Virus record (IMG/VR): IMGVR_UViG_3300043178_000054
Coordinates: 1 to 43,736 of that record
DNA from: a virus
Strand: one strand, 5' to 3'
Length of the DNA stretch: 43,736 nt
How positions within the stretch are numbered: the first letter of the stretch is position 1; every line of letters begins with the position of its first letter. Under the pieces are notes generated by a model, which did no database searches, was not told the origin of the DNA, and saw nothing but the letters and a program-made list of their open reading frames with translations. Made by a program: the position numbers and the translations under genes. Shown in pieces: positions 1 to 43,736 of the stretch.

Positions 1-127
1 GACCGAGGCCGCGGAGTGCATCCGAGGTCTCCGACGCCAGATCTCGATAGTCCTTGTAGGTCTCCCGAAGGAACTTCGGAAGGTTCAACCTGGCTGAAGA
101 TGCCATTCCTCCTCCTCCTCCTCCCCC
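1..127. repeat. Terminal direct overlap: 1-127 is identical to 43610-43736 (circular closure or assembler k-mer overlap); non-redundant unit 43,609 bp
   Basis: Both ends compared base by base (gaccgaggccgcggagtgcatcc ... cctcctcctcctccccc). The 43,609 offset preserves the reading frame of the junction gene. Confidence 0.95.
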
Positions 128-784
128 TCCTCCCCCTCCACCGGCAGATCCACCACCACCACCACCACCACCACCACCCCGACGACCACCACCGCTGCCG
201 AAGAGTTCGTAGACTCCCTGGCCCAGCCGTGCCAGCTGGTCGATCATGTCTCTTGCAGGGTCCCGTGTGGTGAAGATGCCCTGTCCACCAAGGTCCACAG
301 TGGTCATTCCACCTGTGTTCAGCATACCACGCTGAAACTCGTCGTACTGCGAGGGGCCGTACAGATACCTGAGTGCGTCGACTCCGGCATAGTTAGCTGG
401 AATCCAGTCCCCTTGAGAGTTGCGACTGACAACGGGTAGGTTGAGACTCCAGTTGCCTACAGCAGGTCCGCTCCAAGCCTCACTCAGGAAGCCGATCGGA
501 GACTCCTCGAACCCGGAACCGGGGATTGCCAGCCCACCCAACCAGTTGCCAAGAGCGGCAGCGCTGTTTGCAGCTAACATCTCTCCAAGGAATGCTCGCT
601 CTTCCTCTGTAAGCGCCGCTCCTGGGTTCTCGGCAAGCCTGCGCACAAGCTCCTCGTACCGTAGGACGTTTGCCCACTGCTCTGCCGTGTAGGTAGCAGA
701 TCCAAGACCCGATCCAGGGTACCGAACGCGAACACGCCCATCAGGCAGTGTCGTAATCTGTGCCGGGTAGTGTCGGACGCGCAT
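1..784 (-). CDS. Junction-spanning virion-module protein, 5' part (N-terminal domain plus poly-Gly linker); continues in 42870-43736. Full gene 1524 nt, 507 aa.
   Basis: ATG at 784. It is absent from the ORF track because there is no stop before the window edge. Hand translation MRVRHYPAQITTLPDGRVRVRYPGSG...YELFGSGGGRRGGGGGGGGGGSAGGGGGGGGGGGG runs without a stop into MASSARLN (ATG at 106 = 43715; 784-106 = 678, in frame). Confidence 0.75.
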   Translation of the reverse strand, partial: MRVRHYPAQITTLPDGRVRVRYPGSGLGSATYTAEQWANVLRYEELVRRLAENPGAALTEEERAFLGEMLAANSAAALGNWLGGLAIPGSGFEESPIGFLSEAWSGPAVGNWSLNLPVVSRNSQGDWIPANYAGVDALRYLYGPSQYDEFQRGMLNTGGMTTVDLGGQGIFTTRDPARDMIDQLARLGQGVYELFGSGGGRRGGGGGGGGGGSAGGGGGGGGGGGGMASSARLNLPKFLRETYKDYRDLASETSDALRGLG

Positions 785-793
785 CGTCGTTAC

Positions 794-1138
794 CTACGGG
801 AAGATAACGTAGTGGAAGGTTCGATCCGTCAGTGTCGACGCCGTGTGGTTCAGCGTGATAGAGCCAGCAGCTACGGTAGCGTAGGTGGTCGCCAGGGCGG
901 CTGCTCCGTTAGCCGTTGCCGCAGTCAACGCAATCCTGGAATCCACCCCAATCCTTTCATCCGAGATCACTGTCGTTGTCGCCGGAGTGACGGCCAGGGA
1001 GATGCTGCCTGCAATCGGCAGAAGGTGATTGTTGACGATGAACTTGAACCGATCCAGCTCCTGAATGAGACGTGCTGCCCATTCCTTCCACCCCAACATC
1101 GTGGGGTTGGGCCACTGAATCGGAATCAAGCCGTGCAT
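794..1138 (-). CDS. Hypothetical virion-module protein (114 aa)
   Basis: ATG 1138 overlaps the upstream stop by 1 nt (TGATG). Coding-like composition. Lies in the tail/virion gene run. Confidence 0.6.
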   Translation of the reverse strand: MHGLIPIQWPNPTMLGWKEWAARLIQELDRFKFIVNNHLLPIAGSISLAVTPATTTVISDERIGVDSRIALTAATANGAAALATTYATVAAGSITLNHTASTLTDRTFHYVIFP

Positions 1139-1515
1139 CAGTAGACTCTCCGGCTTGTCGGCTCACCCCACACGTCCAAACCGGTGATCATCCAGCGAGA
1201 ATCAGCATTCTCGTCCAGAATCTTGAACTTGTAGAACCGGTAGGAGCCAGTCCGCAGCGTTGCAACTTCATCTCCTGTGAGATTCTTGCTTGCAACGAGC
1301 GTTCCGACGTCCTTTCTGTTGTTCTTGGCGTAGATCTCCACCTTGAAAGTGCCTTCAGAGGCCTCCAGGGAGAGCCGACGGAGCAGCTGCTTGACGTCAT
1401 GTACGCCAATCCAGTCAGTCTCCAGGGAGATCTTCCCAACATCGGAGGCATTCCCCACGGAATACTTCGTTCCGTCCGCCCTGGTAACGACAATCGTGGT
1501 GACTCCGCTAGCCAA
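1138..1515 (-). CDS. Hypothetical virion-module protein (about 125 aa, start uncertain)
   Basis: Same frame as track ORF 1138-1758. The first 80 or so codons of that ORF are an Arg/Ser-rich shadow overlapping the upstream gene. A TTG at 1515 sits next to the upstream TAG (1508-1510). Plausible protein from LASGVTTIVVTRADGTKYSV onward. Confidence 0.5.
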   Translation of the reverse strand: MASGVTTIVVTRADGTKYSVGNASDVGKISLETDWIGVHDVKQLLRRLSLEASEGTFKVEIYAKNNRKDVGTLVASKNLTGDEVATLRTGSYRFYKFKILDENADSRWMITGLDVWGEPTSRRVY

Positions 1516-2833
1516 CGCCGGAGATATCCCCACCGTAGCCGCCGGCACCGTAGCCGCCCTCTCCGTAGCCGAGCCCCAAAGTGTAGGCAGCCGTAAAAGA
1601 CAGCGGATCGAGGCTCGGAGCCGCTGGCGTGTCCTGGAAAGACTGCCTCCACACGTTCCCGAGCAAGTCCCCCATGACCGGGAAGGTAAACGCCTCCGGA
1701 ACCGCTGCTGCAGAGCGGACGTACCCAGGCTGGTGGAACGTATTCTGGGAGTAGTCATAGCCGATGGCAGCAGAGACCTCCAGAGAGCCGTCTGCAGGGA
1801 AGAACCAGATCACCCTGTCCATCGTCGGATCGTGCCCTACTACCACCTTGGAGCTCTGATCCAAGTTCAGCCGCGTGAGGTACCAATCCCGCACTCTTGG
1901 ATGATCCAGGTATTGATACTCCGTACCATCGGTCCGCCAGAGGCCCTTTGGACCAGCCCCGTAAAGGACGCGCCCTACGGGCACCACGCTGGACTCTCCG
2001 AATGCCCCGATTCCCTGGAGCGTTCGCACCGTTCCAAACCAGAACGGGTCGCCCAGATACTGCACCAGGTGGCAGGTGTTCAGGCTGAAGGCGGCGGCTC
2101 CATCGAGGAATGGCTTCGCTGCCAGGATTGGCGCTGGGGCATCCTTGATGATGTTGGAACCAGCGGCGTTGTCTGCTGCCGGAAGCCACACAGCCAGGTT
2201 GTTGTCGTCACACCACCAGTAGGTCTGCTCTCCATCCGAGATCTCGTTGTCGGCGGTAGCAGTCGGATGGACGTGGTGGGTGAAGGCGAGCATGTGAGAC
2301 TTGGCGCGAACCAGAAGCGTCGGCTTGAACGCCACCGCAGCCGCGACATGCTCTGCTGGCTTCTTATACGACCCGCCGAAGACATTTGCATGTCCGAGTG
2401 GATGGAAGGTGCTGTTTCCTGGCTTGAACGCACGAAGTTCATCAACCCCGTTGGCAGCCACCATCCACTCGCCCCAGGCCTGCATGGACCAGCGTGTTGC
2501 CAGTCTCTCATTCGTCTGGTTGGCGATGCCCGCATACGCCGTATCCGAGACATCCGTGGTCGTAGGGCTGGCGTAGAGGTCCCCTCGAAAGAGCTTGTCC
2601 CGCTGTCCCCAGAAGAGGATCGGCCGACCACCTCTCTCTGCCTGACCAAAGCCCGTAATCGGCTTGGTGTCCAGTTTTGGGAAGAGTGAAACCTGGCCAG
2701 GCTCCGGCCGAACTGCCTTCTCCCTGAAAATGACGTTGGAGCCCTGTAGCCACGCAACAACTGCGGTGTTCCGCTGCGCAGGTGAAACGCCTTGCGAAAC
2801 ACCTTCAGCGTCGACGTGGATGAGCTTCTTCAT
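1508..2833 (-). CDS. Putative tail/virion structural protein (441 aa)
   Basis: ATG 2833 (MKKLIHVDAEG) overlaps the stop of the fibre-like gene (TGATG). Gly/Tyr-rich C-terminus GYGEGGYGAGGYGG. No family recognised by eye; the call rests on position only. Confidence 0.55.
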   Translation of the reverse strand: MKKLIHVDAEGVSQGVSPAQRNTAVVAWLQGSNVIFREKAVRPEPGQVSLFPKLDTKPITGFGQAERGGRPILFWGQRDKLFRGDLYASPTTTDVSDTAYAGIANQTNERLATRWSMQAWGEWMVAANGVDELRAFKPGNSTFHPLGHANVFGGSYKKPAEHVAAAVAFKPTLLVRAKSHMLAFTHHVHPTATADNEISDGEQTYWWCDDNNLAVWLPAADNAAGSNIIKDAPAPILAAKPFLDGAAAFSLNTCHLVQYLGDPFWFGTVRTLQGIGAFGESSVVPVGRVLYGAGPKGLWRTDGTEYQYLDHPRVRDWYLTRLNLDQSSKVVVGHDPTMDRVIWFFPADGSLEVSAAIGYDYSQNTFHQPGYVRSAAAVPEAFTFPVMGDLLGNVWRQSFQDTPAAPSLDPLSFTAAYTLGLGYGEGGYGAGGYGGDISGVG

Positions 2834-4149
2834 CAGTCGTACCACTCCGCGTCGGCGTAGCCGTGGGCACCGAGCTGGTGCGTTCCAACATCGTCTCCGG
2901 TGAAGATTGCTCCAGATTCACCAGCGGCGAATACAGCACCAGGCCTATCCACCGCAGCGTCCAGGTCTCTCCAGGAGTTCGTCGCCCCCGACGAGGGATT
3001 ATACATGGTAACTGTTGGCGTCCCTCGCATCCTCCGATTGAAGTGCCAGGTCGTCACAGCCTCACCACCAGTCATCATGGCAGTCACTGCTCCCGAGAAT
3101 CCACCTGCCGTCGACCCAGGAGCATTTTCGTAGTTGTAGCTTTTCTGGCAGAACTCCTCACACCGCTGGAGCTCTTCCTGAAAACGATCGCACTGGAGAA
3201 CCGACGAGATGTCCTCAAAAGCGATCCAGAAGTCCGTAACGCAGAACTTGATCGTTGCTGCGTTCATAGCCTTGAGATCGACGTAGACCTCGATCCCATT
3301 CTGCCCATCTGTCAGCGCACCCAAGTCAAACGTCTTGGTGTAGGAGACGGAATCCCCAGCTCCCAGGGGTGCGGCAAATGCGTAGGTGTCCCGCAGCGTC
3401 ATGTTCGCTGCGGCGAACTTCGTTCCTACGCTGTCCGCCCCAGTGTGATTGGTCGTGCGGACCACGAAATCTGGCGTAATCAAGCCGGTCGTTCCGAAGT
3501 GCTTCACCTTCACGCCGAAGGTGATGTTCTTGCTTGCGAGGAGGGCGCCCATCCGACGGCACCACTCCCGACCGAACCGGCTGCCAACCCGCACGTTGGT
3601 AATGCCGGCAGCGCCAGTAAGCTCCAACCCAAGAGGGCTCACCGCTCCATTTGGGAGGTTCCCTCCCCCACGCGCCCAGGACACCGTACCACCGATCGGC
3701 ATGATGAAGATGCGATCCAGCACGAAAACGTCCAGGCCTGCTGCCACCGTTCCAGAGGCGCTTTCACTTGGATTCCGCTGGGAGATCAGACAGCTCCCAT
3801 TCACGAACGCATTCTGGAAGGCGTACTTCCGCGCCAGGTCCATTGCCGTGATGGCAGCTTGCACCGTGGCATAGGCCCCAGAGGCCACTACCTGGGAGGC
3901 ATCCATCTCCTGCAAGACCCAGCCAGTGTTCGTGTTCAGCGTTCCATTGAACCGATAGACCTGCTTGGTGTCGGTCCTGAAGAAGTGCTGACCCTTGAAC
4001 CGGCCGATGACCGACCCCTCGGGAGTGGCTACTCCAGAGAGTGTGAGTCGTGTGTTAGCCTCATCAAAGCCAGCGTCCAGACCCGTATGCCAGCTCGCAT
4101 CCTGGTACGCCTGCTTGTTCAGACCAATGGGAAGCGTTGTGATAGCCAC
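2833..4149 (-). CDS. Tail fibre / receptor-binding protein candidate (438 aa)
   Basis: GTG 4149 with GGAGAC 4 nt upstream, 1 nt after the upstream TGA. G/T/A/N-rich fibre-like composition. No signal peptide. Lies in the tail gene run. Confidence 0.5.
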   Translation of the reverse strand: MAITTLPIGLNKQAYQDASWHTGLDAGFDEANTRLTLSGVATPEGSVIGRFKGQHFFRTDTKQVYRFNGTLNTNTGWVLQEMDASQVVASGAYATVQAAITAMDLARKYAFQNAFVNGSCLISQRNPSESASGTVAAGLDVFVLDRIFIMPIGGTVSWARGGGNLPNGAVSPLGLELTGAAGITNVRVGSRFGREWCRRMGALLASKNITFGVKVKHFGTTGLITPDFVVRTTNHTGADSVGTKFAAANMTLRDTYAFAAPLGAGDSVSYTKTFDLGALTDGQNGIEVYVDLKAMNAATIKFCVTDFWIAFEDISSVLQCDRFQEELQRCEEFCQKSYNYENAPGSTAGGFSGAVTAMMTGGEAVTTWHFNRRMRGTPTVTMYNPSSGATNSWRDLDAAVDRPGAVFAAGESGAIFTGDDVGTHQLGAHGYADAEWYD

Positions 4150-4150
4150 A

Positions 4151-4591
4151 TCAGTCTCCGAAGGTCAGTGCCCAGGTGACTGCAGCAGTACCGCCAGTCT
4201 CCAAAGTGAACTCGCTTGGAAGGAAGCGCGCAAACATCGTACCACCCACACCCGCGTTGAAGAGGCCCATCTCTTTGACGAGCTGCGCAGAGGCGCCACC
4301 TATTAGCGTAGCACTGTAGGTAAGCACGTTGTTGGCACGAGAAACGGAGAGGGCCGCGCGAGCGATCACACCGGACTCAGCAATCAGGGCGGTCTGCCCA
4401 GCTGCCGGCACCGTAGCATCCGTCCCTGCCGCCAGATGTGACGGAGCCGCGGTGCTCCCGTTGTTGGTCCTCACGATCTCCGCGATCGTGTTGAGACCTG
4501 TCGTTACGACAAGGTTACTCCCCCGAATAACCCGCACGAGACGACCAGTTGCGTCTCGAACGACAACCCTCACGCGGCCCTGGATCTTCAC
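4151..4591 (-). CDS. Hypothetical virion-module protein (146 aa)
   Basis: GTG 4591 overlaps the upstream stop (GTGA). The first 90 codons of track ORF 4151-4861 are a Gly/Arg shadow. Plausible protein from VKIQGRVRVVVRDATGRLV onward. Confidence 0.55.
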   Translation of the reverse strand: MKIQGRVRVVVRDATGRLVRVIRGSNLVVTTGLNTIAEIVRTNNGSTAAPSHLAAGTDATVPAAGQTALIAESGVIARAALSVSRANNVLTYSATLIGGASAQLVKEMGLFNAGVGGTMFARFLPSEFTLETGGTAAVTWALTFGD

Positions 4592-4854
4592 GGAGCTGGA
4601 GCCTTCACCGGCGCCGCTGCCGCCTTCCTCGCCAGAACCTTGTCCCGCTCCTGGGCGTTCTGCACGATCTCGGCCTCGACCTCCGCCAGTTCCTCTGCTG
4701 TTGGGCCGCGCCCCTCCGCGATCATGCGCTGGACGTTCTCCCGAGTCCGCTTGACGCGACCTCGAATCTCCGGAGAGGCGGAGAGGGCTGCGAACACCGT
4801 CTCCAGCGCCCGGAGGACGTACCCCAGGATCATCGCGATTGCCGCTGCCTTCAT
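4588..4854 (-). CDS. Small membrane protein, N-terminal TM plus coiled coil (i-spanin/holin-like lysis accessory candidate, 88 aa)
   Basis: ATG 4854 overlaps the upstream stop (ATGA). MKAAAIAMILGYVLRALETVFAAL hydrophobic segment followed by a charged helical region. Adjacent to the endolysin cassette. Confidence 0.55.
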   Translation of the reverse strand: MKAAAIAMILGYVLRALETVFAALSASPEIRGRVKRTRENVQRMIAEGRGPTAEELAEVEAEIVQNAQERDKVLARKAAAAPVKAPAP

Positions 4855-5381
4855 TGTCCATTCTCCGCCAGGATGCGATTCACGATCTCCACAGCCTTGA
4901 GGAGAAACGCTGTCGCAAGTTCGTAGCGTCCGGGTGAGGGTCCGGCCAGAGCTTCGATGCTCCGCACCTCTGCCTCCGTTCGGTCCATGATCTCGTCCAC
5001 CTGTGCACATTCCAAAACTGGTGTGGAAGGCTGCGCGCACCAAGCGTTGACGAGATCGCCCAGTGAAGCGTAGTTCGCCTTGGCGACGTAGTACCGCTGA
5101 GCGGGAGTCTGAGCTCCTGCGCAGGCGAGCATCAACGCCACCAACGTCCCACCGAGCAGCTTGTAGAGCCGCGGCAGCTTTCCAGCCGGAATGGTGTCCA
5201 ACACCAGCGCCCTGACGAGATCGAGCACGAAACTGAACACGCCACCGATGAGAACGACGAGGGCGAGCTCTACTTGCGCGATCTGATCAGTGCCTGCACC
5301 CAGCTTGGCGTCGAGCCACTCCGCGAGGAGCGCTGCCACCAGAACCGAGATCACCGTGTTGAGAGCCTGCTGCAAGGCCAT
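4851..5381 (-). CDS. Multi-pass membrane protein (about 3 TM), holin candidate (176 aa)
   Basis: GGGAG RBS 6 nt upstream of ATG 5381. Hydrophobic segments TVISVLVAALLAEWL, VELALVVLIGGVFSFVLDLV and LLGGTLVALMLACAGA. Immediately downstream of the endolysin. Confidence 0.55.
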   Translation of the reverse strand: MALQQALNTVISVLVAALLAEWLDAKLGAGTDQIAQVELALVVLIGGVFSFVLDLVRALVLDTIPAGKLPRLYKLLGGTLVALMLACAGAQTPAQRYYVAKANYASLGDLVNAWCAQPSTPVLECAQVDEIMDRTEAEVRSIEALAGPSPGRYELATAFLLKAVEIVNRILAENGQ

Positions 5382-5384
5382 GGT

Positions 5385-5753
5385 TCACTCCCTCTTTTGG
5401 TATGTCCAGACGGCTGGAGTTGGGAATCCCATTCCCGCTGGCACGACGTCCAGATGCACGAAGGTGTTAGCCACTCCAACACCAGTGAAACCGAGCATGA
5501 AGGCCAGCTTCAGTATGGCGTGCTTCTCCCCAACCGTCAAGGTTCGCACGTCAGCCGCGAAGCCGGTCTGATGCCGCCCCTTCCCTCCCGCCTCCCCATC
5601 GTGCTTGGGACACCGATAGGCCGAGTTGATGTAGACGGGCTTCCCGAGCTCCTCCCGAAGCTCGTCCAGCAGGTTGATCAGCTCCTGCTTCGTCCGGTTC
5701 TCCCCACAGCACTTGCAGGAGAGTTCCTCCTCTGTGAAGTAGTGCCCCCGCAT
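5385..5753 (-). CDS. Peptidase M15 (M15A-type, zinc D-Ala-D-Ala carboxypeptidase/L-Ala-D-Glu endopeptidase-like) endolysin
   Basis: SAYRCPKHDGEAGGKGRHQTGFAADV and FVHLDV match the H-x6-D...H zinc-ligand pattern of Peptidase_M15 phage endolysins. GAGGGA RBS. No signal peptide. Confidence 0.85.
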   Translation of the reverse strand: MRGHYFTEEELSCKCCGENRTKQELINLLDELREELGKPVYINSAYRCPKHDGEAGGKGRHQTGFAADVRTLTVGEKHAILKLAFMLGFTGVGVANTFVHLDVVPAGMGFPTPAVWTYQKRE

Positions 5754-5794
5754 TCTGGCGTCCCTCTCAGCTTGGGCAGCGATAAAGAGCTTGC

Positions 5795-6028
5795 TTACAA
5801 GCCCATCCTCCCACGAACGTTAGCAAGGTCCCTCTCAGCGTCGCTCAAGCGGTCGCCATGGTTGTCCAAGCGACCGTTTACCTTGTCGAGTCGATTGTTC
5901 ACAGCTCTCAACTGTGAATAGCTGACCCCCGCGTGAAACACGATTGCTACCAGCGCTGCAAGCTCAGGCCAGTGCTGTTCCCACCACACGGTCAGCTCCC
6001 CTATTGACAGATCGGCTCCACTTCCCAA
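5795..6028 (-). CDS. Small membrane protein, N-terminal TM plus coiled coil (holin/spanin-like candidate)
   Basis: Track start is TTG 6028. An internal GTG (VWWEQHW) has a better GGGGAG RBS. TM segment WPELAALVAIVFHAGV is followed by the repetitive NNRLDKVNGRLDNHGDRLSDAERDL. Start uncertain. Confidence 0.5.
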   Translation of the reverse strand: MGSGADLSIGELTVWWEQHWPELAALVAIVFHAGVSYSQLRAVNNRLDKVNGRLDNHGDRLSDAERDLANVRGRMGL

Positions 6029-6055
6029 GTCTCGTAGAGAATGCCAAAGCTGAGT

Positions 6056-8026
6056 TCATTCATCATCCACACCAGGCTCGTAGTCGCCAGTCTTGGGAAC
6101 GGAGTCTCCGTAGGCGTCCGTCGGATAGGCCGTCACCACGCCGTCACCAAGGATGTCGGCTGCCGAGGTGCGGTTGATCACGGTGTCCAGGAAGTCGAAG
6201 TTCGCGCCCGTACCAGGCGTCGCCGAGAACGGATTTACGACGACGGAGCGGTTGTCGATGGACTCCGCGAAGTTCGGGAACTGATCGCACAAGCCCACGC
6301 CAAGGTCCACGCAGAGGTTGTTCTTTGCTACGCCGTTTCCAGCACCCAGGTTGGCAATCGTGTGGGTACTGCTCGCAGCAGCGCCGTTGAACACGACGGC
6401 ATTGCCAATGAGGACATAATCGCTGGTGCCAACGAACGCCCCAAGCAGTCGCACAGTGCCGCTGTTTAGGTTCGACTGATCGTTGATGTTCTGCATCACT
6501 CGCAGACGTTCCATGTCCGAGTCTGGCCCCGGATTAGTCAACTCGATGGCGTGGTCCGTCGGGTTTGAGCCAGTGAACGTGAAAACGTTGCGCAGGATGT
6601 CGCCGTCGTAGGTGCGCGACAGTGTGTCGCTGCTGGAACCCGAACCATTGACCTGAAGGACCACTGCGCCAGCTTCCGACGTGTCCTTGAAGTAGCTGCG
6701 CGTGATCGCGAACACGTTCGAGGACGCGTGCTTCGTACACGGCAGCGAGTTCGATCCACATTGCTGCCGCAGCGCCAGAAGGTTCTTCCCCCCAAACGTG
6801 GCCGGCGACTTGTTAGGGAAGTGCATCGCGTCGATGACCATATAACTGTAGTTAGGCAACCGTATCTGGTGCTCGCCGAAATCGGCGGGAGCCCCAGGCT
6901 GCGTACTATCCACTTCCCCACCGACCCATGCACAGTACCGACACGACACATAGAAAGAGTTATTCCCAGAGTTATGCCGGTTGTAGCTAAACTTGACAAA
7001 GTAAAGCTCGTTTACCATTGGGTCGCCAGGGTTGTCGATTTGCGCAGCTGACGCAAGCTCATCCCCTGACGCCTGGGAAACGTTCGAGTCGATGATTAGG
7101 ACACACCCGGTATCTCCGCTTGCCCGCAGTAGTTTTGGTCCTGTTCCACTCCCTGCAAACGTAACATTATCAAGACGGTAGCCTGCACAGGCGGTATTAC
7201 TGGCCGCAATACCAACATCACCAGAAGATGTAGCGGTGAACTTGAGGGTTGCCTTCCCGGTCCCGTAACTGCTGATGTAACAAGAGTGACCGCCAACCTG
7301 GAGGTTGACCGATCCCGTCGTGAAGGTGACCCCACCTTCGAGCAGTACCATGCGCGGGCCGCCCTGCGTCTCGCAGTAGCGGAGCGCCGTTGCGAGCCCG
7401 CCCGAAGCGATGTTCCCACCATTCGTCGCCCCGGCGGGAGCACCTGGATCGTCTGTGCACGTGGCCTCGTCGCAGAACACGACCTTGTTCGTCGTCGGGT
7501 AGGTCGTGTTCCAGTCCTCAACGCACACATTCAGCGTTGCGCTGTCACTCTCGCGCACGCCGCCGACGAGCGCGCTGACGGTGAGTGTCACCCGGTGAAG
7601 AGAGTTCCCCGCGCCGCTACCGCATGTCTCAGTGAAAGTGCTGGGCTTGAAGGCGTGCGCCGCCACCACGCCGATGCTCTTGCCAAGGTCAACCGTAAGC
7701 CCGCCGCGCGAGACGGTGCCGAGCGAGGAGTCGTCCCAGTCCCAGTCGAACCAGACCTCGGGAACCCAGCCGGTGTCGTTGACTGCCGTTCCGCTCACCG
7801 TCGTAGCAGTCGCCCAGGCCATAACGGGCGTTCCGTACTTGATGTTGAGCGTCCCAGCTGAGCTTTCTGTCGAGGAAGCCGTCTGACCGAAAGACCGCGC
7901 ATTGATTACTACGGAAATGTTGGCACTACCACCTCCCCCGCCGCCACCTGCGCTACCTACCGTAACGCCAGAGAAAGTCTGTGCAGAGGCAGAGACAGCA
8001 AGGAGTAGGGCGAGAAGCAGTCTCAT
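6056..8026 (-). CDS. Exported protein 7 (656 aa): Sec-type signal peptide plus probable right-handed beta-helix (depolymerase/tailspike-like) body
   Basis: ATG 8026 forms an ATGA overlap with the upstream stop. MRLLLALLLAVSASA|QTFSG. 14 Cys in the mature part. Long G/N/S/T-rich repetitive segments. The beta-helix assignment is from composition and periodicity only. Confidence 0.6.
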   Translation of the reverse strand: MRLLLALLLAVSASAQTFSGVTVGSAGGGGGGGSANISVVINARSFGQTASSTESSAGTLNIKYGTPVMAWATATTVSGTAVNDTGWVPEVWFDWDWDDSSLGTVSRGGLTVDLGKSIGVVAAHAFKPSTFTETCGSGAGNSLHRVTLTVSALVGGVRESDSATLNVCVEDWNTTYPTTNKVVFCDEATCTDDPGAPAGATNGGNIASGGLATALRYCETQGGPRMVLLEGGVTFTTGSVNLQVGGHSCYISSYGTGKATLKFTATSSGDVGIAASNTACAGYRLDNVTFAGSGTGPKLLRASGDTGCVLIIDSNVSQASGDELASAAQIDNPGDPMVNELYFVKFSYNRHNSGNNSFYVSCRYCAWVGGEVDSTQPGAPADFGEHQIRLPNYSYMVIDAMHFPNKSPATFGGKNLLALRQQCGSNSLPCTKHASSNVFAITRSYFKDTSEAGAVVLQVNGSGSSSDTLSRTYDGDILRNVFTFTGSNPTDHAIELTNPGPDSDMERLRVMQNINDQSNLNSGTVRLLGAFVGTSDYVLIGNAVVFNGAAASSTHTIANLGAGNGVAKNNLCVDLGVGLCDQFPNFAESIDNRSVVVNPFSATPGTGANFDFLDTVINRTSAADILGDGVVTAYPTDAYGDSVPKTGDYEPGVDDE

Positions 8027-8316
8027 GGCCGAATCGTCCTCAGACAAACAGGTTTCGCGATAGGTACGCTAGGTCCACCGCAGGTTCTTGGAGTCGTCGG
8101 GCAGCAGAGTCGCGCCGCGACCTTCGTATCCAGCTCTACACAGTCCCCAACACGCAGCCCACGCGCAACGACCTGCCATGCTTGCGTCACCTCCAGCTCA
8201 AACGGTACGGCACAGACCGCACCGGGCTGGACGTAGACGATGTGCTTCGGTGGAGGCAGGAACCAGCCCATGCTGAGGAGCATCGGCACCGTGAGTACGA
8301 GCAGCCCCTTGCGCAT
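8023..8316 (-). CDS. Exported/membrane-anchored small protein 6 (97 aa)
   Basis: ATG 8316 overlaps the upstream stop (TGATG) and its own stop overlaps the next ATG (ATGA). N-terminus MRKGLLVLTVPMLLSMGW. 6 Cys. Confidence 0.5.
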   Translation of the reverse strand: MRKGLLVLTVPMLLSMGWFLPPPKHIVYVQPGAVCAVPFELEVTQAWQVVARGLRVGDCVELDTKVAARLCCPTTPRTCGGPSVPIAKPVCLRTIRP

Positions 8317-9047
8317 CAGTCGTCCCCCGCCTCGTAGCTGTCGAGCTGGAATGGGCTGCCTGAGTTACCACCGAGTCCGAGTACGAACTTTCCGTGTGTG
8401 TCGTATGCGGTGCCAGGGTCCGCGTCCAGCGTGCAGGTTCCACCAGCCGCGGCCTGACTGGGCCAGTTCGCCGCGTCGTTGCTGGGCACCGTTGCGTCGA
8501 AGTCGTAGTAGACGACAACCGTGCTAGCCCCCGTCCCAGTGATTGTGACACCAACATAGTCGTTCGCAGCGATAGCCTCAGTGAACGACTCATTGCAGGA
8601 GTTATCAACGAGCGTGTTCGCTGCACCGTCGTCGAACGAGTAGGTGCGCCACTCTGGAGGGGAGCCGGAGTTGATCCGGTAGCCGTCGTTGTTCCCATCT
8701 ACCCGGGCACCCATGAGGATGGTGCCGCTCGCATCTACCCACTGAACCGAAAACGCCACACCCTCGTCACAAGAGCCAGTTGGCGTGTATGCGTAGGTGT
8801 GGGCGGATTGGAAGCCGGAGCCGACCTTCGTGTAGCTCGCCTGGCTACTGGTCTGGGTGATGATGTTGTCCTGGGTACGAATGCGCGCCCAGCCTGAGAT
8901 GCCGCTGATCTCGCCAGAACCGTCAAAGCCCTCTTCGTACCACGTCTCGGTGCAGCCGCCTCCGCCCGTGGGAATCCCCATGATTGGGTTCCCCAGCGCG
9001 GGGAGGGCGAGCAGCGCGACTGCGGCTAACGCGTGTAGACGACGCAT
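8316..9047 (-). CDS. Exported protein 5 (243 aa), lectin/jelly-roll-like by composition
   Basis: MRRLHALAAVALLALPALG|NP signal. 4 Cys in the mature part. Acidic C-terminal tail DSYEAGDD, resembling the tail of the 656-aa protein. Confidence 0.6.
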   Translation of the reverse strand: MRRLHALAAVALLALPALGNPIMGIPTGGGGCTETWYEEGFDGSGEISGISGWARIRTQDNIITQTSSQASYTKVGSGFQSAHTYAYTPTGSCDEGVAFSVQWVDASGTILMGARVDGNNDGYRINSGSPPEWRTYSFDDGAANTLVDNSCNESFTEAIAANDYVGVTITGTGASTVVVYYDFDATVPSNDAANWPSQAAAGGTCTLDADPGTAYDTHGKFVLGLGGNSGSPFQLDSYEAGDD

Positions 9048-10147
9048 GCCGTCAACCTCGTCGGGCTCGAAGCGACCGAAGTGATCGCGAAGTCGAGCGT
9101 GTTCCCAGCCGCCATCGAGCCGGTAAGGCTCGTGTTGTCAGTCTCACCAGAGGCGTCACACACGAGATCGGTACCCATCACGTCTGCAGGCGTCCCGTCG
9201 TCGATCTGGAAATCGAAGTTCACCGTGCCGGTGTCAGTCTCGCACCAAACCTCGGTAATCGTCACGGCGACTGGGGCGCGCCACACGCTCTGAATGTCGT
9301 AGGTACTGGCGATGGTGGAGCCGGGCGTGAAGAGCGGGAAGCACTCCTCCTCGGTAATGTCGAGGTGACCGTCGTCTACTGTGTTGTCGGTAAGCAGCTC
9401 CTCCGCATCGAACTCGCCGTTTGTGTCGGGGGTCAACGTCTTGCTGGCCGCAAGATTCACTCCAGCAATGTCGATTGAGAGGAAGTGAGCACCAAGGTCG
9501 GAGTCCTCAAACAGCTTCCAAAACTGCCCCGCTGTCGAGTTGGCAGCACAGGCAAGCCCGGTCGCGTCGAGCACGCATCCACCCGCTGTCACCGAGGTAG
9601 CTGTAGCAACACCCAGCACGGGTGTCACGAGGGTTGGGCTCGTTGCGAACACGAGCGCTCCGGAGCCTGTGTCGTCGCTGATCACGCCGTCGAGCTGTAC
9701 GGAAGTGGTTGCTGCGAACTGGCTGAGCGGATTCGATGTAAGGGCGTCGCCTCCACCAGGGATCGTTTGGAAACTGCCGTCGTCGCGAAGGAACTTGGTG
9801 CCGTTCGGTGTCCCGGTGATACCGACGAAGCTCACCCACTCCGAGAAGGTGTCGACGCTCGCCTCGAACAGAAAGTTGGCAAGCTCCACATCAATGCCAG
9901 CGATGTGTTCGCGTAGCGAGAGGCCAGTGTCGCTGAGGTCAGCAGGGGTGTAGTTGACCGCAGTACGAACAGTTGTGAAGTCTACCTGTCCGACGGCGAG
10001 CTGGTTGCCCAGCGTGCAGGCATTCAGGTCCGTCCCCAGCAGCGCCTCAGTCGCCGGCGCAGTCGCCCATGTCTTAGTACACGGTGTCGCGCCCGCCGAA
10101 ACTGCCACCAGTAGAAACAGCCAAAGCGCGATTAGACTGCGCATCAT
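9026..10147 (-). CDS. Exported protein 4 (373 aa) with a tail-fibre-type repeat motif
   Basis: ATGATG at 10147, GAGGTG RBS, ATGA overlap with the upstream small ORF. MMRSLIALWLFLLVAVSAGA|TP signal. 8 Cys. FLRDDGSFQTIPGGG ... SPTLVTPVLG resembles motifs common in phage tail fibres. Confidence 0.6.
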   Translation of the reverse strand: MMRSLIALWLFLLVAVSAGATPCTKTWATAPATEALLGTDLNACTLGNQLAVGQVDFTTVRTAVNYTPADLSDTGLSLREHIAGIDVELANFLFEASVDTFSEWVSFVGITGTPNGTKFLRDDGSFQTIPGGGDALTSNPLSQFAATTSVQLDGVISDDTGSGALVFATSPTLVTPVLGVATATSVTAGGCVLDATGLACAANSTAGQFWKLFEDSDLGAHFLSIDIAGVNLAASKTLTPDTNGEFDAEELLTDNTVDDGHLDITEEECFPLFTPGSTIASTYDIQSVWRAPVAVTITEVWCETDTGTVNFDFQIDDGTPADVMGTDLVCDASGETDNTSLTGSMAAGNTLDFAITSVASSPTRLTACVVYTR

Positions 10148-10335
10148 CCATTCACCTCGCAGTCGTTGACGTTGCTCGAGTTGACGAGACAACCCGTTGC
10201 AGGCGTCCCACCTCCACTTGCCCTTTGTTGTGGATACGCCCGCGGGTGCGTCCTCTGGTTCGTGCCGGGCAAGGCAAAACTAATGGCAGCCCACAGCACA
10301 CCAAGCACCAGAAGCAGCTTTGCACAACTCTTCAT
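10144..10335 (-). CDS. Exported small protein 3 (63 aa)
   Basis: Internal ATG of track ORF 10144-10458. ATGA overlaps at both ends (with the stop at 10332-10334 and with the ATG at 10147). MKSCAKLLLVLGVLWAAISFA|LPG. 2 Cys in the mature part. Confidence 0.5.
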   Translation of the reverse strand: MKSCAKLLLVLGVLWAAISFALPGTNQRTHPRAYPQQRASGGGTPATGCLVNSSNVNDCEVNG

Positions 10336-11711
10336 TGCTGTCCAACCAGCCGCTCTCGCATCATCCCAACGTAGTCCAACCGATACGCCAACGTGTTTCC
10401 GCCAGTTGTGTGAACGTAACCAAAGGTGAGATGCACTGGAAGGGATCCTGGAGCCCAAACGAGGTCTGCAGGCTCGATGCAGTGCTTTCGTCCAGCCGCC
10501 GGCACCACCGGAATGCCGTTCACAAAGCAGTCGATGTATCCAGCTACCCAGTTGCCAGAGATATCGTTCTCCAAAAGCCCCCGCATCTCGAGTGTCGTAA
10601 ACGTTGTCGACAGGTTGAACCCCGTATCGAACAAGAACTGTGCCACGTTGCTCTTGTTCATCACAACCTTGACGTTGTTCGCATCGTCAATGAAGAAGCC
10701 AAAGTAGTGCGCGTCGAGAACGGTAGAGGGAACTCCTGCTGTCGTCAGCGGAAGGTCGCCACCGAGGAGTGCGTTGGCCGCACCAAAGAAGAAAGCCCCA
10801 ACCTGCCGCGGTGACTCCGCAAGGCTAACTCTTGTGGTAAGCCCAAACGCCTTCCCAAACGTATTCGGTCCAATGCTAATCCCTAACGAAATCGCAGGGT
10901 TCATCAGGAAGAACCCGTCGGAAGTGTCGCCAGCGGCAGTTCCGAGCTGCGCTGAGGAGTGCAGCTCGTTCGAGGATCCCGTCAGAAGCCGACTGAAAAA
11001 GTTGATCGTGGTAGGTGACCCGACATTGGAGCGTGCCCACCGTGGCGCAATCGCAACATTGCTGCCTGTCGGAGTCAGGCTTGGAGAGCTCTCTGCAACA
11101 GCCGTCCCACCACTGGCTGCCGGCATCGTACCGTTTGCTGTATACGTGTAGGAGAAGGTCTCGTTGAAGTCGTCGAAGAAAGCCTCGTGCCCGGAGGAGA
11201 AGCGAACACCGCTCTCGCTACCGATCTTCGACTCAATCAGGTGTTCGTAAGCTGGGAAGAGGTTCGTCTGTGCGACCCAGCGCCCGCCAGCAGCCACTCG
11301 AATGGCTTCACCAGAACCGCAGGAAACCTTGAGCTTCCCTCCTGCCCCAGCGCTCGTAATCGCCGGCATCAGGTAGTACGGCCCTGCCTTGAGCGACGAG
11401 TAGTCCCCACGCGTCGTAACCGTCGCCGCAAGCGTGGAAGCCGTTGAAGCTGCCGCCTCAGTCCTGGTCAGGTACAAACCGATGCTCGCCGGAATGTTGT
11501 TCGTCGGCTCGGCGAAGATGGTGGGGTCGCCGCCACACTCGATCATGTCGAGCTTGGCCTGATCCCCAGTATCCGCCGCCGTCCAGGTGAACGTAGCCTG
11601 ACCGCCGGACTTGATTGTGCTGACATCCCAGCTTCCTGCCGGAACCGTGGCGGGGAAGAGCAGCGCGAGCAGCGCGAGCAGCGCGAGCAGCGGGAAGAGC
11701 TTCTTGATCAT
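10332..11711 (-). CDS. Exported protein 2 (459 aa), C-terminal half lectin/jelly-roll-like by composition
   Basis: ATG 11711 lies 1 nt after the upstream stop. MIKKLFPLLALLALLALLFPATVPA signal, whose h-region is encoded by a 9-bp x4 tandem repeat. 4 Cys. Confidence 0.6.
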   Translation of the reverse strand: MIKKLFPLLALLALLALLFPATVPAGSWDVSTIKSGGQATFTWTAADTGDQAKLDMIECGGDPTIFAEPTNNIPASIGLYLTRTEAAASTASTLAATVTTRGDYSSLKAGPYYLMPAITSAGAGGKLKVSCGSGEAIRVAAGGRWVAQTNLFPAYEHLIESKIGSESGVRFSSGHEAFFDDFNETFSYTYTANGTMPAASGGTAVAESSPSLTPTGSNVAIAPRWARSNVGSPTTINFFSRLLTGSSNELHSSAQLGTAAGDTSDGFFLMNPAISLGISIGPNTFGKAFGLTTRVSLAESPRQVGAFFFGAANALLGGDLPLTTAGVPSTVLDAHYFGFFIDDANNVKVVMNKSNVAQFLFDTGFNLSTTFTTLEMRGLLENDISGNWVAGYIDCFVNGIPVVPAAGRKHCIEPADLVWAPGSLPVHLTFGYVHTTGGNTLAYRLDYVGMMRERLVGQQ

Positions 11712-11712
11712 A

Positions 11713-12216
11713 CTATCTCCTTCCGAGCACTGCGATCACGCACTGCTCTCCAGCGAGTGGTAAGGTCGTCACCTTGAACACCAGGCTTGGTGAGAGGAAC
11801 CCCCGCAGCGCCACCTGGTTCTGCGTCCCATCCAGCGGATAGGAGGATTCCTCTACACCATCCCCATCGACATCTCCACGGATTGGAGCGATGCCTGTAG
11901 TAGTCGTAACGGTAGCACCAGCCCCCTTGAACGGTGCGTAGAGCTCGACCTGACAGGCACCGGCCGCTCCCTGCAGGATGTCCCCAGCCCGAACGACGTC
12001 CAACACCCAACCGGAGGTCAAGAGCACCGGAGAGAACGAGTTCAACCCCGCTGTGCTGTTGATGCAGTAGTACGCCGCCACGTTGAGTGACAGGTCGGCG
12101 TTGGCGATCTTCCCCGCCGCTGCACAGCTTTGCGACTTGTACCACCCCGTCACGGTTTGCGCCTCCGCAACGGAGGCCAGGAGCAGCAGCGCAAGAGCCA
12201 GGAGAATCTTCTTCAT
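11713..12216 (-). CDS. Exported protein 1 (167 aa)
   Basis: AGGAG RBS 5 nt upstream of ATG 12216. MKKILLALALLLLASVAEA|QTV is a textbook Sec signal with an AxA site. 4 Cys. Contains a GDVDGDG motif. Confidence 0.65.
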   Translation of the reverse strand: MKKILLALALLLLASVAEAQTVTGWYKSQSCAAAGKIANADLSLNVAAYYCINSTAGLNSFSPVLLTSGWVLDVVRAGDILQGAAGACQVELYAPFKGAGATVTTTTGIAPIRGDVDGDGVEESSYPLDGTQNQVALRGFLSPSLVFKVTTLPLAGEQCVIAVLGRR

Positions 12217-12224
12217 CGCGTCTC

Positions 12225-12833
12225 CTAGTAGTCCTCGTGGGCTACAATGAAGCCCGAGGTGGTCAGCGTCCTCACGGACTCATTCCGGAGGTTCTGATAA
12301 TACTGCACGAGATCGGCGTCTCGGCCAACGGGCGCCAGGTTGAGCATCGTCTCCGCCAGGAGGAGATCCTCTGCATCATCCACCAGGTAGTGGCTGAACG
12401 CTCCGTAGCTACTCAACGGCCAATCGCTCCGCCGATAGATCAAGAAATGCAAATCATAGGCTACCGTGGTAGCGAGGAGCGGAAGGAGGAGCTTCTCATT
12501 CTTCACCCAGATGGGAAACTTGTCCTCCAGCGCCTGAGAGTCTAGAAGGACGTGAGGGGATTCCAGGAGCACAATCTCCTGAATCCCCTCCCATCCGCCG
12601 TCCTCTCGCACCTCCCCCGAGATCACACTCTTCACGCGTGCTCCCAGGTCCACCGTAGTCGGTGGGTTGGATGCAGGGTAGTCCTTGGTAACCTCCTCCC
12701 GCATGTAGCGGAAGTTGAACCCACGCTCGAGCTTCCGTGCGGCAAGTCGAACCGCAATCGGAATCTCCGCATCGAGCGCCCCCTTCTCTCCAAGGAGCGC
12801 ATCGACAGTCGCGTGGAAGTCTGCCAGAGTCAT
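12225..12833 (-). CDS. Hypothetical head-completion / head-tail adaptor candidate (202 aa)
   Basis: First gene after the major capsid gene and its hairpin. ATG 12833. The assignment rests on position only. Confidence 0.45.
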   Translation of the reverse strand: MTLADFHATVDALLGEKGALDAEIPIAVRLAARKLERGFNFRYMREEVTKDYPASNPPTTVDLGARVKSVISGEVREDGGWEGIQEIVLLESPHVLLDSQALEDKFPIWVKNEKLLLPLLATTVAYDLHFLIYRRSDWPLSSYGAFSHYLVDDAEDLLLAETMLNLAPVGRDADLVQYYQNLRNESVRTLTTSGFIVAHEDY

Positions 12834-12850
12834 GCATGTACCCAGGGATA

Positions 12851-12881
12851 GGCCCCAAGGCCCATTCCGGACCTTGGGGCC
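12851..12881. terminator. Conserved hairpin family, copy 1 (ggccccaagg-cccattccgga-ccttggggcc) between the capsid gene and the downstream gene
   Basis: Perfect 10-bp stem, 17 nt after the capsid stop and 17 nt before the next ATG. No U-tract. Likely an attenuator or RNA-stabilising hairpin. Confidence 0.6.
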
Positions 12882-12898
12882 GTACCCTCACGCGGGCA

Positions 12899-14158
12899 TC
12901 AGCCCGCAGCCGCTCCAACGAACTTCTGGATGTCGACGAAGGTCTCCGGGTTGTAGATCTCCAGCCCGCCCTCCGTCAGGAACCCCGACATCATCCCGTC
13001 GAGGTCGTTCGCCTCCAGCTTGGGTTGGTACACCATGTTCGCTCCGTCGATGTACCGCCAGCGGAAGTTGTCCATGTCGCAGATCACGATGGAGGCGTCG
13101 CGTCCGTAGTACGCGCTGCCGCCCGTCGTGCCTCCAGTCTGCCGGTTGAACAGCGGATGCGTCTTGAGGACCAGCGTGCCGAAGGGGCAGATGAGCCGGC
13201 GCACGTTCATGCCGAACTCCTTCTGCTCTCCCGTCATGATGATCTTCAGATCCGAGTTCAGCCGCACCAGCTTGTCCAGCGTCACCAGAGCTTGGTTCCC
13301 GCAGAAACCCATCTTCTCGGTGGCGCCGTAGCGGAATGCCAGCTCCAGGATCATCAGCAGCGTCGTGTAGTCCTTGGCCCCACTGTTGTAGGTCTGCCAG
13401 TCGATCACGTTCCCCGCCGCGTTGTCCGCGATGAACTTGATGATCCCACCAGTGCTCCGTCGAGGCTCCGAGCCCGACAGGTCCTCCGACCGCACGCCGA
13501 ACCACAGCGCCCGCTCGATGCCGATGCCGTGCAGCTGCAGCGTCTCCCGCTTCGACTCGGCCACCTGAGGCCCCGTCCGCAAGCGGGTCTTCTGCGCCGT
13601 GCGCGAGAGCGCCAGCGTGTCGCGGAAGATCTGCGTGTAGTTGAAGTATTTGGTCGCCTGGAAGCTCACCGACGGGGGCGCGCTGGAGTTCTCCGGCAGC
13701 GCCGAACCGACCATGAGCAGCTTCGGGTTGACACCCGCCCCGTTGAACGTCACCGCAGTCACCGTCGTACCGGCGAAGCCACGCACGCAGTCGACCGAAG
13801 TGTCGCTCGTCGGGGTGTTCGCAACCCGCAGGAGCTCGCCGGTCTGCTCGACGTACAGGATGTCGCCGGCCTTGAGGCTTCTCGCCCCGTTCCGGACGCC
13901 GGACTCGGCGAGCACCGTCACCGTGTCCGTACCTGCCGTGGCGTCGAGGTTGGCCCCGAGCTCCAGCCGGTAGTCCATCATCGTCTTGCTGTACCAGGCG
14001 AACTCCGGATCGTCCACCTTGGACTTCCGGAGCTTGTCCAGCATCGCCGTCAGGGGGAGATCCCCATTCGGGAAGAGAAGCATGAGGGATTCGAGAAACG
14101 ACTTGGGCCGCTGGTCGGTCACCCAGTCGTCGGTTGCACGCACGCCTGCGATCGCCAT
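12899..14158 (-). CDS. Major capsid protein (HK97-fold type inferred), 419 aa
   Basis: ATG 14158 with an AAGGTG RBS (the track start at 14230 adds 24 implausible codons). Size and position immediately after the Ala/Pro/Gly-rich scaffold and the portal, followed by a strong hairpin. The fold is not verifiable by eye. Confidence 0.75.
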   Translation of the reverse strand: MAIAGVRATDDWVTDQRPKSFLESLMLLFPNGDLPLTAMLDKLRKSKVDDPEFAWYSKTMMDYRLELGANLDATAGTDTVTVLAESGVRNGARSLKAGDILYVEQTGELLRVANTPTSDTSVDCVRGFAGTTVTAVTFNGAGVNPKLLMVGSALPENSSAPPSVSFQATKYFNYTQIFRDTLALSRTAQKTRLRTGPQVAESKRETLQLHGIGIERALWFGVRSEDLSGSEPRRSTGGIIKFIADNAAGNVIDWQTYNSGAKDYTTLLMILELAFRYGATEKMGFCGNQALVTLDKLVRLNSDLKIIMTGEQKEFGMNVRRLICPFGTLVLKTHPLFNRQTGGTTGGSAYYGRDASIVICDMDNFRWRYIDGANMVYQPKLEANDLDGMMSGFLTEGGLEIYNPETFVDIQKFVGAAAG

Positions 14159-14162
14159 GTTT

Positions 14163-15212
14163 TCACCTTGTCCGCGGGGGCACGAGCCCCGCGATTTCCA
14201 GAACGTCATCCAGGTGCGCGTTGTCCGCATTTGTGTCTACGCCCACCGGAGCCATGCCTGCCGGCCGCGTACTCGCTCCACGCATCCTCGGATGCTGAAC
14301 GACACGCGACGGAGGCGGCGACTCGGGCGGTGCGCTGGCCGGCACCACCTGGCTGAGGATCGAGAAGACCCTCTCCCCGATCTTGTCGCGCAGTTCGGGG
14401 CTCCAGGCCTTTGCCCCCAGCTCCACAGACACTTGCTGTGTCGCGATCTGCACGAGAGAACGAAGCTCCGGCCTGTTGAGGCTCGGGAACTTCGTGTAGA
14501 AGTCGGACACCATGGACTGGGCTTCGCCGGAGCGGCGGAGCTCCTGCTGGATGTTGGTCGCCAGCTCCTTGTTCTGCGCTTCGACCCAGCTCCGATACTC
14601 CTGTCGAAGATTCCGGTGGGCTGCCTGCAGCGCGCCGGAGAACATGGCCTGCATCCCCTTGATCCGGTCTTGCGGCTCCTCGGAGAGGATCAACGCAGCA
14701 ACCTCTTGGGGGATGTTGAAGACGTAAGGCGGCAACGGCTCCTGCGCAGGAGCGGCCGCACCAGGGGCCCCAGGAGCACCAGACCCAGGGACCCCGCCGG
14801 GACCACCTGGGGGGAGCCCCTTCCCCGTTCGCAGCGCCTCCACAAGCGCCGCATTCTGCTCCATCAGAAGCCGCGTCGTCTTCGTCAGCTCCTGAATGGA
14901 ATCCGCTGTGGGCGCGGCGGCGGGGGCGGGTGCCGCAGCCGCTCCGGCTGCAGGAGCCGGCGTTCCAGCAGTAGGAGCAGCCGCAGCAGTTGCCGGCGGC
15001 GGCGCATTTCCCTCGCCCTTGGTGGGCGCACCACCAGCCGGAGCGGCCGCAGGTTCCTCGGCATCCGGCACATCCTCCTCGAACCCCTCCGTGAAGGGGT
15101 CAAAGCGAAGGACGTCCTCAACGCTCAGATCACGTTGGGGGGAGGTCTCCGTCGGAGTCGGCGTCGCTGCCGTCGGAGTCTCCGGCGTATTTGTCGTCGG
15201 CACTTCGCTCAT
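14163..15212 (-). CDS. Scaffolding protein candidate (349 aa)
   Basis: ATG 15212 (MSEVPTTNTPE) with a GGAG RBS. Long Ala/Pro/Gly low-complexity region followed by a helical C-terminal half. Lies between portal and capsid. Overlaps the upstream gene by about 83 nt. Confidence 0.6.
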   Translation of the reverse strand: MSEVPTTNTPETPTAATPTPTETSPQRDLSVEDVLRFDPFTEGFEEDVPDAEEPAAAPAGGAPTKGEGNAPPPATAAAAPTAGTPAPAAGAAAAPAPAAAPTADSIQELTKTTRLLMEQNAALVEALRTGKGLPPGGPGGVPGSGAPGAPGAAAPAQEPLPPYVFNIPQEVAALILSEEPQDRIKGMQAMFSGALQAAHRNLRQEYRSWVEAQNKELATNIQQELRRSGEAQSMVSDFYTKFPSLNRPELRSLVQIATQQVSVELGAKAWSPELRDKIGERVFSILSQVVPASAPPESPPPSRVVQHPRMRGASTRPAGMAPVGVDTNADNAHLDDVLEIAGLVPPRTR

Positions 15213-15498
15213 TCTCACTCTCCAGTTCGGCCATGCCGAACAACTGCTCGAGCGCTTGGACATATCCCTCTGAGATGCCCTGAAGCTTTCGAGCCTTCGC
15301 CAAGCTCTCCTCACCCCACAGCGGCATCGCAGCAATCTGCGAGGCCATCCCCGCACACTCTATCAACACATGGCCAAGGGCCTTCTGCATCGTAGGGTGC
15401 CGAAGAACGCCAGTGAGCCAGAGGCGCTCGGATTCTGAGAGATTGCCATCTTGCAAAGCCAGGAGCTGCGACTTCCTCTGAAACTCCGCAAACTTCAC
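15130..15498 (-). CDS. Hypothetical protein with an acidic C-terminal tail (122 aa)
   Basis: GTG 15498 overlaps the portal stop (GTGA). C-terminus ENERSADDKYAGDSDGSDADSDGD. Confidence 0.55.
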   Translation of the reverse strand: MKFAEFQRKSQLLALQDGNLSESERLWLTGVLRHPTMQKALGHVLIECAGMASQIAAMPLWGEESLAKARKLQGISEGYVQALEQLFGMAELESENERSADDKYAGDSDGSDADSDGDLPPT

Positions 15499-17519
15499 AT
15501 CATCATCCTCTGCACATCCGGAGTGATGGGAACGAGGTTTCCGCGTCGCGCCTGGTCTTCCACCGCGCCATCCGGCTGCGGCATGACCGGAGTATTCGAA
15601 GGCACCTGCGCCCGCCGCATCGTCTCGATGTTCCGCGCCCCACCCAGGTCCGCAACGTACTCAAACACCCGGGGCAGCTCGTGTGACTGCTGCAACACTG
15701 GGGAGCCCAGGATCAGCGTCATGATTTCCTTCCAGACATCAAGCAACGCTACCCGATCCAAGGGCAACGTACCATCATGTTGGGGGAAATAGAAGTCCCC
15801 AACAATCATCTCTGGGGAAACCCTGATCGGGGCTTTCGCTCCCTCCTCACCAGTAATCATGATGAAGAAGTCGTCACTCAGATACTGCTGGTTGTTGAGG
15901 GTCATCATCTCCGCAAGCGGCACCATCTGTTGGGCGGACACGAGTCGATTGGTGTGGGCGAGACGACTTGAAGCCGCCCCCGCTGCCGTCCGGACCTCCG
16001 TGGCGGTCTTTCGCCCGCCCAGGTCCTGGAAGCCCATCATGTTATCCGACACACCAGTAATCCGCTCGTTGATCCCGAAGAGCACCTGGATGTCTGCAAT
16101 GTGCCCCCTGGTCACGTCCTGCACCGGAAGCTGGTAGATGGCCTGCTTGACGTCCGAACCAAGCATGGACTCCTTCAACCGAATGATCCGATGGACCTCA
16201 TTCTCCTCCGGTTTCAGGTCCTTCATCACGATCATCTTCGGGTCGACCACCAAGCTGTCGTTGATGACCTTCCTCACATTGTCCATGTGGCTGTTGAACA
16301 GCCAGGAGATCGCATCTTGCAGAGGCCCTGTGTAGTCGATCGTCCCAGGGTTGCCAAGCCCATAGCCCTGCACACCAGGCTCCGCCACCGCGACCGGGTG
16401 CAGCCCGTGGTCCGAGATGAAGGGCTCCGCCTGGACGATCTGATCCTGGTTGAGAATGGTGAAGAGCCACTTCTCCGGCCTGGTTTCATTCCCCAGCCCC
16501 AGCTCCCGCGGGATGATCTCCACCGTCCCCTGATCCACAACGTATCGGTCCTTGATCCCAGCGCGCCCGCCGATCCGAGCAGGGTAATCACCTTCCTCTG
16601 GGTGGGGCTCGCCGTCGTAGGCAACCGACCGGAGGGAGGCCCCTCTGGAGGAGCTGGAGTTCCATCGGCCAGCCCCCAGGTTCGTCGCCGCCGCATTGAC
16701 CCACTTGAGAATCCCATCAGCCTCATCCTTCAGAAGCTGATGCTTGCCCTCAAAGGTTCTCCAGAAGACGAACTCTCCTTTCTCCGCAACCAGGTGCATC
16801 GGAACGGAGGGATCAGGAAAGAACGTGTAGGGGTCCACCGGAACGACAGTGTTCCCCTCGTAAACTCGGGTGAGCTCCCGAAGAGTCTCCATCCCTGCGC
16901 GAACGGGAGTGCCGTCGTAGGAGAGGCGTTCTACCGGACGCCGCCGCGTCCGCATCCGCATCTCCTTCGTCCAACCCAGCCGGTAGGCAGAAACTCCGTA
17001 GATCTGCCAATCCTGGTTTGCCTGCGCGCACGCGCGGACGAAGCGGTTGTGGTCCAGGTTATACTGGTTCACCAGCTCCAGATTCCGTGCATTGGGCATC
17101 CACTTGTCGTCGTAGGTCCCAGCCTGGAAGACCGGCCTCCGCCCGACAAAGGCGTGGGTCATGAAGGTCGTAATCGTAGCAACTGTCGCGTAGGAGGTGG
17201 GAATGATGATCGAGACGTTCTTCGGCGGCCTCCCCTGCTTGTTCATGTTCTTCAGCAGCTGCTCGTACTTCGGCAGCGTGATGTACGCCTGCATCTTCAG
17301 CTCATTGACGTTCCACCTGGGGTGGAACCGCTGCATCGCCCTCTCCGAGCGATCAAGCCGAGTCATGAGGTAGTCCAAGACCTGATCATGCTTCTTGGAC
17401 TTGGGCTTCAGAAGATCGATGGGCCGCTCACCTTCGGCGAGCTCGATGCGCTCCCAATCGTCCTTAGGCTCATCACCCAGACCTTCCGTGTCCGCCACTC
17501 TATCTTCCGGCTTGGTCAT
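15495..17519 (-). CDS. Portal protein (674 aa)
   Basis: AGGAGGGG RBS. Directly downstream of TerL and upstream of scaffold and capsid. Size typical of portals. Confidence 0.75.
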   Translation of the reverse strand: MTKPEDRVADTEGLGDEPKDDWERIELAEGERPIDLLKPKSKKHDQVLDYLMTRLDRSERAMQRFHPRWNVNELKMQAYITLPKYEQLLKNMNKQGRPPKNVSIIIPTSYATVATITTFMTHAFVGRRPVFQAGTYDDKWMPNARNLELVNQYNLDHNRFVRACAQANQDWQIYGVSAYRLGWTKEMRMRTRRRPVERLSYDGTPVRAGMETLRELTRVYEGNTVVPVDPYTFFPDPSVPMHLVAEKGEFVFWRTFEGKHQLLKDEADGILKWVNAAATNLGAGRWNSSSSRGASLRSVAYDGEPHPEEGDYPARIGGRAGIKDRYVVDQGTVEIIPRELGLGNETRPEKWLFTILNQDQIVQAEPFISDHGLHPVAVAEPGVQGYGLGNPGTIDYTGPLQDAISWLFNSHMDNVRKVINDSLVVDPKMIVMKDLKPEENEVHRIIRLKESMLGSDVKQAIYQLPVQDVTRGHIADIQVLFGINERITGVSDNMMGFQDLGGRKTATEVRTAAGAASSRLAHTNRLVSAQQMVPLAEMMTLNNQQYLSDDFFIMITGEEGAKAPIRVSPEMIVGDFYFPQHDGTLPLDRVALLDVWKEIMTLILGSPVLQQSHELPRVFEYVADLGGARNIETMRRAQVPSNTPVMPQPDGAVEDQARRGNLVPITPDVQRMMM

Positions 17520-17534
17520 GGGGCTTCGCCCCTC

Positions 17535-19124
17535 CTAGCTCGCAAAGTCTGCGCTCCCGCCAATCTCTTCAAGCAGCTCTGGGATGGCATCCTCATCCTT
17601 CGCCATCTCCAGGTTGTTGTAGGATGCTACAGGGTCAAGCAGCTGAATAGCCCCTGCGAGTGCATCGGGCCAATCATCATGTTGATCCCTGTCGGGGTCG
17701 TAGTCAAGGAGCTGTGTTTCCAGCTCCGGAAGAGACTCTTCGAAGATGATGTAGTGGGACGCAAAACGCGCCTGGAGCACCCCGCGAATCCGTTCGGACT
17801 TCCTCCGCGCGTTGTGAACTGGCGTTACCTCGAAGTAGGTCCGCCGGGCGAACATCTGCTTCCGGATCTCGTGAACCAGGGCCGCCTGAAAGGCGTTAGA
17901 CTCCACCCCGTTGAAACGGCTTTTGAAGAGGTTGTGCTGCCGAAAGTATTCATCCAGCATCTCATCCACGGTGGCACCACGCTTCCCCCAGCCAGCCGAA
18001 ACGTAGATCCATCCCTTGTTATTCTGCCGCACCGTCACGATGACGCACTGATCTGCCGTCTGGTTCTTGGAGATCGCAGGGTCCATGTAGGTGCTGGTGG
18101 CAACAATGACCTCCTCCGGGGCGGGACGCCCGTAGCGGAAGTTTGACTGCCGGAAGCCGCTCGTCTCCTCCGCCCGCGCCTCGTTGTAGTACTCCAGATA
18201 GAAGGTGGGAAGCTCACCTACCCGAGCGTAAGAGCGCTTGAGCTGCGCTTCCTTCTTCTCGTCAATGGCCTGCGGCCACAGATAGGAGCCGTCTCTGGCT
18301 CGGATGGTGAGCTTGACCACACTCCACTGCTCGTCGTCCTGGAGCCGCCGAAGGAGTGCATCCGGATGGAGCAACGTCCCCAGCGCCACAATCTGCCCAT
18401 CTCCAATCGTCTGCAACGCCGGCATGAGATCACCGTAGAACCACTGCCGGGTTTTCCGCCTTTGGAGCTCCGTCTTGACGGACTCTCGATCCTCCACATC
18501 ATCTACGATGATCTTCTGTGGGCGAACGCCCCGGTGATTGAGGCCGCGGATTTGGGAACCGCTGCCACGGGCGTAGAGCGCAATCCCCCGCGTGGTCTCA
18601 AACACCTTAGCGTTCCACTTCTCCGCGTCGCGAATCTCCGGCTTCAGGTCGCCAAAGATTTGGATGAACTTGGGATTCTCCGAGAGCTCCCGCTTCACGT
18701 TGTCCAGCTGCATCTCCGCCTGCGAGGAGGTCTCCGAGACGTAGACGCCCACCTTGAAGTTTTCGTACACAATGTCGTAGAGCGTCATCGCGATGCCAGC
18801 GATGGTCGTCTTGGAGAACGACCGGGGCATCATGATCTGGAGATACTTGCGCCAGTAGAGCTCTACCACCCCGTCGGGGCCGAGCCCAAAGAGAGGCTTT
18901 GGGCCTTGTGGGGTCTCGTACACAAAGTTGGAGATGATCTTGTCGAGCTCTCCGTATTTGTGCAAGAACGCCGTCCGGCCGGTCAGAACGCTGAGGAGCG
19001 CTCGATGGAACCAGGGAATCGGAGAAGGGAAGAGGTGGGAGAGGAACTCCCGGCAGAAGAGCACCGGGTCGCGGTAGCAAGCTGCCGCAAACTCTCGAGC
19101 CTCTTCCGCGGTAAGATCCCTCAC
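17535..19124 (-). CDS. terL: Terminase large subunit (about 529 aa)
   Basis: Terminase-like ATPase blocks (PRSFSKTTIAG; Walker-B-like KIIVDDVED) and a C-terminal nuclease-like half. Proposed start is GTG 19124, overlapping the upstream stop (GTGA) with GAGGA 10 nt upstream. The track start at 19346 adds 74 Arg/Gly-rich codons that overlap the upstream gene. Confidence 0.85.
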   Translation of the reverse strand: MRDLTAEEAREFAAACYRDPVLFCREFLSHLFPSPIPWFHRALLSVLTGRTAFLHKYGELDKIISNFVYETPQGPKPLFGLGPDGVVELYWRKYLQIMMPRSFSKTTIAGIAMTLYDIVYENFKVGVYVSETSSQAEMQLDNVKRELSENPKFIQIFGDLKPEIRDAEKWNAKVFETTRGIALYARGSGSQIRGLNHRGVRPQKIIVDDVEDRESVKTELQRRKTRQWFYGDLMPALQTIGDGQIVALGTLLHPDALLRRLQDDEQWSVVKLTIRARDGSYLWPQAIDEKKEAQLKRSYARVGELPTFYLEYYNEARAEETSGFRQSNFRYGRPAPEEVIVATSTYMDPAISKNQTADQCVIVTVRQNNKGWIYVSAGWGKRGATVDEMLDEYFRQHNLFKSRFNGVESNAFQAALVHEIRKQMFARRTYFEVTPVHNARRKSERIRGVLQARFASHYIIFEESLPELETQLLDYDPDRDQHDDWPDALAGAIQLLDPVASYNNLEMAKDEDAIPELLEEIGGSADFAS

Positions 19125-19543
19125 GCCCCGAAGATCCTCGCGGTAAGACTCTCCCGCGGGCCACCCAACCGCGCGCGGAGCGCTGCGATGGTGGGCAGCG
19201 CCATGTTGACTGGGGAGGCGCCCGTTGGAGCCCCGCGCACCGGCACCGCGCCACCCGACCCACCCGAAGCCCGCATCCCTTCCGCCAGCTTCCCAGCCAG
19301 CCGCACCCCTGGCGCTCCGGGGGCGCCGAACATCCGCTCCATCCACAGCTTCAACCGCTCCGTCGGCGTCAGCGACGGGAAGTCCTGTGGCCCCTGTGGC
19401 ATCGGCCGCCAGGGTGTCGGCGTGATCGGAGGGACCGGCCGCGGCGGGAAGTTCCGCATCATCGTCCGCGGGTCTGGTACTACCACCGTCGGAGGGACCA
19501 GCGGGCCGAGCCCTTCCGGGTCGATCGTTCGAGGCGTTGCCAT
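19121..19543 (-). CDS. Pro-rich hypothetical protein (140 aa) in the position usually held by the small terminase
   Basis: AGGAG RBS 7 nt upstream of ATG 19543. High third-position GC. No recognisable DNA-binding motif. Confidence 0.6.
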   Translation of the reverse strand: MATPRTIDPEGLGPLVPPTVVVPDPRTMMRNFPPRPVPPITPTPWRPMPQGPQDFPSLTPTERLKLWMERMFGAPGAPGVRLAGKLAEGMRASGGSGGAVPVRGAPTGASPVNMALPTIAALRARLGGPRESLTARIFGA

Positions 19544-19552
19544 GAGGATCTC

Positions 19553-20037
19553 CTACTCTGGTTGCACCCCAAAGACTTGCTGCTCCACCGTCGGAGCCGT
19601 CTGAAGGGACGCCCCCGCCACAATGAGCGGGGTAAGCATGGGGACCAGCTCGATCGGGAAGCGGCGATCCTTCTGCCCGATCGAGCGGAGGAACTCGTAG
19701 ACAGCCGGGGCGCGTCGCTGCAGATCACGGACTCGACCGCGCCCTTGCTGGTGGCGGTCACGGAGCGTGCCCCGCGGATCCGCGCCAGGGCATCCTTCGC
19801 CTCTTCGGCCCTGGAGATCGTGGTCTGGATCGCCGCCTTGACCCCGCTGGTGAATCCGGTGGCCGCTCCATTCGCCCACTCGCGCAGCGTCCTGCCGACG
19901 ACGGCCCGCTTGGCGGCGCCCGCTGTCGGCCTGACGAGCTTCTTGCGAATGCCGAGTAGGAGCAGTGCGGCCGCGATCTCGCGCGCTGCGATCTCCTCCT
20001 CCAACTGAGCTACCTGAGCGAGACCCGGCTCCGCCAT
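19553..20037 (-). CDS. Hypothetical protein with an interrupted reading frame (-1 shift needed near 19705-19745)
   Basis: From ATG 20037 (MAEPGLAQVAQLEEEIAAREIAAALLLLG ... SKGAVESV) the sequence looks coding. It then degrades to a Ser/Arg/Trp/Cys-rich shadow. The -1 frame becomes coding-like (APAVYEFLRSIGQKDRRFPIELVPMLTPLIVAG...QPE, stop at 19553) but has no nearby start codon. Confidence 0.45.
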
Positions 20038-20041
20038 CACC

Positions 20042-20383
20042 CTAACAGCTCTCATAGCGCCCGGCGCGGATGAATCCGTGCCAGTGTCCATGGCAGTGGA
20101 CGCTCGGCGTGAGCGTCGGCTTCTCGCGATTGCCATCGAACTCCCAGGCGGTGTCCGGCGTCTTGCGCGGCCTCGCCGGCTTCAGCGGGAGGATCGCGAG
20201 GTCGCTGCCGCCATCGACGTTCATCGGCAGCCGGACGACGAGCGTCTCGTAGATGTACGGCGTCCCGTCGTCGAGGTCTCCGTCGTGGACCTTGCTGAAG
20301 AAGAAGGCGCCCGGGCCGCTGGTCCAGATGGCGTCCCAGCCATCGACTCTGAACATGTTGCCGCTCGCTCGAAGCTCTGTCAT
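20042..20383 (-). CDS. Conserved hypothetical protein (113 aa), C-terminal motif reminiscent of DUF6527
   Basis: WEFDGNREKPTLTPSVHCHGHWHGFIRAG resembles, from memory, the W-x-F-D/N-G ... PS-I/V ... H-x-F/W-I/V-R-x-G pattern. ATGA overlap with the upstream gene. Confidence 0.45.
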   Translation of the reverse strand: MTELRASGNMFRVDGWDAIWTSGPGAFFFSKVHDGDLDDGTPYIYETLVVRLPMNVDGGSDLAILPLKPARPRKTPDTAWEFDGNREKPTLTPSVHCHGHWHGFIRAGRYESC

Positions 20384-20754
20384 GTTGGGCCGTGGTGGGA
20401 GGTGAACGTGGAGACGCTACGCGCCTCCGCCTTCTTCGCCGGGGTCGCCCTTCTCTGGATCGTCGTCCTCGTCGTCGTTGGGATCGGAACCAGCCCGGCG
20501 GCTGCCCTAAGCTCCCCCGGCCCCGGAGCCAGCACGTCCCCCAGGAACTGTCCGAAGACCCCAAGTCCAGCATCCGCCGCCGCAGCGTCCTTCAGGTTGT
20601 CCAACGTCTCCGTCCCCGGCAGCAACGGGTCCCGGTTCCTCGTTGTCGCAGGGGCGACGCTCCGCACAAGGTCGTAGACATCCTGCAGCAGGCGAGCTCC
20701 ACTCAGCAAGATATACCGGAGGAAGTCTAACGGAATCTGCGGCTCATTGGGCAT
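20380..20754 (-). CDS. Hypothetical protein (124 aa)
   Basis: ATG 20754 (MPNEPQIPLDFLRYILL) overlaps the upstream stop (TGATG). ATGA overlap downstream. Confidence 0.5.
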   Translation of the reverse strand: MPNEPQIPLDFLRYILLSGARLLQDVYDLVRSVAPATTRNRDPLLPGTETLDNLKDAAAADAGLGVFGQFLGDVLAPGPGELRAAAGLVPIPTTTRTTIQRRATPAKKAEARSVSTFTSHHGPT

Positions 20755-21206
20755 CAGGGCATCCAGTGTAGGAGGTGTCGTCCCTCGGACAGCTGACCGA
20801 CGGCTGCCAGGTCTCCATCCAGTGTGGGCTCCATCCACTTCGGATGCTTCACCGCCAGCACGAGGACGGTGGGCTTTCCCCAGAGGAACTCCGCCAACGG
20901 CTGGTAGAGGGACTCCAACTGCATCCAGCCGGTCGTCCGATACCCCAGCTTTGCCTCAATGAGGATCGTCCTCTCCGGCTGGAGGAGCACCACATCCGGC
21001 GAGGCGTGCCGGCGCTCCACGGCGTCGTAGAACTCAATCCAGGGCTCCGCCAGCAGGTGTGGGTACTCCACCCGGAGCGCTTCAGTCAGCTGATGCTGGT
21101 AGCGCATCCCCTTCCGTTGCGCTGGTGTCAATCGTTCTCTCCTCCTCGCCCACGGATTCTGGCACAAACGGGCGTAGCGGATCGGCAGCTTGGGCAGGTA
21201 AAGCAC
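20754..21206 (-). CDS. PD-(D/E)xK-type nuclease candidate (about 150 aa)
   Basis: ASPDVVLLQPERTILIEAKLG fits a D...E-x-K core. Proposed GTG 21206 has GGAGGG 5 nt upstream. The track TTG at 21281 is also possible. Confidence 0.55.
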   Translation of the reverse strand: MLYLPKLPIRYARLCQNPWARRRERLTPAQRKGMRYQHQLTEALRVEYPHLLAEPWIEFYDAVERRHASPDVVLLQPERTILIEAKLGYRTTGWMQLESLYQPLAEFLWGKPTVLVLAVKHPKWMEPTLDGDLAAVGQLSEGRHLLHWMP

Positions 21207-21660
21207 GTGGTCCCTCCAGTCGAATGACGCGATCCGCCTCCCGCAGGCGCTCCAAATCCCCCGAGGAGAAGAGCCCAACAAAAGTCACCTTCGGGCCGAC
21301 GGTTGTCCGGTCGAGGAGGCCCATCGTAAGGTCCGCCAGGGTCTTCGTGCCGACTTCCTGCGGTTGCGTCTCCAGCCGCTTCTGAAGCTCCGCAAGCCCC
21401 GCCAGCGCCAGGAGCTTCGCCCGCTTCTGCAGCCCCCGGTCCTCAACCGCATCCTCCACCCGATACTCCGCCACCAGGTCCTTCATCGCCCGGGAGTGGA
21501 GAATCATCTCCACCGTATCGGCGTCGAGCGCCATGACCTCCCCAATCTCCCGAGGCTCCAACCCGGCGGCCGCCATCCTCGCAATCCGATGGTGCCGGAC
21601 ACGGAGCGTCCCTCCCGCCGGCCCCGCAACACGCAGGGCGGCAAGGTCCTGCTCTTCCAT
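21082..21660 (-). CDS. HTH DNA-binding protein (192 aa), first gene of the late operon; regulator or small-terminase candidate
   Basis: ATG 21660 (MEEQDLAAL). RHHRIARMAAAGLEPREIGEVMALDADTVEMILHS looks like a LuxR/sigma-70-region-4-type HTH. The upstream 95 codons of the track ORF run through the repeat/promoter region and are rejected. Confidence 0.55.
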   Translation of the reverse strand: MEEQDLAALRVAGPAGGTLRVRHHRIARMAAAGLEPREIGEVMALDADTVEMILHSRAMKDLVAEYRVEDAVEDRGLQKRAKLLALAGLAELQKRLETQPQEVGTKTLADLTMGLLDRTTVGPKVTFVGLFSSGDLERLREADRVIRLEGPRALPAQAADPLRPFVPESVGEEERTIDTSATEGDALPASAD

Positions 21661-21740
21661 CGGGGCGTAGGCTCCGATGAGGGAAGCGACTCTTTGAAGC
21701 GAGACCACGTTCAAGGCGACGGCTCCAGGAGGACAATGAC

Positions 21741-21768
21741 ACAATACAGGACCTGAGGGGGTTGTCAA
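21741..21768 (-). promoter_or_regulatory. Sigma-70-like promoter candidate for the late operon: TTGACA-16 nt-TATTGT
   Basis: Minus strand cTTGACAaccccctcaggtcctgTATTGTg. About 75 nt upstream of ATG 21660 and immediately downstream of the tandem repeats. Confidence 0.5.
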
Positions 21769-21775
21769 GTTGCTG

Positions 21776-21854
21776 GGGGGAATGGGGATGGAGGCTGGGG
21801 GATGGAGGTTGGGGGAATCGGGATGGAGGCTAGGGGGAATCGGGATGGAGGCTA
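21776..21854. repeat. G-rich tandem direct repeats: GGGGGAATCGGGATGGAGGCTA x2 perfect (21811-21832, 21833-21854), plus a 21-nt variant (21776-21796) and a 14-nt partial (21797-21810)
   Basis: Read directly from the sequence. Intergenic. Abuts the -35 element of the late promoter candidate. Confidence 0.9.
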
Positions 21855-21887
21855 GAAATATTTTTGGGTCAGTACCCAACCCCCAAC

Positions 21888-21914
21888 GGGGGGTGGGGAG
21901 GGGGGTGTGGGGGG
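21888..21914 (+). other. Canonical G-quadruplex-forming motif G6-T-G4-A-G6-TGT-G6
   Basis: ggggggtggggaggggggtgtgggggg, read directly. Intergenic, on the template strand for minus-sense transcription. Confidence 0.6.
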
Positions 21915-21955
21915 CCGAGGCCGACCGAACCCCAGACCGATCCATTCGATATTGG

Positions 21956-21983
21956 CCCCTAACAACCCCCAGCCCCTAACAAC
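21956..21983 (-). promoter_or_regulatory. Conserved motif, copy A: minus strand GTTGTTAGGGG-CTGGGG-GTTGTTAGGGG
   Basis: A 23-nt core (21961-21983) is identical to 22908-22930. Both copies are intergenic, on the same strand, and upstream of minus-strand genes. Confidence 0.7.
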
Positions 21984-22000
21984 TTATTAGGTTTTCGGGC

Positions 22001-22035
22001 AAAAAAGAAGCCCTCACCCAAAAGCGGTGAGGGCT
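22001..22035 (-). terminator. Rho-independent terminator after the 51-aa gene
   Basis: 10-bp stem agccctcacc/ggtgagggct with a 7-nt loop, followed on the minus strand by UCUUUUUU. Lies 6 nt after the stop at 22042. Confidence 0.8.
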
Positions 22036-22041
22036 CTTCCG

Positions 22042-22197
22042 TTACGGCTTGTTCGGTTCCTGAGCCTCCGCGGCCTTCACGGCCTCCGCTTCCGTTGCCG
22101 CCGTTGCCGCGACGTCGTACCCGTGCGGGCCAGTGGTGACGTACCACAGTCCATCATCGGGGTTGTACGAGATGAAGTACCCGTTTGCCTCATCCAT
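22042..22197 (-). CDS. Small hypothetical protein (51 aa)
   Basis: AAGGAGG RBS 8 nt upstream of ATG 22197 (MDEANGYFISYNPDDGLWYVTTG). Flanked by terminators. Confidence 0.55.
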   Translation of the reverse strand: MDEANGYFISYNPDDGLWYVTTGPHGYDVAATAATEAEAVKAAEAQEPNKP

Positions 22198-22280
22198 GGA
22201 TGTCGCCTCCTTTGCGACCGCAACAACATACCGCACGAAAAACGCTATGCAACCCCCCCTATTAGGGCGCCGTAGTAGAA

Positions 22281-22309
22281 AGCCCCGGGCGGAACATCCG
22301 CCCGGGGCT
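22281..22309 (-). terminator. Terminator-like hairpin after the 152-aa gene
   Basis: Perfect 12-bp stem agccccgggcgg/ccgcccggggct with a 5-nt loop, 18 nt after the stop at 22328. Weak U-tract (UUCUAC). Confidence 0.6.
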
Positions 22310-22327
22310 CGGAGGCCGAAGGCCGAC

Positions 22328-22786
22328 CTACAAACCGCTGGTGTCGATAACGGTTGCGACCATCCGGGCGAGGGTTGCGACTTGCCGCGAGTCGAAGTGC
22401 TTCGCGGCGAACGCCTTGATCGCCGCCGTACCAGCCGACACCTTCGGCACGTCCTCCCTCGTGTACTTCGTGCGCGCCTTCACCATGACGGCTGCCCGCA
22501 GGAGGAAGTCGACCCACGCGGATCCCTCGGGGTTGCGCGGGCCGCGCGCCGCGCCACCCGGCTCGGGAACGTCATCCGACAGGATCCGCGCGACCATGGC
22601 GTCGGCGACCCGGATCCGCGCGGCGAGCGCCTTCTCCGCGCTCCCGTGCTTCGCCTCCGTCTCGTCCGCATACGCATCCCTGACAAGCTCTCGTAGACCG
22701 CGCGTGATCCCGTACACTTGGGCCCTCGGGAGCTTCGCCACGTCCATGGAGTACTTCTTTCCGTTGAGCTCGAACGCGATTTCCAT
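22328..22786 (-). CDS. Hypothetical early protein (152 aa)
   Basis: AAGGAAA RBS and ATG 22786 (MEIAFELNGKKYSMDVAKLP). The track ORF's 117 upstream codons cross the regulatory region and are rejected. Confidence 0.6.
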   Translation of the reverse strand: MEIAFELNGKKYSMDVAKLPRAQVYGITRGLRELVRDAYADETEAKHGSAEKALAARIRVADAMVARILSDDVPEPGGAARGPRNPEGSAWVDFLLRAAVMVKARTKYTREDVPKVSAGTAAIKAFAAKHFDSRQVATLARMVATVIDTSGL

Positions 22787-22809
22787 TTCGGTTTCCTTTC
22801 GGTGTGTTT

Positions 22810-22830
22810 CATCGGGCACTTTGCCCGATG
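22810..22830. promoter_or_regulatory. Perfect palindrome CATCGGGCA-CTT-TGCCCGATG in the leader of the 152-aa gene (operator or leader hairpin)
   Basis: 9-bp arms read directly. Nested inside an outer pairing gtgtgtt (22802-08) / aacacac (22842-48). Confidence 0.6.
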
Positions 22831-22907
22831 AGCGGGACGGTAACACACGCCCACCCGGGCGCAACCCCCCGCCGCGCCGGAGAAGGCGAACGTGTTCGCA
22901 AGCTCCC

Positions 22908-22930
22908 AACAACCCCCAGCCCCTAACAAC
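22908..22930 (-). promoter_or_regulatory. Conserved motif, copy B (identical 23-mer to 21961-21983)
   Basis: aacaacccccagcccctaacaac is present at both loci. Confidence 0.7.
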
Positions 22931-22985
22931 CGCCCGGCGCCCTGGCGACAGCCTCGGACCGAGGGGCGGGCGCGGGGCAGTGTTG

Positions 22986-23016
22986 TGCCCCAAGGCCCGG
23001 AATGGACCTTGGGGCA
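22986..23016 (-). promoter_or_regulatory. Conserved hairpin family, copy 2 (minus orientation), in the leader of the leftward early transcript
   Basis: tgccccaagg-cccggaatgga-ccttggggca. Its reverse complement, including the flanks gtgtta...caac, closely matches copy 3 at 27945-27975. Confidence 0.6.
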
Positions 23017-23043
23017 TAACACTGGAGGAAGGGTCAGTGGGTA

Positions 23044-23071
23044 GGTATAACTGGTAGACCGGGTGGGTCAG
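23044..23071 (-). promoter_or_regulatory. Leftward early promoter candidate: CTGACC-16 nt-TATACC
   Basis: Shares the 12-mer TGACCCACCCGG (as an inverted repeat) with the rightward promoter candidate. Weak -10 element. Confidence 0.35.
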
Positions 23072-23148
23072 TCGCCTCAAAAGGGGGGGCCAAGGACGGG
23101 AACCGGGGGCCGGGGCCCAACCCTGGCCCACACCCACCTCAAAAGCCT

Positions 23149-23184
23149 AAGAGAGTATATAAAAAAAATATTACTAAATAATAG
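23149..23184. promoter_or_regulatory. AT-rich island (aagagagtatataaaaaaaatattactaaataatag) at the centre of the divergent control region
   Basis: The only long AT-rich stretch I noticed in this GC-rich genome. Flanked by G7 (23083-23089) and C12 (23253-23264) runs. Confidence 0.7.
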
Positions 23185-23273
23185 GGCCCAAGTGCGCCCG
23201 GGCCCGAGCCTCCCCCCGAGCCCAGCCTTAGGCCCCTTCCCGCCCCCTCCACACCCCCCCCCCCAAAAGACGA

Positions 23274-23303
23274 TTGACCCACCCGGGCATCCCATCATAC
23301 CAT
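23274..23303 (+). promoter_or_regulatory. Rightward early promoter candidate: TTGACC-18 nt-TACCAT
   Basis: About 30 nt upstream of the AAGGAG RBS of gene 23331. The -10 element is weak. Confidence 0.35.
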
Positions 23304-23330
23304 CCCATCATACCCACCAAGGAGCCCCCA

Positions 23331-23735
23331 ATGCCCAGCAATCTCATCAACATCTACTGCGGCCGCCGATTCACAGCGGAGCAGGAGGACCTGCTGAAAC
23401 GCCGACTCAAGGCGCTCGGCCAGATGATGGGGACTAACAACGGGCTCACCCTCCTGCAGGTTCTCGAGCTGGATCCGGACTTCCTCGGCCAGCTTATCCA
23501 GATGCACGAGGAGGAGCGCCCGGGCGCCACGCGAGGGATGTGGGAAACGATCTTCCTCAACTTCCCAAAGCTCCGGCAAGCGATGGGGGAAGCGGTGGAG
23601 GAGGTGAAAGACACCCTCTTCCTCGCCAGAACGGCGGAACTCAGCCCAACCTTCATCCCAGACAGCCCGGAGACCATCCGGCAGCGACTCATCTCCAAGG
23701 GTATCATTCCGAAGGGGCTGGAGGAAGCGGAATGA
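23331..23735 (+). CDS. Hypothetical early protein (134 aa)
   Basis: AAGGAG RBS 7 nt upstream of ATG 23331 (MPSNLINIYCGRRF). Confidence 0.6.
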   Translation: MPSNLINIYCGRRFTAEQEDLLKRRLKALGQMMGTNNGLTLLQVLELDPDFLGQLIQMHEEERPGATRGMWETIFLNFPKLRQAMGEAVEEVKDTLFLARTAELSPTFIPDSPETIRQRLISKGIIPKGLEEAE

Positions 23736-23953
23736 CCGCCAAGTGGACCAGGTGCCCCCGTTGTGGCGCCCTCGCCCGCCAGAGGCGAACCACCAGCCGA
23801 CCCCCCTACTCAATCGAAATCTTCAGCAGTGGAACAAGACGCCAGCTCCTCCTCTGCGCCACCGAAGGCTGGCTCATCCTCAACGAGGACCTCACCTGGG
23901 TGAAAACGCTGCGGGGCGGCCAGAGGGGCGCCGCCGGCGGCCCCAAGCCTTAG
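23732..23953 (+). CDS. Small hypothetical protein with a CPRCG motif (73 aa)
   Basis: ATGA overlap with the upstream stop. MTAKWTRCPRCGALARQ. Confidence 0.5.
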   Translation: MTAKWTRCPRCGALARQRRTTSRPPYSIEIFSSGTRRQLLLCATEGWLILNEDLTWVKTLRGGQRGAAGGPKP

Positions 23954-24000
23954 GCCCCAAGGCCCGATTCGGTCCATGCGCCCCTTCTCTCCCCTCACTA

Positions 24001-24029
24001 TTGCCAGCCCCCGCCGCATGCGGTATCAT
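24001..24029 (+). promoter_or_regulatory. Sigma-70-like promoter: TTGCCA-17 nt-TATCAT
   Basis: Read directly. The spacer contains the palindrome ccgcatgcgg. Preceded by a degenerate copy of the hairpin family (23953-23984). Confidence 0.55.
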
Positions 24030-24079
24030 CCATCCGGGCGTCTCGGGAGCCCCTAATAACACCCACGGAGGACACACAA

Positions 24080-24358
24080 ATGTACCTGGTCATCGACAAC
24101 GGGCGGCTCTACGTCACGAACAGCGACGAAGCCTCCCTCCGCCTCGCGCAGCGGCGCGCCGGCCATTCCTTCCACTTCGAGCCGATCCCCTACGGGGAAG
24201 TTTCCATCGCCCGCCGCCACCGCACCCCAGAGGAGCAGTCCCTGATCGAGCAGCTGGCCAAGGCATCCAGGCGCAAGGGGAGGTTGGCCGACCAAGCCAC
24301 CATCAACCAAACCCTCGACCTCCTCATGGAGGAGCTCGGAAGTGAAGAGCTGCGATGA
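24080..24358 (+). CDS. Hypothetical early protein (92 aa)
   Basis: GGAGGA RBS and ATG 24080. Confidence 0.6.
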   Translation: MYLVIDNGRLYVTNSDEASLRLAQRRAGHSFHFEPIPYGEVSIARRHRTPEEQSLIEQLAKASRRKGRLADQATINQTLDLLMEELGSEELR

Positions 24359-24864
24359 TGCACCTCACCGCCTCCTACCTCCGTGCCCACGGATTCTGCC
24401 ACGAGGGCTGCGCGCGCTTCGCCCGGCGGTACCCCAACGGGGTCGAGCTGACGCCCGAGTGGCTACGCGAGCACGCAGACCTCCTACATCTCCCTCGCAT
24501 CCTCATCCTCGCGCCGACGAACGTACCCGAGTGGCGCACCTTCGGCGAAGCGTGGCGCCGCTACGCCGAGGCGTGGCGCGCCTGCGACGAGGCGAGTCAC
24601 GTCTACCACAAGGCGAGCCTTGTCTATGACAAGGCACATCACGCCTATAGCGAAGCGAGTCAAGCCTATAACGAGGTGCATCGCGCCTACCAAGAGGCGA
24701 GTCGCGTCTACCACAAGGCGAGCCGCGCATTCATCGAGGCGGGAGAGGCCCGCGGCGAGGCGCGTCGCGCCTACAAAGAACCATGCCGCGCCGCCCTCGC
24801 CATCCCCGGTTTCTGGGACTGGCTCGCTTCCGCCCAACTCGTGAAGGGGAGGGGCTCTCGATGA
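24355..24864 (+). CDS. Heptad-repeat protein (169 aa): N-terminal about 58-aa domain plus 13 tandem 7-aa units
   Basis: ATGA overlap with the upstream gene. Units: WRTFGEA WRRYAEA WRACDEA SHVYHKA SLVYDKA HHAYSEA SQAYNEV HRAYQEA SRVYHKA SRAFIEA GEARGEA RRAYKEP CRAALAI. Confidence 0.65.
   Translation: MMHLTASYLRAHGFCHEGCARFARRYPNGVELTPEWLREHADLLHLPRILILAPTNVPEWRTFGEAWRRYAEAWRACDEASHVYHKASLVYDKAHHAYSEASQAYNEVHRAYQEASRVYHKASRAFIEAGEARGEARRAYKEPCRAALAIPGFWDWLASAQLVKGRGSR
24532..24804 (+). repeat. 21-bp periodic coding tandem repeat (13 units)
   Basis: Units parsed by hand. The periodicity leaves four other frames open (track ORFs 24342-24629, 24484-24837, 24503-24730, 24620-24844), which are artefacts. 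Confidence 0.85.
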
Positions 24865-24954
24865 TGCCCAAGCGGCTTCGCGACGCCGATCTCGCGCACC
24901 CCTGACATCGAACCGACAACCCTTGTGTTCTCAACAACCTCTTTGGAGACCAAC

Positions 24955-25374
24955 ATGGCCCACTTCTCATGCAGCCCCAACAGCATCACCCTCTCCTTCA
25001 ACCGCTCGGAGTTGACGGAGGAGCAGATGCGTGGCTTGAAGCTCTTCTTCGGAAAGCTCGAGGTCCCCAGCTTCTACCAAGAAAGCGAGGGCCACAAGCC
25101 TCTTTCCGGCTACACCACCATCGGCACGAAAGACTCCACAGGCATCTACCCGGGCATCACCTTCCACGTCTACATCAACCAGGCCTACATCTGTCGTCAA
25201 GTCGAAGGGGAGACGGTCGAGGTTGCTCCGGATAGCTGGGTTCGCAGTGAAGGCGAAGCCCTCGCCGCCATGACCACCGAAGAGCGCCTCGCCTACGTTG
25301 AGAAGCTGATCGCCGCCAAGACCCAACCCAAGGTGCGCCCCAAGTACGAGTGCATCCCGGCTGAGAGGGCGTAG
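24955..25374 (+). CDS. Hypothetical early protein (139 aa)
   Basis: GGAGA RBS 5 nt upstream of ATG 24955 (MAHFSCSPNS). The track GTG at 24925 is also possible. Confidence 0.55.
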   Translation: MAHFSCSPNSITLSFNRSELTEEQMRGLKLFFGKLEVPSFYQESEGHKPLSGYTTIGTKDSTGIYPGITFHVYINQAYICRQVEGETVEVAPDSWVRSEGEALAAMTTEERLAYVEKLIAAKTQPKVRPKYECIPAERA

Positions 25375-25376
25375 GC

Positions 25377-25601
25377 GTGTCCCAGCCACCCACCCTCTAC
25401 ACCTTCACCTTCGATGCCGGCCACCTGATGTGGGAGTCCCATCGCCACTTCTCCACCGACGAAGCGGCGTTGGCCTTCGGCAAGGCGCAAGCCGCACGGC
25501 TCCGCCTCACCGTCCCGCTTCTCGTCACACGTGAGGACCCTCCCATAGTGATCGGCCAGTTCCTCTGGGGTGTGATAACATTGTCAGGTCCGGTCAGGTG
25601 A
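25377..25601 (+). CDS. Hypothetical early protein (74 aa)
   Basis: GTG 25377 lies 2 nt after the upstream TAG. Confidence 0.45.
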   Translation: MSQPPTLYTFTFDAGHLMWESHRHFSTDEAALAFGKAQAARLRLTVPLLVTREDPPIVIGQFLWGVITLSGPVR

Positions 25602-25846
25602 AGCCCACACACTTCGCTCAAGAGCCTGGTAAGTGGAGGCCGTGGCCCGCGTGGGCTCCGGCCCCACTCCCCACCCACCTCGCCCAGCGAGACACCAGCC
25701 CCGCTGGCCAAGCCCTCTTCCGCATCTCACAAGACCTCTTCACAGTCGTTATCTACGTTCACGCCCTCCGCTACGAGAGCGGGGAGTGGAACTGCCGTAC
25801 CGGCTGGAAGCAGCCCACGCCCCACACCGACAAGGAGACCTCGTGA
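25598..25846 (+). CDS. Hypothetical early protein (82 aa)
   Basis: GTGA overlaps at both ends (25598 and 25843). Confidence 0.45.
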   Translation: MKPTHFAQEPGKWRPWPAWAPAPLPTHLAQRDTSPAGQALFRISQDLFTVVIYVHALRYESGEWNCRTGWKQPTPHTDKETS

Positions 25847-27258
25847 ATCCCTCACTCCAACAAGCCGCCATCATGGAAGCTCTTCAAGCCTCCCACAAGC
25901 ATCAGTCCATTCGTGCCCTGGCGGGGACCGGCAAAACGACTACCATCGTCATGTGCCAGCCCGTCCGCAGCGGCCTCAACATCGCCTTCAACCGCAACGT
26001 CCGGGCCGAGTTCACAGAGCGAATGCCGGAGGCCACGAATCACACCTTCAACTCCTTCGGCCACTGGATCATCAAGCAGAACTTGGGCACCCCACGCTTT
26101 GACGCCAAAAAGGTCTGGTTCGTCTTCGAAGAGGTCGGGTTCAAGGGAAGCTTGGCCGACACTCGCCGCCTCGTCGAGATCGCCCGCAACTGCGGAGTTG
26201 GACCAAGCCCCACCAGCCGGATCAAGCACACGGACATGGACTGGTGGGAGCGCACCATCGACGAGTTCGATCTGGATGTGGACCCCCGCCACGTCCCGCT
26301 GCTGCCGAAGGTAATCGAGCGGATGTGGGCGCTGGCCTGCGATCGGATCATCGACTACACGGACCAGATCTGGTGCCCGGTAGTCATGAACCTCTCCCTG
26401 GGTCGCCCGTTCGGCGTCGTTTATGTTGACGAGGCCCAGGACATGAACCCCATGCAAGAGGACCTAATCTCCCGCATGGCCCGGCAGAACCAGATCATCC
26501 TGGTTGGCGACCCGCACCAGGCGATCTACGGGTTCCGCGGCGCGGTCGCCTCCATGCCCATCATGGAGCGCCGCCTTGGAATCGTCGAGCCGCTCCCCCT
26601 CACCGTCACCTACCGTTGCCCCAAGGCGGTGGTGCGGGAGGCGCAGCAGTGGGTGCCAGAGTACACCTTCGCACCCGAGGCTCCCGAGGGCAGCGTCGCC
26701 ACTCTCCAAGAGTGGTCTCACAAAGACATCCCCCTCGGCGCCACGATCCTCTGCCGCAACAACGCACCCCTCGTTCGGGTGGCCCTGTACCTCCTCGCCA
26801 ACCAGCGAGGTGCCACCATCCGAGGCACAGAGATCGGCAAGGGCCTGGTCAAGGTTCTCAAGGGCATCGCCAAGGAGGGCAACCCCAGGACCCCCGAGGA
26901 TCTCCTCTCCGCCATCAAGTCCTGGTACCACTCCAACTACGAGAAGGCGGGGGCGGAGGACAAGGCGGAGTGCCTCACTGCCCTGGTCAAGGGGCTCAAG
27001 ACCGCCTCCATCGACGAGCTCATCCGGCGGATTCAGAGCCTCTTCTCGGAGGAAGCCGGGCTCGTCACCCTCTCCACCATTCACAAGGCCAAGGGGCTGG
27101 AGTGGACCTCCGTCTTTTTCCTCGACCGCTACCTGATCCCCTCTCGACTCGCAAGGGGGGAGGAGCAGCTTCAGCAGGAGACCAACCTCCTCTACGTCGG
27201 GGTGACAAGGGCTAAGCACAGCCTGACCTACATCAGAACGGACGGCCTTCGGGCCTGA
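25843..27258 (+). CDS. UvrD/Rep-family (SF1) DNA helicase (471 aa)
   Basis: Motif I ALAGTGKTTT, motif II VYVDEAQDM, motif III ILVGDPHQAIYGFRGA, TIHKAKGLEW and LYVGVTRAK. Proposed GTG 25843 with AGGAG 5 nt upstream. The track start at 25633 adds 70 Pro/Arg-rich codons. Confidence 0.9.
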   Translation: MNPSLQQAAIMEALQASHKHQSIRALAGTGKTTTIVMCQPVRSGLNIAFNRNVRAEFTERMPEATNHTFNSFGHWIIKQNLGTPRFDAKKVWFVFEEVGFKGSLADTRRLVEIARNCGVGPSPTSRIKHTDMDWWERTIDEFDLDVDPRHVPLLPKVIERMWALACDRIIDYTDQIWCPVVMNLSLGRPFGVVYVDEAQDMNPMQEDLISRMARQNQIILVGDPHQAIYGFRGAVASMPIMERRLGIVEPLPLTVTYRCPKAVVREAQQWVPEYTFAPEAPEGSVATLQEWSHKDIPLGATILCRNNAPLVRVALYLLANQRGATIRGTEIGKGLVKVLKGIAKEGNPRTPEDLLSAIKSWYHSNYEKAGAEDKAECLTALVKGLKTASIDELIRRIQSLFSEEAGLVTLSTIHKAKGLEWTSVFFLDRYLIPSRLARGEEQLQQETNLLYVGVTRAKHSLTYIRTDGLRA

Positions 27259-27332
27259 AATGTGGAGGTCCTCGTCCCGCTCATCCTGGTCCTCTGGACC
27301 TACATCATCATCAGAACACTCTGGAGGTAAGC

Positions 27333-27530
27333 ATGCCTGCTGTTCGTTTGATCCCGACCAAGGAGCTCAAGCTCCTCGTCCACTTCGCTCGCCTCGGGCG
27401 GCAGTACGCCGAGCTGCGCAACCGCGCCGGATTGGAGCCGTACTGCTCCGAGCAGGAGTACCATCTGGTGGAGGACATCATCAAGGGCCTCCACCTCGGG
27501 CGCCGCCGCCGGCCAGAGGCCACCCAATGA
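27333..27530 (+). CDS. Hypothetical protein (65 aa)
   Basis: GGAGG RBS and ATG 27333. ATGA overlap with the downstream gene. Confidence 0.55.
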   Translation: MPAVRLIPTKELKLLVHFARLGRQYAELRNRAGLEPYCSEQEYHLVEDIIKGLHLGRRRRPEATQ

Positions 27531-27697
27531 GGTTCGCCACCATGGTCGCTCAGGCCTCCACCCGAATGCCGGAGAACCTGAAGGAAGCACTCCGCTTGGC
27601 TGCCCTGGCCAACGGAGACAGCATGTCTGCCGTCATCCGGCGGGCGATCGAACGGGAGTGTCGCTACCAGATCCGGCGCCTCGGGCGTAGGAGGTAA
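27527..27697 (+). CDS. Ribbon-helix-helix (CopG/Arc/MetJ-like) DNA-binding protein (56 aa)
   Basis: STRMPENLKEALRLAALANGDSMSAVIRRAIE fits a beta-strand/helix/helix RHH pattern. Confidence 0.65.
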   Translation: MRFATMVAQASTRMPENLKEALRLAALANGDSMSAVIRRAIERECRYQIRRLGRRR

Positions 27698-27700
27698 CCC

Positions 27701-27883
27701 ATGCCCTCCGCTCCTTCCCTCCGCCAGGCCAAGGCCATCCTTGACCGGCAGCAACAAGACCTGACCGTAACCCTCGCGCAGCAACTCGACACGATCGCAG
27801 AGCGCGATCTCAGAATCGAGGAGCTGGAACAACGGATCCTGGAGCTGGAAGACCTGCTTCAATCCGTCAGAAGAATGCAGTAG
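27701..27883 (+). CDS. Small coiled-coil protein (60 aa)
   Basis: AGGAGG RBS. LRIEELEQRILELEDLLQ heptad pattern. Confidence 0.55.
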   Translation: MPSAPSLRQAKAILDRQQQDLTVTLAQQLDTIAERDLRIEELEQRILELEDLLQSVRRMQ

Positions 27884-27916
27884 TGCAGCCCAATACGACG
27901 GCACCTCCCACGCCGG

Positions 27917-27937
27917 CAGAGGGCGCATCGCCCTCTG
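27917..27937 (+). terminator. Hairpin cagagggcg-cat-cgccctctg (9-bp stem), first of two tandem hairpins after gene 27701-27883
   Basis: Read directly. No U-tract. Confidence 0.5.
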
Positions 27938-27944
27938 AGTGTTA

Positions 27945-27975
27945 TGCCCCGGGGTCCATTTCGGTCCTCGGGGCA
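27945..27975 (+). terminator. Conserved hairpin family, copy 3: tgccccgggg-tccatttcggt-cctcggggca
   Basis: 10-bp stem with one G-U pair. Conserved loop core CCATTTCGG. Confidence 0.6.
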
Positions 27976-28000
27976 CAACCCCCATCCCTCACCAGCCCCC

Positions 28001-28028
28001 TTGCCAGGTTCCCATCGGCCGGTATAAT
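28001..28028 (+). promoter_or_regulatory. Strong sigma-70-like promoter: TTGCCA-16 nt-TATAAT
   Basis: Perfect -10 hexamer, bracketed by the inverted repeat ggccgg/ccggcc. About 40 nt upstream of the AAGGAG RBS of gene 28068. Confidence 0.65.
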
Positions 28029-28067
28029 CCGGCCAACAACAACGCGCCTCTGGCGCAAGGAGCAATC

Positions 28068-28547
28068 ATGCAGATTCCCGAAGGAAGTCCGATCACCCAG
28101 TTCACCGTCGCCGAGGTGCAGGCGAACATCCCGATGCCCTTCGCCGCAGGCTTCGTCTGCGGCAAGCCGGAGGCGGACGTGCTCAACCAGGTCGTGGTCG
28201 AGAACGTGCGCAACAACCTCCGGGAGGAGGTGAAGAGGCTCAAGGCCGAGAACCCCGGCACCGACATCTCGGCCGCGGTTCAGAAGCTGGTCGACGAGTA
28301 CGTCACCTCCTACACGTTCGGGGCGCACCGCACCGGCCCGCGCCTGGACCCGGTGGAGTCCCAGGCCCTCGACCTGGCCGTCGGCATCGTCAAGCGGAAG
28401 GCGATGGAGAAGGGCGAGAAGGTCTCCGAGCTCGGAATGCCCGAGCTGAAGGAGCGCGCGCGCAAGCTCCTCGACGATCCGGTGATCGGCGAGCGCTTCC
28501 GCGAGCGTGCGCGCGCCATCGTCGAGGCTTCGCAGATCGACCTGTAA
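28068..28547 (+). CDS. Hypothetical protein (159 aa), apparently monocistronic with strong expression signals
   Basis: AAGGAG RBS and ATG 28068 (MQIPEGSPITQFTVAEV). Own promoter upstream and a large GC-rich structure downstream. Confidence 0.6.
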   Translation: MQIPEGSPITQFTVAEVQANIPMPFAAGFVCGKPEADVLNQVVVENVRNNLREEVKRLKAENPGTDISAAVQKLVDEYVTSYTFGAHRTGPRLDPVESQALDLAVGIVKRKAMEKGEKVSELGMPELKERARKLLDDPVIGERFRERARAIVEASQIDL

Positions 28548-28558
28548 GCGCCCCAGCA

Positions 28559-28650
28559 GGGGGAGGTGGCGGAGGTGGGTGGTGGAGGTGGGTGGAGGTG
28601 GACCCCTCCTCAACCCCTCCCCACCCCCCACCCACCCCCCACCTCTCCCT
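28559..28650. repeat. G-rich tract followed by C-rich tract (imperfect inverted repeat of about 45 nt per arm; hairpin / G4 / i-motif potential)
   Basis: gggggaggtggcggaggtgggtggtggaggtgggtggaggtgga / cccctcctcaacccctccccaccccccacccaccccccacctctccc. Intergenic. Confidence 0.6.
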
Positions 28651-28765
28651 GCCCATCTTCCCCTCCCGGCAGGGCACCGGGCTTTAGTGGTAGGGGCTGC
28701 AAAGCCCCTCCAGCTAAACCCCAGCCCGGTTCCCCTCCACCGCATAGCCCTGCTGGGAGGATAAG

Positions 28766-29011
28766 ATGGAAGAGGCAATCAAGAATCTCCTCGATGCAGC
28801 AGCGGGCTCCCCCACTGGCATCTGGGTGGAGTCCCCCAACCGTGTGGCCCTTCGGACGTTCATCCTCCGTGCCATCGCGGGGGCGCCCACCTATGCGGGG
28901 CTTACCTGTATCTTCAGCCCCATCAATCCAACGCATCTCATTATCATGAAGTTGGAGGCTCTCGATGCGCGGAAAGAAGATCCCGCAGGAAGTCCACCAG
29001 ATCCGAGTTAG
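28766..29011 (+). CDS. Hypothetical protein (81 aa)
   Basis: GGAGG RBS and ATG 28766. Confidence 0.5.
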   Translation: MEEAIKNLLDAAAGSPTGIWVESPNRVALRTFILRAIAGAPTYAGLTCIFSPINPTHLIIMKLEALDARKEDPAGSPPDPS

Positions 29012-29204
29012 GATCTTCAAGGAGGACCACGAAGTCCTCCAAGGAGTCTACCAGCTCCAAGGCATCTCCGCAGTCATTCGTGCCCTTGCGCACGCGCACG
29101 CTAACACACTTCGCGAAAGGCAGAAGGAGGCTCAAGATGTCCTCATCTCCGGTGGACCTGTCGGAGATCTTCTCGAAAGCGCCGGACCAGCTGACGGAGA
29201 GTGA
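28965..29204 (+). CDS. Possible RHH-like small DNA-binding protein (79 aa)
   Basis: GGAGG RBS. IRVRIFKEDHEVLQGVYQLQGISAVIRALAHAH fits a strand-helix-helix pattern. Overlaps both neighbours (47 and 68 nt). Confidence 0.4.
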   Translation: MRGKKIPQEVHQIRVRIFKEDHEVLQGVYQLQGISAVIRALAHAHANTLRERQKEAQDVLISGGPVGDLLESAGPADGE

Positions 29205-29397
29205 AATCAACGCCGTGATCGCCGAGCTCCGCACCGCCCGGGACAGCTGGGAGACGGAGAAGGTGGCGGCGCAGCGGAGCGGAAAGCGGAGCCCCAGGCC
29301 CAGCGCCGGCATTTCTGCCAAGGCCGTTCAGAAGAACGCCGCCTTGGATGAGCTCCTCAACGACCCGGCGCTCAAGAGTCTGATGGAGGACCTATGA
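29137..29397 (+). CDS. Hypothetical protein (86 aa)
   Basis: AAGGAGG RBS and ATG 29137 (MSSSPVDLSEIF). Confidence 0.55.
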   Translation: MSSSPVDLSEIFSKAPDQLTESEINAVIAELRTARDSWETEKVAAQRSGKRSPRPSAGISAKAVQKNAALDELLNDPALKSLMEDL

Positions 29398-29406
29398 TGC
29401 TGGTAG

Positions 29407-30369
29407 TTGGCACCAGCTTCCTCGGCATGGGCCTGGAGATCGGCGGGTCGCGGAACTGTGGCGTTCGTGCCGGGTCTCACCGTGTTCAGTAAGAAGCTCC
29501 CGAAGCTCCAGCTTGGGTGGGATGCCTACTCGCTGGGCACCTTCCTCAACTGCCCCCGCCGGTACCAGTACCAGATCCTCGAGGGTTGGGTTCCGAAGAT
29601 GACAGCCCTGGATCTGGAGTTCGGCATCCGCACGCACGCCGCCCTGGAGCACGCAGACATTGCTCGGGCCGGCGGTGCTGACTTGATGGAGCAGCTCCGC
29701 ATTGCGACGGCCTTCGCCCTCTCTCAGCCGGAGTTCGACTTTCCTACTCCCCAGAAGAACCGCTTCACCCTGGTCCGCTCCGTCGTCTGGTATCTGCTGA
29801 ACTACGCGAACAAGATGCCCAAGCATCTTTCCGCCCTCCACATCGAGATGCCGTTCCGCTTCGACTCAGGTCTCTCCTACGGAGACGAATCCTTCGTGTT
29901 GTGCGGCCACCTCGACGGGGTGGTCGAGCTCCTCGACGGCATCTACGTTCTCGAGCGAAAGACCACCAAGTCCACACTCAACGAGCAGTATTTCGGGAAC
30001 TTCACTCCCAATCACCAGGTCACAATCTACTACCTGGCTGGTCTGGTCGTGTTTCAGGTTCCCGCCAAGGGTGTCCTCCTCGACGCCATCCAGACCGTTG
30101 CGAACTTCACTGCCTTCGATCGGAGAACGATTGCGCGCACTCCTGGCCAGCTGGAAGAGTTCACAGCCGACCTTGTGCACTGGCTCCGATTTGCGGTATA
30201 TTACGCAGATCAGAACCACTGGCCCATGAACGAGGCATCCTGTCGGATCTGCCCGTTCAATCGAGTGTGCTCGAAAGACCCGTCGGTGAGAGAGTCGTTC
30301 CTTCAGGGTGACTTCCTCAAGCGAACGTGGAACCCACTTATCGAGCGAACCGCCGGCGAGAACCGTTAG
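29407..30369 (+). CDS. Cas4-like / RecB-family PD-(D/E)xK exonuclease with Fe-S cysteines
   Basis: N-terminal CPRRYQY, core GHLDGVV...YVLERKT, C-terminal CRICPFNRVC (C...CxxCx5C). The start is uncertain (TTG 29407 or GTG 29455). Confidence 0.75.
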   Translation: MAPASSAWAWRSAGRGTVAFVPGLTVFSKKLPKLQLGWDAYSLGTFLNCPRRYQYQILEGWVPKMTALDLEFGIRTHAALEHADIARAGGADLMEQLRIATAFALSQPEFDFPTPQKNRFTLVRSVVWYLLNYANKMPKHLSALHIEMPFRFDSGLSYGDESFVLCGHLDGVVELLDGIYVLERKTTKSTLNEQYFGNFTPNHQVTIYYLAGLVVFQVPAKGVLLDAIQTVANFTAFDRRTIARTPGQLEEFTADLVHWLRFAVYYADQNHWPMNEASCRICPFNRVCSKDPSVRESFLQGDFLKRTWNPLIERTAGENR

Positions 30370-30377
30370 GAGCCCTG

Positions 30378-31244
30378 ATGCCCACTCTCGAAAGCCAACC
30401 TGCGCTCCCCTGTGTGAAGATCATCGTCGCCGGAGACTCTGGTAGCGGAAAGACTGGCAGCTTGGCTGCCCTTGCCAACGCCGGCTACGAGCTGTTCATC
30501 CAGGACTACGACAACGGAGTCGATCCGCTCTACAAGTACGTAAAGCCGGAGGCGCGCTCACGGGTTCACTTTGTCACCCTGGCTGACCAGATCTCCGTCT
30601 CCGGCATCACCGTTCAGGTCAGCAGGGCAGACTCATTCACCAGGGGAATGAACCTGTTGAGCAACTGGACGGAGGACAAGCAGTCCTTTGGAGCTGTGTC
30701 CACCTGGGACAAGCGTCGGGTCCTGGTCATCGACTCCCTGACCATGATGGCGAACGCAGCGGTGCGGCTGGTCCTCGCCCAAATGGGCAACATGAACTTC
30801 AAGCCGACACCAGAGAAGGGCGAGAGGCATCCAATGTCCGTCATCGGGGAGGCACAGAACAAGTTGGAAGCCCTCTTCGGGTTGCTGTTCTCCCCGGCGA
30901 TCAAGTGCAACGTGGTGCTCATCTCGCACATCAAGGCAGTCGGTGAAGGCGAGAACGAGCGGTTCTTCCCGTCAAGTGTGGGGAAGGCGCTGCCCCCAAT
31001 CCTCCCCCGGTACTTCAACTGGATGGTGGAATACAAGCAGGAGAAGGGACAGAGAATCATTTCCACCATCCCTGGGAGGCTCACCACCAAGGCCCCCGCC
31101 GACCTGCCCCCGATCCTCCAGATTTCCGACGGCCTGCTCCGCATCTTCGATGCAGTCAACGGGCCGTTCGACAAGATCTTGGCGGCGCAGCCGCCCAAGA
31201 AGCTGGCGGAACCCCCGCGAGCAGCAACCAACCAACCAACCTGA
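30378..31244 (+). CDS. RecA-fold ATPase, Sak4-like (AAA_24-type) recombination protein (288 aa)
   Basis: Walker A VAGDSGSGKTGS and Walker B VLVIDSLT. Lies between the Cas4-like nuclease and the SSB-like gene. TAGGAG RBS and ATG 30378. Confidence 0.65.
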   Translation: MPTLESQPALPCVKIIVAGDSGSGKTGSLAALANAGYELFIQDYDNGVDPLYKYVKPEARSRVHFVTLADQISVSGITVQVSRADSFTRGMNLLSNWTEDKQSFGAVSTWDKRRVLVIDSLTMMANAAVRLVLAQMGNMNFKPTPEKGERHPMSVIGEAQNKLEALFGLLFSPAIKCNVVLISHIKAVGEGENERFFPSSVGKALPPILPRYFNWMVEYKQEKGQRIISTIPGRLTTKAPADLPPILQISDGLLRIFDAVNGPFDKILAAQPPKKLAEPPRAATNQPT

Positions 31245-31251
31245 GGAAACC

Positions 31252-31701
31252 ATGCCTGAAGACGAAGTGAACTTCAACGCGCTTCTCGACAAGCAGGCGG
31301 ACGACATCAAGCCGCCGCAGCCGCTGCCCCTCGGCACCTACCTCTTCATCGTCCAGAAGAAGGAGTACGGCGTCTCTTCCCAGAAGAAGACGCCGTACCT
31401 CCGTGTGTACCTGAAGCCGATGCAGGCGGAGGCGGACGTCGACCCGGTGCAGCTTCAGGAGCTCGACCTGGAGAAGATGACCCTCCGCGACGAGTTCTAC
31501 CTGACGGAAGCCGCCATGTACCGGCTCAAGGAGTTCGTCGAGAAGTGCGGCATCTCGACCACCGGCCGCCAGATGCTGGAGTGTGTGAACTCCATCGACG
31601 GGTGCTACGTCAAGGCGCACGTCAAGATCCGGCCGAACAAGGACCGTCCGGGGCACCCCGGCTTCAACGAGGTCACGGACTACACGTCCGTCGAGGGCTG
31701 A
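31252..31701 (+). CDS. DUF669-like phage ssDNA-binding protein candidate (149 aa)
   Basis: GAGGAA RBS. Size and position immediately after the Sak4-like ATPase. Family membership is recalled, not tested. Confidence 0.45.
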   Translation: MPEDEVNFNALLDKQADDIKPPQPLPLGTYLFIVQKKEYGVSSQKKTPYLRVYLKPMQAEADVDPVQLQELDLEKMTLRDEFYLTEAAMYRLKEFVEKCGISTTGRQMLECVNSIDGCYVKAHVKIRPNKDRPGHPGFNEVTDYTSVEG

Positions 31702-31762
31702 AAGGAGACTTCATGGCACTGCGCTGGGCCGGTCTCGAGGACCGGCACCACCCACCAACCCG

Positions 31763-31795
31763 GGGGGAGGGAGCATAACTGGAGCTCCCTCCCCC
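31763..31795 (+). terminator. Terminator-like hairpin (12-bp GC stem gggggagggagc/gctccctccccc, 9-nt loop) followed by a pyrimidine-rich tract
   Basis: Read directly. Lies between the SSB-like gene and the methyltransferase gene. Confidence 0.5.
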
Positions 31796-31814
31796 TCTCT
31801 TCTGGAGCCTTCCT

Positions 31815-33152
31815 GTGCCTGCCATTCCCAAGTTCTACTCCGTTCCGATCACCAAGATCCTCGTTGAGGGTCGCTCGCGAAGCGACTACGGAGACCTCGA
31901 TTCCCTTGCGGACAGCATCTCCCGCTTCGGCCTTCTCCACCCCATCGTAGTTACCAAGGACTTCAAGCTGGTAGCAGGGGAGCGTCGCCTCCGAGCCTGC
32001 CAGAAGCTCAAGCGAACAGACATCGAAGTTCACTTCTTCGAAGAGATCGACGAGTTCGACATCGAAGCAGTCGAGCTGGCTGAGAACGTCCAGCGCCTGG
32101 ACTTCGACTGGAAGGAGAAGGCCAAGCTGATCGACAAGTATCACACCCACAGGAAGAGGAAGAACCCTGAGTGGGATGTCTCCTGCACCGCCGACGCTCT
32201 CGACTCCAGCGAAACGTTCATCAAACGAGCGATTGCCGTTGCGAAGGAGTTGGATTCTCCAATGAGAGAGAGGCTCGCCGGCGCCGACTCTATCAACGTA
32301 GCCTACAACATCATCGAGCGCGAACGGGCACGCGCCGCCGACGTTGAGGCTGCGCTTCTACTCTCCGCCACCGTTGCTCCCACCCTGGGTGGAGAGACCA
32401 AGATGCCAACGCAGGAAGAGCGGGATGCCGCCTATCGGCGTCTCCACTCCTCTGCGCTCAACTCAGTCTTCAACTGCTCCTTCGCAGAGTACCTGGAAAA
32501 AGACTGGTGCGGCCAAACTTTCTCCGTCTTCCACTGCGACTTCCCCTATGGAGTGGGCCACCACGCCTCCGAGCAGGGTGGCGTCTCCCGCCGTGCGGGC
32601 GAGGAATACCAGGACACCCAGGAGATCTTCTGGGACTTGTGCAATCAGCTCGTGGCGGCGTTCCCCAAGATTGCCCAGCCCAAGTTCCACATCTTCTTCT
32701 GGTACCCAGTCGCCCAGTATACCGAGGTTGTCGCCTTCTGGCGTGACAAGGTTGGCCTCTGGGTTGACCCGGTTCCTTACATCTGGTTCAAGTCGGACAA
32801 CACTGGGATTCTCCCAGACCATCGCAGGAGCGCACGCCGCGTCTACGAGTCGGCTCTTCTCATGTCCTTTGGAGATCGCCTCCTCACGAAGCCAATCTCC
32901 AACGTGTTCTCCCACCCCTCCCGAAAGGAGAATGCGCAGCATCCCTCAGAGAAACCCTACGAGGTGGTGCGGTACTTTCTCTCTTCTATTGTGGATGAAC
33001 ACACCAGCTTCCTGGACCCGACTTGTGGGGCTGGAAGCGCACTCGCCGCAGCGGACATGCTCAAGGCGCCCCTAGTCATCGGCTGTGAGGAGAATGGCAT
33101 CCACGCCAACAGCGCCAGGTCCTGGCTGATCAAGACCAGGAGCGGACTGTAA
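31815..33152 (+). CDS. ParB-like nuclease domain fused to an N6-adenine/N4-cytosine DNA methyltransferase (445 aa)
   Basis: N-terminal HPIVV...LVAGERRLRAC (ParB/Srx-like). Methyltransferase motif IV CDFPYG (DPPY-type), HPSEKP, and motif I FLDPTCGAGS. Motif IV precedes motif I (beta class). GTG 31815 with a GGAG RBS. Confidence 0.8.
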   Translation: MPAIPKFYSVPITKILVEGRSRSDYGDLDSLADSISRFGLLHPIVVTKDFKLVAGERRLRACQKLKRTDIEVHFFEEIDEFDIEAVELAENVQRLDFDWKEKAKLIDKYHTHRKRKNPEWDVSCTADALDSSETFIKRAIAVAKELDSPMRERLAGADSINVAYNIIERERARAADVEAALLLSATVAPTLGGETKMPTQEERDAAYRRLHSSALNSVFNCSFAEYLEKDWCGQTFSVFHCDFPYGVGHHASEQGGVSRRAGEEYQDTQEIFWDLCNQLVAAFPKIAQPKFHIFFWYPVAQYTEVVAFWRDKVGLWVDPVPYIWFKSDNTGILPDHRRSARRVYESALLMSFGDRLLTKPISNVFSHPSRKENAQHPSEKPYEVVRYFLSSIVDEHTSFLDPTCGAGSALAAADMLKAPLVIGCEENGIHANSARSWLIKTRSGL

Positions 33153-34195
33153 TGCGGACTGGCAACGAGGTCGTCAAGGGGGCTGCGACGGCCATCGTTG
33201 GTGAAGCCTGGGGAGAACAAGAGGAGCTCCTTCGAGCTCCCTTTCAAGGTTCCTCCGGCGCGGAGCTGCGTCGGATGCTTCGGCAGGTTGGCCTCGGCCC
33301 CGTCTCTCTAACCAACGTTTTCAACCTCCGACCGCCCAGCAACAACCTGGAGCTCCTCTGTGAGAAGGGCCGCCCGCCAGGAGTGGAACCTCCCTTCTCC
33401 AGCTCCCTGACCAAGGGCCTCTACCTCAAGCCAGAGTTTCACGACCAGGTTCGTGGGCTCTACCAGGACCTGGAGGAGCTTGCTCCAACCCTGGTGGTGT
33501 GCCTCGGCAACACTGCCATCTGGGCGCTTTCTCAGCAAACCCCCAAAGTATCCTCCATCCGCGGCACTCTTTGGCGCAGCCCGTTGGGATACAAGTGCCT
33601 GGCTACCTACCACCCAGCAGCCGTCCTCCGCGCGTGGGATCTCCACCCCATCGTCATAGCAGACCTGATGAAGGCCAAGAGAGAGGAGAACTCTCCAGAC
33701 ATCAAGCGCCCCGCGCGGTGCGTATGGATCAAGCCCTCGCTTCGAGATCTGGAGGACTGGCTCCCCAAGATCCTCTCCGCCCCAGCGGTCTCGATCGACT
33801 GCGAGACGAAGCGGTTTGGGCGGTCCTATCAAATCACCTGCATCGGGTTCTCAGTTCATCCGAGCGAGGCCTTCGTCGTTCCCTTCGTCTGGGGGATGAA
33901 GTCCTACTGGGAGACCCTCTCTGACGAGATTGCTGCTTGGAAGTTTGTCCGTCAGATCTGCACCAGCAAGCTGACGAAGGTTCTTCAGAATCATTTCTTC
34001 GACGCCTACGTCTTGTGGAAGGTGGTCCGCATCCCGGTGCTGCCGCCGATCCGAGACACGATGCTCTCCCACCATGCGCTCTTCCCAGAGCTGGAGAAGT
34101 CCCTCGCCTTCCAAGGTTCCATCTACACACAAGAACCGGCATGGAAGCTCGAACGTCCTCGAGGTTTCAAAACAGAAAAGGGAGAAGAAGAATGA
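33152..34195 (+). CDS. DNA polymerase N-terminal fragment: family-4 UDG-like domain plus 3'-5' exonuclease motifs ExoI and ExoII
   Basis: GEAWGEQEE and YHPAAVLR (UDG family-4-like). VSIDCETK (ExoI). VLQNHFFDAYVL (ExoII). TAATG junction with the upstream gene. Confidence 0.75.
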   Translation: MRTGNEVVKGAATAIVGEAWGEQEELLRAPFQGSSGAELRRMLRQVGLGPVSLTNVFNLRPPSNNLELLCEKGRPPGVEPPFSSSLTKGLYLKPEFHDQVRGLYQDLEELAPTLVVCLGNTAIWALSQQTPKVSSIRGTLWRSPLGYKCLATYHPAAVLRAWDLHPIVIADLMKAKREENSPDIKRPARCVWIKPSLRDLEDWLPKILSAPAVSIDCETKRFGRSYQITCIGFSVHPSEAFVVPFVWGMKSYWETLSDEIAAWKFVRQICTSKLTKVLQNHFFDAYVLWKVVRIPVLPPIRDTMLSHHALFPELEKSLAFQGSIYTQEPAWKLERPRGFKTEKGEEE

Positions 34196-34482
34196 ACCCG
34201 AAGTGCTTCGACCAGTCCGACCAAGACCCGGTGCCGGGGGAGTATGAGGAGCGGGCAGGAATGAGCTGTGAGGAGTGTGGGTCCCCGCAGCTCCGCACGA
34301 CTGACGACGAGGGGTACGTTCAGATCTGGTGCCCCTTCGCCAACGCTGAGCCTTGCATCGAGTGTGAACACGATCACGCGACAAGGGAGTGCGACGGTTG
34401 TACGCTCGCCTTCTGCAAGGAGCACCTAACCGAGGGCCTGTGCAAAGAGTGTTCCCGCGTGGAGTCTGACAACGAGGTTTGA
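34192..34482 (+). CDS. Cys-rich zinc-finger-like protein (96 aa) inserted between the polymerase fragments
   Basis: ATGA overlap with the upstream stop. 11 Cys, including CEEC, CIEC, CDGC and CKEC pairs. Confidence 0.5.
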   Translation: MNPKCFDQSDQDPVPGEYEERAGMSCEECGSPQLRTTDDEGYVQIWCPFANAEPCIECEHDHATRECDGCTLAFCKEHLTEGLCKECSRVESDNEV

Positions 34483-34491
34483 CCACTTCGC

Positions 34492-35985
34492 GTGCTTCGT
34501 GTAAACTCCGCGAATGGGGCATTCCAAGTGGCCGAGCTGATCCATACCGAGGATTACGAGTATCCTAACTACGGAAGCTCTGCCCAAATCAACATCTACT
34601 GTGGGCTGGACTGCTGCGTTACGTTGGAGTGTGACGCCGCACACGAGGAGCTCCACGACGCGGTGTCCAGGAAGACCCTGGCCTTCTCAGAGAGGGCTGG
34701 GGTCTTGGCGCTTTGTCTCTCCCTTCGAGGTCTTCGTGTGGACGAGGGGGAGAGGGCCAAGCTCGCCCTCACCATCAATGCTCGAAAGACAAGGATGGAG
34801 GCGCTCCTCAACCGCTTCGCTCGTGTGGTCTGGAACCAGGACTTGAATCCCAGATCCTACCAACAGCTTCAGGAGTTCTTCTACTCCACCATGCGGGTCC
34901 CTCCCGTAGTGGAGAGGTTCAAGGGTGTGGAGAGAGTGACAACCAACAGGAAGGCACTGGAGAAGATTGCCAAGCACAGCATCCACGCCAAGCTCTTCGT
35001 CAACTGCATCCTCTTCATCCGGGATCTGTCTAAAACCCTCGGAGTTCTCCATGGTGGCGTAGACTCGGATGGCCGGATGCGGTTCTCCTTCAACCCAGCT
35101 GGCACCGAGACGGGTCGCTGGTCCTCCCGCAAGAACCCGATGGGCGGAGGCACCAACGCCCAAAACATCACCGACGAGCTCCGCCGAATCTTCATTCCAG
35201 ACGAAGGCTATTTCTTCGCTTACGTGGACTTGAAGAGCGCAGAGTCCATCGCCGTTGGCTTCTACTCTGGAGACGAGGACTACATCAAGGCTTGTCTCAC
35301 CGGGGACGTGCACTCCGCAGTGGTCGAGATGATCTGGCCTGGGCAGAACCCCAAGGCTCCCTACTACCGGCACTTCTCCCACCGCGATATCACGAAGCGC
35401 CTTGGCCACGCAAGCAACTACTATGGCACACCCTTCGGAATCGCCCAACAGGTAGCTGTTGATAAGAGCGTCATCGCCACCTTCCAGCAGCTCTACTTCC
35501 GACGCTTTCCCGGGATCAAGCGGTGGCACCTCAAGGTAGCCCAAGAGCTCCAACAGACTCGTCGGCTCACCAATATCTTCGGTCGGAGAAGGCAGTTCTT
35601 TGGGCGGCCCTACGAGGACGAAACCCTTCGCGAGGCCATTGCGAACCTGCCGCAATCCACTGTTGCGGACTATGCCAATGAGGGAATCCTCCGAGTCTTC
35701 GAGACCTTTGATCGGGGGGACCCTAATGCGGACGTGAAGGTAGCCTCGCAGCTACACGACGCCGGGCTGTTCCAGGTGCGTTTGGGCAAGGAGCACCTCG
35801 TTAGGGAAATCCAGCGGCTGATGTCCTTCCCCGTTTCCTTTGGCACCAGAACCATGACCATTCCGACAGATGCGGAAGTGGGCTTCAACTTCTCCAAACA
35901 ATCAGCTGAAAACCCTAATGGCCTGGGTAAGAGTCTCGAAGGCAAGACTCTCAAACTCGGCTCCATCCTCGAGACCGTCTTCTAA
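34492..35985 (+). CDS. Family-A DNA polymerase C-terminal fragment (ExoIII plus polymerase domain)
   Basis: IYCGLDCCVTLE (ExoIII, Yx3D). Motif A YVDLKSAES, motif B RDITKRLGHASNYYG, motif C QLHDAG. GTG 34492 lies in the same frame as ORF 34192-34482, separated by TGA plus 3 codons. Confidence 0.8.
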   Translation: MLRVNSANGAFQVAELIHTEDYEYPNYGSSAQINIYCGLDCCVTLECDAAHEELHDAVSRKTLAFSERAGVLALCLSLRGLRVDEGERAKLALTINARKTRMEALLNRFARVVWNQDLNPRSYQQLQEFFYSTMRVPPVVERFKGVERVTTNRKALEKIAKHSIHAKLFVNCILFIRDLSKTLGVLHGGVDSDGRMRFSFNPAGTETGRWSSRKNPMGGGTNAQNITDELRRIFIPDEGYFFAYVDLKSAESIAVGFYSGDEDYIKACLTGDVHSAVVEMIWPGQNPKAPYYRHFSHRDITKRLGHASNYYGTPFGIAQQVAVDKSVIATFQQLYFRRFPGIKRWHLKVAQELQQTRRLTNIFGRRRQFFGRPYEDETLREAIANLPQSTVADYANEGILRVFETFDRGDPNADVKVASQLHDAGLFQVRLGKEHLVREIQRLMSFPVSFGTRTMTIPTDAEVGFNFSKQSAENPNGLGKSLEGKTLKLGSILETVF

Positions 35986-35990
35986 CGTCC

Positions 35991-37205
35991 ATGCGCCGCC
36001 TCAAATCCTGGCTTGATGGCTTCATCTCCTACACGGACGGACTTCCGTCCTCCCGAATGTTTCGCTGGTGGGCTGGAGCGGTCTGTGTCTCAGGAGCCCT
36101 GGAGCGAAAGAACTCCACCTTCATCTCTGACAAGTACGTTTACCCAAACCTCTACGTCCTGTTCGTTGGGCCACCCGCTTCCGGCAAGACCATTGCCATC
36201 GACGAGGCAAAGACGATTCTCCGTGAGGTAAACGGCATCCGCCTGGGTCCAGATGACGCCACAGAAGCAGCCCTCTACGACCGGCTGCAGAAGGCGCTCA
36301 AGACCACTGTCCGTCCAGCGCTTCCCCCACTCCAGCATCACTCCCTTACCACCCTCATCGGGGAGTTTGGTACCCTTCTCACTCCTGGAGACATCCGGCT
36401 GTGCAACGCCCTAACGTCTCTCTTCGACTGTCCAGAGGTCTTCGACAAGGGGCGTCGCGTGACGGAGGACAACTTCATCGAGCGTTGTTTCCTCACGCTC
36501 CTTGGAGGCACTACAGCTAGTTCCCTTGGCGAGCTTTTCACTCCGCGAATCCTGGAGCAAGGCCTTCCCTCTCGCTTCATCCTTGTCTACTCCGACAAGG
36601 TGACGGAACGGCCACCCCTCTTCAGGGACGAGCGGGAGCAGATGGAAAGAGAACGAAAGAGGCAGGAGCTTCGCTCCCACCTCATTGCGGATCTCAAAGA
36701 GATCAATGAGATGAATGGTCCATTTTTCTGGTCAGACGAAGCGGCGCAACTCATGATCGACTGGCACCAGAACGAGATGGCCCCCAAGGTCGAGGACACC
36801 CGCTTTACCTACTACAACGACCGGAGGTTAGTCCACTTCACGAAGCTCCTCATGGTGATTTCCGCCTCCTCCCGAGGCGACTACATCATTGAAGCAGAGG
36901 ATTTCAACATCGGCAGGAAAATGTTCCTGGAAACGGAAACCTCCATGCCGCAAGCCCTTCAGTATTCCGCCTCCAACCAGTTCTATAACGAGCTGGTTCG
37001 CCTTGTTGTCTTCGTCCACACCGAGTTCGGCCGAACGAAGCGGGGTGTTCCGGAGTGGAAGCTCCGCAAGTTGGTCTCCCGAAACGTCCCCTTCCAGATG
37101 ATCGACGCCACGATTGAGGCGCTGGTGAACCAGAGGGAGCTTGGTGCCTCCGGTACCCCAGGCAACCGAGTGTTCACGCCACTGGTCAAGACGCCGGAGG
37201 CGTGA
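35991..37205 (+). CDS. P-loop NTPase, DUF3987-like putative replicative helicase (404 aa)
   Basis: Walker A FVGPPASGKT and Walker B RFILVYSD. Last gene of the replication block. Family membership is recalled, not tested. Confidence 0.5.
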   Translation: MRRLKSWLDGFISYTDGLPSSRMFRWWAGAVCVSGALERKNSTFISDKYVYPNLYVLFVGPPASGKTIAIDEAKTILREVNGIRLGPDDATEAALYDRLQKALKTTVRPALPPLQHHSLTTLIGEFGTLLTPGDIRLCNALTSLFDCPEVFDKGRRVTEDNFIERCFLTLLGGTTASSLGELFTPRILEQGLPSRFILVYSDKVTERPPLFRDEREQMERERKRQELRSHLIADLKEINEMNGPFFWSDEAAQLMIDWHQNEMAPKVEDTRFTYYNDRRLVHFTKLLMVISASSRGDYIIEAEDFNIGRKMFLETETSMPQALQYSASNQFYNELVRLVVFVHTEFGRTKRGVPEWKLRKLVSRNVPFQMIDATIEALVNQRELGASGTPGNRVFTPLVKTPEA

Positions 37206-37217
37206 GGCGCCGGCAGA

Positions 37218-37256
37218 GAAAAGCCCCTAGGCCCATTTCGGACCTAGGGGCTTTTC
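37218..37256. terminator. Bidirectional terminator; conserved hairpin family, copy 4: gaaaagcccctagg-cccatttcgga-cctaggggcttttc
   Basis: Perfect 14-bp stem whose A4/T4 ends give a U-tract in both directions. Lies between the convergent stops at 37205 and 37273. Confidence 0.85.
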
Positions 37257-37272
37257 ACTTCCCCTTCGCGCT

Positions 37273-40200
37273 TTAGCGCCCCAAAACCGCGTGCTTCGTC
37301 TTGTAGTCGTTGTATTCCTTGAACTGCCGATCCATCAGCTCTTCGTTAGCGTTCAAGAACCTGGCCTCGCCGGAGGCGTGGACCGAGGCTGGGTCAATGC
37401 CCATCTGCGCAGCCCGGCGAAGGAGGTTCGCCAGCCCCTTGACGTCTCGCTCCTCCAGGAGCTGCGCGTACTCTTCGCCAAGTAGGGTTACCGCCTCCTT
37501 CCGAGACTCCTGCCTTCGCCACAGCTCCGAACTGACGTCGAAGCTCTTCATTACCTGCGTGCTGGGCAATCCCATGATGTAGCCCAGCCGCTCCGCCAGG
37601 TCCAAATCCCCGATGAGCTGGTTCCCCGTCTTGAGGGAGCGGATGGCTCCATCTGCCGTGGTCTGGTGTGCTCGATACATCCAGCGCGGAGCCAGGGCCT
37701 TCATGAACTCGTCGAAGACCTTGGCAGACTCTCCAGGTCCGCGCCCTGTCTCTGTGAATGTGTCGATGGTGGACTGGCTCACATTCGCAAAGGCCTTGGC
37801 CCGCTCCCAGGTAGCAATCGAGAACAGCGAGTTGACATCTCGCAGCGGATCTGAGAAGGGAGCTGCAGCCCGAGAGGAGAGGCTCACCCCCAGGAAGCTC
37901 GGCAACCCGTAGAAGATGGCGTCGAGAGGTAGGCTGTCCCCGTCTGCACCCATTCCCTCGTAGACAGCGCTCACCGCATCCTTGTCCGCCGCAAAGCGGG
38001 AGAAGGCGTCCAGGGCGAAGTAACCAGGAACTGCGGTTAGGCCACCAACGGCTCCCGTACCTGCCATCGCCCAAGCCAGTGGCGCAACGTCCCCCGTCTT
38101 GATCCCATGCTTCACATAGGCCATCATGTTCCAGATGTAGTGGGCGGGCCAGTTCTTGAACATTCCCCACGCTGAACCAATCGGACCTGTCATCACTGCA
38201 GCCCGGTCCGCCGTGCTGTAGTTGAACATGGTCCGCTCTGTGAACCGCTTGGCGAAGAGGTTGGCCTTCTCACCCTCGAGACCGCGGAAGTCCTTGGCGA
38301 GACGACGGCCAAGGAGGAAGCTGTGCATTCGCACAAACTCCTCCGACTTGGCTGCCGGCAGCTTGTCCGCCTCCAGCAGGAACTTCAAAATGTCCACGTC
38401 GCCCCGACGGAGCGCCGAAGCGGTGACGTCCCCACTCAGCTCTCCAACGTACTCCTCGACGAAGCGGGGTGACACCACCCCATTATCCAGTGCCCAGCGA
38501 ACGTCCGCCCAGACGTCCTTGTCCTTGGTCATCTTCCGGAAGTCGTCCATCGCCACCTTAGCCAGCTTCAACGGTTCGATGTGAGACATCGCAACCGTGC
38601 CCTTGGACGATGGAATCAGCGCCGTGGAGTAGTATTTCTGCAGCGCCTTGGTCGGCGCTCGCAGCGTGAACATGACCTCCGGCATCCCCGTCTGGAGGTA
38701 TGTTGTGGCGTTCAGAACGGGGAAGCCGACGTCCAGCGCCCCGAAGGTGAGGTGGAACATCGCCTGGTTGAGCGCCCGAGTGACAGAGCTCAGCGGCACG
38801 CCAACTGCATGCAACGCGGCCCGGTCGATGGCTTCCGAGATGCTGTTCGGTACAGGCTTCCCAAACGCCTGGAACGTGTATCTATTGAGCCATTCCGCTA
38901 CCAGGGGGAACTCCCCTCCCAGGTCCTTCATCATCCCACCCAGCATCGTCACCGGAGCAGTCCCCGGGTTCACTCCGCCAAGCCGGCTGAGCGTGGGTTG
39001 GAGCAGCTTGTTCCGCACCATCGCCTCACCGATGTAGCGCTCCTTCTCCCACAGGTTCGCTGCAATCTTGGACTTGATCTCTGGTCCGGTGAGTGGGCGG
39101 AGCCCTCCCGCGAATCCCTGAGCGTTCACGAGCCGAATAGGCTGGAGGCGTCCCGGCCGCGCCGGGGCAGTGACGAACTGGAGTCGCGCCTCTCGGGCAG
39201 CCGCCTCCGCCGGGTGGCCCTCCGAGATCATGTTCATGAGCTCCAGATCGTTCTCAGCACCCAGCGCACGCAGCTCCTCAGGGAAGTCCTTCCGGAAGCG
39301 CCCGGTTCCAGCGGAGGCCTTCTTCCAGGTAATGTCGAAGCCCTTCTCCTTGAGCGCCGCGCGAAGCGCCTCGGCCTCCCGCATCACCTCCGCCCGAGAG
39401 TTGCCTGAGGCGAAGTCGATCAGGGTCTCCGCGCCATTCTCCCCCTTGACGTAGAGGGGCAACCGGAGATTCCCTCTCCATCCCCGGGAGATCAAGTAGT
39501 ATTCCGAGCTCATGGTCATGGGCTTCAGCCCATAGGCTTCAGTAGCCAGAATCAGATCCCGGTCAGAATCCAGCCGCATCTCTCGCAGCTTGCTCAACGT
39601 GCGAAGCACGCTTGCATCCATCTTGTGCGAAGCCGCCTCGACTAGAGACATCTTTCCAAAAACCGCTGCGGAGAACTGCTGAAGTGCCGGAATCCCCTTT
39701 GCCGTTCGCTCCTCCATCTCATCAATGAGTGGGAAGATGCCACCGTTTCGCTCCGCTCCACGAAGAATGACATCCGAGGGGCCGGTCGGCTGACGGAACC
39801 CCTGCCCAAGCCGTCCGGCAGTTGCCCGAACGACGCGCGCTCGCGCCCGGTCGGCCACCTCCTTGATGAGGAGCTGCGCCCTGGCACCAGACAGTGAATC
39901 AGAGAACTTGGCGTTGCTGGGAGCGAAGTAGTTCTTGAACACATGCTTCAGCGTGTTGGCGCCCACAGCCAGGTCCGAGGCCAGGGAGTCATCCCCCAAC
40001 CCACGGACAGCCTTCTGCCAGAGCTCTCCAATCTTGCTTGGCTCAACCGTTCCTCCGACCCACTGAGCCTGTGGATCAAGCAGCAGATCCGCTACCGGCT
40101 TCACGTCCTTGGCAAGACCGATCCCCTGCCCCGGCAGATTGACCGAGGTTCCAGGTGCCCTTGCACGAGCCCTGAGTTCGAACCCGGCTGGGACGTGCTT

Positions 40201-41583
40201 CTCCTCCCCCTGGCGAACGTACTTCCAGGCGGAGCCGATGGTAGGGGATTGCTCCAGTGCCCAGGCGGTGGACTCCATCGTCCGCAGCAGCGAATCCTGC
40301 TTCCTAGCGAACATCCGCGGGGCGTTGGTCTTGAACAGAATCCAGTGATCGCTCGCTCGGTGGGCCGCTCCCCCCTTGATCTTCCTGGCCATGACGTAGA
40401 GCCCGTCTTGCCCAAGCTCCCTATTCATGTACCAGCCGTCAGAGATCGACGGGAGGCTGTCTTTCATGATCTTGGCCAGGCGCTTCGCACCATCTGGCGA
40501 GTTGACTTTCAGCACCGTCGGGAAGGCGGCGTATTCCTGCCAACGCTCCGGAAGGAAGCGGGCCAACCTTTCTCCAATCTCTGGCATCTGCGTCAGTAGC
40601 TTGGCGTCCGTCAGCTTGTAGCTGGCGAACGCCCCACTCTTTTCAGCCTCTCCCTGCATCCGACGGAAGAGCCCATTCACCGCCGAGGTGTTCCTATCTC
40701 CATGGGCCAGCTTCCCGACCACGTTACCGCTCGGCCAAACGGACTCGATCTCCTTCAGGATTCCATCCGAGACTTCATCTATGAGAGCACGATCACCCTC
40801 CAATAGGCTTGAATAGGCGTCCGTCCCCTTGAAGACGTTGAGTCTCGCCAGCTTCTCCTGCGGTGCCCAGTTCAGGTTCCACTCATCGAAAACCTGCCCG
40901 AGCTTCTCCTCCCCTCTGATGGTCGTCAGTCGAGCGGGTCGCCCACGCGCAAGCGCCCCAAAGGCACCACCCACCACTCCACCAAAGGCCAGGTTCACCA
41001 GCGCTTGGTTGACCCGCTCATTCCCGCTGTCTGTAAACGCTGCAGCGTTGCCAACTCGAATGGCTTCGAAGGGAGCGAAGCGGGCAACCTCTCGGAGCCC
41101 CGCCCGACCGAATGCCGAGGTGACGGAGGGCAGCACCCCAGATTCTGTGGCAGACACCCCAAGGCCGCCCACCGTCCTCGCGAGCGCCGGAACGGCGCGA
41201 CCAGCCACTCGAGAGGCAATGCCCGCCCCGGTGAGGTAGCCGGCGCCAAAGCCAGCGATTTCGGTTCCCAGACCGAGAATCGGGTTCTCCGCCCGATACT
41301 GCTCTACACCGAGCAGGGGATCGAAGCCGAGAGCCTCCGGCACGAGGGCGCTGAGGAAGCTCTTGATCGGCCCAGAGACTGGTCCGAGCTGCTCCCCGGA
41401 CGGAATCTCCGTCTCCGCCATCCGCTGCACGGGGAGTGCCTTGAGGTACTCCAGTGCCGTAGGCGGAGTCACCCCGCCGGAGAGCGCCTGAGACGCCAGA
41501 AGTGCCATCGGTGAGAGGGCACTTGGCGTAATCGGGAACATCACCTCGGGGAGGAGCTCTTCTCCAGGGAGCAGCTCGGTCAC
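37273..41583 (-). CDS. Giant virion protein (1436 aa), internal/ejection-protein candidate
   Basis: Last gene of the late operon. No Cys noticed. Gly-rich hydrophobic N-terminal segments. Analogy to large internal core proteins of podoviruses rests on size and position only. Confidence 0.55.
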   Translation of the reverse strand: MTELLPGEELLPEVMFPITPSALSPMALLASQALSGGVTPPTALEYLKALPVQRMAETEIPSGEQLGPVSGPIKSFLSALVPEALGFDPLLGVEQYRAENPILGLGTEIAGFGAGYLTGAGIASRVAGRAVPALARTVGGLGVSATESGVLPSVTSAFGRAGLREVARFAPFEAIRVGNAAAFTDSGNERVNQALVNLAFGGVVGGAFGALARGRPARLTTIRGEEKLGQVFDEWNLNWAPQEKLARLNVFKGTDAYSSLLEGDRALIDEVSDGILKEIESVWPSGNVVGKLAHGDRNTSAVNGLFRRMQGEAEKSGAFASYKLTDAKLLTQMPEIGERLARFLPERWQEYAAFPTVLKVNSPDGAKRLAKIMKDSLPSISDGWYMNRELGQDGLYVMARKIKGGAAHRASDHWILFKTNAPRMFARKQDSLLRTMESTAWALEQSPTIGSAWKYVRQGEEKHVPAGFELRARARAPGTSVNLPGQGIGLAKDVKPVADLLLDPQAQWVGGTVEPSKIGELWQKAVRGLGDDSLASDLAVGANTLKHVFKNYFAPSNAKFSDSLSGARAQLLIKEVADRARARVVRATAGRLGQGFRQPTGPSDVILRGAERNGGIFPLIDEMEERTAKGIPALQQFSAAVFGKMSLVEAASHKMDASVLRTLSKLREMRLDSDRDLILATEAYGLKPMTMSSEYYLISRGWRGNLRLPLYVKGENGAETLIDFASGNSRAEVMREAEALRAALKEKGFDITWKKASAGTGRFRKDFPEELRALGAENDLELMNMISEGHPAEAAAREARLQFVTAPARPGRLQPIRLVNAQGFAGGLRPLTGPEIKSKIAANLWEKERYIGEAMVRNKLLQPTLSRLGGVNPGTAPVTMLGGMMKDLGGEFPLVAEWLNRYTFQAFGKPVPNSISEAIDRAALHAVGVPLSSVTRALNQAMFHLTFGALDVGFPVLNATTYLQTGMPEVMFTLRAPTKALQKYYSTALIPSSKGTVAMSHIEPLKLAKVAMDDFRKMTKDKDVWADVRWALDNGVVSPRFVEEYVGELSGDVTASALRRGDVDILKFLLEADKLPAAKSEEFVRMHSFLLGRRLAKDFRGLEGEKANLFAKRFTERTMFNYSTADRAAVMTGPIGSAWGMFKNWPAHYIWNMMAYVKHGIKTGDVAPLAWAMAGTGAVGGLTAVPGYFALDAFSRFAADKDAVSAVYEGMGADGDSLPLDAIFYGLPSFLGVSLSSRAAAPFSDPLRDVNSLFSIATWERAKAFANVSQSTIDTFTETGRGPGESAKVFDEFMKALAPRWMYRAHQTTADGAIRSLKTGNQLIGDLDLAERLGYIMGLPSTQVMKSFDVSSELWRRQESRKEAVTLLGEEYAQLLEERDVKGLANLLRRAAQMGIDPASVHASGEARFLNANEELMDRQFKEYNDYKTKHAVLGR

Positions 41584-42866
41584 TTCGTCTCCGGCATCTG
41601 GATCTCCCGCCCAGTGTTGATGCCGTCCACCAGCAGGATCATCGCTGCAGGAGCCAACACCAGCTGGTTGAACTTCTCCGGGTCACGAAGGCGCATCGCC
41701 TCGGCTTCGCTCTCTGGGTCGTCTGAGCTGGGAAATGCTGCCTGCGCTGCGATGGCAATGGCGCGCTTCGACAACTCGCTGTTCGGGTTCGCCGTCAGCT
41801 CGTTGATCGACCGGAGAAGGTGTGCCTGCATCCCAGGGTCCTTGATGGCAAAGCTGCCACCTCCGGCAAGCGGGTAGGTCAGGACATCCGTACTCTTGCC
41901 ATCTCGTCCCTTTGCCGTCGCAGCCATCAAAGTGATCTGCTCGATCAGCGGATTGACCTGATAGCGTTGAACGGAGAGCTTGCCCGTCAGTGGATCCCAC
42001 TGATTCACAACCAGGTATCCACCAACGATGTCGCTCTTCGGCTGGGAGAGCTGCATCAAGGCGATCTGCTGATTCGCATTCGCAATGTCCGCCCGAAGCG
42101 CCGCGTCCTTGACCTTGAGACGGAAGTCCGCTTGGGCCGCCTCGATCGCCCCCAATGCCTGCCCGCGCTGCAGCTCCAGTTGGCTGTAATGCCGGTCGAA
42201 CTCGTCGAGCCGCTTGTGGAACTCGGAGACCTTGCTATCTTGAGCGTTGTAGCCGCCTGCAGCTGCCAGGGCCAGGGTCTGCCCTACGGTGGTGCCGGAT
42301 GCGGCGCCTCCAGCCGCCCCCGCAAGCGTTGCCGCCAGAAGCTCCCGATCCGACGGAGCCACTGGTCGATCGCCAGGTGTGATCGCCCGAAGGATTTTCT
42401 GCGCTTCCGCATAGTTCGGTTCCGGCGGAGCATCAAACCGAATGGACGGCGCGGCAACTGGGGGTCTCAGCTGCGCTCCGAAGGCTTCAGCGAGGTCTCC
42501 GAACTGGAACGGTACCTGGGGCTCCGACCCAGCGTCGTTTCCAGCCCCCCGTTGGGGTGGCTGTCCAGCTGGTAGGCCACCCATTGCCGAGTGGAGCTTG
42601 AATGCGTCGTAGGGATTCGAGATGGCAAAGGCCACCTGCGGATCGACTCCATAGTCGAGGAGCATCTGGTTCAGCACCTCGTCCGTATGGCCGACACCAG
42701 CCACGGCCGCCGCTGCTGTGTCGGCCAGAGGCTTGGCCAGATACTTCCAGATCTCGTCCTCAGCTTCGGAGGCTACCTCTCCAGCGCCGCTCAGCACACG
42801 ACCAAGAGCCGTCGGAAAGGCTTCTGGCGGTGTGGCATGCCAGGGAAACGATCTCGAATCGGCCAT
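41580..42866 (-). CDS. Internal virion protein candidate (428 aa)
   Basis: 4-nt overlap with the downstream gene. Ala/Gly/Gln-rich with a coiled-coil segment. Confidence 0.5.
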   Translation of the reverse strand: MADSRSFPWHATPPEAFPTALGRVLSGAGEVASEAEDEIWKYLAKPLADTAAAAVAGVGHTDEVLNQMLLDYGVDPQVAFAISNPYDAFKLHSAMGGLPAGQPPQRGAGNDAGSEPQVPFQFGDLAEAFGAQLRPPVAAPSIRFDAPPEPNYAEAQKILRAITPGDRPVAPSDRELLAATLAGAAGGAASGTTVGQTLALAAAGGYNAQDSKVSEFHKRLDEFDRHYSQLELQRGQALGAIEAAQADFRLKVKDAALRADIANANQQIALMQLSQPKSDIVGGYLVVNQWDPLTGKLSVQRYQVNPLIEQITLMAATAKGRDGKSTDVLTYPLAGGGSFAIKDPGMQAHLLRSINELTANPNSELSKRAIAIAAQAAFPSSDDPESEAEAMRLRDPEKFNQLVLAPAAMILLVDGINTGREIQMPETK

Positions 42867-42869
42867 GTG

Positions 42870-43736
42870 TCAACCTCCCAGGGCGCCGGCTACGCCGCCG
42901 AGGATCGCCCCTGCGGCTGTACCCCAGGTTCCCTTCCCCAGCTGACTTCCCAGCGCGGCACCACCCAAGGCACCTTGCAGAAGCCCGACCCAGGGGTTGT
43001 TCTGCTGCGTTGTCGTCTGGTTGGTCGGTGCCCCAACCGACCCGAAGAAAGTCTGGTACGGACCCATAGGACGGTTGATTGCGTTGACGAACTCTTGGAA
43101 CTGCATCTGCCGGGGTTTGACCTCGGTCTCCGTGATCAACGCCCTACGGTAGTCACCCAGCTCTGACATGAGCCGACCAGGGTTCTCCTCCAGGACATAG
43201 CCCTGACCAAAAAGGGCCGGCGCCTTGAGGGAGGCATCCCGTCGAGACTGGATCTCCGCAAGGGTCATCATGGCAGCGAGCTCTTTCATCTGCTCGTCCG
43301 TCTGAGCGGTGGCACTGGACTCTGCGAATGGCATCCGCGAGGAAAGGTCCGCCCCGCTCCCCGCCGCAATGGCCCGCACACGTGCAAGCTGCCGCGCTCG
43401 CGCCCGCTCCAGTGGACCCACTGCAGCGTCCAGAGCTGCCACAAAGGCGGGGTCCTGAGTTGGGTCCATGTAGCTGGGGTCGATCATCCGCTGCGCCAGC
43501 TCGATGATGGCCCTGGCCTCGCCCTGGCGCGCATCCGCCACGTCGGAGAGAGCCGCGATGCCAGCTTCCTGCAGCGGGTCGATGGCCGCCGCCCAGGGAC
43601 CAAGGTACGGACCGAGGCCGCGGAGTGCATCCGAGGTCTCCGACGCCAGATCTCGATAGTCCTTGTAGGTCTCCCGAAGGAACTTCGGAAGGTTCAACCT
43701 GGCTGAAGATGCCATTCCTCCTCCTCCTCCTCCCCC
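42870..43736 (-). CDS. Junction-spanning virion-module protein, 3' part (C-terminal 281 aa from the internal ATG at 43715; open upstream to the window edge)
   Basis: Codons upstream of ATG 43715 are GGA/GGG Gly codons that continue the frame from 1-784. C-terminal Gly-zipper-like tail GALGGAALGSQLGKGTWGTAAGAILGGVAGALGG. Confidence 0.75.
   Translation of the reverse strand, partial: GGGGGGGMASSARLNLPKFLRETYKDYRDLASETSDALRGLGPYLGPWAAAIDPLQEAGIAALSDVADARQGEARAIIELAQRMIDPSYMDPTQDPAFVAALDAAVGPLERARARQLARVRAIAAGSGADLSSRMPFAESSATAQTDEQMKELAAMMTLAEIQSRRDASLKAPALFGQGYVLEENPGRLMSELGDYRRALITETEVKPRQMQFQEFVNAINRPMGPYQTFFGSVGAPTNQTTTQQNNPWVGLLQGALGGAALGSQLGKGTWGTAAGAILGGVAGALGG
43610..43736. repeat. Second copy of the 127-bp terminal overlap
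   Basis: Identical to 1-127. Confidence 0.95.

Follow-up and report, generated by a model that had tools for sequence, protein, structure and literature searches.

Seven adjacent signal-bearing late genes beside the lysis cassette of a phage: a candidate exported module directed at host surface glycan

Why does a phage carry seven consecutive late genes whose products all begin like Sec-exported proteins? The locus lies in the window, the whole 43,736-nucleotide stretch analysed here (IMG/VR record IMGVR_UViG_3300043178_000054). The window ends in a 127-bp exact terminal repeat, indicating that the assembly is circular and represents a complete phage of 43,609 bp. The block occupies positions 6056-12216 and consists of seven adjacent minus-strand late genes just upstream of the lysis genes (Table 1). 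A preliminary description of this DNA had delimited the same seven open reading frames with the same N-termini and had put the block at about 14% of the genome; we arrive at the same frames and the same share (6161 nt).

Table 1 Features of the block and its neighbourhood, in order along the minus strand. The arrow marks the predicted cleavage site.
Feature	Position	Strand	Cys	Description
202-aa protein	12225..12833	-	0	Between major capsid gene and block; same position in the closer relative L021
g167	11713..12216	-	4	First block gene; signal MKKILLALALLLLASVAEA↓Q
g459	10332..11711	-	4	Signal; β-sandwich N-module of ~120 aa (~22-150); modelled concanavalin-A/legume-lectin-like jelly roll (~170-459)
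g63	10144..10335	-	3 (one in signal, 2 mature)	Small, signal-bearing; translationally coupled on both sides
g373	9026..10147	-	8	Signal; widespread tail-fibre repeat (~125-200); C-terminal domain with four conserved Cys
g243	8316..9047	-	4	Signal-bearing orphan; acidic C-terminus DSYEAGDD
g97	8023..8316	-	6	Small; hydrophobic N-terminus
g656	6056..8026	-	14	Signal MRLLLALLLAVSASA↓Q; poly-Gly linker; modelled β-sandwich (36-170) and right-handed β-helix
XhlA-like 77-aa protein	5795..6028	-		Lysis cassette, directly downstream of block
Endolysin, Peptidase_M15	5385..5753	-		Lysis cassette; without signal peptide
176-aa multi-pass membrane protein	4851..5381	-		Lysis cassette; holin candidate; 62% identity to L011 counterpart
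88-aa protein	4588..4854	-		Lysis cassette; membrane segment at N-terminus
Tail module without signals	1508..4149	-		Downstream of lysis genes; 438-aa fibre (g438) and 441-aa nozzle-like protein

The signal-peptide calls rest on a simple heuristic of our own combined with conservation across homologues. The heuristic asks for a basic n-region without an acidic residue, at least 10 uncharged hydrophobic residues, and then a small-x-small site. Six of the seven block proteins pass, and g97 (97 aa) misses the strict rule only; its single cleavage-like site is SMG↓W, and its relative in contig L020 has VWA↓S. Among about 420 other ATG-initiated frames (at least 60 codons, six frames of the window), three pass (~0.7%), one of them the 88-aa membrane protein in the lysis cassette, the others spurious. 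The n-regions of all seven (MKK, MIKK, MK, MMR, MRR, MRK, and MR) are basic and free of acidic residues. The top 8-residue Kyte-Doolittle window scores 2.4-3.4 in all seven h-regions, whereas the fibre and the nozzle-like protein without signals do not exceed 1.7. Cleavage is predicted at AEA↓Q, VPA↓G, SFA↓L, AGA↓T, ALG↓N, and ASA↓Q. The Sec-type signals that had been assigned to all seven proteins are thus recovered, as a basic n-region and an h-region in each. A lipoprotein (signal peptidase II) signal or an o-spanin was considered and rejected, the L-[AS]-[GA]-C lipobox being present in none of the seven; a lipobox is seen in some homologues elsewhere (LVVGC in P0005, LSAC in P0018). A Tat signal was likewise rejected: only g243 has RR (positions 2-3), without a preceding n-region and without F-L-K.

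The starts of these genes are placed by more than their N-termini. A Shine-Dalgarno-like motif lies 5-13 nt upstream of six of them (AGGAG, AAGGAG, GAGGTG, GAGG, GAGG, and GAGGA), and g63, which has a weak motif only, relies on its ATGA overlap. The junctions are a 1-nt gap, ATGA overlaps, a 22-nt overlap, and a TGATG overlap, as tight as described before, and this phage as assembled independently (Logan SRR12687342, L009) yields identical gene calls, g63 included. No promoter or terminator above shuffled expectation is found inside the block, with a promoter model that may not fit the host, and no integrase match is found among the open reading frames scanned. Therefore, late expression is more likely than expression as a prophage moron, an assignment with which the overlapping, coupled junctions also disagree. 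The phage is apparently virulent.

The block contains 43 cysteines in 2058 residues (~2.1%), compared with 0.40% in the other late proteins. The portal has one cysteine, TerL three, and the 1436-aa and 428-aa proteins none, which agrees with the low counts first reported for them. The even counts reported for the block also hold on recounting, once the cysteine inside the g63 signal is set aside, and every one of 29 signal-bearing proteins, drawn from five phage contigs (the window, L010, L011, L017, and L019), is even in its mature cysteines. In bacteria with a DsbA-type system, exported proteins are biased to even cysteine counts. The parity in 29 proteins argues for oxidative folding.

The hydrophobic N-termini persist in homologues as distant as 33-50% identity. 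Homologues of g656 (33-49% identity) retain the signal, often with cleavage at A↓Q, and all 21 with intact starts begin with a hydrophobic segment. The C-terminal domain of g373 is found in signal-bearing proteins only (14 of 14), and relatives of the g459 N-module keep the hydrophobic N-terminus. Since the signals are conserved, the mature cysteines are even in number, and the cellular relatives of g656 bear signals, Sec export of the block products is supported as a prediction from sequence.

In the AlphaFold2 model (pLDDT 84, pTM 0.89), g656 is a β-sandwich plus a right-handed β-helix, as in glycanases, lyases, and tailspikes. The Foldseek matches in the PDB agree with the model and with the preliminary description of this 656-aa protein as β-helix-like; the top ones are GH87 glucanase, chondroitinase B, PL6 alginate lyases, and the HK620 tailspike, and others include GH28 and the Sf6 tailspike, at a best E-value of 7e-4 and TM-scores of only 0.3-0.47. 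Neither g656 nor its 22 aligned relatives have a sequence match in Pfam, NCBIfam, or the PDB, so g656 could be a binding protein instead of an enzyme. Its nearest relatives are cellular secreted proteins, and all four of these carry a signal peptide or lipobox. Three (L015, L016, and L018) are located in or beside Wzx, Wzy, glycosyltransferase, and sulfotransferase loci that also hold an exosortase-associated EpsI family protein, and the fourth (L013) lies among other lipoproteins. A glycan-directed role is supported at the level of the modelled fold, and in addition by the position of the cellular relatives in polysaccharide loci.

The model of g459 (pLDDT 75) ends in a concanavalin-A-like lectin domain. 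This predicted domain gives 212 PDB matches at E≤1e-3, with legume lectins on top and TM-scores of at most 0.52 on the target, and in the viral library it matches ConA-like and minor tail proteins. The lectin-like module is found both with and without a signal peptide. The N-module occurs at either end of β-helix proteins (N-terminal in P0006, C-terminal in P0002); in this mobility it resembles a carbohydrate-binding module and differs from a virion anchor.

Residues ~125-200 of g373 have more than 2000 database matches, including PHROG 6002 (4.8e-11) and one GenBank record named 'tail fiber protein', in accordance with the tail-fibre motif noticed earlier in this 373-aa protein. The repeat is 60-87% identical to fibres without a signal peptide. 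The ~100 residues after the signal have no relatives outside the signal-bearing group and no similarity to g438 or other tail proteins, and no cultured relative was found. The fibre g438 itself belongs to PHROG 4492, and its relative adjoins an SU10-type adaptor in L017. As for the smaller proteins, g167 has no detectable relatives in the family libraries; the C-terminal peptide of g63, CLVNSSNVNDCEVNG, is conserved in L011 and P0164; and relatives of g97 are encoded upstream of the β-helix gene in L014 and, with a canonical signal, beside a g459-type gene in L020. Neither a fold nor a family can be assigned to four of the seven block proteins.

Other uncultured phages have similar runs. Three other contigs (two podovirus-like, one prophage-like) have four or five signal-bearing genes directly upstream of the lysis genes, and a myovirus has three plus two such genes at its lysis genes, with one signal-free gene between. 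Wherever a phage contig encodes g656, its gene closes the block. Holin-like and endolysin genes follow this last, β-helix gene immediately in four contigs (the window, L010, L011, and L017). The linkage is with lysis rather than with the tail: the adaptor, nozzle, and fibre genes of the window and of L017 are separated from the block by the lysis genes. In the myovirus contig L022, a signal-bearing run is positioned in the usual tail-fibre slot, immediately after the baseplate wedge gene and a short signal-free fibre-like gene, and L023 encodes a signal-bearing protein with collagen-like repeats. The content of the block is mosaic between phages. Runs of five to seven proteins, reaching 1094 aa, occur with three different structural gene sets, and the signal-bearing pattern is present in contigs of 39%, 47%, 58%, and 61-67% GC. 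Retention of the cluster and of the hydrophobic N-termini by related phages, which had been set beforehand as a test, is therefore observed.

We give roughly an even chance to the reading that the block forms a module of exported proteins, stabilised by disulfides, which acts jointly with lysis on the surface glycan of the host. The seven genes would be expressed late and translated as a coupled unit, and the signals would carry the products across the inner membrane, where they would fold with disulfides. The products would be a glycanase- or lyase-type β-helix protein, a protein that resembles lectins, another that resembles fibres and has a Cys-knotted knob, and four partners that are small or orphans. 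They would stay outside the cytoplasm (periplasm, cell surface, or, after lysis, medium), and with the lysis cassette would act on host exopolysaccharide or capsule by cutting and binding. In this way progeny may leave the matrix, and receptors may be destroyed or masked both on the dying cell and on its debris. We infer the export, the enzymatic activity, the substrate, and the biological role from the following computed features: seven adjacent signal genes against a base rate of three in about 420, the conserved signals, the cysteine parity, the predicted folds of g656 and g459, the polysaccharide-locus relatives, the linkage to lysis, the mobile N-module, and the signal-free fibre and nozzle-like protein already present in the window. 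The same features favour the exported, glycan-directed function that the preliminary description had put forward.

Several points count against an exported module. The domain types (fibre repeat, collagen-like repeats, β-helix, and lectin knob) match those of virion receptor-binding proteins exactly, elongated fibres would be odd as soluble periplasmic factors, and the L022 run occupies the usual tail-fibre slot. In addition, a depolymerase could be set free by lysis without strictly needing a signal peptide, except if it required one for disulfide folding; g656 is without a family match, and four of the seven proteins are without an assignable fold or family. The seven proteins might instead be receptor-binding or depolymerase appendages of the virion, exported for disulfide folding and docking onto cytoplasm-assembled particles only at holin opening or in the lysate; this reading, close to the unconventional route to the virion that the preliminary description gave as its alternative, we regard as possible but rather doubtful. 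Every assignable domain is indeed of the receptor-binding type, the g373 repeat is shared with signal-free fibres, the lectin-like module of g459 comes with and without a signal, the L022 run and the collagen-like L023 protein suit a fibre function, and the mosaic content resembles that of host-range modules. In vitro addition of P22 tailspikes and T4 fibres to particles is classical. Completion after release also has a precedent, as tail-less cf-PICI capsids acquire phage tails extracellularly (bioRxiv 10.1101/2025.02.11.637232); infective particles can thus be finished after release, exactly as docking of exported fibres would need. However, the two parts joined in the cf-PICI case are both made in the cytoplasm, and neither export nor a signal peptide is involved. 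No shared or recognisable virion-attachment domain is found among the seven proteins, and the N-module is not fixed at the N-terminus. The block goes with the lysis genes, apart from the tail genes, in two genome layouts, and the signal-free fibre and nozzle genes are present. No tailed-phage virion protein with a cleaved Sec signal was found in the literature, and dilution at lysis would work against docking.

It is improbable, in our estimate, that the exported proteins serve superinfection exclusion or receptor masking only, binding the envelope receptors of the infected cell to keep out further phage, in the manner of small exported proteins of coliphages, without a role in release. T5 Llp and Cor of T1/phi80/N15 are exported exclusion proteins, lambda Lom is exported and encoded in the tail-fibre region, and such genes are known beside tail-fibre or lysis genes; the lectin-like and fibre-like binding domains of the block would suit this function. 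The known cases, however, are single small lipoproteins or outer-membrane proteins, whereas here the proteins number five to seven, reach 1094 aa, and include an enzyme-like β-helix. The phage is apparently virulent and the block is part of its late operon, so that the block proteins would be made too late to protect replication, and they have no similarity to the signal-free fibre of this phage. Absence of export altogether, with hydrophobic N-termini that are by-products of GC-rich composition, mis-called starts, or tethers for cytoplasmic assembly, is very improbable. Leu and Ala codons are abundant in high-GC genomes, and the signals are called by a heuristic. However, the base rate in the same genome is ~0.7%, the pattern extends down to contigs of 39% GC, and the starts are backed by ribosome-binding motifs, independent gene calls, and homologues that start at the same point. 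The basic n-regions predict an N-in, C-out topology, and the even cysteines in all 29 proteins also oppose a cytoplasmic location.

The proposed exported module shares features with several known systems. AlgL, AlgG, PslG, and BcsZ are periplasmic glycan-processing enzymes encoded in exopolysaccharide loci, and AlgG is a periplasmic β-helix protein. Exopolysaccharide loci of the Wzx/Wzy, sulfotransferase, and exosortase type likewise contain or adjoin the genes for three of the four cellular g656 relatives, which bear signals. Unlike these enzymes, g656 is carried by a phage beside lysis genes and has no sequence similarity to them, and its glycan activity is predicted only. Phage tailspikes (P22, Sf6, and HK620) and capsule or exopolysaccharide depolymerases, free or virion-bound, resemble g656 in the predicted right-handed β-helix (HK620 and Sf6 being structural matches) and in the presumed substrate, surface polysaccharide. 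However, known tailspikes lack a signal peptide, bind the particle by an N-terminal domain, and fold in the cytoplasm, whereas g656 has a signal, 14 cysteines, an N-terminal β-sandwich, and nearest relatives that are cellular secreted proteins.

Exported exclusion or moron proteins encoded near tail-fibre genes include T5 Llp, Cor, lambda Lom, and Bor. Phage lysis proteins exported by the Sec pathway include Lys44 of fOg44, SAR endolysins, Rz/Rz1 spanins, and the T4 RI antiholin (PMC6116005). Like the block products, these lysis proteins come from late genes at the lysis cassette and have N-terminal Sec signals, and they are outside the inner membrane before the holin fires. They are small and target peptidoglycan, outer membrane, or holin, whereas the block proteins reach 656 aa, are Cys-rich, and are of fibre, lectin, and β-helix type; the block has no muralytic domain or lipobox, and the endolysin of this phage is signal-free. 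As the preliminary description had supposed, no published equivalent of a run of signal-bearing fibre, lectin, and β-helix genes was found in the literature. Porphyromonas phages have signal-bearing genes of unassigned function, with cleavage exposing an N-terminal Gln (PMC10367356). Like these genes and those for exclusion or moron proteins, the block is phage-encoded, signal-bearing, and, by prediction, envelope-acting; unlike them (isolated, small, and often prophage-expressed), it comprises five to seven large genes, coupled in one run and resembling those for receptor-binding proteins, in a phage with no integrase match among the frames scanned. An N-terminal Gln would likewise be exposed by cleavage in g167, g656, and many of their homologues.

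A preliminary description had noted that seven adjacent minus-strand late genes of the window all begin with Sec-type signal peptides. The genes are g167, g459, g63, g373, g243, g97, and g656, each named by the number of residues in its product. Checked on the sequence, the seven ORFs match that description in start codons, N-termini, junctions, and cysteine counts, and L009, an independent assembly of the same phage (Logan SRR12687342), yields identical gene calls, the 63-aa gene included. A Shine-Dalgarno-like motif is found at six of the seven genes, and the 63-aa gene relies on the ATGA overlap.

To score the N-termini, we use an in-house heuristic rule that asks for a basic n-region followed by 10 or more uncharged hydrophobic residues and then a small-x-small site. 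Six of the seven block proteins pass, versus only 3 of the ~420 other ATG-initiated frames of the window (six reading frames), of which one is a membrane protein of the lysis cassette and two are spurious. This difference argues against GC composition as the source of the hydrophobic N-termini. The twin-arginine motif is absent, so Tat export is dropped, as is a spanin identity for g63 and g97, both of which are without a lipobox. The block contains 43 Cys in 2058 residues (~2.1%), compared with 0.40% in the other late proteins. Beyond the signal, the number of Cys is even in 29/29 signal-bearing proteins, drawn from the window and from four other contigs. An even mature Cys count is the expected signature of fully disulfide-paired extracytoplasmic proteins. 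Export and oxidative folding of the block proteins are well supported as computational predictions.

The hydrophobic N-termini are conserved in homologues, indicating that they are functional. g656 has 26 relatives at 33–49% identity, and in all 21 with an intact start, a basic residue precedes a Leu/Ala core and a small-x-small site, after which Gln and a Gly-rich linker often come; the signal sequence itself drifts freely. The N-terminal 120-aa module of g459 (hereafter N-module) is present in proteins of 125–1015 aa, and every full-length one begins with a signal peptide. The C-terminal domain of g373, with four conserved Cys, occurs in 14 other proteins and is accompanied by a signal peptide in 14/14, unlike the central fibre repeat of g373, which is common to many signal-free fibres. 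The g97 relative in contig L020 has a canonical signal. A stretch of 5–12 Gly follows the signal peptide in the homologous proteins P0004, P0013, P0016, P0018, and P0027, in the 898- and 372-aa proteins of L010, and in the 244-aa proteins of L011 and L017. In addition, two different L010 proteins have the mature N-terminal peptide APNATGPKSG(G)n in common. These features could tether the proteins flexibly or act as a docking peptide that they share.

The window ends in an exact 127-bp repeat of its beginning, indicating that it is a complete circular phage genome with a true length of 43,609 bp, and the late operon spans the window ends. The GC content is ~60%; the window has no tRNA genes, and no integrase match is found among the ORFs scanned in it. 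The plus-strand replication genes encode a UvrD-type helicase, a PD-(D/E)XK nuclease, a ParB-methylase fusion, UDG plus 3'-5' exonuclease, a family-A polymerase, and a DUF3987 protein. Three Cys-free proteins encoded across the origin (g281, g428, and g1436), the first with a glycine-zipper membrane motif, are probably ejection or internal virion proteins. The closer relative L021, whose TerL, portal, and capsid are 55–57% identical to those of the window, carries Pfam SU10_portal and SU10_MCP, indicating that the phage has a head of the SU10 (Kuravirus) type. An internal-membrane (tectivirus-like) virus is dropped on these two Pfam matches and on the presence of a major head protein (PHROG 1328), portal, and TerL. 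A prophage moron is likewise dropped, on a scan that found no promoter or terminator signal above shuffled expectation and on the lack of an integrase match among the ORFs scanned.

Positions of features in the window, with the late genes in gene order
Feature	Position	Strand	Remark
Terminal repeat	1-127 = 43610-43736		exact, 127 bp
Replication genes	23-37 kb	+	
ParB-N/DNA-methylase fusion	31815-33152	+	
UDG plus 3'-5' exonuclease	33152-34195	+	first of two family-A polymerase ORFs
Polymerase	34492-35985	+	second of two family-A polymerase ORFs
TerL	17535-19346	-	first of the late genes listed
Portal	15495-17519	-	after TerL
Major capsid protein	12899-14230	-	after portal
g202		-	Cys-free, 202 aa; between major capsid protein and block
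Seven-gene block	12216 down to 6056	-	after g202
g63/g373 junction	about 10140-10170		27 nt
Acidic-tail codons, g243	8316-8345		
Acidic-tail codons, g656	6056-6090		
Lysis genes		-	after block: XhlA-like 77-aa protein, M15 endolysin, 176-aa multi-pass membrane protein (g176), 88-aa membrane protein
Tail module		-	after lysis genes: 146-aa protein, 438-aa fibre (g438), 441-aa nozzle-like protein (g441), small proteins
g281, g428, g1436		-	across origin, after tail module; ejection-like in look
Gene ahead of g281 (ending in ~30 almost pure Gly residues), together with g281, g428, and g1436	about 155-784, 42870-43715, 37273-42866	- (all)	

Searches of Pfam, PHROGs, NCBIfam, and PDB sequences return nothing for six of the seven block proteins; family-library searches assign no family to g167, g63, g243, or g97, and g243 has no relative among 5.8 billion proteins. 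g656 has no match in Pfam, NCBIfam, or PDB sequences, profile search included. The model of g656 (pLDDT 84, pTM 0.89) comprises an N-terminal beta-sandwich and then a right-handed beta-helix. Its best PDB structure matches, at modest E-values, are GH87 alpha-1,3-glucanase, chondroitinase B, PL6 alginate lyases, GH28 enzymes, and the HK620 and Sf6 tailspikes. The model of g459 (pLDDT 75) comprises a small beta-sandwich and a concanavalin-A/legume-lectin-like jelly roll, with 212 PDB structure matches at E<=1e-3 and matches to ConA-like proteins and minor tail proteins in a viral structure library. The fibre repeat of g373, GGGDAL..NPLSQFAATTS.QL.GVISDETGSG.LVFATSPTLVTP.LG, has >2000 database matches. 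The N-module is N-terminal in protein P0006 and C-terminal in P0002; the latter position led us to drop a role as virion anchor, and behaviour like that of a mobile carbohydrate-binding module is the favoured reading.

Four loci in genome bins encode g656 relatives. One, in a Polyangiaceae bin, is a lipoprotein (LVVGC) amid other lipoproteins, encoded mid-way along a 116-kb contig that holds no further match to proteins of the window phage. In L015 (148-21632), L016, and L018 (1-15091), a signal-bearing relative lies within or beside a polysaccharide locus of a type that contains WecG, Wzx, Wzy, GT2 glycosyltransferases, sulfotransferases, an EpsI/DUF3485 exosortase partner, and chain-length ATPases. 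There, it looks like an uncharacterised secreted component of the locus. The L015 and L018 relatives, which have a complete C-terminus, end in a Pro/Thr-rich linker plus 'APVLL'; the L016 relative ends at the contig edge. A 2.6-kb Kofleriaceae contig has the phage-type order, a g97 relative and then a beta-helix gene. The bin assignments of the relatives hint weakly at Myxococcota-like hosts. More firmly, the relatives indicate that phage g656 derives from a secreted-protein family tied to exopolysaccharide production. Together, the modelled folds of two proteins and the genomic neighbours of the cellular relatives support a putative glycan target for the block.

Runs of signal-bearing genes recur in other phage contigs.

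Gene order around signal-bearing genes in other phage contigs
Contig	Description	Genes in order
L011	46.6-kb phage, 67% GC	Cys-free ejection-type proteins; five signal-bearing genes (925, 75, 373, 244, 640 aa); holin-like genes; NlpC/P60; g176 relative
L017	53.6-kb phage, 65% GC	capsid; 262 aa; five signal-bearing genes (154, 371, 438, 244, 648 aa); XhlA-like; DUF5675; lipoprotein; SU10-type adaptor; signal-free g438 relative; 685-aa protein; two further signal-bearing genes
L010	end of 120-kb contig beside integrase, 47% GC	signal-bearing 168 aa; signal-free 76 aa; four signal-bearing genes (898, 480, 252, 668 aa); XhlA-like; SLT lysozyme
L021	closer relative of window, 55% GC	capsid; g202 relative; g459 relative; signal-bearing protein of at least 1094 aa with 28 Cys
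L023	partial, 58% GC	four signal-bearing genes, one with collagen-like repeats
L022	myovirus, 61% GC	baseplate wedge; signal-free 364-aa fibre-like; signal-bearing 137, 305, 207, 482, 1050 aa; holin-like, lipoprotein, DUF5675 genes

In every one of these phage contigs having a g656 relative, it is the last gene ahead of the lysis genes. The contigs have only the fibre-like and beta-helix members in common, and the remainder is mosaic. As negative controls, eight distant capsid relatives from IMG/VR (L001-L008), all without a g656 gene, have 0–2 signal-like genes and neither a run nor a block. The presence of runs in L022 and L023 indicates that they are not limited to one phage lineage or GC range. 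In the contractile-tailed phage contig L022, the run, with even Cys counts, lies between the baseplate and lysis genes (7606-14618); in L023, the repeats of the collagen-like protein are of the Gly-X-Y type (7400-11053). In contig L019 (1-12757, 39% GC), HK97-type TerS, TerL, portal, ClpP protease, capsid, head closure, gp10-like, and tail completion genes precede a 564-aa fibre-like gene that bears a signal, with no tube or tape-measure gene visible; L019 is possibly a phage with a short tail, or else a satellite that forms capsids. Among 50,697 GenBank phage records, megablast of the block and tblastn of g656 find no match, and only the fibre repeat of g373 is matched, in two uncultured records; these searches find no cultured phage with block relatives. 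An IMG/VR scan with the g656 alignment finds no relative, and an exact-DNA scan of JGI metagenomes finds no upstream extension of L011.

In the reading that we favour, with about even confidence, the block is an exported envelope or matrix module that acts with lysis, at a predicted location outside the cytoplasm. It is favoured because the signal peptide is retained from the cellular family, because linkage of the block with lysis genes is seen in three genome layouts, two of which have these genes between the block and the tail genes, because the phage has its own signal-free fibre (g438) and nozzle-like protein (g441), and because the N-module resembles a mobile carbohydrate-binding module in its behaviour. 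With exported glycanase- and lectin-type proteins, nascent and surface polysaccharide could be stripped away or bound, which would free progeny and neutralise receptors on debris. That the block proteins are not exported at all seems very improbable. Small exclusion or moron proteins are among the known Sec-exported phage proteins, and a role of the block in exclusion only is unlikely.

Alternatively, the block proteins are possibly, if doubtfully, the real fibres of the phage, folding in the periplasm and acquired by particles once the holin has opened the membrane. Arguments for such fibres are the RBP-type set of domains, the g373 repeat found also in signal-free fibres, the collagen-like member in L023, and the tail-fibre position of the run in the myovirus L022, and post-release particle completion has a precedent in cf-PICI capsids (bioRxiv 10.1101/2025.02.11.637232). 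Stated generally and tentatively, uncultured short-tailed and contractile-tailed phages might build receptor-binding fibres and depolymerases in the periplasm as Sec-exported, signal-cleaved, disulfide-bonded proteins, which would join cytoplasm-assembled particles only at the holin breach. If virion assembly uses two compartments in this way, phages could borrow disulfide-dependent glycan-binding domains from host secreted proteins; block proteins that are virion parts would amount to a new route of assembly and illustrate how such domains can be taken up by phages. If they are release or receptor-destroying factors, as in the favoured exported module, they would define an envelope/matrix lysis step for exopolysaccharide-embedded hosts and supply glycan binders and depolymerases that are secretion-competent and disulfide-stabilised.

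In the textbook view, virion and accessory proteins of tailed phages are cytoplasmic until lysis, with a handful of small lysis and exclusion proteins as the exceptions. In the window phage, 14% of the genome is given over to large predicted exported proteins of types that normally serve host recognition, and similar runs are found in phages with three different structural gene sets. Sec-exported phage proteins already known include signal-peptide and SAR endolysins, spanins, and the T4 RI antiholin (PMC6116005). Porphyromonas phages have signal-bearing genes of unknown function with an exposed N-terminal Gln (PMC10367356), and signal peptides occur in 5% of surveyed prophage carbohydrate-active enzymes (PMC13507307). 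Our full-text literature search found no description of coupled runs of large, Cys-paired, RBP-like exported proteins beside lysis genes. We rate the block as allied to known exported phage envelope proteins and phage depolymerases, with a real chance that it is categorically new. Either way, this class would be misannotated by pipelines that assign all fibre-like and beta-helix phage proteins to virion RBPs, and misjudged by host-range predictors based on such pipelines. The class is searchable by a simple signature: at least four signal peptides in a run, even Cys counts, and adjacent lysis genes.

The preliminary description had also pointed to acidic tails common to two block proteins. The otherwise unrelated g243 and g656 do end alike (DSYEAGDD and GDYEPGVDDE). 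Nearly all phage-type g656 relatives end in ..DY[DE]xGVDDE and the cellular ones run on beyond that point; a sorting signal is dropped, since in the g656 family the tail is the normal domain end (D-x-G-[VL]-x-E), which cellular relatives extend. Beyond this family, the acidic tail is found only in g243. At the g63/g373 junction, the window and L011 (8092-8150) match at 25/27 positions of GTCAACGACTG[C/T]GAGGTGAA[T/C]GGATGA; the g373 proteins of the two phages are ~50% identical. The junction encompasses the peptide VNDCEVNG, a ribosome-binding site, and the overlapping stop and start, and VNDCEVNG also terminates an unrelated N-module protein, P0164. Candidate explanations for the conserved junction are a coupling signal, a recombination joint, and a functional peptide.
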